From Trueperaceae bacterium (GTDB lineage: Bacteria > Deinococcota > Deinococci > Deinococcales > Trueperaceae), in assembly GCA_965215565.1 (NCBI GenBank), contig CBDCDZ010000004.1, positions 832,001-896,000 on the forward strand: a stretch of 64,000 bases of DNA, in the 5' to 3' direction. The notes under the pieces were generated by a model. That model did not search any database. It was not told the DNA's origin and worked only from the letters and a program-made list of their open reading frames with translations. A program made the translations under genes and the position numbers. Of this stretch, positions 1-64,000 are shown piece by piece; the first letter of the stretch is position 1, and every line of letters begins with the position of its first letter.

Positions 1-2
1 CA

Positions 3-116
3 CCGTCGTCAGCGTCAGGCAGCGACGGTCAACAGGGCGGCTACGTCCCGCCGCCCTCGAACCTTGATTTGCTCACCGCCGCCAGAGCACGTAAGCAGGA
101 AGAGGAGGCATCATGA
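3..116 (+). CDS. tnsB: 3' end of probable TnsB transposase (partial)
   Basis: Open frame ...GGYVPPPSNLDLLTAARARKQEEEAS*; its TGA overlaps the tnsC ATG (ATGA); called mainly from position. Confidence 0.55.
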   Translation, partial: PSSASGSDGQQGGYVPPPSNLDLLTAARARKQEEEAS

Positions 117-1339
117 ACGACAACTCAGGCGATTCACCCGAGCGCGACAGGTTACGCCAGCGCTTTCCAACCGCCGACTACCGCGAGCAGGCTGTCCGAA
201 CCTACAACGGTAATCCTTTCATCGAAACCTTGCCAGCCATCCGTTCCGACGAGGATACCGCCGTCATGCTGATGCGCGACCTTGAATACTTCGATGAAGA
301 CCGGGAACAACCCGTGGAGATACGTCAACATCTCCTCGCTCAGGTTCCGGGTTTCTACACGCCGCTGCCTGAGCCTCTCGAACTCGACGAGCGCCTGTCT
401 CGGATGATCCGCATCGGCTACCTGGGCCGCAACCCCGTCGCGCCGAGCTTCCACACCAACTTTCGGAACGGCATTCATAACCTGTCGGTAGGGGTTGTGC
501 GGCGCGTCCCGTGCACCGCTTGGACCTCGGCGACGGGCATGACGCTTATAGGTATCAGCGGCATCGGCAAATCAACGGCTCTCGAGGCGTCGCTCGACCT
601 CTATCCTCAAGTGATACTCCACGATCAGTATCGTGGGCGTGTGCTGATGCGTAACCAGATCGTCTGGCTGAAATTGGAATGTCCCGGCGACAGCTCGATC
701 AGAGGATTATGCATCAACTTCTTCAAAGCTGTTGACGAGCTGCTCGGTACAACGTACGCAAAAGAGTACGTGAAGTGGAACTCGACCGTAGAGACCCTCG
801 TACCAGCTATGGCAACTGTGGCCTACCAGCACATCATCGGCGTCCTCGTCATCGACGAGGTGCAGAACCTCAGCGCCGCGAGTAGCGGTGGCAGAGATAA
901 AATGCTGAACTTTTTTATCCAGCTTGTGAATACGATAGGGCTCCCTGTAGTGTTAGTAGGTACATACCGCGCGATGCCTATCCTAGGTAGACAGTTTCGA
1001 CAAGCCCGGCGCGGTGGGGGGCAGGGTGACTTTATTTGGGACCGCATGGCGTTCGGTCCGAAGTTTCGCCACTTCTGTGGTGACTTGTGGAAGTATCAGT
1101 ACGTCCGAAATCCTACACCGCTCACCGAACCTATGCTCGAAGCGCTGTACGACGAAAGCCAGGGGATCACCGACATCGTCGTCAAACTCTTCATCCTTGC
1201 GCAACACCGCGCTATGCGCACCGGGCGAGAGCGCCTAGAGCCGAACCTGATCGTTTCGGTCGCGATGGATAGCTTGCGGCTCGCACGCCCCATCATACAG
1301 GCGATCAAGCTCGGGGACAGAAGCGCCCTTGATAGACTA

Positions 1340-2157
1340 GGCTCTGTTGACATTCCCGAGGAATGGTTGTTAGAAAAGGGCATGAGCGACGTTAAACTAA
1401 CAGCTAAACAGTGGCGTAAAATCAGAGCGTTCCTAAATGAGAAGCCGCAAGTGTATGTAGGACAGGAGAAACAGTGCCGCAAGTTTATTGAAGGGGTGCT
1501 GTGGATATTGCGTTCAGGTGCACAGTGGCGACTTCTACCTCCTAAGTACGGAAACTGGAACAGTGTATACAAGCGTTTTGACAGGTGGAGCGAAAGGGGC
1601 ATTTGGGAAGCGATGTTCGAGCGCTTTGCCGATGACCCAGACCTGGAGAGCGTGATGATGGACGGCTCAGTGGTGCGGGCTCATGCGTGTTCGGCAGGTG
1701 CGCCACATAAAAAAGGGGTCAACAGATGCAAGACCTCGGCTATAGTCGGGGCGGGTTCAGCAGCAAGATACACGTCTTAGTCGACGGTTTGGGCAATCCG
1801 CTGCGGTTGTTACTCAGCGCTGGACAAAAACACGAAGCACCCTACGCCCAAGCCTTACTCGCAGACTATGAGGTCGCGTTCGTATTCGGTGATAAAGCCT
1901 ACGACGCTGACCCTATCCTTACAACTATTACTGAGATGGACGCGCAAGCAGTCATTCCACCTAAAAGCAACCGCAAAGAGCAACGCGACTACGACAAAGA
2001 ACTATACAAAGAGCGTCACCTCGTGGAGTGCTTTTTCAACAAGCTCAAGCAGTATAGGCGTTGCTTCTCAAGGTTCGACAAATTCGCAAGAAACTACCTC
2101 AGCTTTCTCCACTTCGCCTCTGCTCTCATCTGGTTACGGTGAAATGTCAACACAACC
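1340..2157 (+). mobile_element. IS5-family insertion sequence (IS427-like), 818 bp
   Basis: Terminal IRs GGCTCTGTTGACATT (1340-1354) and AATGTCAACACAACC (2143-2157), 13/15 match; TA duplicated in a CTAG target. Confidence 0.9.
1382..2142 (+). CDS. IS5 transposase, two ORFs joined by a probable -1 programmed frameshift
   Basis: OrfA has WILRSGAQWRLLP and MDGSVVRAH; OrfB has SKIH, GDKAYD, YKERHLVECFFNKLKQYR; slippery AAAAAAGGGG at 1709-1718; OrfB is in the -1 frame. Confidence 0.88.
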
Positions 2158-2560
2158 TAGATGATGTCCTACCTTTCAAGCTCGATGACCTTCTTCTAGC
2201 TCAGAAGAACGGATTTAACGAGACAAAAAGCCTAAAATTCCTGAAGGAGCTAAAGGACAAACCCGGTACGACGAAAGAGGATGAGGGTGTTGGTGCCCAA
2301 GCAGATGCGCCCCACGAACCATCGCCCTCCGAAACAGGGATGCCTCAAGCTACGCCTGAGCAAAGTGCTACCGAAGCGAACGGCGCTGGATCTGGAGCAC
2401 CTTCGGGAAAAAGGGTGAGTAACCAGTCACTAGTGGCGAGAGTGCTCGCCGGACGTAAGGATAAGCGGTCGGGACATAGCGTGCTTAAAACAGGCGGCGT
2501 CGTTCGCGACCTAGGTGCCGAGTTTCTACAACGCCATACGCAACAGCGCTACAGCAACTG

Positions 2561-4477
2561 ATGCTAGGTACGTTCCCAGAGCTTCTGCCCGACGAGCTTC
2601 TCTACAGTGGGTTTGCTAGGCACCAGGCTACGTTCGGTTACTTAGTAGGGACGCTTAAAAAGAGTCTCTTCAGCACCGTAAACGTTACGGCCACGATTGA
2701 TCTACCTGGGCATCTCGGGGCGTTCGTGTCGCGGTTACCTTCGGCAGATGTGTACTCAGTGGACTACCTGATTCGCAACCACACCATGCTCCCTTACTAT
2801 GAGCCTTTCGTCCCTGCCTCTCGCGCTTCGCTAGCGCGAGAGGCTATGTGCAGCAACCGGATTCGAGGCGTGCATTTTTACCTCAACGCGACACATAGTA
2901 CGCTCCCTAACCCACCTTTTCTTCGGTTCTGCAAGCTGTGTGCCGAAGAAAACCAGCGTGCGTATGGCGTCGCCTACTGGCACCGGACTCATCAAGCGCC
3001 GGGCGTCCTGATGTGTCCCACTCATAAGACTGGACTCGTCAACAGTTCAATTGAGCGGAGTCTTCGCAAAGAGCGGGGGAGGTACTACATGCTGTCCAAC
3101 GAAGTCATGGCAGCCAGCAGCGCCATCTCCGTACCAGAAAGCGAAGAAAGACATCTTCTACAAATCGCCGCAAACACCTCGTTCACCTTAAATGAGAGCG
3201 CAGTCGTCGGAGATTTGCAAAGGTTGCACGAACGTTACCGCTACTTTTTGAACCTTCGAGGCTGGATCGGTAAGTCCGGGCGTATACAGGCACAGGGTCT
3301 GGAAGAAGCCTTCGTTGAGTTCTACAGCGAAGCGTTCCTGGAGGCTCTCAAAACACCTGTGCTCAACGCGGGAACAGGTGACTCTTGGGTCGCGCGTTTG
3401 TTCCAGCTACCGGACCGGGCACATCCGCCTTTGCGTCACTTTCTCGCTATGGGCTTCCTCGGTTACTCAGCAGCAGAGGTTTACACGGGACTCCGCGAGG
3501 TGGGCAAAGAAGACGCAGACTCGGAAGAAATCCCTTCGGGTATGAGGGGCGCAGTATACTCGTCACCTTGCCGCAATCCCTTCTGCGACCGCTATGACAA
3601 AGAGAAGGTGCGGGCGACTAACGCTCCTGAGGGTGCTCCTCGTAAGGTTACCGTTAAGTGCCCTGAGTGCGGCTTCGCTTATGATTTTGACGCCAACTGC
3701 CCGAGAATCTACGCCATCCGCAACGTCGGACCACGATGGGAAGCGCACGTACGTCAGATGATTGCCGAAGGCGACAGGACGAAGTGCCAGATAGCGGAAG
3801 CTGCTGAAATCAGTCCAGACACATTTGACCGAGTTCTGGCGAGGTCCAATGTTGCTACTCCAGATTGGGCGGGTCCTAACAAGGGCGTGCCCTGGTCGGA
3901 TGAGGCGCGGCAGTGACGGCTCGAAAGAAGACAACAGGATTGTCGCGCCGAGTTCCTAGAAATGCGAAAAGCTCACCCCACCTACGGACGCAATGCCCTT
4001 AGGCAAGCTATTCCGAACGCTTATGTGTGGCTGATAAGGCATGACCGTGCTTGGTACGAGGTTCACGCGCCATCAAAGAAATACGTGAATAGTAACAACT
4101 ATGATTGGGGCGCTATTGACGAGGAGTTTGCTAAGCGCGTGCCTAAAATTGTTGAAGAGTTGAGGATGGAGCCCGGCTTTCCGAGGAAAATAACGCGGGC
4201 TGCGATTCGGACCAAGCTCAATCCCACTATTTATGCTCACCGACCTCGAGAAAAGTTGCCCAAAACCTGGGCGGCGGCTACCGCCGCAAGGGAAAGTAGG
4301 GAGGAGTGGCACTCGAGAAGGTGCGCCTGGGTTGCCGACCAATACATCCTGGAGGGTGTTGTTCCTACGCTTCGAGAATTCGTAGAGCGTGCAGCTTTGA
4401 AGAACGTGAGGAGTGCACGACTCTTCTCGGATGTCGATGCATACCTCCGACTTATCAAGTTGAAGGTTGCCTCTTAA
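2561..4477 (+). pseudogene. tnsD: TnsD/TniQ target-selection protein with an in-frame TGA at 3914-3916 (638 codons if read through)
   Basis: N-terminal PDELLYS; zinc ligands CKLC...WHRTHQ...CPTH and CRNPFC...CPECG; ORFs 2561-3916 and 3962-4477 share a frame; C-part has YVWLIRHDRAW. Confidence 0.85.
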
Positions 4478-4510
4478 TTCATACCGAAGATACTCATGAA
4501 AGTGATAAAC

Positions 4511-4651
4511 TTGTATCGGACTTTATTGCATCAAGAGAGGGTCCAATCAGAGCTGGTAGGTGTTTTTGTATCGAACTTTTACTACAACTGGTGATCGAGA
4601 AAGGCCCGTTATATGCTTCCAATTTATATCGGACTTTATTCCCTTGCTACA
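4511..4651 (-). repeat. Tn7-like transposon end with three spaced TnsB-binding repeats
   Basis: TTGTATCGGACTTTATTG (4511-4528), TTGTATCGAACTTTTACT (4566-4583), TTATATCGGACTTTATTC (4624-4641); the minus strand begins TGTAGCAAGGGAATAAAGTC. Confidence 0.85.
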
Positions 4652-4726
4652 CTTCGGATTTGATGACGGGAGTCTTTGTTGAAGATTGTCAGTAGAACAT
4701 CATATATTGAGTAGGACTCCCGTCAG

Positions 4727-4759
4727 GTCGCACTAGCGGTGATTTACCGCTAGTGCGAC
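4727..4759. other. Perfect 14-bp hairpin (terminator-like or recombination site)
   Basis: GTCGCACTAGCGGT-GATTT-ACCGCTAGTGCGAC followed by T-rich sequence. Confidence 0.6.
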
Positions 4760-4814
4760 TAAGTTTTGAGTTTCTTGGTAGGCTTGCTTCGTGAGACCAG
4801 CGTATAGAAATTAG

Positions 4815-5813
4815 TCAGTCATCACTTATACCTGCCCTTATCTCGATCGAGAGGTTACGGAAATTTGGGACGGTCTTACGCCTTGCATTTTCGTAAACTC
4901 ATATCTTCGCGATAAAAGTCAGCTCTCTTTATGGGAACCTAGTTCAGTTAAGACCAAAGCCTACCGTCTTCTTGCCTTTGTCCGATGGCTTGAGAACTCG
5001 GAACGCTCGTTCTGGGACCAAGATGCTCGACTTGGAGGCGAAGCCATATTAGCTTTTCGGGCAACGTTGCTCCAAAAAGTTAAGGCGAGAAATCGAAGTA
5101 CAACATCATCGCTCACTATGGTGACTGCGCGAGAAATTATGGGCGAGGTGCTTGGGCTCTGCAGGTACTGGAGGGGGTCAGGAGAGCGGATACGCGGTGA
5201 CGAATTGAAGGTTGGTGTCGAAGAAAGCCAAAAGAGCAAGCGCCCTGCCGCTTTTGAAATCAGGATTAGGAACCGGTCTGAGAAGGGAAAAGAATCGCTA
5301 CACCCTGAAGAGATTGACGCCGTCTGGGATTACTTTTTGATAGAGCGTCGGCTACCCCGCCGTTGCCCACCTGATGTGTCCAAGGAACGCTGGCAGACAC
5401 AGACCGCGTTGTGGGCACGTGAGTGCATGGTTTGGGCGCTGTTTATGTGTACCGGTTTGCGGCGGGGCGAAGCACCCGCGATAATGCTGGAGGACGTCAG
5501 GCATGAAGCGAAAGCAGGGTGGTGGGTACATCTAATCGATCCTAGAGAGACCCAGACAGTTGATGCGCGACGACAGAAGATTTTTGACGCTGGCGCTGCA
5601 CTGAAGACCGGCTCACGTGACATGATCGTGTGGTTTGAAGAGCGCTTCAACCAGGTCTATCAACGATGGGTTCAGTGGCGTCCGCTTCTCGTCGCGAAAA
5701 CGGGACGACCCGATCACGGAATGCTGCTTGTATCCGGTCAGGGGCGAGGTAGAAGTATTGGGGATCCATTCACTTATCAGGGTGCAAAGTCGATATTTGC
5801 AAGCATCAATAAT
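4815..5813 (+). pseudogene. Tyrosine recombinase/integrase, C-terminally truncated by IS
   Basis: Frame open from 4815; KTKAYRLLAFVRWL core-binding-like segment, TGLRRGE catalytic Arg motif, LKTG; no HxxR or catalytic Tyr before the IS end. Confidence 0.75.
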
Positions 5814-6839
5814 AGACCTGTTCCCCAATAGTCTCATTGAAGCCAGAAGTTCCATAGACCAGCAGCAATGACTAGCACATCATCTTCGAAGTCATCTTTA
5901 CGGTTGCGGTAAGGGGCAACGAGGATTTGATAGCGCTTGAGACCACCTATCGCATGTTCGATAAAGACTCTGAGCTTAGCTAGGGCGCGGTTTTCTCGCT
6001 TTTGTTCAGGGCTCAGTTGGGGGTTAGGGTTCTTCTTACTCTTGCGCGGTTTCTTGTGAGGGATAGAGATATGCTCGCCCTGATAGTCGCTCTGGACACC
6101 CTGGTAACCTAGGTCAAGTAGAACCTCTGTACCGACAAACCACGCTTGCTCAGGCGGGAACTCGCTTTTGAACATGGTCTAGTCGTGCGTTTTACCTGCA
6201 AAGGTCTGACCGACGAAAAGGATAGCTTTGCTCGCTGACGACAACAGCGTGTTCTTCAGAGTGTGGCGCTTTTTTTACCACTATAGTGCTCGCGCTGTTT
6301 CTCATCGTCGCTCGGACGCTGGCACAGACGCTCGGTGACATCAACGAGTAGCTGGTCTATATCGGCTTCTGCTAATGCCGCTTTGAACGCTTCAGCGTTA
6401 GCAAACTCGCGCTCAGGCAACACGCCTAGCTCCGCTAAGGTCTTGTGTAGCAAAGGCGTCAGCTTATGCACGTTCTCACAGGCTTTCGAACGCGCCATAT
6501 AGAACGGGCAAAGCCCGGCCCGTTGGGCCTAGTTCATCAAAGTGCGTCCCCAACACGTCAAACGTCGGGTAGTTCTTGAAGTAGTAAAGCACAAAAAACA
6601 GCTTCGCCTCAGCGCTAGGCAGCTTGCCTTTCTGTCCCCCGCCCGGCCTACGCTGCTTGCGTCCTTGTTCATAAGCCTGTTACCGCTCAGCCTGAGATAT
6701 CTTCGCAAACACTGCTGCCAAAGCAGCAAACTTCTCTTTCGACATCCCTATCAGCGCTTTGAGTTGCCGTTCATCTCTTACCTTCCCTAGCATCGCTTCA
6801 GCTTAGCAGCTTTTTCCTCTATTAGGGAACGGGTCTATT
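5811..6839 (-). mobile_element. Degenerate IS (IS5/ISL2-like, DDE endonuclease type)
   Basis: IRs AATAGACCTGTTCCCCAATAG (5811-5831) and CTATTAGGGAACGGGTCTATT (6819-6839), 19/21 match. Confidence 0.85.
5834..6793 (-). pseudogene. DDE transposase pseudogene
   Basis: Motifs YFKNYPTFDVLG, YSGKK(K)RHTLK, DLGYQG, RVFIEHAIGGLKRY; stops at 6680-6682 and 6179-6181; insertion near 6500-6537; A7 shift site at 6270-6276. Confidence 0.85.
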
Positions 6840-7800
6840 CACTTAACATGTACTTTTCGTGACCTAACACAAGGTGTCCAATCTCATGCGCAAGGGTGAA
6901 GCGGACACGTTCCAGTTGTTGTCTATCAGTTCGAAATATAGTGATACGGGGTGGAGTGAATGATAGCGAGCCGAGAGCATCGCCTCTATGCGAGAGATTT
7001 ATACCAGTCTCTACGATAAGACCTCGCTCTCGCTGCTGCCATTCGCAAATTTGGTATAAATCAACCATTCCATATCGGTAGCTTATTCGATGTAGAGACG
7101 AAGTAGCTAACTCCTCAATTTCCTCTTTCGGTCTGTACTTAACAACTCCTAGACTCTTCCTCTTAGGATTACCTAGCACTGCAATGTTACGAACGCTTAA
7201 ACTAGAATTACCGCCTAAAAATAGTTGCTCAAACATGTCATTGACAGAGTGGCTATAAGTTTCTCGAGCGACACAGCAGATATCAAAATATTTGCTGATA
7301 AAAGCTTCTTCACTAAGTGCTGACTGCAAGCTTAATGAAGTTTGGAGGTAGGAATGCGCAAAAGTTGAAGGTGGTCTAGGGAGAATGTACTTGAAATAGC
7401 GATTGTCAAACTTTCTCAATAAACCAAGACCATTCGATTTTGCATATTTTATGGCACCTTCTTGAAAAGCACTTTTAGAAGCAAATACTCCCTTAACATT
7501 CGCCCCAGAAACTTGCCGCACTTTCTCTCGAAACTCTTCGATATCATCTACAGGAATAGTACCTGAATAGTTCTTACATTCGATAAGCACAACAATAGAG
7601 TAGCTAGGCATACCAGGCAAGGTAATTTCAATAGAAACGTCGAATTTTATTTCCTTATCACGGTCTCTGGAATAATAACCTTTCTGGCGAAATATCTGAC
7701 AGAACTCTTTCCGAGCCCAAAATCTATCTTCCTCAATTTGAATACGAAAAAGCTGGTAGATTTCTTCTTCAAAGCCATCACCTTTTTCGAATGTGTTCAT
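6835..7800 (-). pseudogene. Mrr-like PD-(D/E)xK restriction endonuclease fused to an ImmA/IrrE-type metallopeptidase, truncated by IS
   Basis: KGDGFEE, FDVS, IECKNY, FQEGA; C-terminal RFTLAHEIGH; the stop codon comes from the IS IR; visibly AT-rich. Confidence 0.75.
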
Positions 7801-7854
7801 TACTTAACACTCAATATAGCGCTTAGCACGCCAACGTACAAACTGATAGCTCTT

Positions 7855-9006
7855 CTAAAACTCGCTCAACTCCCGCACGGCAGGCAGCGCCGTGGCCCCC
7901 TCAAACGCATTTACCTCTTCGATAAACCTCTTAAACGAATACGAAGCGTCGTGCGGTCCGGGGCTCGCCTCGGGGTGGTACTGCACGCTGAAAACAGGGT
8001 AGCGAACGTGCGCCATGCCTTCCAAGGTGCCGTCATTCAAGTTGATGTGCGTCGCGCGAAACTGCTGACCGGGGATGGAATCAATGTCCACCGCGTAGTT
8101 ATGGTTTTGCGAGGTGATTTCGACCTCTCCCGTGACAAGGTTTTTGACGGGCGTATTCGCGCCGTGATGCCCGTGCTTGAGTTTGTAGGTCTTGCCGCCT
8201 ACCGCTAAACCTAAGAGTTGGTGTCCCATGCAAATCCCGTAGGTAGGCAGAAGCCCCAGCATCTGCCAGACGGTGTCATGCGCGTATTTAGGGCCGTTCG
8301 GGTCACCGGGACCGTTGGCGATAACGAGGCCATAGGGGTTCAAGGCCATAATCTGCGCGGGCGTGGTTTGCGCGGGCACGACGATGACTTCGGCTCCGGC
8401 TTGCTCGAGCTTGTACACAATCGAGTGCTTGATACCGAAGTCGATGACCGCGACGCGGGGGTTGTCCTTGAAGGTCGGGCGGGCGTACGGAAGAGGTGTG
8501 GTGACCTCTGGGGTCATGTCGCGCCCGTCGATGTCCTCGTGGTCTTTCGCCCGCTGCACCAGTTCAGCGCGGCGCGCCTCGTCCGTCTCGCCATGATAGA
8601 TGATGCCCTTGACGACGCCGCCTTCGCGCAGCCGCCGCGTCAGGGCGCGCGTGTCCACCCCTTCGATGCCCACGATTTTGTGTTCGTCCATAAAGCTCTG
8701 CAAATCCTGATTCGAGCGGTGGTTGCTTGCGACGCGGGAGTATTCGCGGACGATAAACCCTTTTGCAAAGGGACGGTTCGACTCCATGTCGTAGACCGAC
8801 ACACCATAGTTGCCGATGTGCGGGTAGGTCATGGTGACGATCTGCCCGTGGTAACTCGGATCGGTCAGGATTTCCTGGTAGCCCGTCATGGCGGTGTTGA
8901 AGACGATCTCGCCCACCGTCTCGCCGTGATAGCCAAAGGCGTAGCCGGGGTAGAGGGTGCCGTCCTCGAGGGCTAAAAGTGCCGGGGGTTTGTTCAAGAG
9001 GGACAT
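7855..9006 (-). CDS. carA: Carbamoyl-phosphate synthase small subunit
   Basis: [37 protein letters not shown]; start placed at ATG 9006. Confidence 0.97.
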
Positions 9007-9075
9007 GCGTGAGTGTAGCAAGAAAAAGCGGGTCAATCTGTTAGGAGAGGTTGAGGAGTTGTTATGCTTGGCGTC

Positions 9076-9285
9076 ATGGCAACGCTTCACCTTATTTGCG
9101 GTCTCCCCTGCTCAGGCAAAACGACCTATGCGAAAAAGCTCGAGCCCCGAGTCTCCGCCCTGCGCCTCACGCCTGATGAGTGGCACGTCGCCCTGTTTGG
9201 TCACGACGTTTTAGAGGAGGAGAGCGGCGCGAGACATGACCTCTCGAGCTTCGCCCCGCGCCTTGTACTCACCAATTTAGGTTAA
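9076..9285 (+). pseudogene. Truncated AAA/P-loop kinase
   Basis: [11 protein letters not shown]alker A and TPDEW, but only about 70 aa. Confidence 0.6.
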
Positions 9286-9375
9286 AATACGTTTATTCTG
9301 TGCTAGCACTCACCTCATGAGGCTCATCTAAAGTGCTTCTCGCTAGTCCTGCACGTTTAACCCTAAGGAGTCTCC

Positions 9376-10158
9376 ATGCGTCTACTGCTCTTCCTGACCT
9401 TATTCATCTTGAATATCGGCTTTGCGCAGTACGAGGACTACGGCAGCGTCTACCGGGGCGACGAGGGCGTCCGCGTCGCGCTGCTGCCCAGCGAGGACGG
9501 CGAAAGCGCACTGATAAGGCTCGAGCGCACCGGCTCGCTCTTAGATGGGCTCGTGTTGTCCGCTGCCTACGACGCCCAGAGCGAGCAGGTCACGCTTGAC
9601 TATCAGGGGCGGGACTGGCCGCTCATCGGCAACGACGGCTACGGCGGCTCGGTGCTGCGCGTCCCCGGTCAGCGGGAAGAATCCCTCTTCTACGACGAAG
9701 AGGCGTCGGAGGGTCTCAACGTCGCCGAGTTCGTGCGCGACGCCGAACGCGACCGCGCCGACGCCGAGTCCGCTACCGCGTTTAGCCGCGAGGACGAGGA
9801 GGCGCGGGTGCTGGCGAGCCTAGAGCCGTCCCTTACAGGTGTTGCTGAGGCGTGCGGCTACAGACCCGCCATGAGCATCGCTTGGGACACGGTCTCGGAC
9901 GCGGCGCTGGCGAACACCAGCATCTATTCGTTCGCCACGATACCCCTAGACGCGATGACGCGGATATGCAACGAGGACGCGGCGCTCGCAGCGCAGCTCG
10001 CAGAGGACGTGTCGGGCGTGGTGTACGCGCTCGGCGGGGCGATGACCCTCGCCGTCAACGACAGCGTGCTCATGTGGCGCAACACCCCGGAGGCAGCGAA
10101 TCAGGAGACGTTCGCTTACGACACGCTGCTCAACGCCCTGCGCACCGCCTCGCCTTGA
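9376..10158 (+). CDS. Secreted hypothetical protein
   Basis: RBS AAGGAG, N-terminal signal-like peptide, acidic 260-aa ORF. Confidence 0.75.
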   Translation: MRLLLFLTLFILNIGFAQYEDYGSVYRGDEGVRVALLPSEDGESALIRLERTGSLLDGLVLSAAYDAQSEQVTLDYQGRDWPLIGNDGYGGSVLRVPGQREESLFYDEEASEGLNVAEFVRDAERDRADAESATAFSREDEEARVLASLEPSLTGVAEACGYRPAMSIAWDTVSDAALANTSIYSFATIPLDAMTRICNEDAALAAQLAEDVSGVVYALGGAMTLAVNDSVLMWRNTPEAANQETFAYDTLLNALRTASP

Positions 10159-10221
10159 GGTTAGTATGAGGAGCGGACCCGCTAGGGCTTGCAAGTGGCG
10201 CGGTAGCCGACGCGATGCTGA

Positions 10222-10812
10222 GTGAGGTACGAGGTGTCTTACACCGGCGTCCTTGAAGAGGTCGCGCACCTCGTCGAACGCGCCTGCGCCGCGCCCGCCA
10301 ACATCTTCGGCTACGGCATCTGGACGCATCACATCCGAGAGGTCGTGCGTTTGGGCCGAGACTTAGCGGGGGAGTTCGGCGCAGATGAAGAGGTGGTGGA
10401 ACTCGCCGCGCTCCTACACGACTACGCGAGCGTCAAAGATGAGCGGCTCTACGCGGCGCACCATATTCATGGACCGCTCGAGGCTGAAAAAGTCTTAACC
10501 TCTTTAGGCTATCCAGCGAAGAAAATAGACGCGGTGAAAACTTGTATTGCTGAACACCGGGGTAGCGTCAAGAGCGAAAGAAGTACGCCCGAAGCGCGGT
10601 GCTTAGCCTCGGCGGACGCGCTGGCGCACATCCAGAACGTGCCGTCACTGCTTTATTTTGCTTATGTCTACAAGAGGTTAGGAATCGACGAGGGCGCAAT
10701 TTGGGTGAAAGAAAAACTCGAGCGGAGTTGGGAGAAGTTGGAGCCCCACCTCCAAGAGAGGTCAAAAGAGCAGTGCGAAGCGGCGCTCGAGGTGCTCGGC
10801 TCACTTGGATAG
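10222..10812 (+). CDS. HD-domain phosphohydrolase
   Basis: H...AALLHD...ADA motif pattern. Confidence 0.85.
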   Translation: MRYEVSYTGVLEEVAHLVERACAAPANIFGYGIWTHHIREVVRLGRDLAGEFGADEEVVELAALLHDYASVKDERLYAAHHIHGPLEAEKVLTSLGYPAKKIDAVKTCIAEHRGSVKSERSTPEARCLASADALAHIQNVPSLLYFAYVYKRLGIDEGAIWVKEKLERSWEKLEPHLQERSKEQCEAALEVLGSLG

Positions 10813-10990
10813 CAGGTATCATCTGGTTTGAGTGTACGTAAGTTTTGCGAAGCAACACTCTCACTACGCAAAGCGGTGTTGCTAGGCAGCAAACTTGCGT
10901 AACTAGCACGTACATTCGGAGATGAAATCCCGCTAGTCCTTACGGACAGAGATCTGCGCTCATCCGTCTCAGTATGTCTTGGAACTGCTA
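10810..10990 (+). repeat. MITE-like repeat family A, copy 1
   Basis: TAGCAGGTATCATCTGG...GGAACTGCTA; homologous to 46469-46600, 58151-58281 and 62494-62628. Confidence 0.75.
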
Positions 10991-11100
10991 AGAGACACCG
11001 CACGCACGGTCATGACTTCATCAGGAAAGAAGTGAAGACCCACCACGCGCTTTGTGACAAGCGTGTGAACTATCTCTCTTCTATCCCGTTACACTGAGCT

Positions 11101-11622
11101 ATGAACTTCTTTTTGCGAAGCGTTGTCCTGTTCATTCTCATCGTGTGGGGACATGCGCTTTCTCAGAGCGCATATAGTGTAGGCGAGGTCTCCTACGGCA
11201 CCTATTTCAACGGTCGTTACGGTTTCGCGGTGGCGGTGCCGCTCAACTACCTCCAGCCTCAAAGTAGGGTGCTGGACGGGAACGGTCAGGTCTTCGCGTC
11301 CCCCGACATTGAGATGCGGGTGTTCGGGAGCACCTTGCTGCTCGAGTACGATCTCACCGAGGCGTATGAGGTGCTCTCGCAAGATGCCCCAGATAGACAA
11401 GTCACCTACAAGGTGCAGCGTGACGGTTGGTTCGTCGTGTCGGGCTTCGCTGGCGAAGCGGCGAACACGGTGTTCTACACCAAGGTGATGGAACACCCCG
11501 AGAGCGGCGCATACCTGAGCCTCACCCTCCGCTACGCCCGCGACCTCAAGCCCATCTTCGATCCGATCACCGAAGAGGTGGTGCGCTCGTTTCGGGTGCT
11601 AGGGGGCGTCGGTGGCGGCTAG
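11101..11622 (+). CDS. Secreted hypothetical protein
   Basis: Signal-like N-terminus; YFNGRYGFAVAVP and WFVVSG. Confidence 0.7.
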   Translation: MNFFLRSVVLFILIVWGHALSQSAYSVGEVSYGTYFNGRYGFAVAVPLNYLQPQSRVLDGNGQVFASPDIEMRVFGSTLLLEYDLTEAYEVLSQDAPDRQVTYKVQRDGWFVVSGFAGEAANTVFYTKVMEHPESGAYLSLTLRYARDLKPIFDPITEEVVRSFRVLGGVGGG

Positions 11623-12659
11623 CTCGGAACGGGCTCGGCTGATATAGGCTGGGCGTCCAAAACGCTCTCAGGAACCTCTTTCATTGCACTCAACAAAGCT
11701 TGGGCGTCCGCGCCCTTCTTGTGCGCGTTCTCGCTGATAAAACGCCGCCAAGAGCGCGCTCCGGGTTGATGCGCGAAGAGCCCCAGCATATGCCGCGTGA
11801 TGCGGCTCAAGTAAACCCCTTCTTCTAACTGCGCTTCAACATAAGGAAGCATCCCCATCACGACCTCTCGCCGCGTCTTAGGTTCTACCTCTTCCCCGAA
11901 CACGCCCTTGTCGACTGTGGCGAAGAGGTAGGGCGTTTCGTAGGCGGCGCGTCCGACCATCACAGCGTCCACCTTATCCAGTTGGGACTGGATAGCGTCC
12001 AACGTCTTAAACCCACCGTTGATTTCAATCAAGAGGTGCGGAAACTCCCGCTTTAAGCGGTGCACCTCTTCGTAGCGCAGGGGCGGCACGGTGCGGTTCT
12101 CTTTCGGGCTCAAGCCTTGCAGCCAGGCTTTGCGGGCGTGCACGGTGAAACGCGCGGGGGCCGCCTCTGACACAACCCGCACGAAGTTCGCCATGTCCTC
12201 ATAGCGGTCGAGTTCGTCTACGCCGATGCGGTGCTTGACCGTGACGGGCAACGAGGTCACGTCGCGCATCGCCGTTACGCACTCGGCCACAAGTTCGGGC
12301 TGCACCATCAAACACGCGCCAAAGTTACCGCTCTGCACGCGCGCCGACGGGCAACCCACGTTGAGGTTGACCTCACTGTAGCCCCAAGTTTCGGCAATGT
12401 GGGCGCACTCGGTAAGGGCAGCAGGGTCGTCACCGCCGAGTTGCAACGCTAAGGGCAACTCTTCGGGTGAAAAGTCCAAGTGACGCGCCTTGTCGCCGTG
12501 AATAATCGCGCCCGTCGTGACCATCTCGGTGTAGAGGAGGGTCCGCCGGGTGAGTTGGCGCATAAAGACGCGGTAGTGGCGGTCGGTCCAGTCCATCATG
12601 GGGGCGATGCTCAGGGGATAGGGGCTTAGAGGATAGGAATTGACGGAATCGCGCTGCAT
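11619..12659 (-). CDS. dusA: tRNA dihydrouridine synthase DusA
   Basis: APMMDWTDRH, NLNVGCPS, VHARKAWLQGLSPKENR. Confidence 0.95.
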   Translation of the reverse strand: MQRDSVNSYPLSPYPLSIAPMMDWTDRHYRVFMRQLTRRTLLYTEMVTTGAIIHGDKARHLDFSPEELPLALQLGGDDPAALTECAHIAETWGYSEVNLNVGCPSARVQSGNFGACLMVQPELVAECVTAMRDVTSLPVTVKHRIGVDELDRYEDMANFVRVVSEAAPARFTVHARKAWLQGLSPKENRTVPPLRYEEVHRLKREFPHLLIEINGGFKTLDAIQSQLDKVDAVMVGRAAYETPYLFATVDKGVFGEEVEPKTRREVVMGMLPYVEAQLEEGVYLSRITRHMLGLFAHQPGARSWRRFISENAHKKGADAQALLSAMKEVPESVLDAQPISAEPVPS

Positions 12660-12705
12660 TCTTTAAGTTTACCTTTGGGTTGGAGGTTGAGGCGTAAGAG
12701 GTGAA

Positions 12706-12766
12706 CAGCAATGAGTAATGAGCGAGCCCTTTAGACTCATGGCTCGTTGCTCGTTGCTCGTTGCTG
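12706..12766. repeat. Inverted heptamer (AGCAAYG) hairpin repeat
   Basis: Tandem GCAATGA-like units facing TCGTTGC units; related to 19909-19975 and 39571-39604. Confidence 0.65.
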
Positions 12767-13054
12767 CCTTACTCGCCACACCCTCATCCCCCCCGCCACG
12801 TTATAAACCTCTTCAAACCCTGCCGCCTCGAGGTAAAGCCCCGCTAGTTCCGACACCTGACCTCTTTCGCAGATGAGGTAAACGGGTTTGTCTTTTGGTA
12901 CGTCGGGCAAGTCGCCCGCTTGAACCTCTTCTAAGCTCAGAACTTCCGTCCCCGGTAATCCGTCGCGCTGATGCTGCACTTCGGTCCGCACGTCGAAGGC
13001 GGTGGCACCTCTTGCCAGCACCTCCAAAAACGCTTCAATATCAATAGGGCGCAC
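12737..13054 (-). CDS. Rhodanese-like protein
   Basis: DVRT, YLICERGQVS, NVAGGMRVW; start placed at GTG 13054. Confidence 0.85.
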   Translation of the reverse strand: MRPIDIEAFLEVLARGATAFDVRTEVQHQRDGLPGTEVLSLEEVQAGDLPDVPKDKPVYLICERGQVSELAGLYLEAAGFEEVYNVAGGMRVWRVRQQRATSNEP

Positions 13055-13056
13055 CG

Positions 13057-13332
13057 TTAGGCTTCGCTGTCTTCTTTCTCGAGCGGAATGAGCGGCCACA
13101 AGATGAGGTAGCCGAGCAGGGTGATGAAGCCGCTGAGCGGCAAGCTGAGCGCGAAGAGGATGCGCAGGGTGCGCGGGTTCGCGTCTACGTATTCGGCGAT
13201 GCCGCCCATGATGCCTGCGACGACGCTGTCATCTCGAGACCGAGTCAAGCGTCCCGGCTTATTCGGACGCCGGGCGCGGCGCTGATCGTGCAAGAGGGTG
13301 TCTCGCCTCGTTTCTATGTTAGGTTCGTCCAT
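13057..13332 (-). CDS. PspC-domain protein
   Basis: LTRSRDDSVVAGIMGGIAEY...YLILWPLIP. Confidence 0.85.
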   Translation of the reverse strand: MDEPNIETRRDTLLHDQRRARRPNKPGRLTRSRDDSVVAGIMGGIAEYVDANPRTLRILFALSLPLSGFITLLGYLILWPLIPLEKEDSEA

Positions 13333-13334
13333 CT

Positions 13335-13682
13335 CTACTTTATACCCTCTGTAAACGGAATTTTAGGTTTCTGCGAAGGGTTGCGCAAGGCGGCGTGAAC
13401 TCGCGCCTCTAGCTCGCGCACGTCCACGCCGAGATATTCATCCGGGACGAGCGCGAGGTGAGCGAGCGCCTTGGCGTAGTTGCGCCGCCCCCCTCTCGCG
13501 CTCCCCATCGCTCTGGCTTTGTGCAGCGCCGCCGCTAAGAGGATAACGCCGCCGTAAAACTCTCTATCCAGCCCGCCAGCCTCCAACCAGATAGGCTCTA
13601 AAGCCTCGTGGCACTCCCAGTATTCGCCCGCTCCAAAGAGGTCCACACCGCTCGCCCAAAGGCTAGCTAGTCCGCCGTTCAC
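13335..13682 (-). CDS. DUF309 family protein
   Basis: GEYWECHEALEPIW. Confidence 0.85.
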   Translation of the reverse strand: MNGGLASLWASGVDLFGAGEYWECHEALEPIWLEAGGLDREFYGGVILLAAALHKARAMGSARGGRRNYAKALAHLALVPDEYLGVDVRELEARVHAALRNPSQKPKIPFTEGIK

Positions 13683-13772
13683 CTCTTCAGTATAGCTCGG
13701 AGTGCGCTTTATGCTCGCTCTACCACAATGTCTCGCTCGTTTCCCGGTGTATTAAGGTGAACTTAGAGAGCG

Positions 13773-13802
13773 TTGACAAGGTTTCGGTATCTCGATTAAA
13801 CT
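13773..13802 (+). promoter_or_regulatory. Sigma70-type promoter for the sugar ABC operon
   Basis: TTGACA (13773-13778), 18 nt, TAAACT (13797-13802). Confidence 0.55.
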
Positions 13803-13973
13803 TCTCTTAACAGCCAAATTAGACGGTGCAGCTCGAGTGTAGTTCGGCCCAACCGTGTTTCGGCCTAGTTGTGGGCTTTGTTGCCCTACCTTTTGAAGGT
13901 TTTAGAAGGAGGGCTCGAGCCTTAGCTATGCCCCGCAGAAAACCTGTCGGGGAAAAAGAAGAGGAGACACGTT

Positions 13974-15260
13974 ATGAAAACCATTGCAACCTCTCTACTC
14001 ACCCTCTTGCTCGCGGGAACTCTGTCAGCGAGTTTCGCGCAGAATGACTTAGAGGGCGACATCACCGTGATGGCGTGGGACGTCGCCGCCGAAGCGCTAG
14101 ACAACCTCGTGCCCGGCTTCAACGAGGAGTACCCCAATGTAACGGTCAACGTCGAGGACTTGGGCAATCAGCAGGTCTACGACAGGGGCTTGGCAGGCTG
14201 CGCTGCAGGCGGACAGGACATGCCCGACGTGTACGCCGTCGAGAATAACGAAGCCGAGGTCTTCTGGAACCGCTTCCCGACCTGCTTCACCGACCTCAGC
14301 ACGATGGGCGCAAGCGAGTTGCGCTCGGACTACCCCGACTTCAAATGGACCGAACTCACCATGGGCGAGCAGATTTTCGCCGTTCCCTGGGACTCGGGTC
14401 CCGTCGTGACCTTCTACCGCCGCGACCTCTACGAGCAAGCGGGCATCAACCCAGACGAGATCGAAACCTGGGACGACTTTATTGCCGCCGGGCAAACTCT
14501 AGGCGAGGCGACGGGCGCGAAGATGCTCTGGTTCGACTTCTCCGACGACGGCGTCTGGCGGCAGCTCGCCAATCAGAACGGCTGCTTCTACTTCGACGAC
14601 GCGGGCGAGGCGGTAACGGCGAATCAGCCCGGCTGCGTGGACGCGATGGAGACCATGAAGCAGCTCTACGACTCGGACGTTGTCTCCATCGTGGGCTGGG
14701 ACGGCGCGATTCAGGCGATCAAGAACGATTCGCTGGCGGGCGCGGTCTTCGGCGCGTGGTACGTTGGCACGATTCAGTCCGAAGCGCCCGAGCAAGAGGG
14801 CAACTGGGGCGTTTATCCGATGCCTGCGAGCGAGCCCGGCGGCGTGCGCGCGGCGAACTTGGGCGGCTCCGCGTTAGCCATTCCCGCCTCCACGGAGAAC
14901 CCCGAAGCGGCGATGGCGTTTTTAGAGTACGCGCTCGCCACGACGAACGGTCAGGTGACGATGTTGGAGGACTACGGCTTGGTCCCCTCCTACTTGCCCG
15001 CTTTAGACGCACCTTACGTGGGCGAAGAGATCGCGTACTGGGGCGGTCAGCCGATTTGGGAGGACATCTTAGCGACACTCGGTGAGATTCCGCAAGCTCG
15101 CGGCACGCAGTACTTCGAAGAGGCGCGGCAGATCGTCACGAACACCTTATCGCAGTACCTCTCGGAGGACGCTTACCCCGACGCGCAAGCCGCGATGGAC
15201 GCCGCGGCGCAACAGATTTCGGCAGCCGTCGGTCTGCCTGTTGCGGAGCAGTCGGAGTAG
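13974..15260 (+). CDS. Carbohydrate ABC transporter substrate-binding protein
   Basis: Signal peptide; PWDSGP, YRRDL, GGSALAIP. Confidence 0.92.
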   Translation: MKTIATSLLTLLLAGTLSASFAQNDLEGDITVMAWDVAAEALDNLVPGFNEEYPNVTVNVEDLGNQQVYDRGLAGCAAGGQDMPDVYAVENNEAEVFWNRFPTCFTDLSTMGASELRSDYPDFKWTELTMGEQIFAVPWDSGPVVTFYRRDLYEQAGINPDEIETWDDFIAAGQTLGEATGAKMLWFDFSDDGVWRQLANQNGCFYFDDAGEAVTANQPGCVDAMETMKQLYDSDVVSIVGWDGAIQAIKNDSLAGAVFGAWYVGTIQSEAPEQEGNWGVYPMPASEPGGVRAANLGGSALAIPASTENPEAAMAFLEYALATTNGQVTMLEDYGLVPSYLPALDAPYVGEEIAYWGGQPIWEDILATLGEIPQARGTQYFEEARQIVTNTLSQYLSEDAYPDAQAAMDAAAQQISAAVGLPVAEQSE

Positions 15261-15302
15261 TGACATGGAAGGGAAAGAGCGAATTTTCCCTTCTCTTTAT
15301 TA

Positions 15303-15332
15303 AGGACTCGAGCCTTGCGCGGCTCGAGTCCT
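15303..15332 (+). terminator. Stem-loop after the SBP gene (terminator or mRNA stabiliser)
   Basis: AGGACTCGAGCC-6nt-GGCTCGAGTCCT. Confidence 0.55.
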
Positions 15333-15596
15333 CCTTGTTTGTCCTGTCTTGACGCTTTTCAGCTTTTGATACCGATTCTGCCAGCGAATGTCGCAGTTTA
15401 GAGCTTCTGAGTTTACCCGCGCTTCGTGTTGGCAAGCCGAACATAGAGCGACTTTTCGAATGTCGCACTTTGACACTCGAAAAGCGAACTGGTACAACTG
15501 CACCACTAAACGGGTTGCAATGGCGCGTACGCTTGAATTTGACGACGCAAAACGTGCACGGATGGGTCCAAAAACACAGATTTATACGGAGTTTCC

Positions 15597-16454
15597 ATGC
15601 GACGAAGCAAACTCATTCCCTATACCTTTTTACTCCCCTATCTCCTTATCTTCATCCTCTTCTGGGCTTGGCCTATTCTAAACTCGTTCTACCTCTCTTT
15701 TTTGGACACACGCAGCTTCCCCAACACCTTCGAGCCGGGCGTGAACTGGGGGCGGCTCGTGAGTGACCCCTTCTTCTGGGAAGCCTTTTGGAACACCTGC
15801 CTTATCCTGTTCGTCCAGGTGCCCGTTATGCTCGTGCTCGCCACGGTGCTCGCGGTGGCGCTCAACTCGCCGCTTTTAAGGCTGCGCGGCTTCTTCCGCT
15901 TCGCCTTCTTTGCGCCTGTAGTCGTCGGCTCGGTGGCGTACTCCGCCGTGTTTCGGCTGCTCTTTAACGATCAGAATGGCGCGGTCAATGCGGCGCTAGG
16001 CGGGCTCGGGCTGCCCACCCTCGACTGGCTCAACACGCCCGGACCGGCGCTCTTTCTCATCATGCTGACCGTGACTTGGCGCTGGACGGGCTACAACGCC
16101 ATCATTATTTTAGCGGGGCTACAAAACGTCCCGCTGGAACTCTACGAAGCGGCAAAAATTGACGGCGCGAACGGCTGGCAGCAGTTCTGGGGCATCACCG
16201 TGCCGATCTTGCGCCCGATCATCCTCTTCGCCTTTGTCCTGTCGGTCATCGGCACGATGCAGCTCTTTACCGAGCCCTTCCTCATCACGCAGGGCGGTCC
16301 CGGCAACGCGACGCTGACCCTGGGCGTCTACCTCTACCAGCAGGGCTTTCGCTCCTTTAACTTCGGGTACGCCTCCGCCATCGGCTACACGATTGCGCTC
16401 TTAGCTATTTTCTTCTCCGTCATCCAACTCCGGTTCTTCGGGAGAGAGTCGTGA
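15597..16454 (+). CDS. Carbohydrate ABC permease
   Basis: EAAKIDGA motif, multiple TM segments. Confidence 0.93.
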   Translation: MRRSKLIPYTFLLPYLLIFILFWAWPILNSFYLSFLDTRSFPNTFEPGVNWGRLVSDPFFWEAFWNTCLILFVQVPVMLVLATVLAVALNSPLLRLRGFFRFAFFAPVVVGSVAYSAVFRLLFNDQNGAVNAALGGLGLPTLDWLNTPGPALFLIMLTVTWRWTGYNAIIILAGLQNVPLELYEAAKIDGANGWQQFWGITVPILRPIILFAFVLSVIGTMQLFTEPFLITQGGPGNATLTLGVYLYQQGFRSFNFGYASAIGYTIALLAIFFSVIQLRFFGRES

Positions 16455-17281
16455 AGCGGGCGCAGCGCGTGAGCAGCTTCTGGCTCCACCTCTTTATCGT
16501 CCCATTGGCGCTCCTCTGGCTCGCACCGCTCTGGTTGATGGTGGTTTTCTCGACGGTCGAAGAGCCCCGTATTTTCAGCACGCCTGTGCCGCTTTTGCCG
16601 GGCGGCAACTTTCTAGCCAACTTTCAAGACCTCCAGGCGGACACGAACTTCGTGCGGACGCTCCTCAATAGCGTGGTGATTTCGGGGCTCTACACGCTGC
16701 TCTCGCTCCTCTTAACCAGCATGGGCGGCTACGCCTTTGCCCGCTACCGCTTCTTCGGGCGGAGTGCCCTCTTTACCCTCGTCATCGCTACGTTGACCAT
16801 CCCCTACTTCGTCGTGGTCATCCCGCAGTACATTTTGGTAGCGCGGGAGTTCTCGCTCACGAACTCTTATATCGGCGTGGTCTTGCCGCTTCTGGCGAAC
16901 TCGCTGGGCATCTTCTTCATGCGGCAGAACTTCATGGGCTTGCCGCAGAGCCTTTTAGACGCGGCCCGGGTAGACGGCGCGGGCGAGTACCGCATCTTCT
17001 TCCAGATCGCGTTGCCGCTGGTGCGCTCCGCGTTAGCCGCGCTAGGCATCATCCTCTTCTTGACCGCCTGGAACGACTATTTGTGGCCGCTCCTCGTCCT
17101 GACCGAAAAAGAGATGTACACCGCGCCCGTCGCGCTCGGCACGCTTTTAGGGCTCACGCGGGTCTCGTGGGGCGGCATCATGGTGGGAGCCGTCTTGATG
17201 ACCCTGCCCTTTTTGATCTTGTTCCTCTTCTTACAGCGCTACTTCGTCGCGGGCATCACGGCGGGGGCGGTGAAGGATTAG
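16451..17281 (+). CDS. Carbohydrate ABC permease
   Basis: DAARVDGA motif; C-terminal GITAGAVK. Confidence 0.93.
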   Translation: MKRAQRVSSFWLHLFIVPLALLWLAPLWLMVVFSTVEEPRIFSTPVPLLPGGNFLANFQDLQADTNFVRTLLNSVVISGLYTLLSLLLTSMGGYAFARYRFFGRSALFTLVIATLTIPYFVVVIPQYILVAREFSLTNSYIGVVLPLLANSLGIFFMRQNFMGLPQSLLDAARVDGAGEYRIFFQIALPLVRSALAALGIILFLTAWNDYLWPLLVLTEKEMYTAPVALGTLLGLTRVSWGGIMVGAVLMTLPFLILFLFLQRYFVAGITAGAVKD

Positions 17282-17285
17282 GGGC

Positions 17286-17362
17286 TAGAATACAGAATTC
17301 AGAGCACAGAAGGCAGAATATGCTGTTCTTCTGTATTCTTTATCCTCCATTCTGTATTCTAC
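17286..17362. repeat. Inverted heptamer (CAGAAT-type) repeat
   Basis: TAGAATACAGAATTCAGAGCACAGAAGGCAGAAT facing TTCTGTATTCT...ATTCTGTATTCTA. Confidence 0.55.
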
Positions 17363-17367
17363 CCTTC

Positions 17368-17803
17368 ATGTCCCTCTCCCTCCGCTCTGCCACACCCGAT
17401 GACCTGGGGCGCTTAGCCGTCCTCAACAAGCGGCTCATCGAGGACGAGAAGAGCGCCAATCCAATGAGCTTAGAAGCAGCTTCGTGAGCGGATGTGGGGC
17501 TGGCTCGAGGCGGACTACCACGCTGTTCTCTTCGAGCAGACGGATGAGGTCGTCGGTTACGCGCTCTACCGGTTCGAAGATGAAACTTCTGGAGAACGAC
17601 GCGCCGTTTATGTGCGGCAATTTTTCGTTGAACGAGCGCGCAGAGGACAAGGTCTGGGGCGACGAGCCTTTGAAGCGCTTAGACGAGACTTTTTCGGAGA
17701 GGCGCATGTGAGGCTCGAGGTCCTCACCGCCAATCTAGGTGGCTTAGCTTTTTGGCAGAAGTTAGGCTTTGAACCCCGCTCAGTAACGATGGCGTTAAGG
17801 TAA
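17368..17803 (+). pseudogene. GNAT acetyltransferase with a +1 frameshift near 17475
   Basis: MSLSLRSATPDDL... in one frame continues as ERMWGWL...RRGQGLGR in the next. Confidence 0.7.
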
Positions 17804-17994
17804 CGTTGCTTTGCCCTCTCGACAAAGGCGGAGCGCAGTAGCTCCACTGATCCTGATCTTTAAGTATAGGCGTCAATACTGAAAGTGCGTGCTAGACGTT
17901 ATGTGTCCGAGATCAACATAAGCGGACGGCGAAACGGGCATAGTGGTACTTAGGTGATATTTTCTATAAAGCTCGAAGCTAGGGGGCTCATATC

Positions 17995-18840
17995 GTGTTT
18001 GGACGCTTAGGACGAAAAGGGCGCGTGCTCGCCGCATTGTGGTTGGGCGTCGGGCTCTACGCCGCTTTTGTCACTATAGGTGCATATATCAGCGAACACT
18101 CCGACGTTGACGTTCTAGGCTTTTCGGCGGACGAGACTTATCCGAGTGTGGAGGAGATAGTCACCCAGAACCGCACGCAGCTCATGATGGTGAGCGCCGA
18201 GCCACCCGCCAAACCTCTTTTGCCTGACCTCGTCGCCTATCCCCCTAGCGACTTGGGCTTAGTTGGCTCACGCGCGGACGGCACCTTGCGCTTAAAATTC
18301 ACCACGCGCTTTAGCAACCAGGGCGAGGGACCCTTAGAGGTCCGCCCGGAGAGCGAGAACAGCGCCAAACTCTTGCAAGTCGTCTACAGCGCTGACCCCG
18401 ACGCGCCCCTCAGCGAACACGCCGAGGTCGGGCACTACACCTTTGAGCAGCGTCACGGGCACCTTCACATCGACACCTTTGCATACTATGAGGTGTGGTC
18501 AGTGGACGCTCAAGGCGAGCTAGAAGAACCGCTCGTCTCCAACCCCAAAGTGGGTTTTTGCCTCATCGACGCCGAAATCGCTGACCCGGCGATGACCTCT
18601 AAAGAGATGCAGGTCTATTGGGGCTGCCGCAGCGAGGTGCAGGGGCTCTCACCAGGCTGGGGCGACGTGTATACCGCACAGCTCGCCATGCAGGATTTGA
18701 ATGTTAGCGGTCTACCCGACGGACGCTACGCGCTAGTCAACGTCATCAACGCGCAGGAGAACTTAGTCGAGAGCGACTACACGAACAACCGCGCGTGGGT
18801 TTATCTGAGGATTGCGGGTGGGGTGCTTAGGCTCGAGTAA
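17995..18840 (+). CDS. Lysyl oxidase-like protein with an N-terminal membrane anchor
   Basis: PDLV, NQGEGPLE, HGHLH, KVGFCLID, QGLSPGWGDVY, LPDGRY, ESDYTNN. Confidence 0.85.
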   Translation: MFGRLGRKGRVLAALWLGVGLYAAFVTIGAYISEHSDVDVLGFSADETYPSVEEIVTQNRTQLMMVSAEPPAKPLLPDLVAYPPSDLGLVGSRADGTLRLKFTTRFSNQGEGPLEVRPESENSAKLLQVVYSADPDAPLSEHAEVGHYTFEQRHGHLHIDTFAYYEVWSVDAQGELEEPLVSNPKVGFCLIDAEIADPAMTSKEMQVYWGCRSEVQGLSPGWGDVYTAQLAMQDLNVSGLPDGRYALVNVINAQENLVESDYTNNRAWVYLRIAGGVLRLE

Positions 18841-18842
18841 CC

Positions 18843-19865
18843 TCACTTTGCACCACAAGATTCACGAACGATCAGTTCCGCGTTACTGATATGAATGTTT
18901 CGCTCGTCGGGCGCGTCACCACGAACGAGCTGAATCAAGACTTCACCCGCCCGCCGTCCTTGTTCCCTAGGATGGGTACGTACGGTGGTGAGCGGCGGCA
19001 CCGCGTACGCCGCCGTCGGAATATCGTCATAGCCAACAATCGCAATATCTTGAGGGATGCGCAAGCCACGCTCATGAATTGCTGCGATTGCCCCTAACGC
19101 AACTGTGTCATTGCCGGCAAAAAGTGCCGTGAAAGGCGGCGCGTCATTTAGCAGCGACACCATCGCCTCATACCCGCTTTGAGCGCTCAGCCCGCCGTAG
19201 CGCACGAGCGCGTCGTCCACTGGCAAGTCAGCGTCTTTAAGCGTCTGCCGGTAAACATTTAACCTGTCGAGTGACCCGTGATATGAAGTAGGCGCATAGG
19301 TGATATGCGCGACGCGCTCGTGACCTAAACCGATAAGATGACCCACAGCGTCTTTCATACGCGAAGACTGCGTTATCGTGTACGCCCCCGGATGCTCGAC
19401 GTCGTCTACAAAAACCAGTGGAAAGCCTGAGCCGATGAGTTCGCTCTGCACGCTCACATCCTCTAAGCGCGGATTGAGCACGATCAAACCGTCGATTTGT
19501 CTCGCGGCGATAAGTGAGAGGTAGGCGTCCCCACTACTCGCCCGCATCCCTTCAACGATGACGCGAAACCCGCGCTCGTTACAAGTGGCAGTCAACCCGT
19601 AGAGAAGTTGCGGGATAAAAGCGTCCACCTCTAGATGGTGCGGGTCAGGCAAAAGCAGCCCGAGCGTGCGCGTCAGCCCGCTCGCTAAGGTGCGGGCCGC
19701 CGAGTTGGGGACGTAGCCGAGTTCACGGGCCGCTTTAATCACCCGCGCCCGCGTCTCTACGGGAATCGTCTCGACTAAAGGCGCATCGTTTAAGACAAAT
19801 GAAACCGTCGTACGCGACACACCTGCGCGGGCGGCGACTTGTTGACTGGTGATGCGTTTTTTCAT
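18843..19865 (-). CDS. LacI-family transcriptional regulator
   Basis: VAARAGVSRTTVSFVLN HTH; GYDD, PPLTTV. Confidence 0.95.
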   Translation of the reverse strand: MKKRITSQQVAARAGVSRTTVSFVLNDAPLVETIPVETRARVIKAARELGYVPNSAARTLASGLTRTLGLLLPDPHHLEVDAFIPQLLYGLTATCNERGFRVIVEGMRASSGDAYLSLIAARQIDGLIVLNPRLEDVSVQSELIGSGFPLVFVDDVEHPGAYTITQSSRMKDAVGHLIGLGHERVAHITYAPTSYHGSLDRLNVYRQTLKDADLPVDDALVRYGGLSAQSGYEAMVSLLNDAPPFTALFAGNDTVALGAIAAIHERGLRIPQDIAIVGYDDIPTAAYAVPPLTTVRTHPREQGRRAGEVLIQLVRGDAPDERNIHISNAELIVRESCGAK

Positions 19866-19908
19866 AAAGTGAGCCGAAAGTAATCAGTCATGAGGTAGGA
19901 AAGTCGAA

Positions 19909-19975
19909 AGCAATGAGCAACGAGCAATGAGTGAAAATCTTTAGGCTCATTGCTCGTTGCTCGTAACTCATTGCT
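19909..19975. repeat. Inverted heptamer (AGCAAYG) hairpin repeat
   Basis: AGCAATGAGCAACGAGCAATGAG-TGAAAATCTTTAGG-CTCATTGCTCGTTGCTC. Confidence 0.75.
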
Positions 19976-19979
19976 GCTC

Positions 19980-21344
19980 TTATGCTAACACACCCTCCTT
20001 CTCCCGCAGTCCCTCCGGTATATAGTCCCCGTGCGCTTCAATGAGGTCGTCCACCAGGTTCCAAATCTCGTCCAAACTTAGTTCGGCGGAGGTGTGCGGG
20101 TCGAGCATGGCCGCGTGGTAGATGTGCTCGCGGTTGTTCTTCAAAACCGCTTCGACACTCAAGGCTTGCACGTTGATGTTAGTCTGCATCAGCGCGGCCA
20201 AGTGCGGTGGGAGTGCGCCGATTTTGGTCGGTTGGACGCCGTTTTTATCTACAACGCAGGGGACTTCGACGACGCAGCCAGTCGGCAAATTGTCGATGAG
20301 ATTATCGTTTTGCACGTTGCCGTAGACGACGCTGGGAGTGCCGGTTTCGAGCGAATGAATGATCGTCGAGCCGTACTCATGAGAGCGCTCGACTTTAAGC
20401 TCTGAATTCGGGTTCTCGAGCTTTTCTTTCATCTCGTGCCAGCCCTCAATCTGCCGCTCACAGCGCGTGAGGTACTCGTCTAAAGGAATGTCATATTCCT
20501 CCAACAAATCCTCGCGCCCCTCCTTGATGAACCAGGGCGTGTACTCGCTGAAGTGCTCGCTAGACTCCGTGACGAAGTAGCCTAAACGCCTGAACATCTC
20601 GTAGCGCACCGCGTCGCTGAGTCCCCTCGTCCCTCCGTCCGTCCGGTCAGCGTGACCGCGCATCGGAACCTTGCCGCTCTGAGCAACCTCACGAATTTTC
20701 GGGTAGAGGTCTTCGCCGTTACGTTCAAACTTGAGGTAAAACGCCACGTGGTTGATGCCCGCGCAGAGGTAGTTGATCTCGTCTATCGGCACGCCGATGT
20801 CACTTGCAAGCTGCTCCGCCGTTCCTTGCACGCTGTGGCAGAGACCAATGGTGTTGATGCTCGAGGCGCGGTTCATCGCGAGGCAGTTCATGACCATCGG
20901 GTTGACGTAGTTGAGGTGCGTCACCTCGGGGCAGAGTTGTTCCATCTCTTGGGTCATCTCGAGAAACACCGGGATCGTGCGCACCGCCCGCATGATGCCG
21001 CCGATGCCCAATGTGTCCCCAATGGTTTGCCGCAGCCCGTACTTTTTGGGGATGTCGAAGTCAGTCACAGTCGCAGGTTTATAGCCGCCCACCTGAAACA
21101 TGCTGATGGCGTAGTCGGCGCTGTCTAAGGCGCGCTGGCGGTCTAATGTCGTCTCTATCGTCGGCTTGACGCCCAAAATATCCGCGATCTTGTGCGCGAC
21201 GACTTCAGACGTTTTAAGCCTCTCTTCGTTGATGTCGAACAAAGTCAGCGTAGACTCGGCAAGTTCGGGGTAGGACAAGATATCGCCGATGAGGTTCTTG
21301 GCGAAGACAGTACTGCCTGCGCCGATTAGAGTAATTTTAGGCAT
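19980..21344 (-). CDS. melA: GH4 alpha-galactosidase/alpha-glucosidase
   Basis: IGAGSTVF, QTIGDTLGIGG, NYVNPM, GLCHSVQ, TESSEHFSEY. Confidence 0.92.
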   Translation of the reverse strand: MPKITLIGAGSTVFAKNLIGDILSYPELAESTLTLFDINEERLKTSEVVAHKIADILGVKPTIETTLDRQRALDSADYAISMFQVGGYKPATVTDFDIPKKYGLRQTIGDTLGIGGIMRAVRTIPVFLEMTQEMEQLCPEVTHLNYVNPMVMNCLAMNRASSINTIGLCHSVQGTAEQLASDIGVPIDEINYLCAGINHVAFYLKFERNGEDLYPKIREVAQSGKVPMRGHADRTDGGTRGLSDAVRYEMFRRLGYFVTESSEHFSEYTPWFIKEGREDLLEEYDIPLDEYLTRCERQIEGWHEMKEKLENPNSELKVERSHEYGSTIIHSLETGTPSVVYGNVQNDNLIDNLPTGCVVEVPCVVDKNGVQPTKIGALPPHLAALMQTNINVQALSVEAVLKNNREHIYHAAMLDPHTSAELSLDEIWNLVDDLIEAHGDYIPEGLREKEGVLA

Positions 21345-21369
21345 GGTCTCTCCTTTGCAAATAAATGGC

Positions 21370-21381
21370 TAACACGTGTTA
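21370..21381. promoter_or_regulatory. Candidate LacI-family operator
   Basis: Perfect palindrome TAACACGTGTTA upstream of melA; 10/12 copy TAAAGCGTGTTA at 27233-27244. Confidence 0.55.
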
Positions 21382-21394
21382 CGTATTGCACTCG

Positions 21395-22183
21395 TCACTT
21401 AATCATGTGAGCAGTAGGGGGCGGCGTTTCCGAACGACGTTGTGCTAAGAGCGTTGACAGTTGGGTGTTTGCCGCCAAGAGGAGCAGCGCAAATTCGCCC
21501 ACGTTCCACCAGAAGTGAACCGCGACTCTAGGTGCAGTTGTCAACCCCGCGATGCGCCCGCAGAACGAACTATAGGCGAGCCAACCGTTTTTCCCCAAAA
21601 TACCGGGGAGCCCCTGTGCCGAGTCGAACAGCGGCAGACCGAGTGCTCTTAGCTCTACAACGACTTGGATATAGCGAACGAGCAGATAGGTGTGCTCCAG
21701 GCTATGCGCCGTCGCCCAGACCATCAGCGCCCAGCCCCACACGCCGCGCATCCCACGCACGAACAGAAATAAGCAGCAGCCCCACACGAGCCAGTTCCAA
21801 GTGAAGTGAATCCACTCGGCGTTCGCCGCGACGATCAACCCGAGCGAGCGAGCCGAGGTCCAATCCAAGAGGTAGTACTGGACGACTTGGGCGGCGTGCT
21901 CGAGCATGTGAAAGCTCTGCAAAAGGAGGAGTACGCTCAGCACTACCGCCGTGAGACCGAACGCCCTGGCGTCATCGCGCCACTTGAGCACGGCGGGCAC
22001 GGCGACGATGCCTAGCGCGATAAGCGTGGCGTTGGAAAGAGATACGTTCCAGCCGTTGACCAATACGCCCCACACTATCGTCGCCGCCGCGCCGCTTAGT
22101 ACGCTCAGCATAAACCAGCGTCCAGGGTCGAGTAGCGTGAGGAGAGGAATGGACGGACGAGACCGCCCGACTTGCACGCTCAT
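21395..22183 (-). CDS. His-rich integral membrane protein of unknown function
   Basis: Several TM segments; repeated HxxEH...HFxWN motifs. Confidence 0.8.
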   Translation of the reverse strand: MSVQVGRSRPSIPLLTLLDPGRWFMLSVLSGAAATIVWGVLVNGWNVSLSNATLIALGIVAVPAVLKWRDDARAFGLTAVVLSVLLLLQSFHMLEHAAQVVQYYLLDWTSARSLGLIVAANAEWIHFTWNWLVWGCCLFLFVRGMRGVWGWALMVWATAHSLEHTYLLVRYIQVVVELRALGLPLFDSAQGLPGILGKNGWLAYSSFCGRIAGLTTAPRVAVHFWWNVGEFALLLLAANTQLSTLLAQRRSETPPPTAHMIK

Positions 22184-23802
22184 CTCGTGACCTCTTGTCT
22201 TGTGACGGTTAAGAGCGTATGTGCAGAGAGGTCAGATAGTGTCGAGACTGCGCCGTCGGACCAGAGGATGTCTAGGTGGAAAGTGAGGCGTCTTCAGGAA
22301 TACCGAAGTGAACCCTAGGAGCGTCCCCGCTCAGATAACCGCTGCCGCTTTTGATCTCTCGAGTCAATCGTCCCTTCGCTCGTGTGGAGTTTGAGCGTTG
22401 CGCCTAGGGCTCTCGTATTGCCGTCCGACTGAAAGAGGTCAAGCTCGAGCCCCTGCCCGCCACACAGTTGATTCTCAAAGAGAACAGCCGGAGACTCTAA
22501 GTTATTGATGATAATATCTAAGTCTCCGTCGTTATCGACATCCGCCATCGTCATCCCGCGTCCCCCTTCCCGCGCGTTTAGGTTCCATTCGGGCATCGGT
22601 TCGAAACCTTGCTCAGCGTTCTTGAAGACCTGATTCTCTTCGACGAGTTCGTCGTTCGGTAAGTGCGCAAAGACCTCTTTCGCCCGCATTCCGTTGACCA
22701 CGTAGAGGTCTAAACGCCCGTCGTTGTCGAGGTCGCCGAACTTGCCTGACCAACTCCAGCCCGTCGCGTCGAGTTTGTAGGGATAGGCGAGGTTTTCGAA
22801 GCCGCCTTCCGTGCGGCTATAGAGTATGTTTTCTTCGGTTTGAACTTTTTTGCTAACGTTGCGCTGGTAGCTCTTTTCCATCAAGGGCATCCAGGCGGCT
22901 AAGGCTTCGGGGTCGCTAAAGTCGGGCTTCATGTCGGTAGCGAACAGCTCGAGCCGCCCATCATTATCCACGTCGCCCGTGTCGAAGCTCATCGTATTGC
23001 GCGTGGTGGTTTCGAAGGGTGACACCTCTTGCCAGCCTTCTGGCGTATTCAGATAGGCATAGTCCGGTACTTCGAAGTCGTTGCCTACCAAGAGGTCGCG
23101 TTTGCCGTCGTCGTTGAGGTCGAAGAGCGTCATAGCGAGCGCTTGAGAACGTTCGGCGAGCCTCGTCTCCAAAAACCCCTCGGACGTTTGTTCGTAGACA
23201 AAGACGCCCGCCCCGCTCGAGAACAAAAAGCTATCTCTCAGGTCTTTTTCCAAGAGCGAGTCGTACGACGCCGTCACGAGGTCCAAGTCGCCGTCTGCGT
23301 CCAAGTCATCCCAAAGCATCGTGTACGCCTTTTGCGTGACGCCTTTTAGAACGCTCCGTTCGAGCCTACCCCGAACGTTTTTCCAATAGCTGAGCGACCC
23401 CAAACTCTGTGTGAAGACGAGGTCGAGCCACCCATCGCCGTCCACATCCACGAGGGTGACGGCTCTCGAGTCGCCGTGCGTCAGCGCCTCCTTGCGAAAC
23501 GACAAACCGCCCTCGTTCCAGAAAATCGTGTTGTTGCCGTCTAAGTTAGCGAGGACAAGCTCTAAGTCGCCGTCATTGTCCAGGTCGCCCACCGCGACGC
23601 CTGCGCCGTTAGAGTCGTAGTAGGTGACCTCTTCGCCGTGAGCACGAGTGGTGTGATCTAAGGGATGCTTGACGAAGGTGTTGGCGCATGAACTTGCGTT
23701 TAACGGCGTCACCTCAACACCGACAGGCGTGGTTTGCGCGTAGGCAAGCGTCATTAGAGCGAGTCCTACAAAGAGTGAGAAAAATAGCGTGCGCGCCATC
23801 AT
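22180..23802 (-). CDS. Secreted FG-GAP/CRTAC1-like (ASPIC-UnbV) beta-propeller; C-terminal domain disrupted by two compensating indels
   Basis: Repeated GDLDNDGDL; shifted-frame SGSGYLSG...VHFG and LWSDG segments; the final segment is back in the original frame and ends in an ATGA overlap with the next gene. Confidence 0.85.
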
Positions 23803-23851
23803 AAGAAGAGATGGGGCGTGCTGAGAGCACGCCCTGTCAACGTGTCATCTA

Positions 23852-25153
23852 CTAGAAGAGACCGTTGATCTCTTCGTTGGCTGCGGGTAGCGCCGTCTCC
23901 GGCTCGACCTGACCGAGCAAGATGCTCTGCATGGTGCGCGTCATGATTTCGTCCACCTGCGCAGCGTAGTCGGTGACAGGAAAGAGGAACGTCGCCCCTT
24001 CGATTTCGGTGAGGTCAGAAAAGGCAGTTACGTCCACGCCCCTCTCCTCGAAGGCTGCCACTGCAGTATCGACGGCTGACTCCACCGCCGGAAAGACCAC
24101 CGCGTATGAAGCGACGACATCTTGACACTCGGGCGAAGCTAAGAACTTGACCCACGCCCAAGCCGCCTCTTGGTTATCCGTACCCGCCCAGATGGAGTCT
24201 GCGAGCCCGTTGAACATGCTCTTCTTACCTTCGGGACCAGCAGGAACATAGGCGAAGCCGACCGGAAACTCGGCGCTGTTGATGTTCGTGCCGATGTTCC
24301 AGCTTCCGTCGGTGAGCGTGGCTCCTCTACCTGCGGCAAAGAGCGCATTTTTACCGAGCGCGTTGACCTCTTCAAAGGTGGGCGCAAAACCCCGCTCGAC
24401 GAGGCTCTGATACCACGCGATGGTGGCGATAAAGCGCGGGTCGCTGTAGTTGTATTCCTCGGCGTAGAGGTCGTCGATGAAGTTCCAACCCGTCGAGGCG
24501 GCGAAGGACGCCCACTGCGTCTGCCCGTTGAAGTTCGCGCCGTCGGAGGCTAAGTAGCCGTACTGCTCGACGTTTCTGGGGTCGAAGTCGGGCGAGAGAC
24601 CGTTGTTGCCGTTCGCGTCGATAGAGAGCCGCGCGATGATGTCGGTAAAGGTGCCTCCGTCTTCGGGGTTCCAGGTGGCGTTGTTGAGTTCTTCCGCCGT
24701 GACGCCCGCCGCTTCCAACATCTGCTCGTTGTAGACCACCGCGATGGTGTCCCAATCTTTAGGAAGCCCGTAGCGCTCGCCGTCCCTGGTCCAGAGTTCG
24801 GCTAAATCGCCGACGTAGATGTCGGTGGGAACACCGTCCGCCTCGACGAGCGGCTGAATATCCACGAGTTGACCGTTCGCCGCGAGTTCCGGGTAGCGGG
24901 CTAGGTGGTTGGTGAAAACGTCGGGCGCAGTCCCCGAGACCATGCCCGTGGTGATGCCGCCCCAGTAGTCACCCCAGCCCTGCTGCGTAATCTGGACCTG
25001 AATGTCGGGATTTTGCTCCATGAAGATATTCGCGCATTCCTGATACGCGGGCTGTTGGTTGGCGTCCCAGAGCCAATAGTCGATCTGTTGGGCGAAGGCT
25101 GCGCCTGTAGCGAACGTGGCGGTGAGCGTAGCGGCAGTTAAAAACTTCTTCAT
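23852..25153 (-). CDS. Sugar ABC transporter substrate-binding protein
   Basis: Signal peptide; APDVFT, YGLPKDWDT. Confidence 0.92.
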   Translation of the reverse strand: MKKFLTAATLTATFATGAAFAQQIDYWLWDANQQPAYQECANIFMEQNPDIQVQITQQGWGDYWGGITTGMVSGTAPDVFTNHLARYPELAANGQLVDIQPLVEADGVPTDIYVGDLAELWTRDGERYGLPKDWDTIAVVYNEQMLEAAGVTAEELNNATWNPEDGGTFTDIIARLSIDANGNNGLSPDFDPRNVEQYGYLASDGANFNGQTQWASFAASTGWNFIDDLYAEEYNYSDPRFIATIAWYQSLVERGFAPTFEEVNALGKNALFAAGRGATLTDGSWNIGTNINSAEFPVGFAYVPAGPEGKKSMFNGLADSIWAGTDNQEAAWAWVKFLASPECQDVVASYAVVFPAVESAVDTAVAAFEERGVDVTAFSDLTEIEGATFLFPVTDYAAQVDEIMTRTMQSILLGQVEPETALPAANEEINGLF

Positions 25154-25268
25154 CTCTTCCTCCTTAGAATTGCAAACTCTCCGCAGAGAGGGATTGCTTG
25201 ATTAAGAGCTTTTAGCAATTGCAATTAGCTGCTAGGTATTGGCTAAGAACTAAGAGCCAACAGCTTCC

Positions 25269-26192
25269 CTACTTGAGTCCACTAAACTGCAACGAATTCA
25301 CCACTTGCCGCCCCAACACGATGAGCAGGATGAACACGGGGATGATGCTTAAAAACGTACCCGCCATGAGCCCCGTCCAGTCGGGCGCACCTTGCGGCGT
25401 CTGGGTGCGAAAAAACTGCAAGGCGACGGTAAGGACGCGCACGCTGTCGTCCTTGCCAACCAAGAAGGGCCAGAAGAACTCGTTCCACATCTGGATGCTC
25501 GTCAGGATAACGAGCGTGATAATAGGCGTGCGGCTCATCGGCAAGATGATGCGCCAGAAGATACCGAAGGGTGACGCGCCGTCTAAGCGAGCCGCCTCCT
25601 CGAAGGCGGCGGGAATCCCTAAAAAGAACTGCCTGAGGAAAAAGACCGCGAAGGGCGACATCAGGAAAAAGGGCGCAACCATGCCCGCGTAGGTGTCGAG
25701 CCAGCCCAGGTTGCGAATCAGGATGAAGTTGGGAATAAAGAGGACGATGGCGGGCACCATCAGCGCGGAGAGGTACAGCAAGAAAATCGTGTTGCGTCCC
25801 GGAAACTTGAGCCGCGCAAAGGCGTACGCCGCCATCGCACTGAAAAAGGTCTGCCCGAGCACGATAAGCGTTGTAAACACCACCGAGTTCCCCATGGCCC
25901 GCAAGAAATTGATGTTGCCGCTGCTGCCCCCCGCTGCCACGCTCTCCTCCGCGCTGACGAAGCCCAGGACGCGGCGAAAGTTAAACAGGGTTGGGTCATT
26001 GGGGAACAGCTCGCCGACGCTGCCGAAAAGGGCGCGTTGCGGCGTCAAGGCAGTTTTGAAGACGATGAAAATCGGAAAGAGGGTGAGCGCAATGAGGAAG
26101 ATGAGGAGCGCCCAGGTGAGAATGCGTCCAACGCTCCACTTACGGTCACTGACGGTTTTTGAAGTGGCTGTTTTTGAAGTCGCTGTTGCCAT
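25269..26192 (-). CDS. Carbohydrate ABC permease
   Basis: EEAARLDGA motif. Confidence 0.93.
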   Translation of the reverse strand: MATATSKTATSKTVSDRKWSVGRILTWALLIFLIALTLFPIFIVFKTALTPQRALFGSVGELFPNDPTLFNFRRVLGFVSAEESVAAGGSSGNINFLRAMGNSVVFTTLIVLGQTFFSAMAAYAFARLKFPGRNTIFLLYLSALMVPAIVLFIPNFILIRNLGWLDTYAGMVAPFFLMSPFAVFFLRQFFLGIPAAFEEAARLDGASPFGIFWRIILPMSRTPIITLVILTSIQMWNEFFWPFLVGKDDSVRVLTVALQFFRTQTPQGAPDWTGLMAGTFLSIIPVFILLIVLGRQVVNSLQFSGLK

Positions 26193-26216
26193 CTCTATCT
26201 CCTTACGCTCGAGTCA

Positions 26217-27146
26217 TTAAGCAAGGTCCGACGAGTCGCCGCGCAAGAAGCGCATCTGAAGAAGCGTCACCGCGATGAGCAGCAGGAATAACACTACGGA
26301 CATCGCCGTGGCGTAGCCCATCCTGAAGAACTCGAAGGCGTTTTGATAGATGTAGTAGACCAGGACGCGTGTCGCGTCCACTGGACCCCCTTGTGTCGTG
26401 ACGGCGACGGTGTCGAAAATCTGGAACGAGCCGACTAAGGCTGTGACCAGCACAAAGACCATGATGGGGCGCAGCAGCGGCAGCGTGATGTTGCGAAACA
26501 TGCGCCATTCGCCCGCACCGTCGATGGTGGCGGCTTCGTAGAGCGACTTGGGGATGCTCTGGATACCCGCGTAGAAAAGTAGCGCGTTAAAACCCATGTG
26601 CCGCCAGATATTGATACCGGCAATCGTCGGAAGCGCCTGCTCCACCGAGCCGAAGAAGGGCTGACGCCCGATGCCGATGTTGGTCAGGAGCGCGTTGCCC
26701 CAACCCAAAAGCGGGTCTAACATCCAGAGCCAGATGAGCGCGACGATGACGTTGGAGAGAAGATAGGGGAGCACAAACACGCCGCGCACGAAGATAGATT
26801 TGGCGACGCGGTCCATCACCACGGCGATAAAGAGACCTAGCGCGGTCTGTAAGGGGATGTTGTAGAGCACGTAGAGCCAAGTCACGCCCATCGCGTTCCA
26901 GAAGTCGCCGTCGCTGAAGAGTTCGCGGTAGTTCTCGAAGCCTACCGCTTCGGGGGGGCGCAAGAGGTTCCACTCGGTGAAGCTGATTTGCACCGCTCTG
27001 ACGGAGGGGATCGCGAAAAAGACCGCGAACCCAATGAGACTTGGCAAAATAAAGAGGTACGCCGTGAGCGCTTCTTGACTAGTGAACTTACTTATGAACG
27101 AAGGCTCATCTCGTTTGGCGGACGTGGGGGCGGCCCTGGTACTCAC
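26217..27146 (-). CDS. Carbohydrate ABC permease
   Basis: EAATIDGA motif; start uncertain (GTG 27146 has an RBS; frame open to 27203). Confidence 0.92.
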   Translation of the reverse strand: MSTRAAPTSAKRDEPSFISKFTSQEALTAYLFILPSLIGFAVFFAIPSVRAVQISFTEWNLLRPPEAVGFENYRELFSDGDFWNAMGVTWLYVLYNIPLQTALGLFIAVVMDRVAKSIFVRGVFVLPYLLSNVIVALIWLWMLDPLLGWGNALLTNIGIGRQPFFGSVEQALPTIAGINIWRHMGFNALLFYAGIQSIPKSLYEAATIDGAGEWRMFRNITLPLLRPIMVFVLVTALVGSFQIFDTVAVTTQGGPVDATRVLVYYIYQNAFEFFRMGYATAMSVVLFLLLIAVTLLQMRFLRGDSSDLA

Positions 27147-27425
27147 ACCATTCCTCTCCTTCCGAATAGGCAGCACCTCTCTCATGAAAGACGCCCTATT
27201 CACTCTTCCGAACGGGTAACTTACACTGTTAGTAAAGCGTGTTAGTTAGTTTATAAGCCTTCCGCATTTTGTCAAGTGTAGCGTCTTCATACTAGGGAAA
27301 TAGGGTTATAACCGCGATACTGCGCCCTTCAAATGCTATAAAGGGCGTACTTTTAACTGTTTCTAAGGAGTATTGATGCACGTTACAGCGTTAGGAACCA
27401 CCTCATCCACCGAAAGCCTCGCCCT

Positions 27426-28559
27426 ATGACTAACCCTAAAGAACGAGTTTTAGAAACCTTCCAAAAACGCTACGACGCCGAGCCCACGCTCTTGGTCCGT
27501 GCGCCGGGGCGCGTCAATCTCATCGGCGAGCACACCGACTACAACGGCGGCTTCGTTTTACCGCTCGCGATTGACCGGGCGGTGTGGCTGGCGCTCAGAC
27601 CGCGTGAGGATTCGAGAGTTGAGGTTCATTCGCTCGAGTTCGGTAAAACGCGCAGCTTTAACCTCGGAGGATTCGGCAAAGGTGAGGGGTGGTTGGAGTA
27701 CCTCAAAGGCACCGCGTGGGCGCTAGGAGAGGCGGGTTACGAGCTTAAAGGCTGGCAGGGGGTCAGTGGGAGCGACGTGCCGCGCGGCTCGGGGCTCTCC
27801 TCGTCGGCGGCGCTAGAACTCGCCGCGGCGCGGGCGTTCGCCGCCGTCTCTGACCTTACGTGGGACGCGGCGGAGATGGCAAAGCTCGCGCAAAAAGCCG
27901 AGAACGAGTGGGTGGGCGTGAGCTGCGGCGTCATGGACCAACTCGCGTCGGCGGCGGGACGAGAAGGACACGCCATCCTGATCGACTGTCGCTCTTTAGA
28001 GACCCAAGCCGTACCCCTACCCGAAGGTGCGGCCGTCGTCGTCCTCAATACGGGCGAACAGCGTGGGCTCGTAGCCTCGGCGTATAACGAGCGGCGGCAG
28101 CAGTGCGAGGCGGCGGCGCGAGCCTTCGGCGTGGAGGCGCTTAGAGACGTGAGCGTAGAACAGTTTGGCGCGGAGGCGGATAAGTTAGACGAGGTGACGA
28201 GAAAGCGGGCGCGGCATGTGATTTACGAAAATGCTCGGACGCTTCAAGCTGCTGAGGTGATGAGGCGGGTCGACGCGAAGAGGTTGGGTGAACTGATGAA
28301 CGAGAGTCATAGAAGTTTGAGAGACGATTTTGAGGTCTCGAGTGACACTCTTAACGCGATAGTCGAGTGCGCTTGGAACGCAGGTTGTTACGGCGCACGC
28401 ATGACGGGCGCAGGCTTCGGCGGCTGCGCGGTAGCGCTGGTGGCACAAGATAGTGTAGACGCCTTCGTCCAAGAGGTCGCGCCCTGCTACGAGGAGAAAA
28501 CAGGGCGCGAGGCGGAAATCTACGTGTGTCAGGCGACAGAGGGAGCGGCGGTGGTCTAG
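27426..28559 (+). CDS. galK: Galactokinase
   Basis: GRVNLIGEHTDYN, PRGSGLSSSAA, GARMTGAGFGG. Confidence 0.97.
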   Translation: MTNPKERVLETFQKRYDAEPTLLVRAPGRVNLIGEHTDYNGGFVLPLAIDRAVWLALRPREDSRVEVHSLEFGKTRSFNLGGFGKGEGWLEYLKGTAWALGEAGYELKGWQGVSGSDVPRGSGLSSSAALELAAARAFAAVSDLTWDAAEMAKLAQKAENEWVGVSCGVMDQLASAAGREGHAILIDCRSLETQAVPLPEGAAVVVLNTGEQRGLVASAYNERRQQCEAAARAFGVEALRDVSVEQFGAEADKLDEVTRKRARHVIYENARTLQAAEVMRRVDAKRLGELMNESHRSLRDDFEVSSDTLNAIVECAWNAGCYGARMTGAGFGGCAVALVAQDSVDAFVQEVAPCYEEKTGREAEIYVCQATEGAAVV

Positions 28560-28694
28560 CCGGGCTACGTTGACACCCTAAGGAGATGAACGCAAGCACC
28601 TATAGAGCGCCGACGCTGCGCGTCTCGGGCGAGTTTTTCTATCGCTCCTTGCTTCTTACTTCTCAATTCAAAGACTGCAAAACGTCAATAGAAC

Positions 28695-28847
28695 CTAGTT
28701 TTTTCCATCTTCGTCATCGCCGCCGCGCCAGAGCAGGAAGTAAAGGATCACGGCGATGATAGCGAGAACCGCCGCCACCTCGACGAAGAGGAGCAGCTTC
28801 TCCCAGATGGACAGATCGGGAATGGCTGAAAAGCTTTCTGGAATCAT
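28695..28847 (-). CDS. 50-aa single-pass membrane protein (not in the ORF track)
   Basis: RBS GAAGGAG; MIPESFSAIPDLSIWEKLLLFVEVAAVLAIIAVILYFLLWRGGDDEDGKN*. Confidence 0.7.
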   Translation of the reverse strand: MIPESFSAIPDLSIWEKLLLFVEVAAVLAIIAVILYFLLWRGGDDEDGKN

Positions 28848-28982
28848 AGGAGACTCCTTCTGGAGGCTGGTGAGGCACTTTGACCTCTCGAGTAGTAGGC
28901 GATCAGCCGCCAGGTATAGGCTGCTAACACCTAACCTACCAAAAGGTTACCCCTCGCGCCTCTAGAGAACGTGAGACACATC

Positions 28983-29348
28983 CTACAGCATGTCCGCCCG
29001 TCTACTCTGCGTCACGGTAGGCGGCTCTTCCTCCTCGACCCGGTTGCGCAACAACTCGATAAGGAACACCTGCGCAACGCCGAAACTCAGCGCGCTGATG
29101 AACCAGTTGATCCAGCGGAGCGGGTTATCCACGTTCTGCCGCAAATTGATAGTGATGACTGCCGGACGAAAACCCCACCGCGTGATGAAGTAGACTGCGC
29201 CAAAGGCAAACACGACGCTGAAGATGCTCATGACTAAGCGCGAGCTGAGCCAAGCGTCGGGGACCCACCGCTTGCCGAAGCGGTTGACGAGAAAAAAGGT
29301 GACGAAGGATATGACTAGAAAGATAAGTGTGGTGGTAAGAACATTCAC
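28983..29348 (-). CDS. Small membrane protein (about 3 TM)
   Basis: RBS AAGGAGG; hydrophobic segments. Confidence 0.75.
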   Translation of the reverse strand: MNVLTTTLIFLVISFVTFFLVNRFGKRWVPDAWLSSRLVMSIFSVVFAFGAVYFITRWGFRPAVITINLRQNVDNPLRWINWFISALSFGVAQVFLIELLRNRVEEEEPPTVTQSRRADML

Positions 29349-29509
29349 GCTTAGCGCCTCCTTAATGCGGCTAGTTTCGTACCGTTGACGTATTTGTGAA
29401 CTTTTCGTTGCCTTCTTAGGCTGATTATAGACTGTGAACTCTGCTTTTCTACTGATAGATTCGACCTTGTGCCTCCCTTACGCCGCACAAGGTGCTCTGC
29501 AGGCGTGGT

Positions 29510-32308
29510 TCACGAGTCGCCCCTACTCGGCTGCAAGGTTTCGGAGGTTTCCGCGTCCGGCGCGGGACGTCCGAGCCACCACACGCTGAGGCGCATGATA
29601 ATGAGCACGCCCAGCCCGAGCAGCGACGCCTTGAACCAGGCGAAGCTGTCGATAGGCGCGGAGCCGAAGACGGCGTTCATGGCGGGTAGGTAGATAAACG
29701 AGAGTTGCAGCGCGGCGAGCGCGCCGACGCTCAAGATAACCCAAGGGTTGCGGCGGCCTTGAAGGCGCGGCGCGCGGATCGCGAAGAGGTAGGCGAGCTG
29801 CGCCAGGACGATGCCTGTGACGGTGAGCGTCTGCACCCTCGCGAGCGTGCGTTCTGGCGAGACGCTGTCCGCTAAGGCGTCAGCCAGACCTAGATAGCTC
29901 AGCGCGAGCGTCCCGAGGGTCAGTAAGACGCTCATCAGCGCGATGAGGATGAGGTTGGCGCGGCTCAGCAGGGTGTTTTGGCGCGAACCGAGGGGAGTGG
30001 GGATGGACTCGAGCGCCAGCGGTAAGCCCAGCAAGAGGTTCGCCACGAGGTGAACCCACAGCGCTTGCGTCGGCAAAAGGGGTAGGAGCGTGCCGTCCCC
30101 TTGCAAGAGGGCGTACCCGGTGCTCACGGCTAGAATCGCTAAAAGCGCGATATTGACGGGCAGCGCAAACGTCAGGAGCCGCGTGACCGCCGTACGCACT
30201 TTGCCCCCTTCTTGCAAGGCGGTCAGGAGCCCGCCGATGTTGTCGTCCGCCAGCACCACGTCCGCTACCTCTTTCGCCACGGACGTGCCCGACACGCCCA
30301 TCGAGACGCCCACGTCGGCTTGTTTCAAAGCGGGCGCGTCGTTGACGCCGTCGCCCGGCACCGCGACGACGTGCCCGTCCGCCTGGAGCGCCTTGACAAG
30401 CTGCACCTTCTGCTCGGGCGTCACGCGGGCGAAGACGCTGTGCTCGCGTACGGCTTGCGCGAACCTCTTGTCCGAGAGCGCCGCGAGTTCTTCGCCCGTG
30501 ATGACCTCTTCGCCCTCGCGTAAAAGCCCTAAATCTTGCCCGGTGAGCCGCGCGGTGGCGGCGTGGTCGCCCGTGATCATCTTGACAGTGAGGCCCGCCG
30601 TTCGGCAGACGTGCAGCGTCGAGCGCGCTTCGGTGCGGACCGGATCGACGACGCCGACGAGACCTAAGAAGGTGAAGCCGTCTTCGACGTCGCTGGTGAG
30701 GAGTCTGGGAGAAGGCTCGGGCAAGCGGCGCTCCGCTAATGCGATCACGCGCAGCCCCCGCGCCGCCCACGCTTCAGCCTCGCGGCGGACGCGCCTGAGG
30801 TCTAAATCGTGACCGTCACTCTGGATCACGCAGCGCGTCAGCACCTCGTCCGGGTCGCCGCGCAAGGAGATGAGCCCGTACCCCGCGGGCGTGCTGTGCG
30901 AGCTGGCGGTGAAACCGCGCCACGTCTTAAAGGGCAGCGTGTCGAGGCGCGGGTAGTTCTCGCGGAGGCTCTGGGCGTTGAGCCCAAGCTTGTAACCCGC
31001 CACGACGAGCGCCCCTTCGACGGGGTCGCCTGTAATGAACCAGCCGAGCCTATCGCGCTGGAGCGTGGCGTCACTCGAGATGACCCCCACCGTGAGCAAA
31101 TCCTCTCCGTTCGAGGAGAGCAGCCGGACCTGTTCGTCGTCGAAGCTGAGCAGTTGTCCTTCGGGCGCGTAGCCTTGACCGCTCAGGTGGAAGGGCAAGG
31201 GCGGCGTCCAGAGCGACGTCGCAGTCATCTCGTTATGGGTGAGCGCCCCGGTCTTGTTCGCTAGAATCGCCGTGACGCCGCCCAGGGTCTCCGTCGCCGC
31301 GAGGTGGCGCAGCGCGACGCGGTGCGCGATCAAGCGCCAAATCCCGGCGGCGAGCGCGATGGTCACGAGGATGGGCAGACCGACAGGCGCAGCGCCTACT
31401 GCGATCGCGGAGACAGTGAGCTTGATCTCCGCGAAGGAGAAGTCGCGCCAGACGCCGCCCAAAGCGACGAGCGTGGAGAGCACCGCGATGGCTACTGTGA
31501 GCGCCCAGCCGATGCGGACAAAGGTCCCCGAGAAGGGGGGCGCGTCGTGCTTGATGCGCTGGATCAGCCCCGCTAGGTGCCCTAGCTCCGTCGTCATGCC
31601 CGTCGCCACGACGACGCCCGCCGCCCCGCCGCTGCTTACGTACGTGCCGCTGTGGAGCATACTGTGGCGGTCGCCCACGCCGACCTCTTCGGGCGTGGGG
31701 TCAGCGTGCTTATCGACGGGCAGCGATTCGCCTGTCAGGGCGGACTGCTTGACGCGCAGATTGTAAGAGCTTAAAAGACGCAAGTCGGCGGGCACCCAAG
31801 CGTCCGCCTCCAAGGTTACGATGTCGCCCGGTACGAGGTCTTCTGCTGGGACGGAGAGCTTCTGCCCGCCGCGCAAGACCGCCGCCTCATCCGGCACGAT
31901 CTTGATGAGCGCGTCGAAGGAACGGTTCGCCCGGTACGCCTGGACGAAACCGATGGCGAGGTTGATGCTCACTGCGATAAGGAGCACCACGCCGTCTAAG
32001 ACGAGCCCCAGCCAAAAGGCTAAGATGCTCGCGGCTAAGAGAACGTAGGTGAGCGGATTTCGGAACTGGCGGCGCAAAAGGTGCCCGAAGGTCTCCCCTT
32101 CAATGCGCGTCAAGGTGTTCGTGCCCTCCGCGGTAAGCCGCTTTTTCGCCTCCTCGCTGCTCAGCCCTGCCTCGCTGCTGCCGAGTAGCGCCAACGCTTG
32201 TCGCGCTGAGAGCGCGTGCCAAGGATACTGGGTTTGCTTATTCTGGGTTTGAGCACCTACTTGTTTATTTTGAGCTTGCCCGTCTCGAGCTTGCGCGTCG
32301 TCAGACAT
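29510..32308 (-). CDS. P2A-like P-type ATPase homologue with degenerate catalytic and ion-binding motifs
   Basis: TGES, MITGDH and GDGVNDAPALK are retained; NKTGA replaces DKTGT and PVGL replaces PEGL. Confidence 0.9.
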   Translation of the reverse strand: MSDDAQARDGQAQNKQVGAQTQNKQTQYPWHALSARQALALLGSSEAGLSSEEAKKRLTAEGTNTLTRIEGETFGHLLRRQFRNPLTYVLLAASILAFWLGLVLDGVVLLIAVSINLAIGFVQAYRANRSFDALIKIVPDEAAVLRGGQKLSVPAEDLVPGDIVTLEADAWVPADLRLLSSYNLRVKQSALTGESLPVDKHADPTPEEVGVGDRHSMLHSGTYVSSGGAAGVVVATGMTTELGHLAGLIQRIKHDAPPFSGTFVRIGWALTVAIAVLSTLVALGGVWRDFSFAEIKLTVSAIAVGAAPVGLPILVTIALAAGIWRLIAHRVALRHLAATETLGGVTAILANKTGALTHNEMTATSLWTPPLPFHLSGQGYAPEGQLLSFDDEQVRLLSSNGEDLLTVGVISSDATLQRDRLGWFITGDPVEGALVVAGYKLGLNAQSLRENYPRLDTLPFKTWRGFTASSHSTPAGYGLISLRGDPDEVLTRCVIQSDGHDLDLRRVRREAEAWAARGLRVIALAERRLPEPSPRLLTSDVEDGFTFLGLVGVVDPVRTEARSTLHVCRTAGLTVKMITGDHAATARLTGQDLGLLREGEEVITGEELAALSDKRFAQAVREHSVFARVTPEQKVQLVKALQADGHVVAVPGDGVNDAPALKQADVGVSMGVSGTSVAKEVADVVLADDNIGGLLTALQEGGKVRTAVTRLLTFALPVNIALLAILAVSTGYALLQGDGTLLPLLPTQALWVHLVANLLLGLPLALESIPTPLGSRQNTLLSRANLILIALMSVLLTLGTLALSYLGLADALADSVSPERTLARVQTLTVTGIVLAQLAYLFAIRAPRLQGRRNPWVILSVGALAALQLSFIYLPAMNAVFGSAPIDSFAWFKASLLGLGVLIIMRLSVWWLGRPAPDAETSETLQPSRGDS

Positions 32309-32375
32309 ACCGCTCCTTTCTCCGCCCTACCACCTTCGTTTGAAGCGCCCTTAGAGGCCGCCCTCGCGTCTCGGC

Positions 32376-32906
32376 TCACTCATGACCGCCGCTATGGTGG
32401 CTCAGGTAGATCGCGCCGCCCATCGTCAAGATGCCCAGTCCGAGCAGGAGCAAATCGAGGGTGGAGTCGTACTCTAAGCCTAGCGCCTGCTGCAAAAACT
32501 TCACGACTAAAATCAAGATGATGACCCGGGCCAAACGTCCTTTAAGCCCTTCAAACGAGTTCGTATCCAGTATACGACTTGCCACCTCGGTACCCTCGGC
32601 GATTCTGACGTTGCCGATAAACTGCCGGTAGAGCCCCGCCGTAAAGATGAAGAGCGCCGAAGCGATGAGGTAGCCGTCGATGACGCTCACCACGCTGCTG
32701 ATCATCTGAGCGCGGAGGTCGGTGCGCCCCGCTAAGTCGAGCGTCGGGTCCGTATAGTCTGTCACGCTCACAAGGAGGAAAAAGGCGTCCACCGTGGTGA
32801 TAAAGAGCATGAACAGCCACATCGCGAAGCTCGCGATCACTGCGACTAGGATGAGAACGCGGCTTTGCCAGAGCGCCGCTTCGAATACGTAACCGATCGC
32901 TTTCAT
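32376..32906 (-). CDS. YqhA/UPF0114-like membrane protein
   Basis: LWQSR, IDGYL...GLY..FI, LKGRLARVI pattern. Confidence 0.75.
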   Translation of the reverse strand: MKAIGYVFEAALWQSRVLILVAVIASFAMWLFMLFITTVDAFFLLVSVTDYTDPTLDLAGRTDLRAQMISSVVSVIDGYLIASALFIFTAGLYRQFIGNVRIAEGTEVASRILDTNSFEGLKGRLARVIILILVVKFLQQALGLEYDSTLDLLLLGLGILTMGGAIYLSHHSGGHE

Positions 32907-33482
32907 CTACACTACCTTTTCTAACACGAATGTTTGGGTCATTTTTAGGGTGAACCTCTGCGCTAAAGTTAGAGGGTGAATGCGCACGCTCAGCGCGCGA
33001 CCGGGACAGTTCAAAAGACAACCTCTCCTCTCACCATAACAAGTGTGACGCACGAACCAGGCACCTCGAGAAGACCACCAAAGGTTCGCGGAACCGGGTG
33101 CACCGCGTCGCGGGTTTGAAGAGAAACGGTTTTAGGGGATATGGACGCGCCAGACGTCAGCGGGCGACCTCTGCTCGGCGTTGCCAGCGACTAACTAATT
33201 GAGGGCGACTAGCCGAGACCGCTCAGTGCGGCGGCGCGGTTTGGGCGCGCAAGGGGAATCTCGCAGTTCCTCGGCGTGGTTCCAGCCAGCCAAGTCGCGA
33301 ACCTCTAAAGACGAGCCCATAGGAACGCGGCAAATACAGACTAGAGAGCGTGACATTATATGAAAATTATAGCTGAGCCGTTCGCCTGGGATTGTCTTGT
33401 GGGATGGGGCGAACTGCTCTACACCAAAGTGTCTGCTTAAAGCGTGTAGAAGTCGAGCGCCCGAAGCGTTACCTTAGAGGAT

Positions 33483-34267
33483 ATGAAGGTTATCCTGCCG
33501 CTTTACAACCCTCGAGGTCACAAGTTAGTCGAACGCTTAGCGCCTCTGCTGCCGCCAGACGTCACCTTTATGCTCGTGTCGGGCAATATGGACAAGCCGC
33601 TCGACGTGACTGGGTGAACCGAACCGCGGAGGACCTTAAAGGGCGCTTCCCTGAGAGCACGCTCCTCGCGGCGACGGCGGGTCTGGCGCACGTCCGCACC
33701 CTCACCGAGCGCGTCACGCCGCCCGTACGGGGCGTGGTCTACATCTACGAGCCTAACTTCAGCAATGAACCTGAATTCACCTGGGACTTCGCGGAGACGC
33801 TGAAACACTTCGCCGAGGTGAGGCGCGCGGCGCACGCCGCAGACTTGTGGGCGTTCGGCAAGCCGACGGGACGCCCGCTCTACCAGTCGTACCTCTATAA
33901 GCACGGCTGGGACTACGCCGCTCTAGGCGCGGCGGTGGACGGGCTCTTCGTGCAGACGCAGACCTACTGCAAGAAGGACCCACTTATCTTTAGCGAGGCG
34001 CTCGGGGCGTTGGTCGGACAGTACCGCGCGGCGTCGCAACTCGCAGCTCGAGACGCACCTCAAGTAGCGGCGCAGCATCCCCCCTTCGCGCAACTAAGCC
34101 TCGACCCCGCCTCGCGCAACGGGGCGCGCGCGGACGACGTCAGCGCGTGCGTGGCGTCCGCCGCCGAGCACGTCGCAGTTGGCGCGTTAGCCGGCCTGCT
34201 GCTCTGGTGGTCGCCGCGCTACCCGGAAGAGGTGGCGCGCTGCTTGGAGCAACTGAACGCGCTCTGA
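33483..34267 (+). CDS. Hypothetical protein, probably frameshifted near 33605
   Basis: ATG 33483 gives MKVILPLYNP...KPLD, which plausibly joins DWVNRTAEDL... in another frame. Confidence 0.55.
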
Positions 34268-34299
34268 GGGGACCTCACCCTACGCTTACAGCTTCAACA

Positions 34300-35544
34300 T
34301 CACGAAAGGATGTGCTCGAGCCCCTCAATAAGCTGCTCTATCTCCTCACCACTCGTGTAGTGGACGAACGACAGCCTGAGCACGCCCGCCTCCAAAAGAC
34401 CCATCGCCGCCAAGAGCCGCGCGGCGTAGAAGTGACCGTGCGCGCACATCACGCCGTGCTCAGCGAGCGCCTTGACGAGCGACGGCGCGCCCTGTCCGCG
34501 CACGGTGACGGAGACGGTGGGCGCGCGGTTTGTAAGCGTTGTAGGACCGATGATGCGGACCTTGGGGTGGCTCCCTAGGTACTCGAGCAGGGGCGCGAGC
34601 CTCACCCACTCCGCCTCTCTAAAGAGGTCATGGACCCGTTTCGCTCTCGTGCGAGCGTCCGGGGCTTCGCCGTAGTGGTGCGCGTCAACCGCGTCGAAAT
34701 AGTCCGTGACCCCGCTCGCAGCGGCGATCTGCGCGTGGTCGGGTCCGGCGGGCACGAGTCTCTTCTGGGGCGAACCCGCGTTGAAGTAGTGCCCCTGGTT
34801 GCTCAGCTTCTGCGCGGTCTCGGAGCGCACCACCATCACGCCCTGGTGCGGTCCGTAGGTCTTATACGCCGAAAAGAGGTAGATGTCCGCGCCGAGCGCG
34901 TCCACGTCCGGGAAGCCGTGCCCCGCGTACGAAACACCGTCCACCACCGCTACTGCGCCGACGCTATGGATGAGGTCAGCCACCTCTCGAACCGGGTTGA
35001 CTTCGCCTACGACGTTCGAGCAGTGGGGGAAGGCGACGATTTTGGTTTTGTCCGTGAGGAGGTCTTTGAGGTTTTCCACGTGCAAGCGCCCCGTCTCGGG
35101 GTCCACTCGCCACTCCTTGATCTCTATCGCGTGCTCGGCGAGCCGCCGCCACGCGCCGCTGTTCGCCTCGTGGTCCTGGTTCGTGACGATGACCTCGTCG
35201 CCCCTTTTCAAGCCGTCGCGGAAGGCTTGGGCGAGAACGTAGGTGTTCTGCGTTGTCGAGGGGCCGAAGTAGACCTCTTCGCTCTGGACGTTGAGATACT
35301 GGGCGAACGCGGGGTAGCTCCTATCCATCGCCTCCCCCGCGCTTTGCGCGGTTGGATAGAGGTGGTGGGGCTGCACCTTCATCGTGGTGTAGAACTCGGT
35401 GAGCCTGCCAATCACCTGCTGGCAGGCGTACGAGCCGCCCGCGTTCTCGAAAAAGGCGCGCCCTGCTAAGCTCGGCTCGCTGAAAGCGGGAAACTGTCGG
35501 CGGACGAAGTCGAGGTCTAAAGGTGCGCTCATGGGGTTCTCCAA
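34300..35544 (-). CDS. Aminotransferase class V / cysteine desulfurase-like PLP enzyme
   Basis: FENAGGS, DHEAN, VDGVS, FSAYKTYGPH. Confidence 0.9.
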   Translation of the reverse strand: MENPMSAPLDLDFVRRQFPAFSEPSLAGRAFFENAGGSYACQQVIGRLTEFYTTMKVQPHHLYPTAQSAGEAMDRSYPAFAQYLNVQSEEVYFGPSTTQNTYVLAQAFRDGLKRGDEVIVTNQDHEANSGAWRRLAEHAIEIKEWRVDPETGRLHVENLKDLLTDKTKIVAFPHCSNVVGEVNPVREVADLIHSVGAVAVVDGVSYAGHGFPDVDALGADIYLFSAYKTYGPHQGVMVVRSETAQKLSNQGHYFNAGSPQKRLVPAGPDHAQIAAASGVTDYFDAVDAHHYGEAPDARTRAKRVHDLFREAEWVRLAPLLEYLGSHPKVRIIGPTTLTNRAPTVSVTVRGQGAPSLVKALAEHGVMCAHGHFYAARLLAAMGLLEAGVLRLSFVHYTSGEEIEQLIEGLEHILS

Positions 35545-35596
35545 AGTTCAATTCAAAGAGGTTGAGCTTACGGCTAGCTATGTAGGGTTTAGCACG

Positions 35597-36352
35597 TCAA
35601 GAACGCAGATAAGAGGCACCGTTCACGTCCAAAATCGCGCCGGTGGAGAATTCAGCGCCTTCTGAAGCTAGAAACAAAACCGCGTGGGCTACCTCTTCGG
35701 GTTTTGCCACGCGCCCAAGTGGGCTCTGAGCGCGAATCTCTCGCCCCCTCTCCCCTTTAAGGTGCGCGCTGGTCATGTCCGTTTCGACGAAACCAGGCGC
35801 GACGACGCCGACGAAGATACGGTGCGGCGCGAGCTTCTGCGCGAGCGACTGACTTAGAGCGTTGAGAGCGGCTTTGCTCGCGCCGTACGCCGGGCTTTCC
35901 GGCTCACCCCTAAACGCGCCTCTGGACGATACGTTCACGATGCGCCCGCCACCCCCTTCCATCATGTGCTGCGCGGCGAAGTAGCTGAGGTGCGCGGGCG
36001 CAAGTAGATTGACGGCGAGCGTGCGCTGCCAACTCGCTCGCCACTCGTCAAAACTCACGGTGTCGATGGATTGCGCCTGGAAGATACCTGCATTATTGAC
36101 CAGAATATCGAGCCCGCCCAAAGCCCGCACGGTTCGGCTGATGAGGTCTTCGGCAGCGTTGGCGTCCGCCAAATCGCCTGCGACGCTGATATGCCCTTCG
36201 CCGAGCGACGCGAGCGCAGCTCGAGCCGCGTCGTGATCAGACCTGTACGCTAGGGCGAGCGTTGCACCGCGTTCCGCAAACGCTCGTGCGCACGCCAGCC
36301 CGATTCCCCTCGTACCCCCAGTAATGAGCACCCTTTTCCCTATGAAGTCCAC
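35597..36352 (-). CDS. SDR family oxidoreductase
   Basis: TGGTRGIG, NNAG, YGASK. Confidence 0.92.
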   Translation of the reverse strand: MDFIGKRVLITGGTRGIGLACARAFAERGATLALAYRSDHDAARAALASLGEGHISVAGDLADANAAEDLISRTVRALGGLDILVNNAGIFQAQSIDTVSFDEWRASWQRTLAVNLLAPAHLSYFAAQHMMEGGGGRIVNVSSRGAFRGEPESPAYGASKAALNALSQSLAQKLAPHRIFVGVVAPGFVETDMTSAHLKGERGREIRAQSPLGRVAKPEEVAHAVLFLASEGAEFSTGAILDVNGASYLRS

Positions 36353-36514
36353 GTCCGCACTCTACCATCCGTTTGCGCTATCTCCACAAGCTGAGAAGGG
36401 GATAACCTACCCACTTCACACACGCCTCTCTAACCCTCATTCGGTACCCTCTTCAGATGTACGCTTCAGCTACGTGCCTCACTTTGATGACCCTCTCTCC
36501 CCTAGAGAAACCCC

Positions 36515-37258
36515 ATGCCTGAAATCGACGTTCGCTTTTTAGGCGGCTTGAGCGAGGTTCAGCAGCGCGCCTTTGTGAGCGCGGCGGCGCGCTGGCGAGA
36601 GGTCTTGCCCGCGCCGCTGCCCGCTATCGCCGTTGACGGAGAAGTCACCGACGGCATCATTATCGAGGCTGAAGGCGTCAATATCGACGGGCGCGGCAGC
36701 GTGTTGGGGGCGGCTGGTCCTACGCACTTGCGCCCGAATTCGCTGCTGCCCGCTAAGGGCATCATGCGCTTCGACATCGCCGACGTCAGCCAGTTAGAAG
36801 CGGACGGAACCTTTGGAAGCGTGATTCTGCACGAGATGGGGCACGTCATCGGCATCGGGACGCTCTGGGAGCAGCTCGGCTTGTTGCGCGGGGCGGGGAC
36901 AGACAACCCAACCTTTACAGGTGCAGCGGCGAGGGAAGTCTACCGCGAGCTGCTAGAGGAGGCGTCACCTCTGAACGTCCCCGTCGCCAACACGGGCGGA
37001 CCCGGCACCCGCGAAGGGCACTGGCGCGAGGCGGTCTTCGGCAACGAACTCATGACCGGCTTCTTGTCGGGGCAGCGTCAACCGCTGAGCCGCCTTACCA
37101 CCGCGTCGCTGCGCGACTTAGGGTATGAGGTGGACGAGCGCGCGGCGGACCCTTACGAATTGGGCGAGGAAACAGGCGCTATCCAAGCCCTGCCCCTCTG
37201 CAAGCGCGACATCGTGAGACCTGTGCCCGTCGTCCTGCCGGAGAGCGCACTGGAGTAG
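36515..37258 (+). CDS. Leishmanolysin-related zinc metallopeptidase
   Basis: HEMGHVIGIG, GHWRE, ELMTG, LRDLGY. Confidence 0.85.
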   Translation: MPEIDVRFLGGLSEVQQRAFVSAAARWREVLPAPLPAIAVDGEVTDGIIIEAEGVNIDGRGSVLGAAGPTHLRPNSLLPAKGIMRFDIADVSQLEADGTFGSVILHEMGHVIGIGTLWEQLGLLRGAGTDNPTFTGAAAREVYRELLEEASPLNVPVANTGGPGTREGHWREAVFGNELMTGFLSGQRQPLSRLTTASLRDLGYEVDERAADPYELGEETGAIQALPLCKRDIVRPVPVVLPESALE

Positions 37259-37262
37259 CGCG

Positions 37263-38654
37263 TCAAGGCGCTTCACCCTGCCGGATGAGTTCGTCCACCT
37301 TCTCCACGTACTGCTCCGGCTTCGCTTTGCGCTCTAGGCCCCCCGCCGACATGTAGCGCACCTTGCCGAACACGTCACGCTCCGTCCAGCCCCTGTCATG
37401 CTGACCAAACACCCACGCCACGTTCGCGAACGAGTTCGGGTCACGCCCATCTAAAAAATACTTGTTGTTGAGGTAGAGCGTCGTTTCGTAAGCGTACTTG
37501 GGCGTGTTGCTCCACTCTAAAATCTTCTTACCCCAATACATCCGCATATAGTTGTGCATGTAGCCCGTGTAGCGCATCTCGCGCATGGCGGCGTTCCAGT
37601 ACGCGTCGTGGGTTTGGGCGTCCTCTAATTCCTGGCGCGTATACACGTATTCGCGCTCGTCGTCCTTGTGCTCTTCCAGGGTCTCCTGTGCCCAATCGGG
37701 AAGGTTGCTGAACGCATCGTAGTCGCCAGGCATGTAGTACACGAAGTTGATGGGCAGCTCGCGGCGGATGATGACCTCTTCTAAATACGAGTCGATGTTG
37801 CCTTGCGAGGTGTTCGCCTCTTGAATTTGCAGCGCGATGTAAACAGGCGAAATCTGCCCGAAGTGGAGATACTTGCTCATGTGTGAGACGTCGCTGGTTT
37901 GAGGCTGATTGCGGTTCGCGTCGTACGAGCTGAACTTGTTCTCTATAAAGTTGTCTAAAATCGCTTTCCCCTGCGAGGTGCCCCCCCTAAAGAGGTGGCT
38001 TACGGGCTCGACGCTCTTGTCCAGCTTTAAGCCGTCTACCAGCGCAGGGATATCGCTGAGGTCCAAGACGTCTACGCTCATGCTCTTGGAATTTTTGCCT
38101 ATAGACGTCGTGCGCAGTTCGACTAAGAAGTCGTCCAAGTGCTTCTGGATTTTTGGGCGAATTGTGCGCGCGGCGTACTCCTTTTTGTCCGAGACGAGTT
38201 CGACGGGCACGACTACGTCCGACTCGACTTGCGTCACGCAGCACGCGGCTTCATCCGCTACGCGCTTACGCCACGCGCGCTGGTTGCGCATGTACCCTCT
38301 GTCACACACGATCAAAGAGGCGTCCTCACCCAACCTAAGCGCCACCTCATCGGGTGAACCTTGCTGCACGGCGAACTTGATGTCCCGTTCTTTTAGAGAG
38401 GTCTCGACCTCTTGTAAGCCCTCCAACATAAAGGTGTAGTGCCGCGCGTTCGCCTCGGGGTAGTCGTCCATCAGCCCGAAGCAGACCAGTAAGCGCTGCT
38501 CTAGGTCGTTGGCGCGTTGGACGGCGTACTCGAGCGCGTGGTTGTACTCCGTGCGCTGCGAACTTTGCATCCAGTAGAGGACGTATGAGCCGTCTCTGAC
38601 CTCTTTGTCATTGAGGTGCTGGATGCGGGCGTCTTGGATGTGTTTGGTTGCCAT
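37263..38654 (-). CDS. phrB: Class II CPD photolyase
   Basis: YVLYWM, SKYLHFGQIS, MHNYMRMYWGKKILEW, DGRDPN. Confidence 0.93.
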   Translation of the reverse strand: MATKHIQDARIQHLNDKEVRDGSYVLYWMQSSQRTEYNHALEYAVQRANDLEQRLLVCFGLMDDYPEANARHYTFMLEGLQEVETSLKERDIKFAVQQGSPDEVALRLGEDASLIVCDRGYMRNQRAWRKRVADEAACCVTQVESDVVVPVELVSDKKEYAARTIRPKIQKHLDDFLVELRTTSIGKNSKSMSVDVLDLSDIPALVDGLKLDKSVEPVSHLFRGGTSQGKAILDNFIENKFSSYDANRNQPQTSDVSHMSKYLHFGQISPVYIALQIQEANTSQGNIDSYLEEVIIRRELPINFVYYMPGDYDAFSNLPDWAQETLEEHKDDEREYVYTRQELEDAQTHDAYWNAAMREMRYTGYMHNYMRMYWGKKILEWSNTPKYAYETTLYLNNKYFLDGRDPNSFANVAWVFGQHDRGWTERDVFGKVRYMSAGGLERKAKPEQYVEKVDELIRQGEAP

Positions 38655-38703
38655 GCTTCAGTGTCGCTGAGAGAGATACACTTCGAAAAGAGGGAGGGCT
38701 ACG

Positions 38704-39006
38704 TTAAACATCGGTGTAGTGTTCCACAACGGGAAAAGGCTCATGAAAGTGATGCAAAAGCGCCTTCCACGTCTCATAATCCGCCGACTGCCGAAACCCT
38801 ACCGTATGGTCTTCCAGCGTTTCCCACCGCACGAGCAAGAGGTAGCGGTTCTCCCGCTCCAAGCACCGTTTAAGTTCGTGCGAGAGGTAGCCCTTCACCG
38901 AGGCGATAATGGGCGCAGCTTTAGCGAACGCCGCCTCAAACGCCTCGGTCTCCCCCACCTTCACGTCTAAAATGGCAACCTCTAACACCTCTTCGTCTAA
39001 AGTCAC
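38704..39006 (-). CDS. Antibiotic biosynthesis monooxygenase-family protein
   Basis: YLLLVRWETLEDHTVGFR. Confidence 0.88.
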   Translation of the reverse strand: MTLDEEVLEVAILDVKVGETEAFEAAFAKAAPIIASVKGYLSHELKRCLERENRYLLLVRWETLEDHTVGFRQSADYETWKALLHHFHEPFPVVEHYTDV

Positions 39007-39076
39007 AAGATACCTCCAGAAATGAACTGCAACACCTTACCAAGTCGTTCACAGGGGAACGGCTTAGGCTTAAACT

Positions 39077-39568
39077 ATGGCAAAACGCATCCAGCCGAAA
39101 GAAGGACAAGAATCCGTCTGGGACTACCCGCGCCCGCCCGCTGTCGAAGAGGTGAGCAAGCATGTGCGCGTGGTCTTTAACGGCGAGGTCATCGCGGATA
39201 CAAACCGTGCCAAGCGCGTTTTGGAGACGTCGCATCCGCCTAGCTACTACATCCCACAAGAAGACGTGAAGATGGAATTTTTAGAGAAGACGGAGCGCAC
39301 GACGATGTGCGAGTTCAAGGGGCGTGCGGCGTACTGGACGGTGCGCGTGGGGGGTGAAGAGGTAGCGAACGCGGGCTGGAGCTATCCGAGTCCGGTAAAG
39401 GGCTATAAAGGGCTCCAAGATTACATCACCTTCTATCCGAGCAAAATGGAAGCGTGCTACGTCGGCGATGAGCGCGTGCAGGCGCAGGAGGGCGACTTTT
39501 ACGGCGGCTGGATTACATCAGATATCGTGGGACCCTTCAAGGGCGGCGCGGGGACGTGGGGGTGGTAA
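39077..39568 (+). CDS. DUF427 family protein
   Basis: ESVWDYPRPP, LETSHPPSYY, CEFKG. Confidence 0.9.
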   Translation: MAKRIQPKEGQESVWDYPRPPAVEEVSKHVRVVFNGEVIADTNRAKRVLETSHPPSYYIPQEDVKMEFLEKTERTTMCEFKGRAAYWTVRVGGEEVANAGWSYPSPVKGYKGLQDYITFYPSKMEACYVGDERVQAQEGDFYGGWITSDIVGPFKGGAGTWGW

Positions 39569-39570
39569 GA

Positions 39571-39604
39571 GAGCAATGAGCCTAAAGACTTTCACTCATT
39601 GCTC
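39571..39604. repeat. Inverted heptamer hairpin repeat (reverse of the 19909 core)
   Basis: GAGCAATGAG-CCTAAAGACTTTCA-CTCATTGCTC. Confidence 0.7.
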
Positions 39605-39739
39605 ACCGTTCGTTCACTACGTGAGGACTTGCGTACACCAGCTCGACTGAATTGCTCGTTCCTCATTGCTCTTTCTTGTAAGACCTTTGTAAGAGCGCGG
39701 CGCTTAGAGTTGGGCATAGCGCCTTTGGAGGTGTGCCCT

Positions 39740-40861
39740 ATGTTTACCCTAGTTCAAGCCGAGCCTGTGCTCGAGACCCGAGACCGCGCCGCGCTCGTCG
39801 TCGAGCTGACCCAACTCGCGCTCGCTGCGCCCGACGTGCCGAGCGCGGTGACGCCCATTTTAGAAACCTTGACGCGCTACACACAGGCGGTAGGCGCGGC
39901 TTACTTTCAGGTGTCGGGTGAGGTGTACGCCGCGCGCGCCGCCTCAGGTGACATGCCGACGGGTCCGGCGATGGACGCGATTCTCGCGCACGGCCTCCCG
40001 GCGGAGACGCCGCTCATGGAAGCTTTGCGCGAGAGCGAGCGTCCGCTTTTCTTCGACGATACGGCGGCGCACCCCGCGGCGGCGGGCTTCCCCGACTTGG
40101 GCGTGAAGAGTTTGGCGGCGGTCCCCGTGCGTGACCGCCAAGGCAAGTTTCTGGGTGCCTTTTTGATGCACACCTTTAAGCGCAGTCCTTGGACGCTGCA
40201 AGAGGCGGACCTCTTCGCCACCGTCGTGGGTGTGCTGACGTCGTTAGCAGCGCGGCTCGTGGCGGAGGAGGAGGCCGTATACGCCCGCGAGAACGCGATT
40301 CACGCGCTCGGGCTGGCGCTGGAATACCGCGACGACGACACCAAAGGGCACACGGACCGCGTCACGGCGCTGGCGCTCGAGACGGCTAAGGAGATGAACC
40401 TGAGTGGCGCGGACTTCAGCGCGCTGCGCTGGGGCGCGTACCTGCACGACATCGGTAAAATCGCTATTCCCGACGCAATTTTGCATAAGCCCGGCAAGCT
40501 CGATGAGGACGAGTGGGACGTCATGAAAACGCACACCAGTGTCGGTCACGCCTTCGCCGACAGGCTGCGCTTCTTGCCGCGAGCGGCGTTAGATGTCGTC
40601 CGTCACCACCATGAGCGCTGGGACGGGCGCGGCTACCCGGCGGGGCTGGCGGGCGAAGCGGTCCCCCTCTTAGCGCGCATCTTTAGCGTCGTGGACGTTT
40701 ACGACGCACTCACCAGCGAGCGCCCCTACAAACGCGCCTGGACGCACAGCGAGGCGATGGCGGAGCTTCACCGCTCGGCGGGCACACAGTTCGATCCGGC
40801 AGTGGTGGCGGCGTTCGCGCGGGCGGTTGAGGGCGAATACGGGGGACGCGAAGCGGCGTAA
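39740..40861 (+). CDS. GAF + HD-GYP cyclic-dinucleotide phosphodiesterase
   Basis: LHDIGK, HHERWDGRGYP; N-terminal GAF-like region; start ATG 39740 after GGAGG. Confidence 0.92.
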   Translation: MFTLVQAEPVLETRDRAALVVELTQLALAAPDVPSAVTPILETLTRYTQAVGAAYFQVSGEVYAARAASGDMPTGPAMDAILAHGLPAETPLMEALRESERPLFFDDTAAHPAAAGFPDLGVKSLAAVPVRDRQGKFLGAFLMHTFKRSPWTLQEADLFATVVGVLTSLAARLVAEEEAVYARENAIHALGLALEYRDDDTKGHTDRVTALALETAKEMNLSGADFSALRWGAYLHDIGKIAIPDAILHKPGKLDEDEWDVMKTHTSVGHAFADRLRFLPRAALDVVRHHHERWDGRGYPAGLAGEAVPLLARIFSVVDVYDALTSERPYKRAWTHSEAMAELHRSAGTQFDPAVVAAFARAVEGEYGGREAA

Positions 40862-40902
40862 ACGCTACAGCTCAGTCAAAAAGTGCTCGGTACACTCAAG
40901 AG

Positions 40903-43128
40903 GTGGACCTGCTCACCGCCGACAACCTCACCTACCGCCTCGGGGGACGCGACTTACTCAGCCGCGTCTCCTTCGCGTTGCGAAGCGGCGAGCGGCTCGG
41001 TCTCGTCGGGCGTAACGGCGCAGGCAAGACGACGCTCCTCAACCTCTTAGCGGGTTCCTTATCACCGGACGAGGGGCGCGTGCTCAGAGCGCCGGGGGTG
41101 CGCTTAGGGTTGCAGCCGCGCTTGACGCAGGGAACCGTTGCGCAGGCGAGGCGACGCGCCTTGGCGCACGTGCGAACGTTGGAAGCCGCCTTGCGCGACG
41201 CGGAGCGGCGGCTCGCCGCGCAAGACGCGGACTTGAATCAGGCACTGGAGGACTACGCCAAACTCACCGAGCACTTCGAGGCGGCGGGCGGCTACGAGGC
41301 GGAGGTCAAGCTCGAGAGGACGCTCGCCCTCTTCGGCTTTAGCCCTGCTGATGACGCCCGGCGCGTCACCACCCTCTCGGGTGGCGAGCGCGCCCGGCTG
41401 AGCCTCGCGCTCGCGCTTACGGACCAGCCGGGTGTGCTCCTCTTAGACGAGCCGAGCAGCCACCTCGACCTCGGCACGCGCCGGGCGCTAGCCGGTAGGC
41501 TCAGCGCCTATCCGGGCGCGCTGCTCTTCGCGTCGCACGACCGGGCGCTCCTAGACGCGGTCTGCACGCACATCGGGCACCTTCATTCCAGTCAGTTCAC
41601 CCGCTATAAGGGAACGTACGGGAGCTTCAAACAGACCCAGGGTCTCGCCGTGCACACCGCGCAAAAACGTGCCCGCGCACGTGACAAAGAGGTGGCGGCG
41701 CTCACCACCTCGGCGGCGCGGCTGCGCAGTTGGGGCACGCCCAATGCCGCGCGGCAGCGCCGTGCGGTTGAGAAGAGGTTGGAACGGCTCCACAAGGAGC
41801 CCGCTGCGCCGCCGCGAGAGGACGCGCCCGGCGCTTTCCCCCTCGAGGCCCGCAAGACAAAAGGCGTGCTGCTCGAGGCAACGCACCTCAGCAAGCGTTA
41901 TGAAGCGGTTGTACCCGAAGAGGTCAGCTCTGGAGAAGTCAGTGCTGAAGAGGTCCATACCGAAGAGATCAGGCTCGAGAGGACGATCCTTAGGGACGCC
42001 GCCTTGCGCGTCTACGCGGGCGACAAAATCGCGCTTGTCGGACCTAACGGCGCGGGCAAATCCGCCCTTTTGAAGCTGCTCACAGGCGAGTTGGCGTCGG
42101 ACCACCCCGAAGGGGCGCTCGGCTTCGGCAAGGGGACCAGAGTCACCGTCTTTGACCAGGACACGCGCGGGCTGGCGGCGGACACGCCGCTACTAGACCA
42201 GCTTGAACGCTACGTCTCCGAGCCCAGAGCGCGGATGCTGCTCGCCCTCGTCGGGCTGGAAGGCGAGGCGGACGCCCGCCCTGAAGAACTTTCCGAGGGG
42301 CAAAAGGCGCGCGCGGGCGTCGCCCTCGTCGCCTCCAGCGAGGCGAATCTGCTCATTTTGGACGAGCCGACGGAGAACCTGGACATCGAGACCACCGAGC
42401 GCTTAGAGAGCGCCTTGGAAGACACCGACGCCGCCTTCGTCCTCGTTTCGCACGACGCCGCCTTAGTCGAGCGCGTCGCGACGCGGGTGCTGAGCCTAGA
42501 GGCGGGCGAGTTGAAGGAATTTCGCGGGGGCTTACAGGGGTATTTCAGAGGGACGCTGCGGCTCGAGCCCGATCTGCCCGCCTTTCAAAGTGAGCCAGTA
42601 GAGAAAGAAAGTACCGAGGAGAAACTCGAGCGCTTGGAACTCGAGCGGCTCGAGCTGGATGAGGTGCGCCTCGACTCATACCGCCTGAGCGAACGCGAGC
42701 GCGTGCGTTTAGAGCGGCGCTACGCGGACCTCTTGGACGACCTCTTCGCCCTCTACGAAACGCGGCATTTCGCCTTCGCACCTCTTCACGAAACGCGCGA
42801 AGGTGCGGTTCGGGTCAGCGTAGAGTGCGCCGAGCGCGGCTACCTCTTCACGTCCAATGCAGGGCTAAACGTGCGGCTTTTGGGTCAGGACACGCCTCGG
42901 CTCGGGCACCTCGCCGTTCTCCAAACCGACGGGCGGTGCACGCTTCCTTGGGCTAGGGACGCGGCGCTGAGGCTCATTGTCCGACTCGCGTTCGAGCATC
43001 TAGGGTTTCAGGCGCTGCAAGTTCAGTCGGAGGACGACTTGAGCGCCGCGGGCTTCGAGGACTCCGGCGGCGACTGGTGGGTGCTGAGCAGGTCACGTTA
43101 CGAGGTGGCGCAGGGGTACGTGCGCTAA
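40903..43128 (+). CDS. ABC-F family ATPase with a C-terminal extension
   Basis: Two NBDs (GRNGAGKT/LSGGE/LDEP; GPNGAGKS/LSEGQ/LDEPT), no TM. Confidence 0.88.
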   Translation: MDLLTADNLTYRLGGRDLLSRVSFALRSGERLGLVGRNGAGKTTLLNLLAGSLSPDEGRVLRAPGVRLGLQPRLTQGTVAQARRRALAHVRTLEAALRDAERRLAAQDADLNQALEDYAKLTEHFEAAGGYEAEVKLERTLALFGFSPADDARRVTTLSGGERARLSLALALTDQPGVLLLDEPSSHLDLGTRRALAGRLSAYPGALLFASHDRALLDAVCTHIGHLHSSQFTRYKGTYGSFKQTQGLAVHTAQKRARARDKEVAALTTSAARLRSWGTPNAARQRRAVEKRLERLHKEPAAPPREDAPGAFPLEARKTKGVLLEATHLSKRYEAVVPEEVSSGEVSAEEVHTEEIRLERTILRDAALRVYAGDKIALVGPNGAGKSALLKLLTGELASDHPEGALGFGKGTRVTVFDQDTRGLAADTPLLDQLERYVSEPRARMLLALVGLEGEADARPEELSEGQKARAGVALVASSEANLLILDEPTENLDIETTERLESALEDTDAAFVLVSHDAALVERVATRVLSLEAGELKEFRGGLQGYFRGTLRLEPDLPAFQSEPVEKESTEEKLERLELERLELDEVRLDSYRLSERERVRLERRYADLLDDLFALYETRHFAFAPLHETREGAVRVSVECAERGYLFTSNAGLNVRLLGQDTPRLGHLAVLQTDGRCTLPWARDAALRLIVRLAFEHLGFQALQVQSEDDLSAAGFEDSGGDWWVLSRSRYEVAQGYVR

Positions 43129-43478
43129 AGCGCTCCCTTCGCGCCGCGCTATTCTCATCCGAAAAAACGGGGTCTGTGCTACACTCTCGCTGTAGCTTTT
43201 TTACGTCAATATTGATGCGCTTACCTTGTAGCGCGTTGACCTAATGGTGCGTTGACCTAGAAGCTCGAGAGGAGGCAGGCGATGGTTCTATCAATCACAT
43301 TGATGACCCCCAAAGACGTATTCGTATCGTCTTCTCCCCTGACCTTTGGTCTCGAGTAAAGCTGCGTTTACCCTTCACAATTTAGCTGTTCAAGAGCGTC
43401 CCACAGCAACACCGTTGCGCGTGACTTCTCGACTCCCTTGCGCGGAAGAAGCTCGAGAAAGCCGATCAAGAGAAGTAG

Positions 43479-43602
43479 TAATGGCTTTATCTGGAATGAC
43501 GCTGATGTTGAAGCAAGGGGTTTCAACCCCTTGCCCACCCTCTTTTTCACCCCGCAGAGATAGTAGAGGGAGCACACGGCAGCCTTCGGTTCAGAACCAT
43601 TG
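43479..43602 (+). repeat. MITE-like repeat family B, copy 1
   Basis: Homologous to 53352-53463; internal hairpin CAAGGGGTTTCAACCCCTTG. Confidence 0.75.
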
Positions 43603-43692
43603 CCAGAAAGGCAATGGAGAGAACCTCTTCTCTATTCTGCCTTCTCCCGCCGCTCTTCCCACACTCGTTCCATTCATCCCCCGGAGGATGTT

Positions 43693-44673
43693 ATGACCCT
43701 TACCCGCCCTGAGCTTACCGTACGCCCCTACACCGAGGGCGACTTCGAACGCATCGCCGCGTTTCACAACCTCGTCGAGCCCGACTACCCCACGACGGTG
43801 GGCGAGTTGCGCCGCAACGACAGCCTCCGTGACCCCAAGCTCGACTACAACCTCTTCCTTGCGGAGCGTGGCGGTACGCTCATCGGGACGGCGCGGCACA
43901 CACAGGCGTCCGGCTTGTACCACCCGCAGAAGTTCTACCTGAGCGTCCACGTCCACCCGGCGCACCGCGGTCAAGGGCTCGGCAGCCGCTTATACGAACA
44001 CCTCTTGGACGCGCTGGGACCCTTTAACCCTATCCTCTTGCGCGGCTCCGCCAGAGAGGACCGCCCCGACGCCGTGCGCTTTTGGCAAACGAGAGCCTTT
44101 GTGGAGGAGGACCGCTACTGGGAGTCGCGCTTCAATCCGCAGACCTTCGATCCCGCGCCGTACGCGCACTTGGACGAAACGATGCGTAAGCTCGGCGTGA
44201 GCCTTCAGCCGCTCAGCACGCTCATGGACGCTCATCCCGACTACCGCCGTATCCTCTACGACCTCGACTGGGAAATCACCCAGGACGAACCCCTGCCCGA
44301 AGCGCCCACGCGCAAGGACTTCGAGGTTTACGAGAGATACTTTGGCACGCCCGAATTCATACCGGACGCGCTGCACGTCGCGCTCTACGGGGGCGCGTGG
44401 CGCGGCTTCAGCGAACTCGGCGGCTCGGAGGGCGACACGAAAGGTCTCTACAACGGCTTCACGGCGGTGGGCGCGGAGTTGCGCGGGAAGGGCGTGGCGA
44501 CGGCGCTCAAGGTCAAGAACCTCATCTGGGCGAAGGAGCGGGGCTACACCGAGATCAAAACTTGGAACAACGCCCTCAACGCGCCGATGCTCGCGGTCAA
44601 CACCAAACTCGGCTTCGTGCGACAGCCTGCGGAGATCAACTTCAAAAAGGTGATGAAAGAGGGGCGCGCGTGA
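43693..44673 (+). CDS. Tandem GNAT acetyltransferase
   Basis: VHPAHRGQGLG and LRGKGVATALK; start ATG 43693 after GGAGG. Confidence 0.9.
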   Translation: MTLTRPELTVRPYTEGDFERIAAFHNLVEPDYPTTVGELRRNDSLRDPKLDYNLFLAERGGTLIGTARHTQASGLYHPQKFYLSVHVHPAHRGQGLGSRLYEHLLDALGPFNPILLRGSAREDRPDAVRFWQTRAFVEEDRYWESRFNPQTFDPAPYAHLDETMRKLGVSLQPLSTLMDAHPDYRRILYDLDWEITQDEPLPEAPTRKDFEVYERYFGTPEFIPDALHVALYGGAWRGFSELGGSEGDTKGLYNGFTAVGAELRGKGVATALKVKNLIWAKERGYTEIKTWNNALNAPMLAVNTKLGFVRQPAEINFKKVMKEGRA

Positions 44674-44748
44674 GCGCGGGGAAGATTCGCGAACGGTTTT
44701 CCCTACGAGATGATGTCGCTTCACAACTATGCGGATATCAGATGAGGT

Positions 44749-44777
44749 GTAGAGGTGGGTTTGAAACCCACCTCTAC
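44749..44777. repeat. GTAG-type REP-like palindrome
   Basis: GTAGAGGTGGGTTT-G-AAACCCACCTCTAC. Confidence 0.75.
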
Positions 44778-44845
44778 CTGTACGCAGAATTTCTCTGGCT
44801 AGAGGTTGGGGAGAAGCTCGAGCCTCATCACGAAAACCTAGAGCG

Positions 44846-46288
44846 TCAGGTACGAAAGCTCCGGTAACGCTCCAACGCTTCGCGGTAGCGCTCCCCCGCT
44901 CGAGGCTCAAACCGCGCCGCCACCTCGGTCTCCCCTACCCCAAACGCGGACGCGACTTGCTCCGTGCCCTGCAACGCCAACAGCGCCGCGCCGTACGCCG
45001 CGCCCCTATTCTGCGCAGGCTTGACGAGTGGCAGGTCCAGCACGTCCGCCACCATCTGCAACCAGAAGTCGGACTGCGCGCCGCCACCCGTCACGAGGGC
45101 TTCGCCGAGCGGTGTGGGCGGCGACATCGCGCCGAGCGCATCTTTCAGGCTGAACGCGACGCCCTCGAGCACCGCGCGCACGGCGTCCGCTTGCGTCGTC
45201 GCCAAGCTGAGCCCCCGCCAAGAGCCGCGCAGCGCCGGGTCCATGTGCGGCGTGCGTTCGCCCGCCAAGTAAGGCTTAAAGGTCACGCCGTTCGCGCCGG
45301 GTTCGCTCTCCTGCGCGAGTTGCGTCAATTCGCTGAAACTTTTCTCCGGGGCGAACGTGCGCTGATACCAGTCCAGGCTGCCCGCCGCCGCAAGCGTCAC
45401 GCCCAAGAGGTTGTAGCCGCCGTCAGCGTGGCAGAAGAGGTGGACGCGCCCCTCGGGGTCGGGATGCGGAGTCTCGAGCGGCGCGAAGAGGACGCCCGAA
45501 GTGCCCAGGCTCACGCTGCCGCGCCGCAAGTTCTGGCTGCCGAGCCCGAGCCCCGTCGCCGCCGCCGCGTTGTCGCCTGCGCCTGCGACAACGGGCAAGC
45601 CTGCGCGCAAACCCGTCTCATCGGCCACCTCTTTCTTGAGCTTGCCGATAATCTCGTGCGAGGCGACGAGGCCGGGGAAGAGTTCGGCAGAGAGGTCTAA
45701 GGCGCTCAAGACCTCTTCGTCCCAAGTCTTAGACACCAGGTGAAAGCAGTTCGTTCCCGAGGCGTCGGTGGGCTCCGCCGCCATCTCCCCGGTCAGAACG
45801 TAGCCGAGGTAGTCCTTGGGCAAGAGCACGTGCGCCGTCCTCGCGAAGTTCTCCGGCTCCTCTCGCCGCAGCCAGACGAGCTTAGAGAGTTGAAAGCCCG
45901 TGACCGCCGGATTACCCGTGCGCCGGATGAGGGTGTCGCGGGAGACCTTCGCCTCGATCTCCTCGACTGCCGCGAGCGTGCGCTGATCGTTCCAGAGGAG
46001 GGCGGGGCGCACTACCTCGCCACGCTTATCCAAAGGGACCATGCCGTGCATCTGACCCGACAGCCCGAGCACGGTGACGTCGTGGTTGGTCAGCTTCTCG
46101 GCAACCTCGCGCAGGGCGCTGAGCGTTTCCGCCACCCAGTCGCTCGGGCGCTGCTCCGTCCAGCCCGGCTCGGGCGTCAGCAGGGGATAACTCGCCGCAG
46201 CTTCCGCTAAGAGGTTGCCCGCGCTGTCTACTGCCACCACGCGCACGCCGCTCGTGCCGCTGTCCAGCCCTAGTACGACTTGCGCCAT
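44846..46288 (-). CDS. xylB: Xylulokinase
   Basis: GLDSGTS, SGQMHG, WNDQR, GAGDNAA, SLGTSG, GERTPH. Confidence 0.93.
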
Positions 46289-46468
46289 CAGCGCCTCTCC
46301 ACGAGGGGCCCCAGCCCTACAACATTCACCCCGTCACGCGCCAACACCACACGCACCTCTTCGTTTTCGCTAGAGCGTTGCGCGTTCTCTTTTTTGCTCG
46401 AGGTGTACATGAACCCCTCCAAACAGAGATGGACCCTATCTTTGAGACAGACACCCATTAGATTCTAA

Positions 46469-46600
46469 TAGCAGTTCCACTTATCGTTGCTTGGACGAAG
46501 TCATGCGAAGCAACACTTCTCCGCAGATATCATCTCTAAAAGTGCGTGCTAGGCGATGTTCTTTTTAGTGAGAGTGTAGCTGACCAGATGATACCTGCTA
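46469..46600 (-). repeat. MITE-like repeat family A, copy 2
   Basis: TAGCAGTTCC...CCAGATGATACCTGCTA. Confidence 0.75.
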
Positions 46601-46755
46601 TAAGTGTACTCACGAGCAAGGTCTAGGTGTCAAGGCTGCCGCCTCAGGTATGCGCGGGGTCGGTAGACGAAAAGCGCGCAGCAGCGTTCGGCTTAGAAAC
46701 ATTACCAGTCGTTTAACGATAACGTTTTACAGTGGAACTGTTCAAGGAGGAAGAC

Positions 46756-47556
46756 ATGGCAACCCAGACCGCAAGCCCCAGCGCCCTCAGCCCCGCTGTC
46801 AAGCGGCAGATCACCAACATCTTCGCGTTGGGCACCGTTTTGACCATCAACGCGCTCGCTAACATCTTGCCTATCAACGGAGTCACCACGGGAGAGGTCT
46901 CCGACACCTTTCCGAGCCTCTTTACACCGGCGGGCTACGTCTTCAGCATCTGGGGGCTCATCTACACGCTGCTCCTCGTCTTTATCGTCTACCAGGCGCT
47001 CCCATCGCAAAAGGATAACCCGCGCTTGGAGCGGCTCGGTTACTGGTTTGCGCTCAGTTGCGCGTTCAACGTCTCCTGGTTGCTCGCCTGGCACTACAGC
47101 GCGATAGGGTTGTCTCAACTCCTGATGTTCGGGATACTCGGTTCTCTAATTGTGTGTTACCTGCGTTTAGGCGTCGGTGAGAGCGAGGTTTCACGCGCGG
47201 AGAGCTTAGCGGTTCGCCTGCCCTTTAGCGTCTATCTAGGCTGGATTACCGTCGCCACGGTAGCGAACACCTCGGTGACGCTCCTCGACTACGGGGTGAC
47301 GGGCGGCTGGCTCGCGCCTTTCTGGACGGTAGTTGCAATTGCTGCCGCTGTCTGCGTCGGCTATCTCATGCTGAGAAACAAGCGCGACGTTGCCTTTAAC
47401 CTCGTGTTGGTGTGGGCGTTCGCGGGCATCGCCGCGAAGCAGTGGGGGGCGGAACTCCTCGTCGTCGTCGGGGCGCTCGTGGCGGCGGCGGTCGTGGTGT
47501 ACCTCATCGCTCAGAGCTTACGTAGGCGTGAGTTGTTCGCAGTCGGCAGTTCGTAG
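46756..47556 (+). CDS. TspO/tryptophan-rich sensory-like membrane protein
   Basis: TPAGYVFSIWGLIY, PFSVYLGWITVAT; RBS AAGGAGG. Confidence 0.82.
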   Translation: MATQTASPSALSPAVKRQITNIFALGTVLTINALANILPINGVTTGEVSDTFPSLFTPAGYVFSIWGLIYTLLLVFIVYQALPSQKDNPRLERLGYWFALSCAFNVSWLLAWHYSAIGLSQLLMFGILGSLIVCYLRLGVGESEVSRAESLAVRLPFSVYLGWITVATVANTSVTLLDYGVTGGWLAPFWTVVAIAAAVCVGYLMLRNKRDVAFNLVLVWAFAGIAAKQWGAELLVVVGALVAAAVVVYLIAQSLRRRELFAVGSS

Positions 47557-47586
47557 TCGGCGCGCCGTGAATCAGAAGTTGGGTGA

Positions 47587-47637
47587 GAGGTGGATGCTCG
47601 AGAGCGTTGCGTGGTACCACTCTCGAGCATCCACCTC
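47587..47637. terminator. 18-bp stem between convergent genes
   Basis: GAGGTGGATGCTCGAGAG...CTCTCGAGCATCCACCTC. Confidence 0.6.
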
Positions 47638-47642
47638 CACCC

Positions 47643-49328
47643 CTACGCAGGGACGGTCCGACGAGCGTGGACCGTAGCGGACGTGGACGAGGCTTTGAAC
47701 GTGTACACCTGCCGTAAGTAGCGCATGAGCGCAGCAGGCTCACTCAGCGCTCCCCGGTAGCCGATGTGACCGTCAGGGCGGATGAGAAAGACGGTGGGCG
47801 CTTTCACGTCGTACGCTTCATGGAGCGCGACGTTGTCGGCGTAAACTTTGACGGGCTTCGGGTCTATACGCACGCGCGAAGAGACGGTTTCTACCTCTCG
47901 AACGCGGCTTTCGAAATCTGCGTCAGACCTCTTCCCCTCGAAGAAGAGAAGATGATGCTCAACCCCTTTGAGCAGCGAGAAGATGCTCTCGCCCGCGTGG
48001 TCTCCCCCGTCAAAGTGCGCGTAAGGCGCGCGGTCTCCCGGTCGCGCCCTCCTCGCCCCGCTATCGCCGTCCACCACCGGGCTCTTGCGGTAATTTATCC
48101 AGGTCTGCGAAAGAAGCTTGAAGACGCCTTTGCCGAGGCTTTCACGTGAGGCGAGGCTCGTCAGACGCGGCAAGAGGGTGCTGCGCAAGAGGTGTAAGAA
48201 GAGGTTCGGCGAGCCGATGAAAGAGAAGCCCTTGTCCGAGCCGTTCAGCACCATCTTGGCAACGGGGATGCGCTCGCTCTCGTAGCTCGTTAGGAGCGCC
48301 TCGTCCGCTTGACCTTTCACGACGAGCGCGAGCTTCCACGCCACATTCCAAGCGTCCTGAATGCCTGTATTCATCCCCTGTCCCCCTGCTGGAGAATGGA
48401 TGTGCGCCGCGTCGCCTGCTAAAAAGATGCGCCCAGCGCGGAACTCCTGGGTCATGCGGCGGTGGATGCGGTACTTCGAGACCCAGCGCGTGTGGTTGAT
48501 GTTCGCTTTAACAACGCTGTGCTCGTCCAAGAGGTTTTGAATGTCGTCGTCCGTAATCTCCCTGTCCTCCCAGGCTTTGGGGATACGCCCGATGATGCGG
48601 TACTGGCTCTCGCTGTAGCCGTCCCCGCGCATCGGGAAGAAGGTGAGCATTCCCTGGCGCGGCACCTGCGCGTAGAACTTGTCGCGGTCCAAAGACCAGG
48701 TCATGTCCACGTCGGCGACGAACAAGGGGTCCGCGTAGGTTGCGCCGCCAAACTCCAAGCCCAACGTCTTGCGCACAAAGCTGCTCGCGCCGTCCGCCGC
48801 GATGAGGTAGCGGGCGCGCACAAGCTCCCGCGCGCCGTCATCGAAGCGCAAGGTGACGGCGACGCCCTCCGAGGTCTGCCCTAAGCTCACCACCGACGTG
48901 CTGCGCTCGACACCGTAGGCTCCGTTAGGTCCGGCGTGCTGCTCCAAGTCGTCTAAGAGCATCTTCTCGGTTTTATTCTGTTCGTGGATGAGCAAGTACG
49001 GATAAGGCGAGACCTCTTTGCCATCGCGTCCTAGTGCCATGAAGGGCTTGCCCCCTTTCTCGAGCGTCCCTTTCGTGATGAGGTTCAGCGCACGGAGGGC
49101 TTGCCCGCGCTCGACTGCGCCCTCCGCCATGCCCAGCTTGTCCCACAGCTCAAGCGTGCGCGCTTGCACACCCAACGCTTTGGACTTCTGCGCAGGGCGC
49201 TCATTCTTATCAACGATGCGGAAGTTCACACCGTAGCGGGCTAAGAGCGTGGCGGCGGTGAGCCCGGTGGGTCCGGCTCCGACGATGAGAACGTCTGTGG
49301 TACTGGCGGGTGTTTTCTGCATATTCAT
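47643..49328 (-). CDS. FAD-dependent monooxygenase (PheA/TfdB-like)
   Basis: VGAGPTG, ADGASS, GDAAHIHSPAGGQGMNTG, LIRPDGHI. Confidence 0.92.
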   Translation of the reverse strand: MNMQKTPASTTDVLIVGAGPTGLTAATLLARYGVNFRIVDKNERPAQKSKALGVQARTLELWDKLGMAEGAVERGQALRALNLITKGTLEKGGKPFMALGRDGKEVSPYPYLLIHEQNKTEKMLLDDLEQHAGPNGAYGVERSTSVVSLGQTSEGVAVTLRFDDGARELVRARYLIAADGASSFVRKTLGLEFGGATYADPLFVADVDMTWSLDRDKFYAQVPRQGMLTFFPMRGDGYSESQYRIIGRIPKAWEDREITDDDIQNLLDEHSVVKANINHTRWVSKYRIHRRMTQEFRAGRIFLAGDAAHIHSPAGGQGMNTGIQDAWNVAWKLALVVKGQADEALLTSYESERIPVAKMVLNGSDKGFSFIGSPNLFLHLLRSTLLPRLTSLASRESLGKGVFKLLSQTWINYRKSPVVDGDSGARRARPGDRAPYAHFDGGDHAGESIFSLLKGVEHHLLFFEGKRSDADFESRVREVETVSSRVRIDPKPVKVYADNVALHEAYDVKAPTVFLIRPDGHIGYRGALSEPAALMRYLRQVYTFKASSTSATVHARRTVPA

Positions 49329-49450
49329 CTTCTATCTCCTAGTTCTTTGACATCTGTCTACTAACAGACGTATGTTAAATTAGAGCGCAGGAGACGGTAT
49401 CGTCAAGTACAGATGGAGCGAAATGTCTGGTTTTGGACAGAAAGGAACGT

Positions 49451-50053
49451 ATGTCTAAGCCGGCGGGAAAGAAAGTGGACAGGCGCACGCGGCGTTCACA
49501 GAAGCGGCTCTTCGAGGCGCTGATGGCGCTTATCCTCGAGAAACCCTACGAGAATATCACCGTTTCCGAAATCGCGGAGAAAGCGGACGTGGCGCGGGCG
49601 ACGTTCTACTTGCACTTTGACGACAAGGACGCGCTGCTACTCAGTTCGCTCGACGCGCTTTTCGAAACGATCGTCGAAGAGGTCAGGGGGTTCTCTCAGC
49701 GCGATTTGGTGGGCGGCGCGGCGCACCCCGCGCTCGTCGTTTTCGACGTGGTGCAGCGTGATCCGGCGCTCTTTCGCGTCATCTTAAAGGGGCAAGGCAG
49801 CAGCCTGATGTTAGAACGTTTGCGCTACTACGCCTCGCAAGTTGCGCACCAAGCGGTGGCAAACATGGGCGTCACGCCGTCCGTGCCGCCGCGCATCATC
49901 GCGGACTTCATGGCGGGCGCGATGCTCTCGGTGATCTCCGGCTGGCTCGAGGACGACATGAAAACGCCACCGGGTGAGATGGCGCAGATGTTTTATAGCC
50001 TGGTGAGACCGGGCATTATGGGGGCGCTGTCGCTCGGTAAAGTGAAGGCGTAG
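49451..50053 (+). CDS. TetR/AcrR family regulator
   Basis: TVSEIAEKADVARATFYLHF; divergent from the monooxygenase, with a GACATCTGTC palindrome in the intergenic region. Confidence 0.93.
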   Translation: MSKPAGKKVDRRTRRSQKRLFEALMALILEKPYENITVSEIAEKADVARATFYLHFDDKDALLLSSLDALFETIVEEVRGFSQRDLVGGAAHPALVVFDVVQRDPALFRVILKGQGSSLMLERLRYYASQVAHQAVANMGVTPSVPPRIIADFMAGAMLSVISGWLEDDMKTPPGEMAQMFYSLVRPGIMGALSLGKVKA

Positions 50054-50241
50054 GAGGTCAGCACAAACCTGCCATAAGCGACGTGAATTCCGGTGATTAC
50101 AGAACCCGCACCACTACCCGCTTCACCTTTAGGGGCGGCGAGCTTCCAAGCGAGGTTGAGCGCGTCGCCAATGTTCAGCCCCTGCCCCGCTGCGAGTGGA
50201 CATGACGGCTGTCGCCCGCCACACGCTCTTTGCGGAGCGCC

Positions 50242-50821
50242 CTACTTCACGACGCCCCGCTCCGGCGCGTGGCTAAACATCTTCGTCACGAGGTCCTTGA
50301 TGCCGCCACGCTGATTCAAGCGTGGGAAGGGCTCGTCTGGCACCGGCATATCTAAAAGGTTGCAGAGCGGCTCCCACTTTTCTTTGACGCTGTAAACGAG
50401 CAGCTTATCCTCACCAACGAACGCTTTGACCTTTTCGGTATGACGCTCGAAAAAGTCCGTCATAAACACCTTGTCGTCCATCTTGCCCTCGAAGATGCCC
50501 TCGGCGGCGTAGGTGGTCAAAAATCGCTTGACGCGCCTCACTTGCGGGATCGGTAAGTTGAGGCTCTGCGCCTGCTCAAACGTGCTGCTGATGCTCTCGA
50601 ACCACCCTTCAGGGTCGCGGACGCTCAGCATGACTTTAGCGTCTGGGTGGGCGCGGATAATGTCCTCGAAAAAAGACCGGCGGGCCAATCTGCCACCTCG
50701 TAGTTAGCGAAGAAAGCGCGCCAATCGACCGCCGCGCCCTCCATTGCACCTTCCCACGTGTCCATATCTTTAGGGCTCGTGAAGAGGTCCGTGGTGTGGT
50801 AGATGGGCGAAAATTACTCAT
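50242..50821 (-). pseudogene. Sulfotransferase-family (P-loop) protein fragments
   Basis: PDAKVMLSVRDPEGWFES, WEPLC, PFPRLN; N-terminus broken across frames. Confidence 0.65.
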
Positions 50822-51221
50822 TCGCCGCGCCTCTAAACCAGAGGTCTAGCACGTCCTCAGCGTAGCGCGCCGAGCTTTCGGTCCACGCTTCGTCCGAAAG
50901 GTGTTTGTTCGTCATGAAAAATAGGATGAAGGAGCTGAAAAACGCTTTCGCCGCGCTTTCCGTCGCCAAGTCTGAGTGCAATTCGCCGCCTCGGACGCGC
51001 CCATCTAAATACGCCGCGAGCGCGCCCGCTGTGGACTCGACGATGTGCGAAAACAGGGCGTAGAGTTCGTCATTGGGGCGCGACTCGCCGAGCATCATGT
51101 TGAGAAACTGGGCTTCGGCGCGCAGCAGACGAACGAAGCTCTCAGCGATGAGCGTCAGACATTCGCGTGCGGGGCGCTCGTTCATGTGCTCCAGCATCCG
51201 CCCTTTCGTTGCGTACAGCAC
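50814..51221 (-). pseudogene. TetR C-terminal domain remnant without HTH
   Basis: Helical TetR_C-like composition; no N-terminal HTH. Confidence 0.5.
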
Positions 51222-51401
51222 GGTTCTTCTTCCTGCTAGCGCCTATGGTGACAAGATGTTTTTATACCGAAGTGAAGTTTGGATGTCAAACTGCGACATC
51301 CAAACCGCGCGGATGCGCGTACCCTCGAACGCCTTCAAATTGCAACATCCTTTATTCAATCTGGTACTATCCCTTGCAGATGTAGAAACGGAGCGGCCTT
51401 T

Positions 51402-52895
51402 ATGTGCGGCATAACTGGCCTGTGGGGCAAAACGGACGTCGAGGATGTCAGGGCGATGATGCGCAAGCTCGAGCACCGGGGACCCGACGGCTCGGGCACC
51501 TTCGCGGGCGAGCGCGGCGTCTTGGGGCACCGGCGGCTCGCCATCATGGACCCCGAGATGGGTCAGCAACCCTACGAGGAAGAGACGCTCAGCCTGGCGG
51601 CGAACGGCGAGATTTACAACTGGCAGACCTTGCGTGAGAGCGTCGGCGAGGGGCACATCTTTAAGACCGACGCCGATACCGAAGTCGCCTTACACCTCTT
51701 CGAAGAGGAGGGCCAGCGCTCGCTCGAGGCGTTAGACGGCATGTTCGCGCTCGCCTTCTCAAACGACGATGAGCTTATCTTGGCGCGCGACCCCATCGGC
51801 ATCAAACCGCTTTACTACAGCCGCTTCGAGGAGGGCGGCCCGCTGCGTTTCGCCTCGGAGATGAAGGCGCTCTTAGGCGACGGCGCGCCGATCTACGAAC
51901 TGCCACCGGGCAGCGCGTACAGCACGAAAACAGGCGTCAAACGCTTCTACGATCTACCTAACCCGTCCGAGATGCTGAGTGACGTGGACGATATCGCCAC
52001 AAAAATACGCCAGACCCTTACCGAGGCTACCGACAAGCGGCTCATGAGCGACGTCCCTCTGGGCGCGTTTCTTTCGGGCGGGCTGGACAGCTCGATCATC
52101 GTCGCCCTGATGATGCAGCAGCGCGAGACGATGCACACGTTTTCGGTAGGCTTAGAAGGTTCGCCCGACTTAGAGGCGGCGCGGTTCGTCTCAGATCACC
52201 TCGGCACGCAGCACCACGAGTACGTATTCAAAGCCGAAGAGGTCAAGCGCAAATTGCCCAACATCATCTATCACTTGGAGTCCTTCGACCAGGACCTCGT
52301 GCGGAGCGTGATCCCGACCTACTTTACAGCGCGTTTAGCAGCGGAACACGTCAAGGTCATCCTGACGGGCGAAGGCGCGGACGAACTCTTCGCAGGCTAC
52401 ACCTACTACCGCGACTACGAGGATTACGGCGAGCTGCATAACGAGTTACGCCGCTCGATTTCAGCGATGCACAACGTCAATTTGCAGCGCGTCGATAGGA
52501 TGACGATGGCGCACAGCATCGAGGGGCGCGTGCCCTTCTTGGACACGGCGCTCATCGAGCTTGCGCTGCGCGTCCCTCCTGAATTAAAGCTGCTCCGCGA
52601 AGAGGGTAAAAGACCCGTCGAGAAGTGGATCTTGCGCAGAGCTTTCGAAGACCTCTTGCCCGAAGAGATCGTCTGGCGTGACAAAGCGCAGTTCGATGAG
52701 GGGAGCGGCACGACTGAGATGCTCGTCAACTTCATCAAAGAGGAGACGCAGGAGATGGACGTCGAGGCGTTTCGAGCGGAGCACGCCGAGGTCAAGCTGC
52801 GCTCGGCGGAGGAGTGCTACTACTACAGCGTGTTCGAAGAGGTGTTCGAGAACCCCGAACTGATGGTGCCGAATATCGGACGGTGGGCGGACTGA
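51402..52895 (+). CDS. asnB: Asparagine synthase (glutamine-hydrolysing)
   Basis: MCGI N-terminus, HRGPD, NGEIYN, LSGGLDSS, GEGADELF. Confidence 0.93.
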   Translation: MCGITGLWGKTDVEDVRAMMRKLEHRGPDGSGTFAGERGVLGHRRLAIMDPEMGQQPYEEETLSLAANGEIYNWQTLRESVGEGHIFKTDADTEVALHLFEEEGQRSLEALDGMFALAFSNDDELILARDPIGIKPLYYSRFEEGGPLRFASEMKALLGDGAPIYELPPGSAYSTKTGVKRFYDLPNPSEMLSDVDDIATKIRQTLTEATDKRLMSDVPLGAFLSGGLDSSIIVALMMQQRETMHTFSVGLEGSPDLEAARFVSDHLGTQHHEYVFKAEEVKRKLPNIIYHLESFDQDLVRSVIPTYFTARLAAEHVKVILTGEGADELFAGYTYYRDYEDYGELHNELRRSISAMHNVNLQRVDRMTMAHSIEGRVPFLDTALIELALRVPPELKLLREEGKRPVEKWILRRAFEDLLPEEIVWRDKAQFDEGSGTTEMLVNFIKEETQEMDVEAFRAEHAEVKLRSAEECYYYSVFEEVFENPELMVPNIGRWAD

Positions 52896-53048
52896 AGTGT
52901 GACGCGCCGAAACCTTATTAAGCGGCGTTAGAAGCTTAACAGAACCTCGAAAATCCCCGTAAAATGGGGATTTTCATACATTTCGGGTGGTAAATTCGAC
53001 ATATCTTCGAAATGTGCTAAGGTAGCGTAAATTATTAGGAGGCAATAT

Positions 53049-53342
53049 ATGGCGCAGAATGAGACCCTTTCGAAAAGCGACATCATCGATCAGATCGCTG
53101 GCGACGCGGACATGGCAAAAAAAGATGTGAAGACCGTCGTCGACCACTTTTTAGAAGCCATCTCCAACCAGCTTAACAGCGGCGGTAAGGTGCAGCTCAC
53201 GGGCTTCGGCACGTTCGAGGTGCGTGAACGTCAAGCGCGCGAGGGCGTCAAGCCCGGCACGAGCGAAAAGATTCAGATTCCGGCGAGCAAAGCGCCTGCG
53301 TTCAAAGCGGGCAAGTCGCTTAAAGAAGTAGTCAACAGCTAA
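53049..53342 (+). CDS. hup: HU family DNA-binding protein
   Basis: VQLTGFGTFEVRER, PAFKAGKSLK. Confidence 0.93.
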   Translation: MAQNETLSKSDIIDQIAGDADMAKKDVKTVVDHFLEAISNQLNSGGKVQLTGFGTFEVRERQAREGVKPGTSEKIQIPASKAPAFKAGKSLKEVVNS

Positions 53343-53351
53343 GTTTTTCGG

Positions 53352-53463
53352 TAGTGGCTTTATCTGGAACGACGCCGATGTCAAAGCAAGAGGTTTCAAC
53401 CCCTTGTTCATCACATAGAGATAGCAGAAGGAGCATATAGCAGCATTCGACTTGAAACCACTA
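53352..53463 (+). repeat. MITE-like repeat family B, copy 2
   Basis: Termini TAGTGGCTT / AAACCACTA; homologous to 43479-43602. Confidence 0.75.
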
Positions 53464-53486
53464 CCAAGTCTTTCAAGCATAAACTC

Positions 53487-53516
53487 AGGAGAGCGCCGCG
53501 GCGCTCTCCTTTTTTT
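53487..53516 (+). terminator. Rho-independent terminator
   Basis: AGGAGAGCGCCGCGGCGCTCTCCT followed by a T run. Confidence 0.85.
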
Positions 53517-53568
53517 GTCTCCTCAACCTAGCGGTTGACCTCCCCCCCACCATTTGCTACGTTACCCT

Positions 53569-54597
53569 ATGGCGTCAACCGCACCGAACCCGCAGGCTCC
53601 CGCAGCCCATACCTCGCTCGACCCCGTTCTCGCGCGTCAGTGGCTGGCGGTGGCGAAGGCGGCGGACCTGGACGCTCAGCCCGTGCGCGTCCAGGTGCTC
53701 GGCGAGCCGCTGGTAGTGTGGCGCAGCCCAAGCGGGGTTCACGCCTTTAATGACCTCTGCGTGCATAGGGGCGCGGCGCTTTCGCTTGGGCGCGTGGTGG
53801 ACGGTGCGTTAGTCTGCCCGTATCACGGCTGGCGCTACGGCGGGGATGGGCGCTGCGTCCACATCCCCGCGCAGCCACAAGGGGCGGGGATTCCCACCAA
53901 AGCCAGGGCGTTTCGCTACGGATGTTTAGAGGCTTACGGGCTCATCTGGGTCTCTTTAGAGGAATCGCAGGAGGAGGTGCCGCGCTACGCAGAGGCGGGC
54001 GACGCCACCTTCCGCACCCTCATCTGCGGACCTTACCTCTTAGAGGCTGCGCCGCCGCGCATCGTCGAGAATTTCTTGGACGTGTCGCACCTCATGTGGG
54101 TGCACGAGGGGCTCCTCGGCGACGCGGCCCACGCCGAAATCCCTGAGCACCGCGTTCACGAGCGTGACGGTGCGCAGGGTGGCGGGCTCGTCAGCGACAC
54201 CATCGACATCTTTCAGCCCGACCCCGACGGACGCGGACGCGGCGTCACCAACCGCTACGTCTACGAGGTGCTCGCGCCGACTACCGCGCGCTTCCGCAAG
54301 ACCGATCCCGACTCGGACCGCGTCCTCGCTATGATGCTCCACGCAGCGCCGCTGGGTAGCGGCGAGAGCGTCGTCTACGCGCTCCTCTCGCGCAACTACG
54401 ACTTGGACGTGCCCGACGAAGTCTTTATCAACTTTCAGAACACGCTGATGGAGCAAGACCGCCGCATCGTCGAGAGCCAGCGCCCGGAGCGCTTACCGCT
54501 CGACTTGCAAGCGGAGTTGCACCTCAAGTCGGACCGGCTGGCCATTGCTTACAGGCGCTACCTCTCGGAGCGGGGCGTGCGCCTCGGGACGGCTTAG
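53569..54597 (+). CDS. Rieske non-heme iron oxygenase alpha subunit (VanA-like)
   Basis: CVHRG...CPYHGW; ENFLDVSHLMWVH. Confidence 0.9.
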   Translation: MASTAPNPQAPAAHTSLDPVLARQWLAVAKAADLDAQPVRVQVLGEPLVVWRSPSGVHAFNDLCVHRGAALSLGRVVDGALVCPYHGWRYGGDGRCVHIPAQPQGAGIPTKARAFRYGCLEAYGLIWVSLEESQEEVPRYAEAGDATFRTLICGPYLLEAAPPRIVENFLDVSHLMWVHEGLLGDAAHAEIPEHRVHERDGAQGGGLVSDTIDIFQPDPDGRGRGVTNRYVYEVLAPTTARFRKTDPDSDRVLAMMLHAAPLGSGESVVYALLSRNYDLDVPDEVFINFQNTLMEQDRRIVESQRPERLPLDLQAELHLKSDRLAIAYRRYLSERGVRLGTA

Positions 54598-54647
54598 GGG
54601 CACAGAAAATAGGTAAAAAACACGCGCTGCTCTCGCTGGCTCGCGCC

Positions 54648-55568
54648 TCACCCCTCAACAGCGTCCAGCGCCTCGTAGCGCACGCCCGTCAGCCTCTCTG
54701 ACGCCACCCACAGTTGCCGCGCCACGCCGACGTCTTGCGATTCCTCAGAGGAGTCCACGCGGCGCGGATGACCTCTTATCTCCTGAAAGCCGTCGGGTCC
54801 AAAATACTCGTTTCCCCTTACGCCAGGCGCAGTCGCCGCGTAGAGCGTCGGCAGCGCGCCCATCTCGGGCTCTTGCATGATGAGGTTGAGTAGAGGACGC
54901 CACACGCTGGACATGTGGCTCTGCAAGTTGGTCTTCGTGCCGCCGGGGTGCGCGGCGACAGCTACCGTATCGGCGCGGGCAGCTTCTAAGCGGTTTTGCA
55001 GTTCCAAAGTGAAGAGCAGATTCGCGAGTTTGCTGCGCCCGTAGGCTCGCCAGGGTTTGTAGCCCTGTTCCGCCTGGAGGTCCTCAAAGTCCATCTCGCC
55101 CATGCGGTGCGCGCCGCTACTCACCGTGACGACTCTCGAGCCCGGCGTCGCCAAGAGCCGTTCCAAGAGGTGCCCCGTCAGCGCGAAGTGCCCCAGGTGG
55201 TTCGCGCCGAACTGCAGCTCGAAACCGTCCTCCGTCTGGGTGTAGGGGGGCACCATCACGCCCGCGTTGTTGATGAGCAAATCCAACCGGTCGTACTTGG
55301 CTTTGAAGCTTTCGGCGAAGGTGCGCACCGAGGCGAGGCTGGCTAAGTCGAGCGGGAAGACGTCTAAGTTGGCGCTCGCGCCCTCTCGCCGGATTGCGTC
55401 GGCGGCGGCGTTCGCTTTGTCCAGATTGCGGCACGCCATGACGAGCGTCGCGCCCTCTGCATAGAGCGCCTTTGCGGTCTCGAAACCGATGCCGCTGTTC
55501 GCCCCGGTCACGACGGCGACGCGGCCCGTCTGGTCAGTCATGTCGTTGGCGGTCCATTTCTGGGTCAT
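54648..55568 (-). CDS. SDR oxidoreductase (retinol dehydrogenase/WWOX-like)
   Basis: TGANSGIG, NNAGVM, NHLGHF, YGRSK. Confidence 0.92.
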   Translation of the reverse strand: MTQKWTANDMTDQTGRVAVVTGANSGIGFETAKALYAEGATLVMACRNLDKANAAADAIRREGASANLDVFPLDLASLASVRTFAESFKAKYDRLDLLINNAGVMVPPYTQTEDGFELQFGANHLGHFALTGHLLERLLATPGSRVVTVSSGAHRMGEMDFEDLQAEQGYKPWRAYGRSKLANLLFTLELQNRLEAARADTVAVAAHPGGTKTNLQSHMSSVWRPLLNLIMQEPEMGALPTLYAATAPGVRGNEYFGPDGFQEIRGHPRRVDSSEESQDVGVARQLWVASERLTGVRYEALDAVEG

Positions 55569-55805
55569 TATGTCCTCTCTTGGGGTCCCTCTCTGATCCC
55601 TTCATCATAAGGGGTGGAGCGCCGGAGCGTGTCGTCTCATTCTCTGAGGTCGCGCTCCCAGCGTCAGGGAGCGCTAGTAACTCGAAAGATGAGTTACCCT
55701 AAAAGAGCCGCTGCGCTTCACGGTCCTTGTGAGAATCCGTATAGCCAAAAACCCCCACTCTCGTAAGATATTTGTAAGACCTCTTGCTCTACCCTTTCCT
55801 TAACT

Positions 55806-58055
55806 ATGACGACGTTACCCGACGTAAAGCCACATCACGCCGCGCACGAGCAAGGCCAAACGGAGCTGTTGGGAGGTGAGCGCTTTAGTGGCGACATTAT
55901 CAGCAGCTTGCCGGGCATCTTCTACCTCTTCGACGAGCGGGGCAAGATGCTGCGCTGGAATGAAAACCTCGAGCGCGTCACAGCGTATACGGGCGCGGAA
56001 ATCGCCACGATGAGTTCTTTAGAGTTCTTCAGCGTAGCGCAGCAGGCGACCATGGCAGACGTGATCGGACGCGCCTTGGTGGAGGGCAACGCTTCGGTAG
56101 ACGCCGAACTCGTCGCAAAAGACGGGCGCGCGACGCCCTACCTCTTCTCAGCTAAGTGCGTCGTTTCTAAGGGGCAGCGCTACCTTGTGGGAACGGGCAC
56201 GGACGTCAGCGAGCGCAAGGAGACGGAAGCCGCGCTCGCCGAGAGCGAGCAGAAGTTCCGACAACTCGCGGAGCGCATCAACGCAGTTTTTTGGGTGAGC
56301 GACCTGGGCAAGAACGAGATGGTCTACATCAGCCCGGCTTACGAGACGGTCTGGGGGCGCACGCGCTCGAGCCTCTACAAGACACCTTACTCTTTCATCG
56401 ACGCCATTCACGCCGACGACAGGGCGCGCGTCGTGGCGGCGTTCGCGCTGCAAGCCGAGGGCAAATACGACGAAACTTACCGGGTAGTGCAACCTGACGG
56501 CGCGGTTCGTTGGGTCAGAGACCGGGCGTTTCCGATCCACGACGAGAGGGGCGTTCCCTACCGCGTCGTCGGCTTCGCTGAGGACATCACCGAACTCAAA
56601 GGGGCGAACGAGGCGCTTGCGGCGCTCAACCGTGACCTCGAGCGGCGCGTCGCCGAGCGCACCGCCGAACTCGCGAGCGCAAACGAGCAGCTTTTACACG
56701 ACGCCTTCCATGACGCGCTCACGGGTCTGCCTAACCGCGCTCTGTTCATGGACCGCTTAGGGCAAGCGTTAGCGCGTGAACAGCGCAACCCTGAGGACGC
56801 CTTCGCTGTGTTGTTCCTCGACTTCGACCGCTTCAAAGAGGTCAACGACACGCTCGGTCACGCGGCGGGCGACGCGCTACTTTGCGACGTTGCCGCGCGC
56901 CTGGAAGCGTGCTTGCGCTCCACGGACACGGTGGCGCGCCTCGGCGGGGACGAATTCACCCTGCTCGCTTTGGAGGTGCCTAGCTTAGAGGACGTTGCCA
57001 GACTCGTTGAACGGCTCCAAGCCGCGTTCGCCTCGCCCTTTCACCTCGAAGATCAGACGCTCTCCCTCTCGGCGAGCGTCGGAGTTGTGCTGAGCCGCGC
57101 TCTGAGCGGCGTCGGTTACGCACACGCCGACGAGGTCTTGCGCGACGCCGACTTCGCGATGTACCGCGCCAAAGCGCAGGGTGAAGGGGAGCACGTCATC
57201 TTCGACTCGGGTATGCGCGAGCGCGCCCTCGCCCGGACTACCTTGGAGTCTGACTTGCGACTCGCCCTCGAGCGCGGTGAGCTGCGCGTCCACTATCAGC
57301 CCATCATGACGACCCGTGCTGGGCTCGGCGATGATGAACCGAACAACACGAACGCCACAGTTCTGGCAGGCTTCGAAGCGCTGGTGCGCTGGCAGCACCC
57401 CGAGCGCGGGCTGGTCACACCCGCCGAATTCATCCCGGTAGCCGAAGAGACCGGGCTCATCACCGAGATCGACCGCTTCGTGCTGTGCGAGGCGAGCCGG
57501 CAGATGGCGGCGTGGCGGGCGCGTTTAGGCGAGACGCTCGAGCTTAGCGTCAACCTCTCGAGCGCCGCGTTTGCCCGCGCTGACCTCGTGACCTACGTCG
57601 CGGACGTGCTGCGCGACACGGGTCTGGCGGCGGCGCGGCTCAAGCTGGAGATCACCGAACGCCTGCTGATGGACGACGCACCAGTGGTGAGCAGAGCGCT
57701 TAACGGGCTGCGCGAGCTAGGCGTCCAGCTTCACATCGACGACTTCGGCACCGGCTACTCGTCCTTATCCTACCTGCAACGCTTCAGCGCGCACACGCTC
57801 AAGATCGACCGCTCCTTTGTGGACAAGATGGTGCAGAGTTCAAAGAGCGCGGAGCTAGTGCGCACTATCGTCGCGATGGCGCACGCCCTCGGGATGCGCG
57901 TCGTCGCAGAGGGCGTGGAGACGGCGGCGCAGTTGGCGCAGCTCGAGGCGCTAGGCTGCGAGTACGTGCAGGGCTACCTGTTCTCGCGACCTCTGGGCGC
58001 AGACGCAGCGCTGGCGTTCGCCGAAGCGCACGCTGCGCCGCTGACGCTGGCTTGA
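55806..58055 (+). CDS. PAS-PAS-GGDEF-EAL c-di-GMP enzyme
   Basis: Two PAS/PAC domains, GGDEF, EAL, DDFGTGYSS. Confidence 0.95.
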   Translation: MTTLPDVKPHHAAHEQGQTELLGGERFSGDIISSLPGIFYLFDERGKMLRWNENLERVTAYTGAEIATMSSLEFFSVAQQATMADVIGRALVEGNASVDAELVAKDGRATPYLFSAKCVVSKGQRYLVGTGTDVSERKETEAALAESEQKFRQLAERINAVFWVSDLGKNEMVYISPAYETVWGRTRSSLYKTPYSFIDAIHADDRARVVAAFALQAEGKYDETYRVVQPDGAVRWVRDRAFPIHDERGVPYRVVGFAEDITELKGANEALAALNRDLERRVAERTAELASANEQLLHDAFHDALTGLPNRALFMDRLGQALAREQRNPEDAFAVLFLDFDRFKEVNDTLGHAAGDALLCDVAARLEACLRSTDTVARLGGDEFTLLALEVPSLEDVARLVERLQAAFASPFHLEDQTLSLSASVGVVLSRALSGVGYAHADEVLRDADFAMYRAKAQGEGEHVIFDSGMRERALARTTLESDLRLALERGELRVHYQPIMTTRAGLGDDEPNNTNATVLAGFEALVRWQHPERGLVTPAEFIPVAEETGLITEIDRFVLCEASRQMAAWRARLGETLELSVNLSSAAFARADLVTYVADVLRDTGLAAARLKLEITERLLMDDAPVVSRALNGLRELGVQLHIDDFGTGYSSLSYLQRFSAHTLKIDRSFVDKMVQSSKSAELVRTIVAMAHALGMRVVAEGVETAAQLAQLEALGCEYVQGYLFSRPLGADAALAFAEAHAAPLTLA

Positions 58056-58118
58056 GACTGCCTCACCACTTTGAAATTACGAGAAGTCATATGGACCAAG
58101 GTGGAGGGATTGCGCGGT

Positions 58119-58147
58119 GTAGGGGCAGGTTTCAAACCTGCCCCTAC
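58119..58147. repeat. GTAG-type REP-like palindrome
   Basis: GTAGGGGCAGGTTT-C-AAACCTGCCCCTAC. Confidence 0.75.
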
Positions 58148-58150
58148 TAC

Positions 58151-58281
58151 TAGCAGGTATCATCTGGTCTGAGACACCCTCACTGTAGAAAACACCGTTT
58201 AGCACGCACGTTTTGAGGTGAAATCCCGCTAGCTTCGCTGAGACCTGCGGCACTCTGTCTCAATATGTTTTGGAAGTGCTA
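58151..58281 (+). repeat. MITE-like repeat family A, copy 3
   Basis: TAGCAGGTATCATCTGG...GGAAGTGCTA. Confidence 0.75.
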
Positions 58282-58437
58282 TACGTTCGCCTTCTTCTGC
58301 GACTTTTCCAGCGAGGTCCACCAAAATAAGTCTTCGTCACGGATGCGCGAACAAAGTTGTGCGGCTCCAAAGAGGTTGAGCGGCGTAAGACCTGAGTAGA
58401 GTCTGGCGCTCACCCCCGCACTTTGTTACACTCACTC

Positions 58438-61400
58438 GTGCGCCTCGCCTCCCTAACGCTCCAGGGCTTCAAGAGCTTCGCGAACAAGACGACGCTGGAA
58501 TTTACGCCCGGCATCACCGCCATCGTCGGGCCAAACGGCTCGGGCAAGTCCAACGTCATCGACGCGCTGCGCTGGGCGTCGGGCGGCGGCAGGGCGAGCG
58601 AGTTTCGCGCGGAGGGCAAGACTGATCTCATCTTTCACGGCGCGGCGGGGGGGCGCAGCTTAGGCTACGCGGAGGTGGCGCTCGAGGTGGCGCGCGCAAG
58701 CGGGAGCGTCCACGTCTCGCGGAGCCTCTTTCGGGACGGACAGACCAAGCTCAAATTAGGCGGCAAAGCTGCGCGGTTTTTAGATGTGGACGAGGCGCTT
58801 TCAGGCAGCGGTCTGGCGCGGGGCGGGCTCTCCATCATCGGGCAGGGCGAGGTCTCGCAGGTCTTGATGGCGGACCCGCCGACGCTCCTCAGCTACGTCG
58901 CAGAGGCGGCGGGGGTAGCGAAGCTCACCTCGAGGCGCGAGCAGACCTTCGCCCGTTTAGAAAGCGCGCGCGAGCACCTAGAGCGCTTAGAGGACGTAAT
59001 GCGCGAGCTGCGCCGCCAGTTGGAAACCTTGGAAGAAGAGGCGGCGGAGGCGCAGCGCAGCGCGGCGCTGAGCCGGGAGCAGCTCGCCCTGCGCTACACG
59101 CTCGCGCAGCGCCGCGTGGAGGGCTTACAGCGCGAGCTGACCGAACTAGAAGCGCAGCGGCAGAACGTGGCGGCGGGTCTGGAACACGGCAAAACGCAAC
59201 TCAGCGCAGCGAGGGAGGCGTGGGGGCGTTCGCGCGAAAGGCTCGCCGACGCCGAAGCAGTTTACCGCCGCGCGGTGCAAGACGCCGAGGCGAGGCGCGG
59301 CGACCTGCGCGTGGCGCAAGAGCGGCTGGCGGCGGCGCGCTCGAAGCGTGAGGGGTTGGCGAGAGAGGCGCGCGGCGTCGCCGACGAGGTGGCGGCGCTC
59401 GCTGGAGCCGACGCACCCACCCCGCCCAAAGGGGACCGCGAAGCGCTAACGCGCACGTTAGCTGAGCAAGACGCCGCCCTCGCCGCGCGGCGCGAGGGGT
59501 TGGCGGCGCTAAGCGCGCAGTTTGACGACCATTCGCAAGCCCTGGAGACCGCCCGCCGCGCCGCCTTCGCCCAAGCCCAAGCCGCCGAGCGCTACGAAGC
59601 GCAAAAGGTGAACTTGGAAGCGCAGCTTAGCGGCGTGACGGCGCGTTTAGGGGAACTAGAGGCGGACGTCGACATCGCAGGTTTAGAAGCCGACGTCGCG
59701 CAGGCGCGCTCTGCCGCCGCCGAACGAGAAGCCCACCTCAGCGCCCTCCGGGAGCGCCTCGCCGCGCGCCAGAATGCCCTCGCTGGCGCTCACGCCGAAG
59801 CGCAGGCGCGGGGGCGCGCACTCGAACGCAGCCGCGCCGCGTTCGAGGCGCGGCGCGGCTACGCGCAGGGTCCCAAGAACGCGCTGACTTCGGGCATCCT
59901 CGGCGTGATCGGCTCGGTGGCGGACCTCTTGCGCGTAAACCCTGACTATCAAACCGCCTTGGGCAGCGCCCTTGGGCGGCGCGCCGAGCACGTCGTCGTC
60001 GAATCGGCGGAGGTGGCGAAAGAGGTCTTGGCGCACGTGCGGCGTAGCGGCGGCTGGGTGACGCTGCTGCCGCTCGAGTTGGTCAGAGGCAGACCCGGCA
60101 CCCTCACCCCCGAACTGCGCGGCGAACCGAGCGTGATAGGACTCTGCGCCGAACTCGTCGAGGTGGACCCGAGGTACGCAGGCATAGTGAACCAACTGCT
60201 CGGCACCACCGCGCTCGTCACCTCCTTGGACGACGCCGTCGCGCTCGCCCGCCGCTACCCTAAAAGACCGCGCTTCGTGACCCTGCAGGGCGACGTGATG
60301 GAGAGCTACGGCGCGATGACGGGGGGACGTCCGCAAGGGAGCGGCGCAGGGAAAGATTCTGTGCTCGGTTTAGCGGCAGACCTAGAGGACGCCGAAGTCG
60401 CGGCTAGAGAGGCGCAGCGCGGCGCAGACGCGCAGCGCGAGGTAGTCGAGCGGCTGCAAGTGGAGACGAAGGCCGCTTTAGAAGAGCGCCGCGGCCAGAC
60501 GGACACCCTAGCCCGCGCTAGCGAAGCGTTGCGTCAAGCGCGCGAGAGGGCGGCGGCGCGGGGGTCGCTCGAGCAGGAGCTGTCACGGCAGACGCTCGAG
60601 CTGACCGAGCGCCTGGCCGCGCTCACGCCACCCGAATCTTCGGGCGAGGCTGCGTGGGAGGTGGCGGCGTTAGAGGCGCGGGTTAAAGAGCAGCAGCTTG
60701 AACTGACGGCGCTGCGAGAAGCGGTCAGCGCGTCCGAAGCGGCGCGGCGCGAGACGGCGCAAGCGCTGACCCTCCTCCGCGAGCGGCAGAAGGACTTCGC
60801 GCGGGCGTCGGAGCGTTTCGAGGCGGGGCGCGCGCGGTTGGGGCAGGTGAGGATAAGGTCCGCGACGTTGCAGCGCGAGTTGACCGAAGCAACCGAAGCG
60901 GAACGCGCAGCCGAGGTGGGCGTCCGCGAGGCTGAAGCCCGCGTGCCGCAGACTTTACAGGCGCAAGAGGACGCGTTGTCGGACGCTCGGCAAGGCACCC
61001 AGAGCGCCGAAGACATTTTAGGCGACATCACGCAGCGCCAAGCCGAAAGAGGTGCGTCGCTCGAGGAGGTCAAGCTGACCCTAGCGCGGCGCGAGACGGC
61101 GTTAGGGGCGGCGCTGGAGGAACGCGCGGGCTTTCCCGAAGGGGTTGAAGTGCTCGGAGGCGGTCTCAAAACGTTGCGCGACAGACTCTCTACAATTTCT
61201 AAAGACCTCGAGACCTTGGGTCCCGTCAACTACCGCGCCGCCCAAGAAGCGCACGTTCAGCGCGAACGCTGGGAGAGCCTCGTCGCGCAGTCCAATGAGG
61301 CGAACTTAGCTGCCGCCGAACTCACAGGTGTCTTAACCGACATCGAGAGCACCGTCCAGACGCGCCTGGGTGCCGCCGTCTCGCAGCTCAGGGCGAAGTT

Positions 61401-61839
61401 CGCCGAGCACATCACCCAGCTCTTCGGCGCGGGCGCAGAGGCGAGCATCGACACGCTCTCGGAAGAGGGGCAGGCCACCGGGCTCAAAATCAGCCTGCAA
61501 CCCCCCGGCAAACAGACCCGCGCCTTGAACCTCTTGTCGGTTGGCGAGCGCACGATGGGCGCGATGGCGTTTCTCTTCGCGCTGATGAGCGGCGAGGGCG
61601 AGATGGGCCTGCCCATCGCCATCTTGGACGAGGTGGACGCGCCCCTAGACGAGGCGAACATCCGCCGCTTCTGCGCCTTTTTAGAGCAGCTCGCCGCCGC
61701 GGGCACGCAGTTCGTCCTCATCACGCATCAAAAAGCGACGATGGAGACCGCGAGCACCTTGTGGGGCGTAACCACGGAGCGCGGGGTGAGCCGCGTCTTC
61801 AGCATCAGCCGTGCAGAGGCGGAAGCGGTGGTGACCTGA
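58438..61839 (+). CDS. smc: Chromosome segregation protein SMC
   Basis: GFKSF, GPNGSGKSN, coiled coils with hinge, LSVGE, LDEVDAPLD; start placed at GTG 58438. Confidence 0.93.
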   Translation: MRLASLTLQGFKSFANKTTLEFTPGITAIVGPNGSGKSNVIDALRWASGGGRASEFRAEGKTDLIFHGAAGGRSLGYAEVALEVARASGSVHVSRSLFRDGQTKLKLGGKAARFLDVDEALSGSGLARGGLSIIGQGEVSQVLMADPPTLLSYVAEAAGVAKLTSRREQTFARLESAREHLERLEDVMRELRRQLETLEEEAAEAQRSAALSREQLALRYTLAQRRVEGLQRELTELEAQRQNVAAGLEHGKTQLSAAREAWGRSRERLADAEAVYRRAVQDAEARRGDLRVAQERLAAARSKREGLAREARGVADEVAALAGADAPTPPKGDREALTRTLAEQDAALAARREGLAALSAQFDDHSQALETARRAAFAQAQAAERYEAQKVNLEAQLSGVTARLGELEADVDIAGLEADVAQARSAAAEREAHLSALRERLAARQNALAGAHAEAQARGRALERSRAAFEARRGYAQGPKNALTSGILGVIGSVADLLRVNPDYQTALGSALGRRAEHVVVESAEVAKEVLAHVRRSGGWVTLLPLELVRGRPGTLTPELRGEPSVIGLCAELVEVDPRYAGIVNQLLGTTALVTSLDDAVALARRYPKRPRFVTLQGDVMESYGAMTGGRPQGSGAGKDSVLGLAADLEDAEVAAREAQRGADAQREVVERLQVETKAALEERRGQTDTLARASEALRQARERAAARGSLEQELSRQTLELTERLAALTPPESSGEAAWEVAALEARVKEQQLELTALREAVSASEAARRETAQALTLLRERQKDFARASERFEAGRARLGQVRIRSATLQRELTEATEAERAAEVGVREAEARVPQTLQAQEDALSDARQGTQSAEDILGDITQRQAERGASLEEVKLTLARRETALGAALEERAGFPEGVEVLGGGLKTLRDRLSTISKDLETLGPVNYRAAQEAHVQRERWESLVAQSNEANLAAAELTGVLTDIESTVQTRLGAAVSQLRAKFAEHITQLFGAGAEASIDTLSEEGQATGLKISLQPPGKQTRALNLLSVGERTMGAMAFLFALMSGEGEMGLPIAILDEVDAPLDEANIRRFCAFLEQLAAAGTQFVLITHQKATMETASTLWGVTTERGVSRVFSISRAEAEAVVT

Positions 61840-61867
61840 GGAAACCTCGCTTAATCCTCCCACAGTC

Positions 61868-62395
61868 CTACTTGGCTAAAACCTGGTGTTCCTTTGAGCT
61901 TTCCAAATCATCCACTCGCCACCCCAACGCCGCCACACTCGCGCCCTTGCGAACGGCGTCAGGTAGGTCCGCGAGCGTCATGGCGGTCTGCGCCGCGACG
62001 GTGCCGTCTGGCAGCGTCAGTTCGCCCACCGCCTTGCCGAGCCGCCCGCGCAACCTGACGATGCGCCCGGCGACGCGCAAGGGCGTTTCAGTCGGAACGG
62101 GGTGGCGGAACTTAACCTCGAGCTTCACCGACACCATGAAGTGGTGGTGGTCCCCGATGAGCGCCACGCGCCCCACGCACTCGTCGAGCATCGCCGTCAC
62201 AACGCCGCCATGCACCAAGCCCGGATAGCTCTGATAAACGTCGGGTACGGTGTGTTCCGCATAGACCTCATCGACGCCATTGTCGAAAAAGGTCATCTGG
62301 AGCCCCACGGGGTTGTCACGCCCACAGATAAAGCAGGTGTCGGAGTTGGGTTGTCGGTAGCGCGTGTGAGGAGGCTTTTCTTGTAGCAGGGGCAT
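61868..62395 (-). CDS. PaaI family thioesterase
   Basis: CFICGRDNPVGL, HGGVVTAMLDE. Confidence 0.9.
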   Translation of the reverse strand: MPLLQEKPPHTRYRQPNSDTCFICGRDNPVGLQMTFFDNGVDEVYAEHTVPDVYQSYPGLVHGGVVTAMLDECVGRVALIGDHHHFMVSVKLEVKFRHPVPTETPLRVAGRIVRLRGRLGKAVGELTLPDGTVAAQTAMTLADLPDAVRKGASVAALGWRVDDLESSKEHQVLAK

Positions 62396-62493
62396 AAGAC
62401 ACGAGTTTATCAAGGATACGCGGGGTGCAGCGTAGGGTGAACACACTGTGCCGTACACCTCTTCACTGTACACCTCTTATGCGACGCTTCTAG

Positions 62494-62628
62494 TAGCAGT
62501 TCCAAAACATACTGAGACGGATGCGCGCAAATTTCACAGCTTGCTGTAACGGAACCTCATCTCAGAATGTGCGTGCTGTACGATGTTCTCAAAAGTGAGA
62601 GTGTTTCAGACCAGGTGATACCTAATTA
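62494..62628 (-). repeat. MITE-like repeat family A, copy 4
   Basis: TAGCAGTTCCAAAACATACTGAGAC...CCAGGTGATACCT. Confidence 0.7.
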
Positions 62629-62752
62629 TAGTATGCCTGCGAGAGGCGAAGAGGTCAGGAAACCTAAACCAGTGACGTTCGGACAATTACAGTATGATTT
62701 TATTGCTTTCAAATCACGTCCAAGAGGTCCAGACTCGAGCCTGGAGGCGATC

Positions 62753-63115
62753 GTGCTCACACTCGACCATATCCAACTCGCTATGCCACAAGGGAAAGAG
62801 GTCGACGCCCGCAGTTTTTACGGCGGAGTCTTGAGGCTACAGGAGTTAGAAAAACCTGACCTCTTGAAGTCCAAAGGTGGCGTCTGGTTTCGCCTCGGCG
62901 CGCATGAGTTGCATCTCGGCGTCGAAACACCCTTCGCCCCGGCGAAAAAGGCACATCCCGCCTTCCGCGTAGAGGATTTAGGCGCGCTCGTAAAGAGGCT
63001 AAAGGACGCTGGGTACTCCCCCATTTGGGACGACGCCATCCCCAAGGTGCGGCGCTTTCATACGCATGACGTGTTCGGCAACCGGCTCGAGTTTCTTCAG
63101 CACCTATTTCTTTAG
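62753..63115 (+). CDS. VOC/glyoxalase family protein
   Basis: LDHIQL, KKAHPAF, DVFGNRLE; GTG after GGAGG. Confidence 0.88.
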   Translation: MLTLDHIQLAMPQGKEVDARSFYGGVLRLQELEKPDLLKSKGGVWFRLGAHELHLGVETPFAPAKKAHPAFRVEDLGALVKRLKDAGYSPIWDDAIPKVRRFHTHDVFGNRLEFLQHLFL

Positions 63116-63456
63116 CACCTAGGACAAACTTAGGACAAGAAACCGAAGTGTGACCTGCGGATGTAAGGTTTCAGATCAACCTCTCTCTTCTCCTCACGGA
63201 TGAAATCTCGTTAGCCTTGCGGCTGAGACTTGCTGTAGACCTTCTATAAATGTGGCCTTCATCTACACTTCTCGCTCGTATGTTATGCTGCACGTGCGGA
63301 ACTGTTAAGTGCCGCTACCATGAAGCGTACCGGCGCTGGCTAACAGCGCTTCTATAAGATGTTCACCCAAATTATGAATACGCACTCGAGACTATAGAAA
63401 CGGCGCAAGCCTTCGTAATCACCTACGTCTACACTCACATTTTGAAAGGGAGGCTC

Positions 63457-64000
63457 GTGCCTACGAGACAACTTCTCACATGCCTAGCGTCCTCGGCTCC
63501 GCTGAGGTTTGCCTTGACCACCTCTAAACTAAAGGGCGCGGCGCTCGCCGCCGCGCTAAGCCTTGCGCTGGGACTCGCGCTGAGCGCCTGCACCCAAGCG
63601 TCTTCGACGCCTGAACCCGCGCCCCCCGAAGAAGCCCCCGACGAGTCCGTTTTGGAGGAGCCCAGCGCCTCCGGCGTGCCCGTTATCTTCGACACCGATT
63701 TGGGCTACGACTGCGACGACGCCGGGGCGCTCGGTGTATTGCACGCGCTCGCGGACCTCGGCGAAGCGAACCCCTTGGCGACGATCACGGTCGTCGGCGC
63801 GCCGCACAGCGCCGGGGCGCTCGACGTCATCAACACGTATTACGGGCGTCCTGACCTACCTGTAGGCGCGTACGCGGGCGAGCGCTGGCAGGACGCGAGA
63901 CCGTACTGGTTAGAACCCGATACGGGTTTTCTCGAGCCGCTCGTCGAAACCTACCCCAGCGACATCGAAACCAGCGCCCAAGCGCAAGAAGCCGTAGCGC
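63457..64000 (+). CDS. Nucleoside hydrolase-like lipoprotein (partial, runs off the window)
   Basis: Lipobox LSAC; VIFDTDLGYDCDDAGAL; start uncertain (63457 or 63514). Confidence 0.8.
   Translation, partial: MPTRQLLTCLASSAPLRFALTTSKLKGAALAAALSLALGLALSACTQASSTPEPAPPEEAPDESVLEEPSASGVPVIFDTDLGYDCDDAGALGVLHALADLGEANPLATITVVGAPHSAGALDVINTYYGRPDLPVGAYAGERWQDARPYWLEPDTGFLEPLVETYPSDIETSAQAQEAVA

Follow-up and report, generated by a model that had tools for sequence, protein, structure and literature searches.

A conserved bacterial P2A-type ATPase homologue with asparagine at the phospho-acceptor site

P-type ATPases are defined by a phosphorylated aspartate, the Asp of the DKTGT motif being the obligatory phospho-intermediate. 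A gene in the window (the whole 64,000-nucleotide stretch of Trueperaceae DNA that was analysed) raises the question of what a protein of this architecture may do once that residue has been replaced. The gene (29510..32308, minus strand) encodes ten membrane helices together with the A, N and P domains, and a Shine-Dalgarno-like AAAGGAG, read from the sequence, lies 5' of its ATG at 32308 (32313..32319, minus strand). As the first-pass annotation had claimed, the 932-aa reading frame has zero internal stops, and five P-type Pfam families score above cut-off in it. The motifs that the annotation had read, NKTGALT, PVGL, RGDP, PVNIAL, LWVHLVAN, TGES, TGD and GDGVND, were all found in the translation, and the two main substitutions lie where it had placed them: the phospho-acceptor site is occupied by Asn351 of NKTGALT (31256..31258, minus strand; codon AAC, 31258-31256), and the site of the M4 cation-binding Glu by Val309 of PVGL (31382..31384, minus strand; codon GTC, 31384-31382). 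Other changes are fixed in 10/10 aligned members of the clade described below, namely His753 in M6 (30050..30052, minus strand), which is Asn in 110/110 nearest pumps, Lys296 at the outer end of M4 (31421..31423, minus strand), which is present in less than 5% of the nearest pumps, and Arg483 at the lysine of the N-domain KGAP motif, here RGDP (30860..30862, minus strand). The last, encoded by CGC or AGG and with the nearby Phe460, Gly484 and Arg520 retained in the clade alignment, reads as a conservative Lys-to-Arg change. The TGES dephosphorylation motif (31724..31735, minus strand) and the GDGVND Mg/phosphate-binding motif (30338..30355, minus strand) are kept in 10/10 aligned members, and TGD and the P-domain Lys are retained as well; the residue preceding GDG is Pro in the genus and Thr in the deep relative P0136.

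Conservation of the substitutions and selection

NKTG and PVGL are both present in 12/12 genus-level sequences that cover the two sites. This set consists of the orthologues in two other species' genomes (G001 and G002, 92% and 78% identity) and metagenome proteins that fall into the same three clusters; P0128, a C-terminal piece outside both sites, was left out of the count. Because the substitutions are common to all 12 sequences, sequencing error is excluded. The conservation among orthologues that the annotation had proposed to examine was found for D-to-N in 13/13 clade sequences covering the site, P0136 counted, and for E-to-V within the genus (12/12), with Leu in P0136. G001 uses AAT for Asn351 and GTT for Val309, so codons 351 and 309 have changed silently; the Asn351 codon of G002 is AAC. 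Since P0136, at 51% identity, shares D351N, K483R, N753H and a hydrophobic residue at 309, Asn351 itself appears to be held, beyond the mere loss of Asp. Outside the clade, Asp and Glu occupy the two sites in 110/110 nearest full-length homologues, and the phospho-acceptor Asp is present in 48/48 other P-type ORFs of the family and order and in 149/150 cluster representatives, the sole exception being the clade member P0136. On these sequence counts, the substitutions are judged to lie beyond chance.

Contigs from four sequencing runs were also compared. In three runs (two samples), 30/30 bins were covered, and one such contig spans codons 351 and 309 with 3 differing letters of unlisted position, which leaves the codons unconfirmed by that contig. 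Three metagenome records (P0123, P0127/P0128 and P0129) have shifted or split C-termini, which reflect either assembly errors or real breaks. Searches for further clade members gave 0/61 in one JGI metagenome scan and 0/31 among viral contigs, while a second JGI scan yielded one locus at 36%; among 364 genomes of the phylum, nothing exceeded 44% except the three genus copies. The range of the clade is narrow, comprising one genus and one deep sequence.

The selection analysis outlined in the annotation gave a dN/dS for the ATPase gene of 0.087 against G001 (95% bootstrap 0.064-0.11) and 0.20 against G002 (0.165-0.246), that is, purifying selection at 0.09-0.20. Across 35 codons selected from the pocket and the substituted sites, the two comparisons count 10 and 12 synonymous differences with 0 amino-acid replacements, and the dN/dS of the M5-M6 region is 0.02 and 0.10. 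Neighbouring control genes (n=21) had a median of 0.091 and a maximum of 0.168 against G002; as the ATPase value of 0.20 exceeds all of them, constraint on the G002 branch is relaxed. This raised value, the broken C-termini in three metagenome records, and single-genome Asp-to-Asn/Ser cases that occur elsewhere would be in keeping with a decaying gene or an artefact, which we regard as extremely improbable. Against it, frames of 930+ codons are open in all three species at a dS of 0.57-0.87, dN/dS stays well under 1, the substituted codons have changed silently, and P0136 shares the changes at 51% identity; the same evidence upholds the annotation's view that the losses are not random decay. 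Unless the orthologues are mis-assemblies of one sequence, the selection data have already refuted the decay reading. By sequence, the 932-aa protein is a putative conserved pseudoenzyme, with the catalytic residue lost, the fold intact and the gene under purifying selection. It is predicted to be unable to form the canonical aspartyl-phosphate, and canonical pumping is very probably beyond it.

Ancestry, nucleotide pocket and membrane sites

The AlphaFold model of the protein alone, a prediction that the annotation had called for, shows the complete P2A fold (pLDDT 91.5, pTM 0.89), with a TM of 0.83-0.86 to SERCA/SPCA1 E2-type structures. The model is nearer to E2-type than to E1 structures; its alignment holds mostly active pumps and the comparison is control-free, and the observation was not used as evidence. 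The protein falls below every P2 equivalog cut-off in NCBIfam (TIGR01522, 449 vs 798 bits; TIGR01116, 372 vs 703 bits), a test that discriminates poorly because the motif-intact control P0005 is also under both cut-offs (686 and 588). Membership of the P4 lipid flippases was rejected (TIGR01652, 55 vs 431 bits), the hydrophobic M4 residue being the sole resemblance to PISL. In the tree, P0136 joins the clade at full support, and the clade is nested among bacterial P2A pumps that lack the M6 Asp (99 SH-aLRT), at 40-46% identity. The placement points to descent from a bacterial P2A-type cation pump that lost the phospho-acceptor Asp and two cation ligands. Vertical descent from the P2A pumps native to the family is disfavoured by a weak test (AU p 0.021, with the group named post hoc, long branches and no mixture model).

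What has been kept differs between the head and the membrane. Taking as invariant the sites invariant in the nearest pumps, and as kept those present in all 10 aligned clade members, 27/32 nucleotide, Mg and phosphate-site residues are kept vs 132/255 other invariant sites (Fisher p 5e-4), the 32-site list having been chosen by us according to residue roles in SERCA; with Gly and Pro left out, the counts are 20/25 vs 96/202. For the head and the membrane the corresponding counts are 120/182 and 39/106 (p 2.5e-6). The charged catalytic residues E194, R520, D581, R628, K634, D653 and D657 are retained down to 51% identity, and the pocket sites changed in some or all members are T355, T430, K483, L522 and T651. 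Within the HAD fold, no part is conserved more deeply than the pocket, so its retention may partly reflect folding. Between P0001 and P0136, identity is 58-66% in the head domains, 35% in M3-M4 and 42% in M5-M6.

The annotation had further proposed a coordinated loss of phosphorylation and cation binding. This stands in so far as the catalytic Asp, the M4 Glu and the M6 Asn were lost together, but the M6 Asp and the M6 Thr are already absent in 110/110 motif-intact nearest pumps, and the M5 Glu in 93/110. Of the P2A M5/M6 ligands listed in PMC6879984 (Asn768, Glu771, Asn796, Thr799, Asp800), only the M5 Asn remains, with Asn796 replaced by His; the M5 Asn is kept in the genus and lost in P0136, as is the second M6 Asn. 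We therefore read D351N, E309V/L and the M6 Asn-to-His change as the lineage-specific losses and the missing M5/M6 acids as inherited.

Gene neighbourhood

Co-directional with the ATPase gene and 67 bases upstream of it lies a gene for a 176-aa membrane protein of the UPF0114/YqhA family (32376..32906, minus strand; PF03350). It is immediately upstream in 3/3 genomes, with gaps of 67 (G000), 68 (G001) and 10 bases (G002), and in G002 its stop abuts the ATPase ribosome site; beyond it, the genes differ in each genome. Its dN/dS is 0.17 and 0.065. The family is found in only 7/128 genomes of the Trueperaceae, and among 36 UPF0114 loci examined no P-type gene lies within ~1.5 kb apart from the three cassette loci. 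No pump was found beside the Rubrobacter plasmid homologue, and the closest outside homologue (50%, in G020) ends ~120 bases from a contig end. The UPF0114 gene is a probable operon partner of the ATPase gene, though the linkage is known from three genomes of one genus, and by gene order alone its product is the leading candidate for a membrane partner. A complex prediction of the UPF0114 protein with ATPase residues 83-912 gave no verdict (score 0.00, mark 0.32).

On the other side, 161 bases downstream, is a gene for a 121-aa membrane protein outside the known families (28983..29348, minus strand), without a Pfam or NCBIfam match and with only sub-0.9 matches in the Atlas. It is syntenic in the genus, and homologues occur in 8 other genomes of the family, 0/7 checked loci being beside a P-type gene. 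Because these homologues have no pump neighbour and the gaps to the ATPase gene are 103-177 bases, it was set aside as probably a separate unit. A weak sigma-70-like site lies between the two (29424..29451, minus strand; 1 found vs 0.8 expected by chance).

The annotation had listed a regulatory subunit among the possible roles. By PF00122, G000, G001 and G002 carry 2, 2 and 1 P-type genes: the only other one in G000 and G001 is a CopA-like P1B gene, and in G002 the 932-aa homologue is the only one found. The three genomes, of which G001 and G002 are 96-97% complete (G002, 97%), yielded no partner pump of class P2 or P3, and this speaks against the regulation of a same-class pump.

Possible functions and comparison with known systems

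Our best explanation, held tentatively at a probability of roughly 0.45, is that the protein acts as a non-phosphorylating, nucleotide-binding conformational switch in the membrane. The head would bind Mg-ATP while Asn351 prevents phosphorylation, and the bound nucleotide would shift the N and A domains, together with the M1-M4 attached to them, between open and closed states, so that the switch could report the ATP level to a membrane partner, with M6 His753 possibly tuning the response. In its favour are the purifying selection, the changes shared with P0136, the better retention of the pocket and the head, and the UPF0114 gene upstream in 3/3 genomes, besides the precedent of engineered mutants. 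A raised ATP affinity of Asp-to-Asn pumps, for which no literature report was found, forms no part of the argument. Engineered Asp-to-Asn substitutions are established to abolish phosphorylation and ATPase turnover without preventing closure of the head around an ATP analogue. KdpB D307N is catalytically inactive, open without nucleotide and in a single E1.ATP state with AMPPCP (PMC9651954), and MgtA D373N, though normally localised, lacks significant ATPase activity (PMC4758953). It is not obvious, however, why a pure binder would retain the glutamate of TGES, and the five changed pocket sites, the share of pocket retention that folding may explain, the relaxed constraint towards G002, the broken C-termini of the three metagenome records and the restriction of the UPF0114 linkage to one genus also weigh against the switch. 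More speculative, and rather improbable in our view, is the extension that a single natural Asp-to-Asn change has turned the pump into a membrane receptor for ATP, which gates or controls the ring-forming YqhA/UPF0114 protein of the probably co-transcribed gene; if true, it would be a P-type counterpart of a dead transporter regulating a channel and would give a first clue to UPF0114 function.

The retained TGES, K634, D653, N656 and D657 (the second GDGVND Asp, which we take to be the equivalent of Na,K-ATPase Asp714) would be accounted for by a membrane phosphohydrolase, in which water attacks a small phosphate ester or anhydride without a phosphoenzyme. A precedent exists in Na,K-ATPase Asp369Ala, which keeps wild-type, Asp714-dependent p-nitrophenyl phosphatase activity according to a meeting abstract (PMC2268108), the only form in which it is reported, and on an artificial substrate. 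We consider this reading unlikely, given also the inactivity of MgtA D373N and the ten membrane helices with newly fixed K296 and H753 that it leaves unexplained. Those residues, fixed in 10/10, and the low dN/dS of M5-M6 indicate non-random remodelling of the membrane domain and would suit a passive, possibly nucleotide-gated carrier of protons or lipid head groups, with the hydrophobic M4 and the M6 His as a new site. The Ile of the flippase PISL motif presumably matches SERCA Glu309. M4 PVGL or PLSL resembles this hydrophobic gate of the P4 lipid flippases (PMC11225554), and human TMEM94 carries PILPLL in M4 with a lipid-shaped density (PMC12134183). Yet M3-M4 and M5-M6 have diverged more than the head, P0136 has lost the M5 Asn and the second M6 Asn, and no support was found for alternating access without phosphorylation, so that a carrier, too, is unlikely.

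A static scaffold or assembly factor of a membrane complex, in which pocket residues persist only as fold stabilisers, would have parallels in transport-independent scaffold roles of P4 ATPases and in plant PH1, which boosts PH5 without itself pumping (PMC10654040), and in P4-guanylate cyclases, whose P4 module lacks DKTGT in several lineages (PMC13466520). It is made doubtful by the charged catalytic residues kept to 51% identity, whereas TGES and GDGVND are gone from TMEM94 and the degenerate lineage L158, L159, L163 and L164, unlike this clade, has altered exactly these motifs; the missing P2/P3 partner in three genomes also counts against it. Finally, the protein could still be a pump, Asn351 being converted to Asp by deamidation or an RNA-level change and the altered membrane site carrying an unusual substrate. 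In related hydrolases, Asn mutants can be reactivated by deamidation, and nearly the entire phosphorylation and dephosphorylation apparatus is kept here, with the residue invariably Asn. Among P-type ATPases, however, no precedent was found, and mutants in which Asp was changed to Asn are routinely inactive; the codon and its surroundings, GCG AAC (AAT in G001), lack UACG, a motif of bacterial mRNA editing, and long retention of Asn would be pointless if Asp were required; we regard this as very improbable.

The literature searched held no bacterial case of a conserved dead P-type pump. Among eukaryotes, roles other than pumping have been put forward for TMEM94, P4-cyclase fusions and PH1, which are disputed or heavily degenerate. 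The present lineage is a clean natural experiment, carrying the pump-killing substitution of biochemists with nearly all other catalytic residues kept, and therefore one bacterial protein could test whether a P-type head serves as a nucleotide sensor or as a phosphoenzyme-free hydrolase; its general importance is limited by the narrow range of the clade.

The best sequence and fold matches are the P2A Ca2+/Mn2+-ATPases (E ~1e-111; TM <=0.86), here human SPCA1 (PDB 8iwp, 8iwu), Listeria LMCA1 (6zhf, 6zhh) and SERCA1a, which share the domains, TGES, TGD and GDGVND; in contrast to them, the 932-aa protein lacks the phospho-acceptor Asp, the M4 Glu, the M5 Glu and the M6 Asp, and has His for the M6 Asn. 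The nearest pumps are uncharacterised, CtpF-like proteins (P0005-P0121; Rubrivirga, Rubrobacter, Sorangium, Gemmatimonadota) that share the Asp-less M6, but DKTGT, PEGL and the M6 Asn are intact in 110/110 of them, and by these motifs they are predicted to be active. In mycobacterial CtpF, a reported Ca2+ exporter, Asp800 is replaced by Ala while Glu771 and Thr799 are retained (PMC6879984); the label is approximate, because CtpF was likened by description, not aligned, and keeps those two residues. TMEM94/ERMA, an animal protein of disputed activity, likewise combines P-type architecture with non-canonical motifs and a hydrophobic M4 kink. One study reports AMPPCP binding without ATPase activity (PMC12134183), and another reports Asp-dependent Mg2+ uptake (PMC13322241). 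It is a mirror image: human TMEM94 keeps the Asp without TGES/GDGVND, and the 932-aa protein does the reverse. The P4 module of the alveolate guanylate cyclase and plant PH1 (the P3B helper of PH5) have likewise lost or do not use pump activity, but these are eukaryotic and cyclase-fused or pump-paired, whereas the 932-aa protein has neither a fused output domain in frame nor a same-class partner pump. The identical substitution was engineered in KdpB D307N, MgtA D373N, SERCA D351N and Na,K-ATPase D369N, which are inactive and E1-type; here, in contrast, it is natural, fixed, under selection and accompanied by a rebuilt membrane site.

The pseudo-pump frame and its distribution

The pseudo-pump gene (29510-32308, minus strand) encodes 932 aa without a break, and all motifs quoted in the first-pass annotation are present as given, including asparagine at the catalytic position (Asn351, codon AAC, 31258-31256, minus strand) and valine at the M4 position (Val309, codon GTC, 31384-31382, minus strand). 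Pfam detected P-type domains in the protein, and among solved structures its best matches are SPCA1 and LMCA1. The structure prediction proposed in that annotation returned a SERCA/SPCA1-like fold for the protein alone (AlphaFold2, 149-row alignment; pLDDT 91.5, pTM 0.89), with TM up to 0.86 against SERCA/SPCA1 structures.

Orthologues were found in both other genomes of the genus, G001 (92% identity) and G002 (78%), with no other match above 41% among 128 family genomes. DKTG is present in all 48 other P-type ORFs aligned from family and order loci, a set that leaves out three loci without a long ORF. A search of 5.8 billion proteins, in which the best 8000 candidates were scored, gave three clusters at 79–92% and a next match at 45%. 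These clusters hold 13 sequences, and NKTG and PVGL occur in 12 of the 12 that cover the sites, so the D->N and E->V changes are conserved across them. Among 1.84 billion representatives searched with a profile, a sole deep member of the clade emerged, P0136 (51% identity; NKTGSLT, PLSLP, LRGS and WVHL), on a single 4.9-kb contig; 149 other representatives among the matches listed kept the Asp. P0136 and the genus proteins group together in trees with full support and a long stem.

All GTDB species representatives were scanned for ETLG-x7-(codon not starting with G)-KTG-x-LT, a pattern blind to Asp->Glu, Gly, Ala or Val and to genes without ETLG, P0136 included. The 24 loci comprised 6 without an open frame carrying the motif, 3 that are not P-type, 2 of this clade, and 13 further P-type genes or fragments in which Asn, Ser, Tyr or His replaces the catalytic Asp in single genomes (L074-L078, L081, L089-L093, L095, L096). 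Relatives of three of these 13 keep the Asp (2/2, 19/19 and 9/9), and the three proved to be strain-level changes or errors. The pseudo-pump clade is thus the only lineage, among those checked, with the change fixed across species. L077 additionally carries GAGVDD and PEALS. A second degenerate P2A lineage, made up of L096 (Desulfoscipio geothermicus MAG) and relatives, was seen in 4 of 20 loci aligned (L158, L159, L163, L164); its TGES has become TYAS, TSAS, TGAN or TGAD and its GDGVND GEGVTD, GEGVND or GEEVDD, with the catalytic Asp mostly retained.

Residues lost and residues kept

Ten clade proteins were compared with the 110 nearest full-length homologues (117 matches minus 7 shorter than 850 aa); SERCA equivalents other than the ion-site numbers are presumptive. 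Asp351, Glu309 and the M6 Asn are present in 110/110 homologues. The M6 Thr and Asp occur in none, and the M5 Glu is absent in 93. Since the M5/M6 acids are missing from these motif-intact pumps, their loss predates the death of the pump, and the earlier proposal that they went together with the catalytic Asp is not supported as stated. Ion-site numbering follows PMC6879984, which reports calcium export by a mycobacterial pump in which Ala replaces Asp800. Changes fixed in 10/10 clade members include D351N, K483R, N753H and E188Q, with new residues K296 (M4) and W463/G465 (N-domain loop after Phe460); at position 309 the members have Val or Leu.

We drew up a list of 32 pocket residues that do not vary among the nearest pumps; all ten members keep 27 of them, versus 132/255 for the remaining invariant sites (p 5e-4); by domain, 120/182 cytosolic and 39/106 membrane sites are kept. 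The nucleotide and Mg site thus appears intact and the membrane domain rebuilt, and fold constraint contributes to the pocket retention.

The clade sits inside a 99-supported group with pumps of many phyla. This nesting, away from the P2A copies of the family itself (AU p 0.021, weak), suggests that an Asp800-less pump was acquired and then converted.

Selection and gene neighbourhood

By Nei-Gojobori counting, dN/dS was 0.087 against G001 (291 differences silent and 98 replacement) and, for the G002 comparison, 0.20 (359 and 296), with control medians of 0.089 and 0.091 for 21 neighbouring genes chosen by eye, shadow ORFs and cassette genes left out. The gene is therefore ordinary against G001 and above all controls against G002, yet far from neutral, which answers the dN/dS question raised in the first pass. 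Residues 331-362 around Asn351 show zero replacements against G001 at dS 0.6, and the substituted codons vary silently (Asn AAC/AAT, Val GTC/GTT, Arg CGC/AGG, Pro CCG/CCA). Shifted or split C-termini in the clade proteins P0123, P0127/P0128 and P0129, either errors or real breaks, count against selection.

Immediately upstream, 3/3 genus genomes have a UPF0114/YqhA gene (gaps of 67, 68 and 10 bases), its stop codon in G002 overlapping into the ribosome site of the pseudo-pump gene; further upstream, each genome carries different genes. UPF0114 is present in 7/128 family genomes, and no P-type gene was found within ~1.5 kb of it outside the three cassette loci (36 loci examined). E. coli YqhA has no known function, and a ring of 14 subunits is predicted for it (10.1101/2023.06.09.544317). 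Though the family is rare among relatives, the source genome has two more paralogues (C4:1178718-1179251 and C4:514921-515481). A downstream 121-aa gene and convergent galK are syntenic within the genus; in other genera, homologues of the former have no pump beside them. This unnamed membrane family (28983-29348) forms 13 clusters at 64-97% and has homologues in four further genera of the family, with a duplication in the genome G009. Across the three genus genomes, the only other PF00122 genes are one in the source genome, CopA-like with DKTGT and CPC, and one in G001; a PF00122 search of G002 (97% complete) found no heavy-metal P1B pump.

Elsewhere in the window, a Tn7-like remnant (113-4477) has a TniB/AAA gene that continues into an IS4/5-type transposase, together with a TniQ/TnsD gene split into two pieces. 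A low-GC stretch (4000-8000, GC 0.47-0.50) contains an Mrr-type endonuclease with an IrrE-like peptidase domain (6835-7800). A galactoside-use cluster (18843-27203; LacI, GH4, ABC transporter, FG-GAP protein) has dS to G001 of 0.17-0.39 versus 0.55-0.92 for the genes on either side, which suggests a recent exchange; its FG-GAP protein (22315-23802) has 495 aa versus 539 in G001, with only 479 residues aligning, and is possibly frameshifted near its end. Lysyl-oxidase-like (17995-18840) and leishmanolysin-like (M8; 36515-37258) proteins are also encoded.

Candidate function and comparison with engineered pumps

The protein is very probably not a canonical pump. From the conserved pocket and the missing cation site, we infer that it may act as a nucleotide-dependent two-state switch (probability roughly 0.45). 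Hydrolysis without a phosphoenzyme would account for the retained TGES and has a precedent in a meeting abstract on Na,K-ATPase Asp369Ala (PMC2268108), and we consider it unlikely. Passive carriage by the rebuilt membrane domain is equally unlikely, and a static scaffold is marginally less probable still. Post-translational rescue of Asn351 seems improbable, and gene decay, for a frame evolving this far from neutrality, is barely credible.

This is a real pseudo-pump lineage under selection with a narrow range, and the precision of the loss is what sets it apart. The literature searched, with few subscription papers, gave no bacterial case of a natural dead P-type pump and no mention of this lineage. 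The proposed nucleotide-dependent switch would resemble engineered Asp-to-Asn pumps, for which the sources report no phosphorylation (PMC13322241), absent ATPase activity in one such pump (PMC4758953) and, for KdpB with AMPPCP, passage from an open to a single closed E1.ATP state (PMC9651954).
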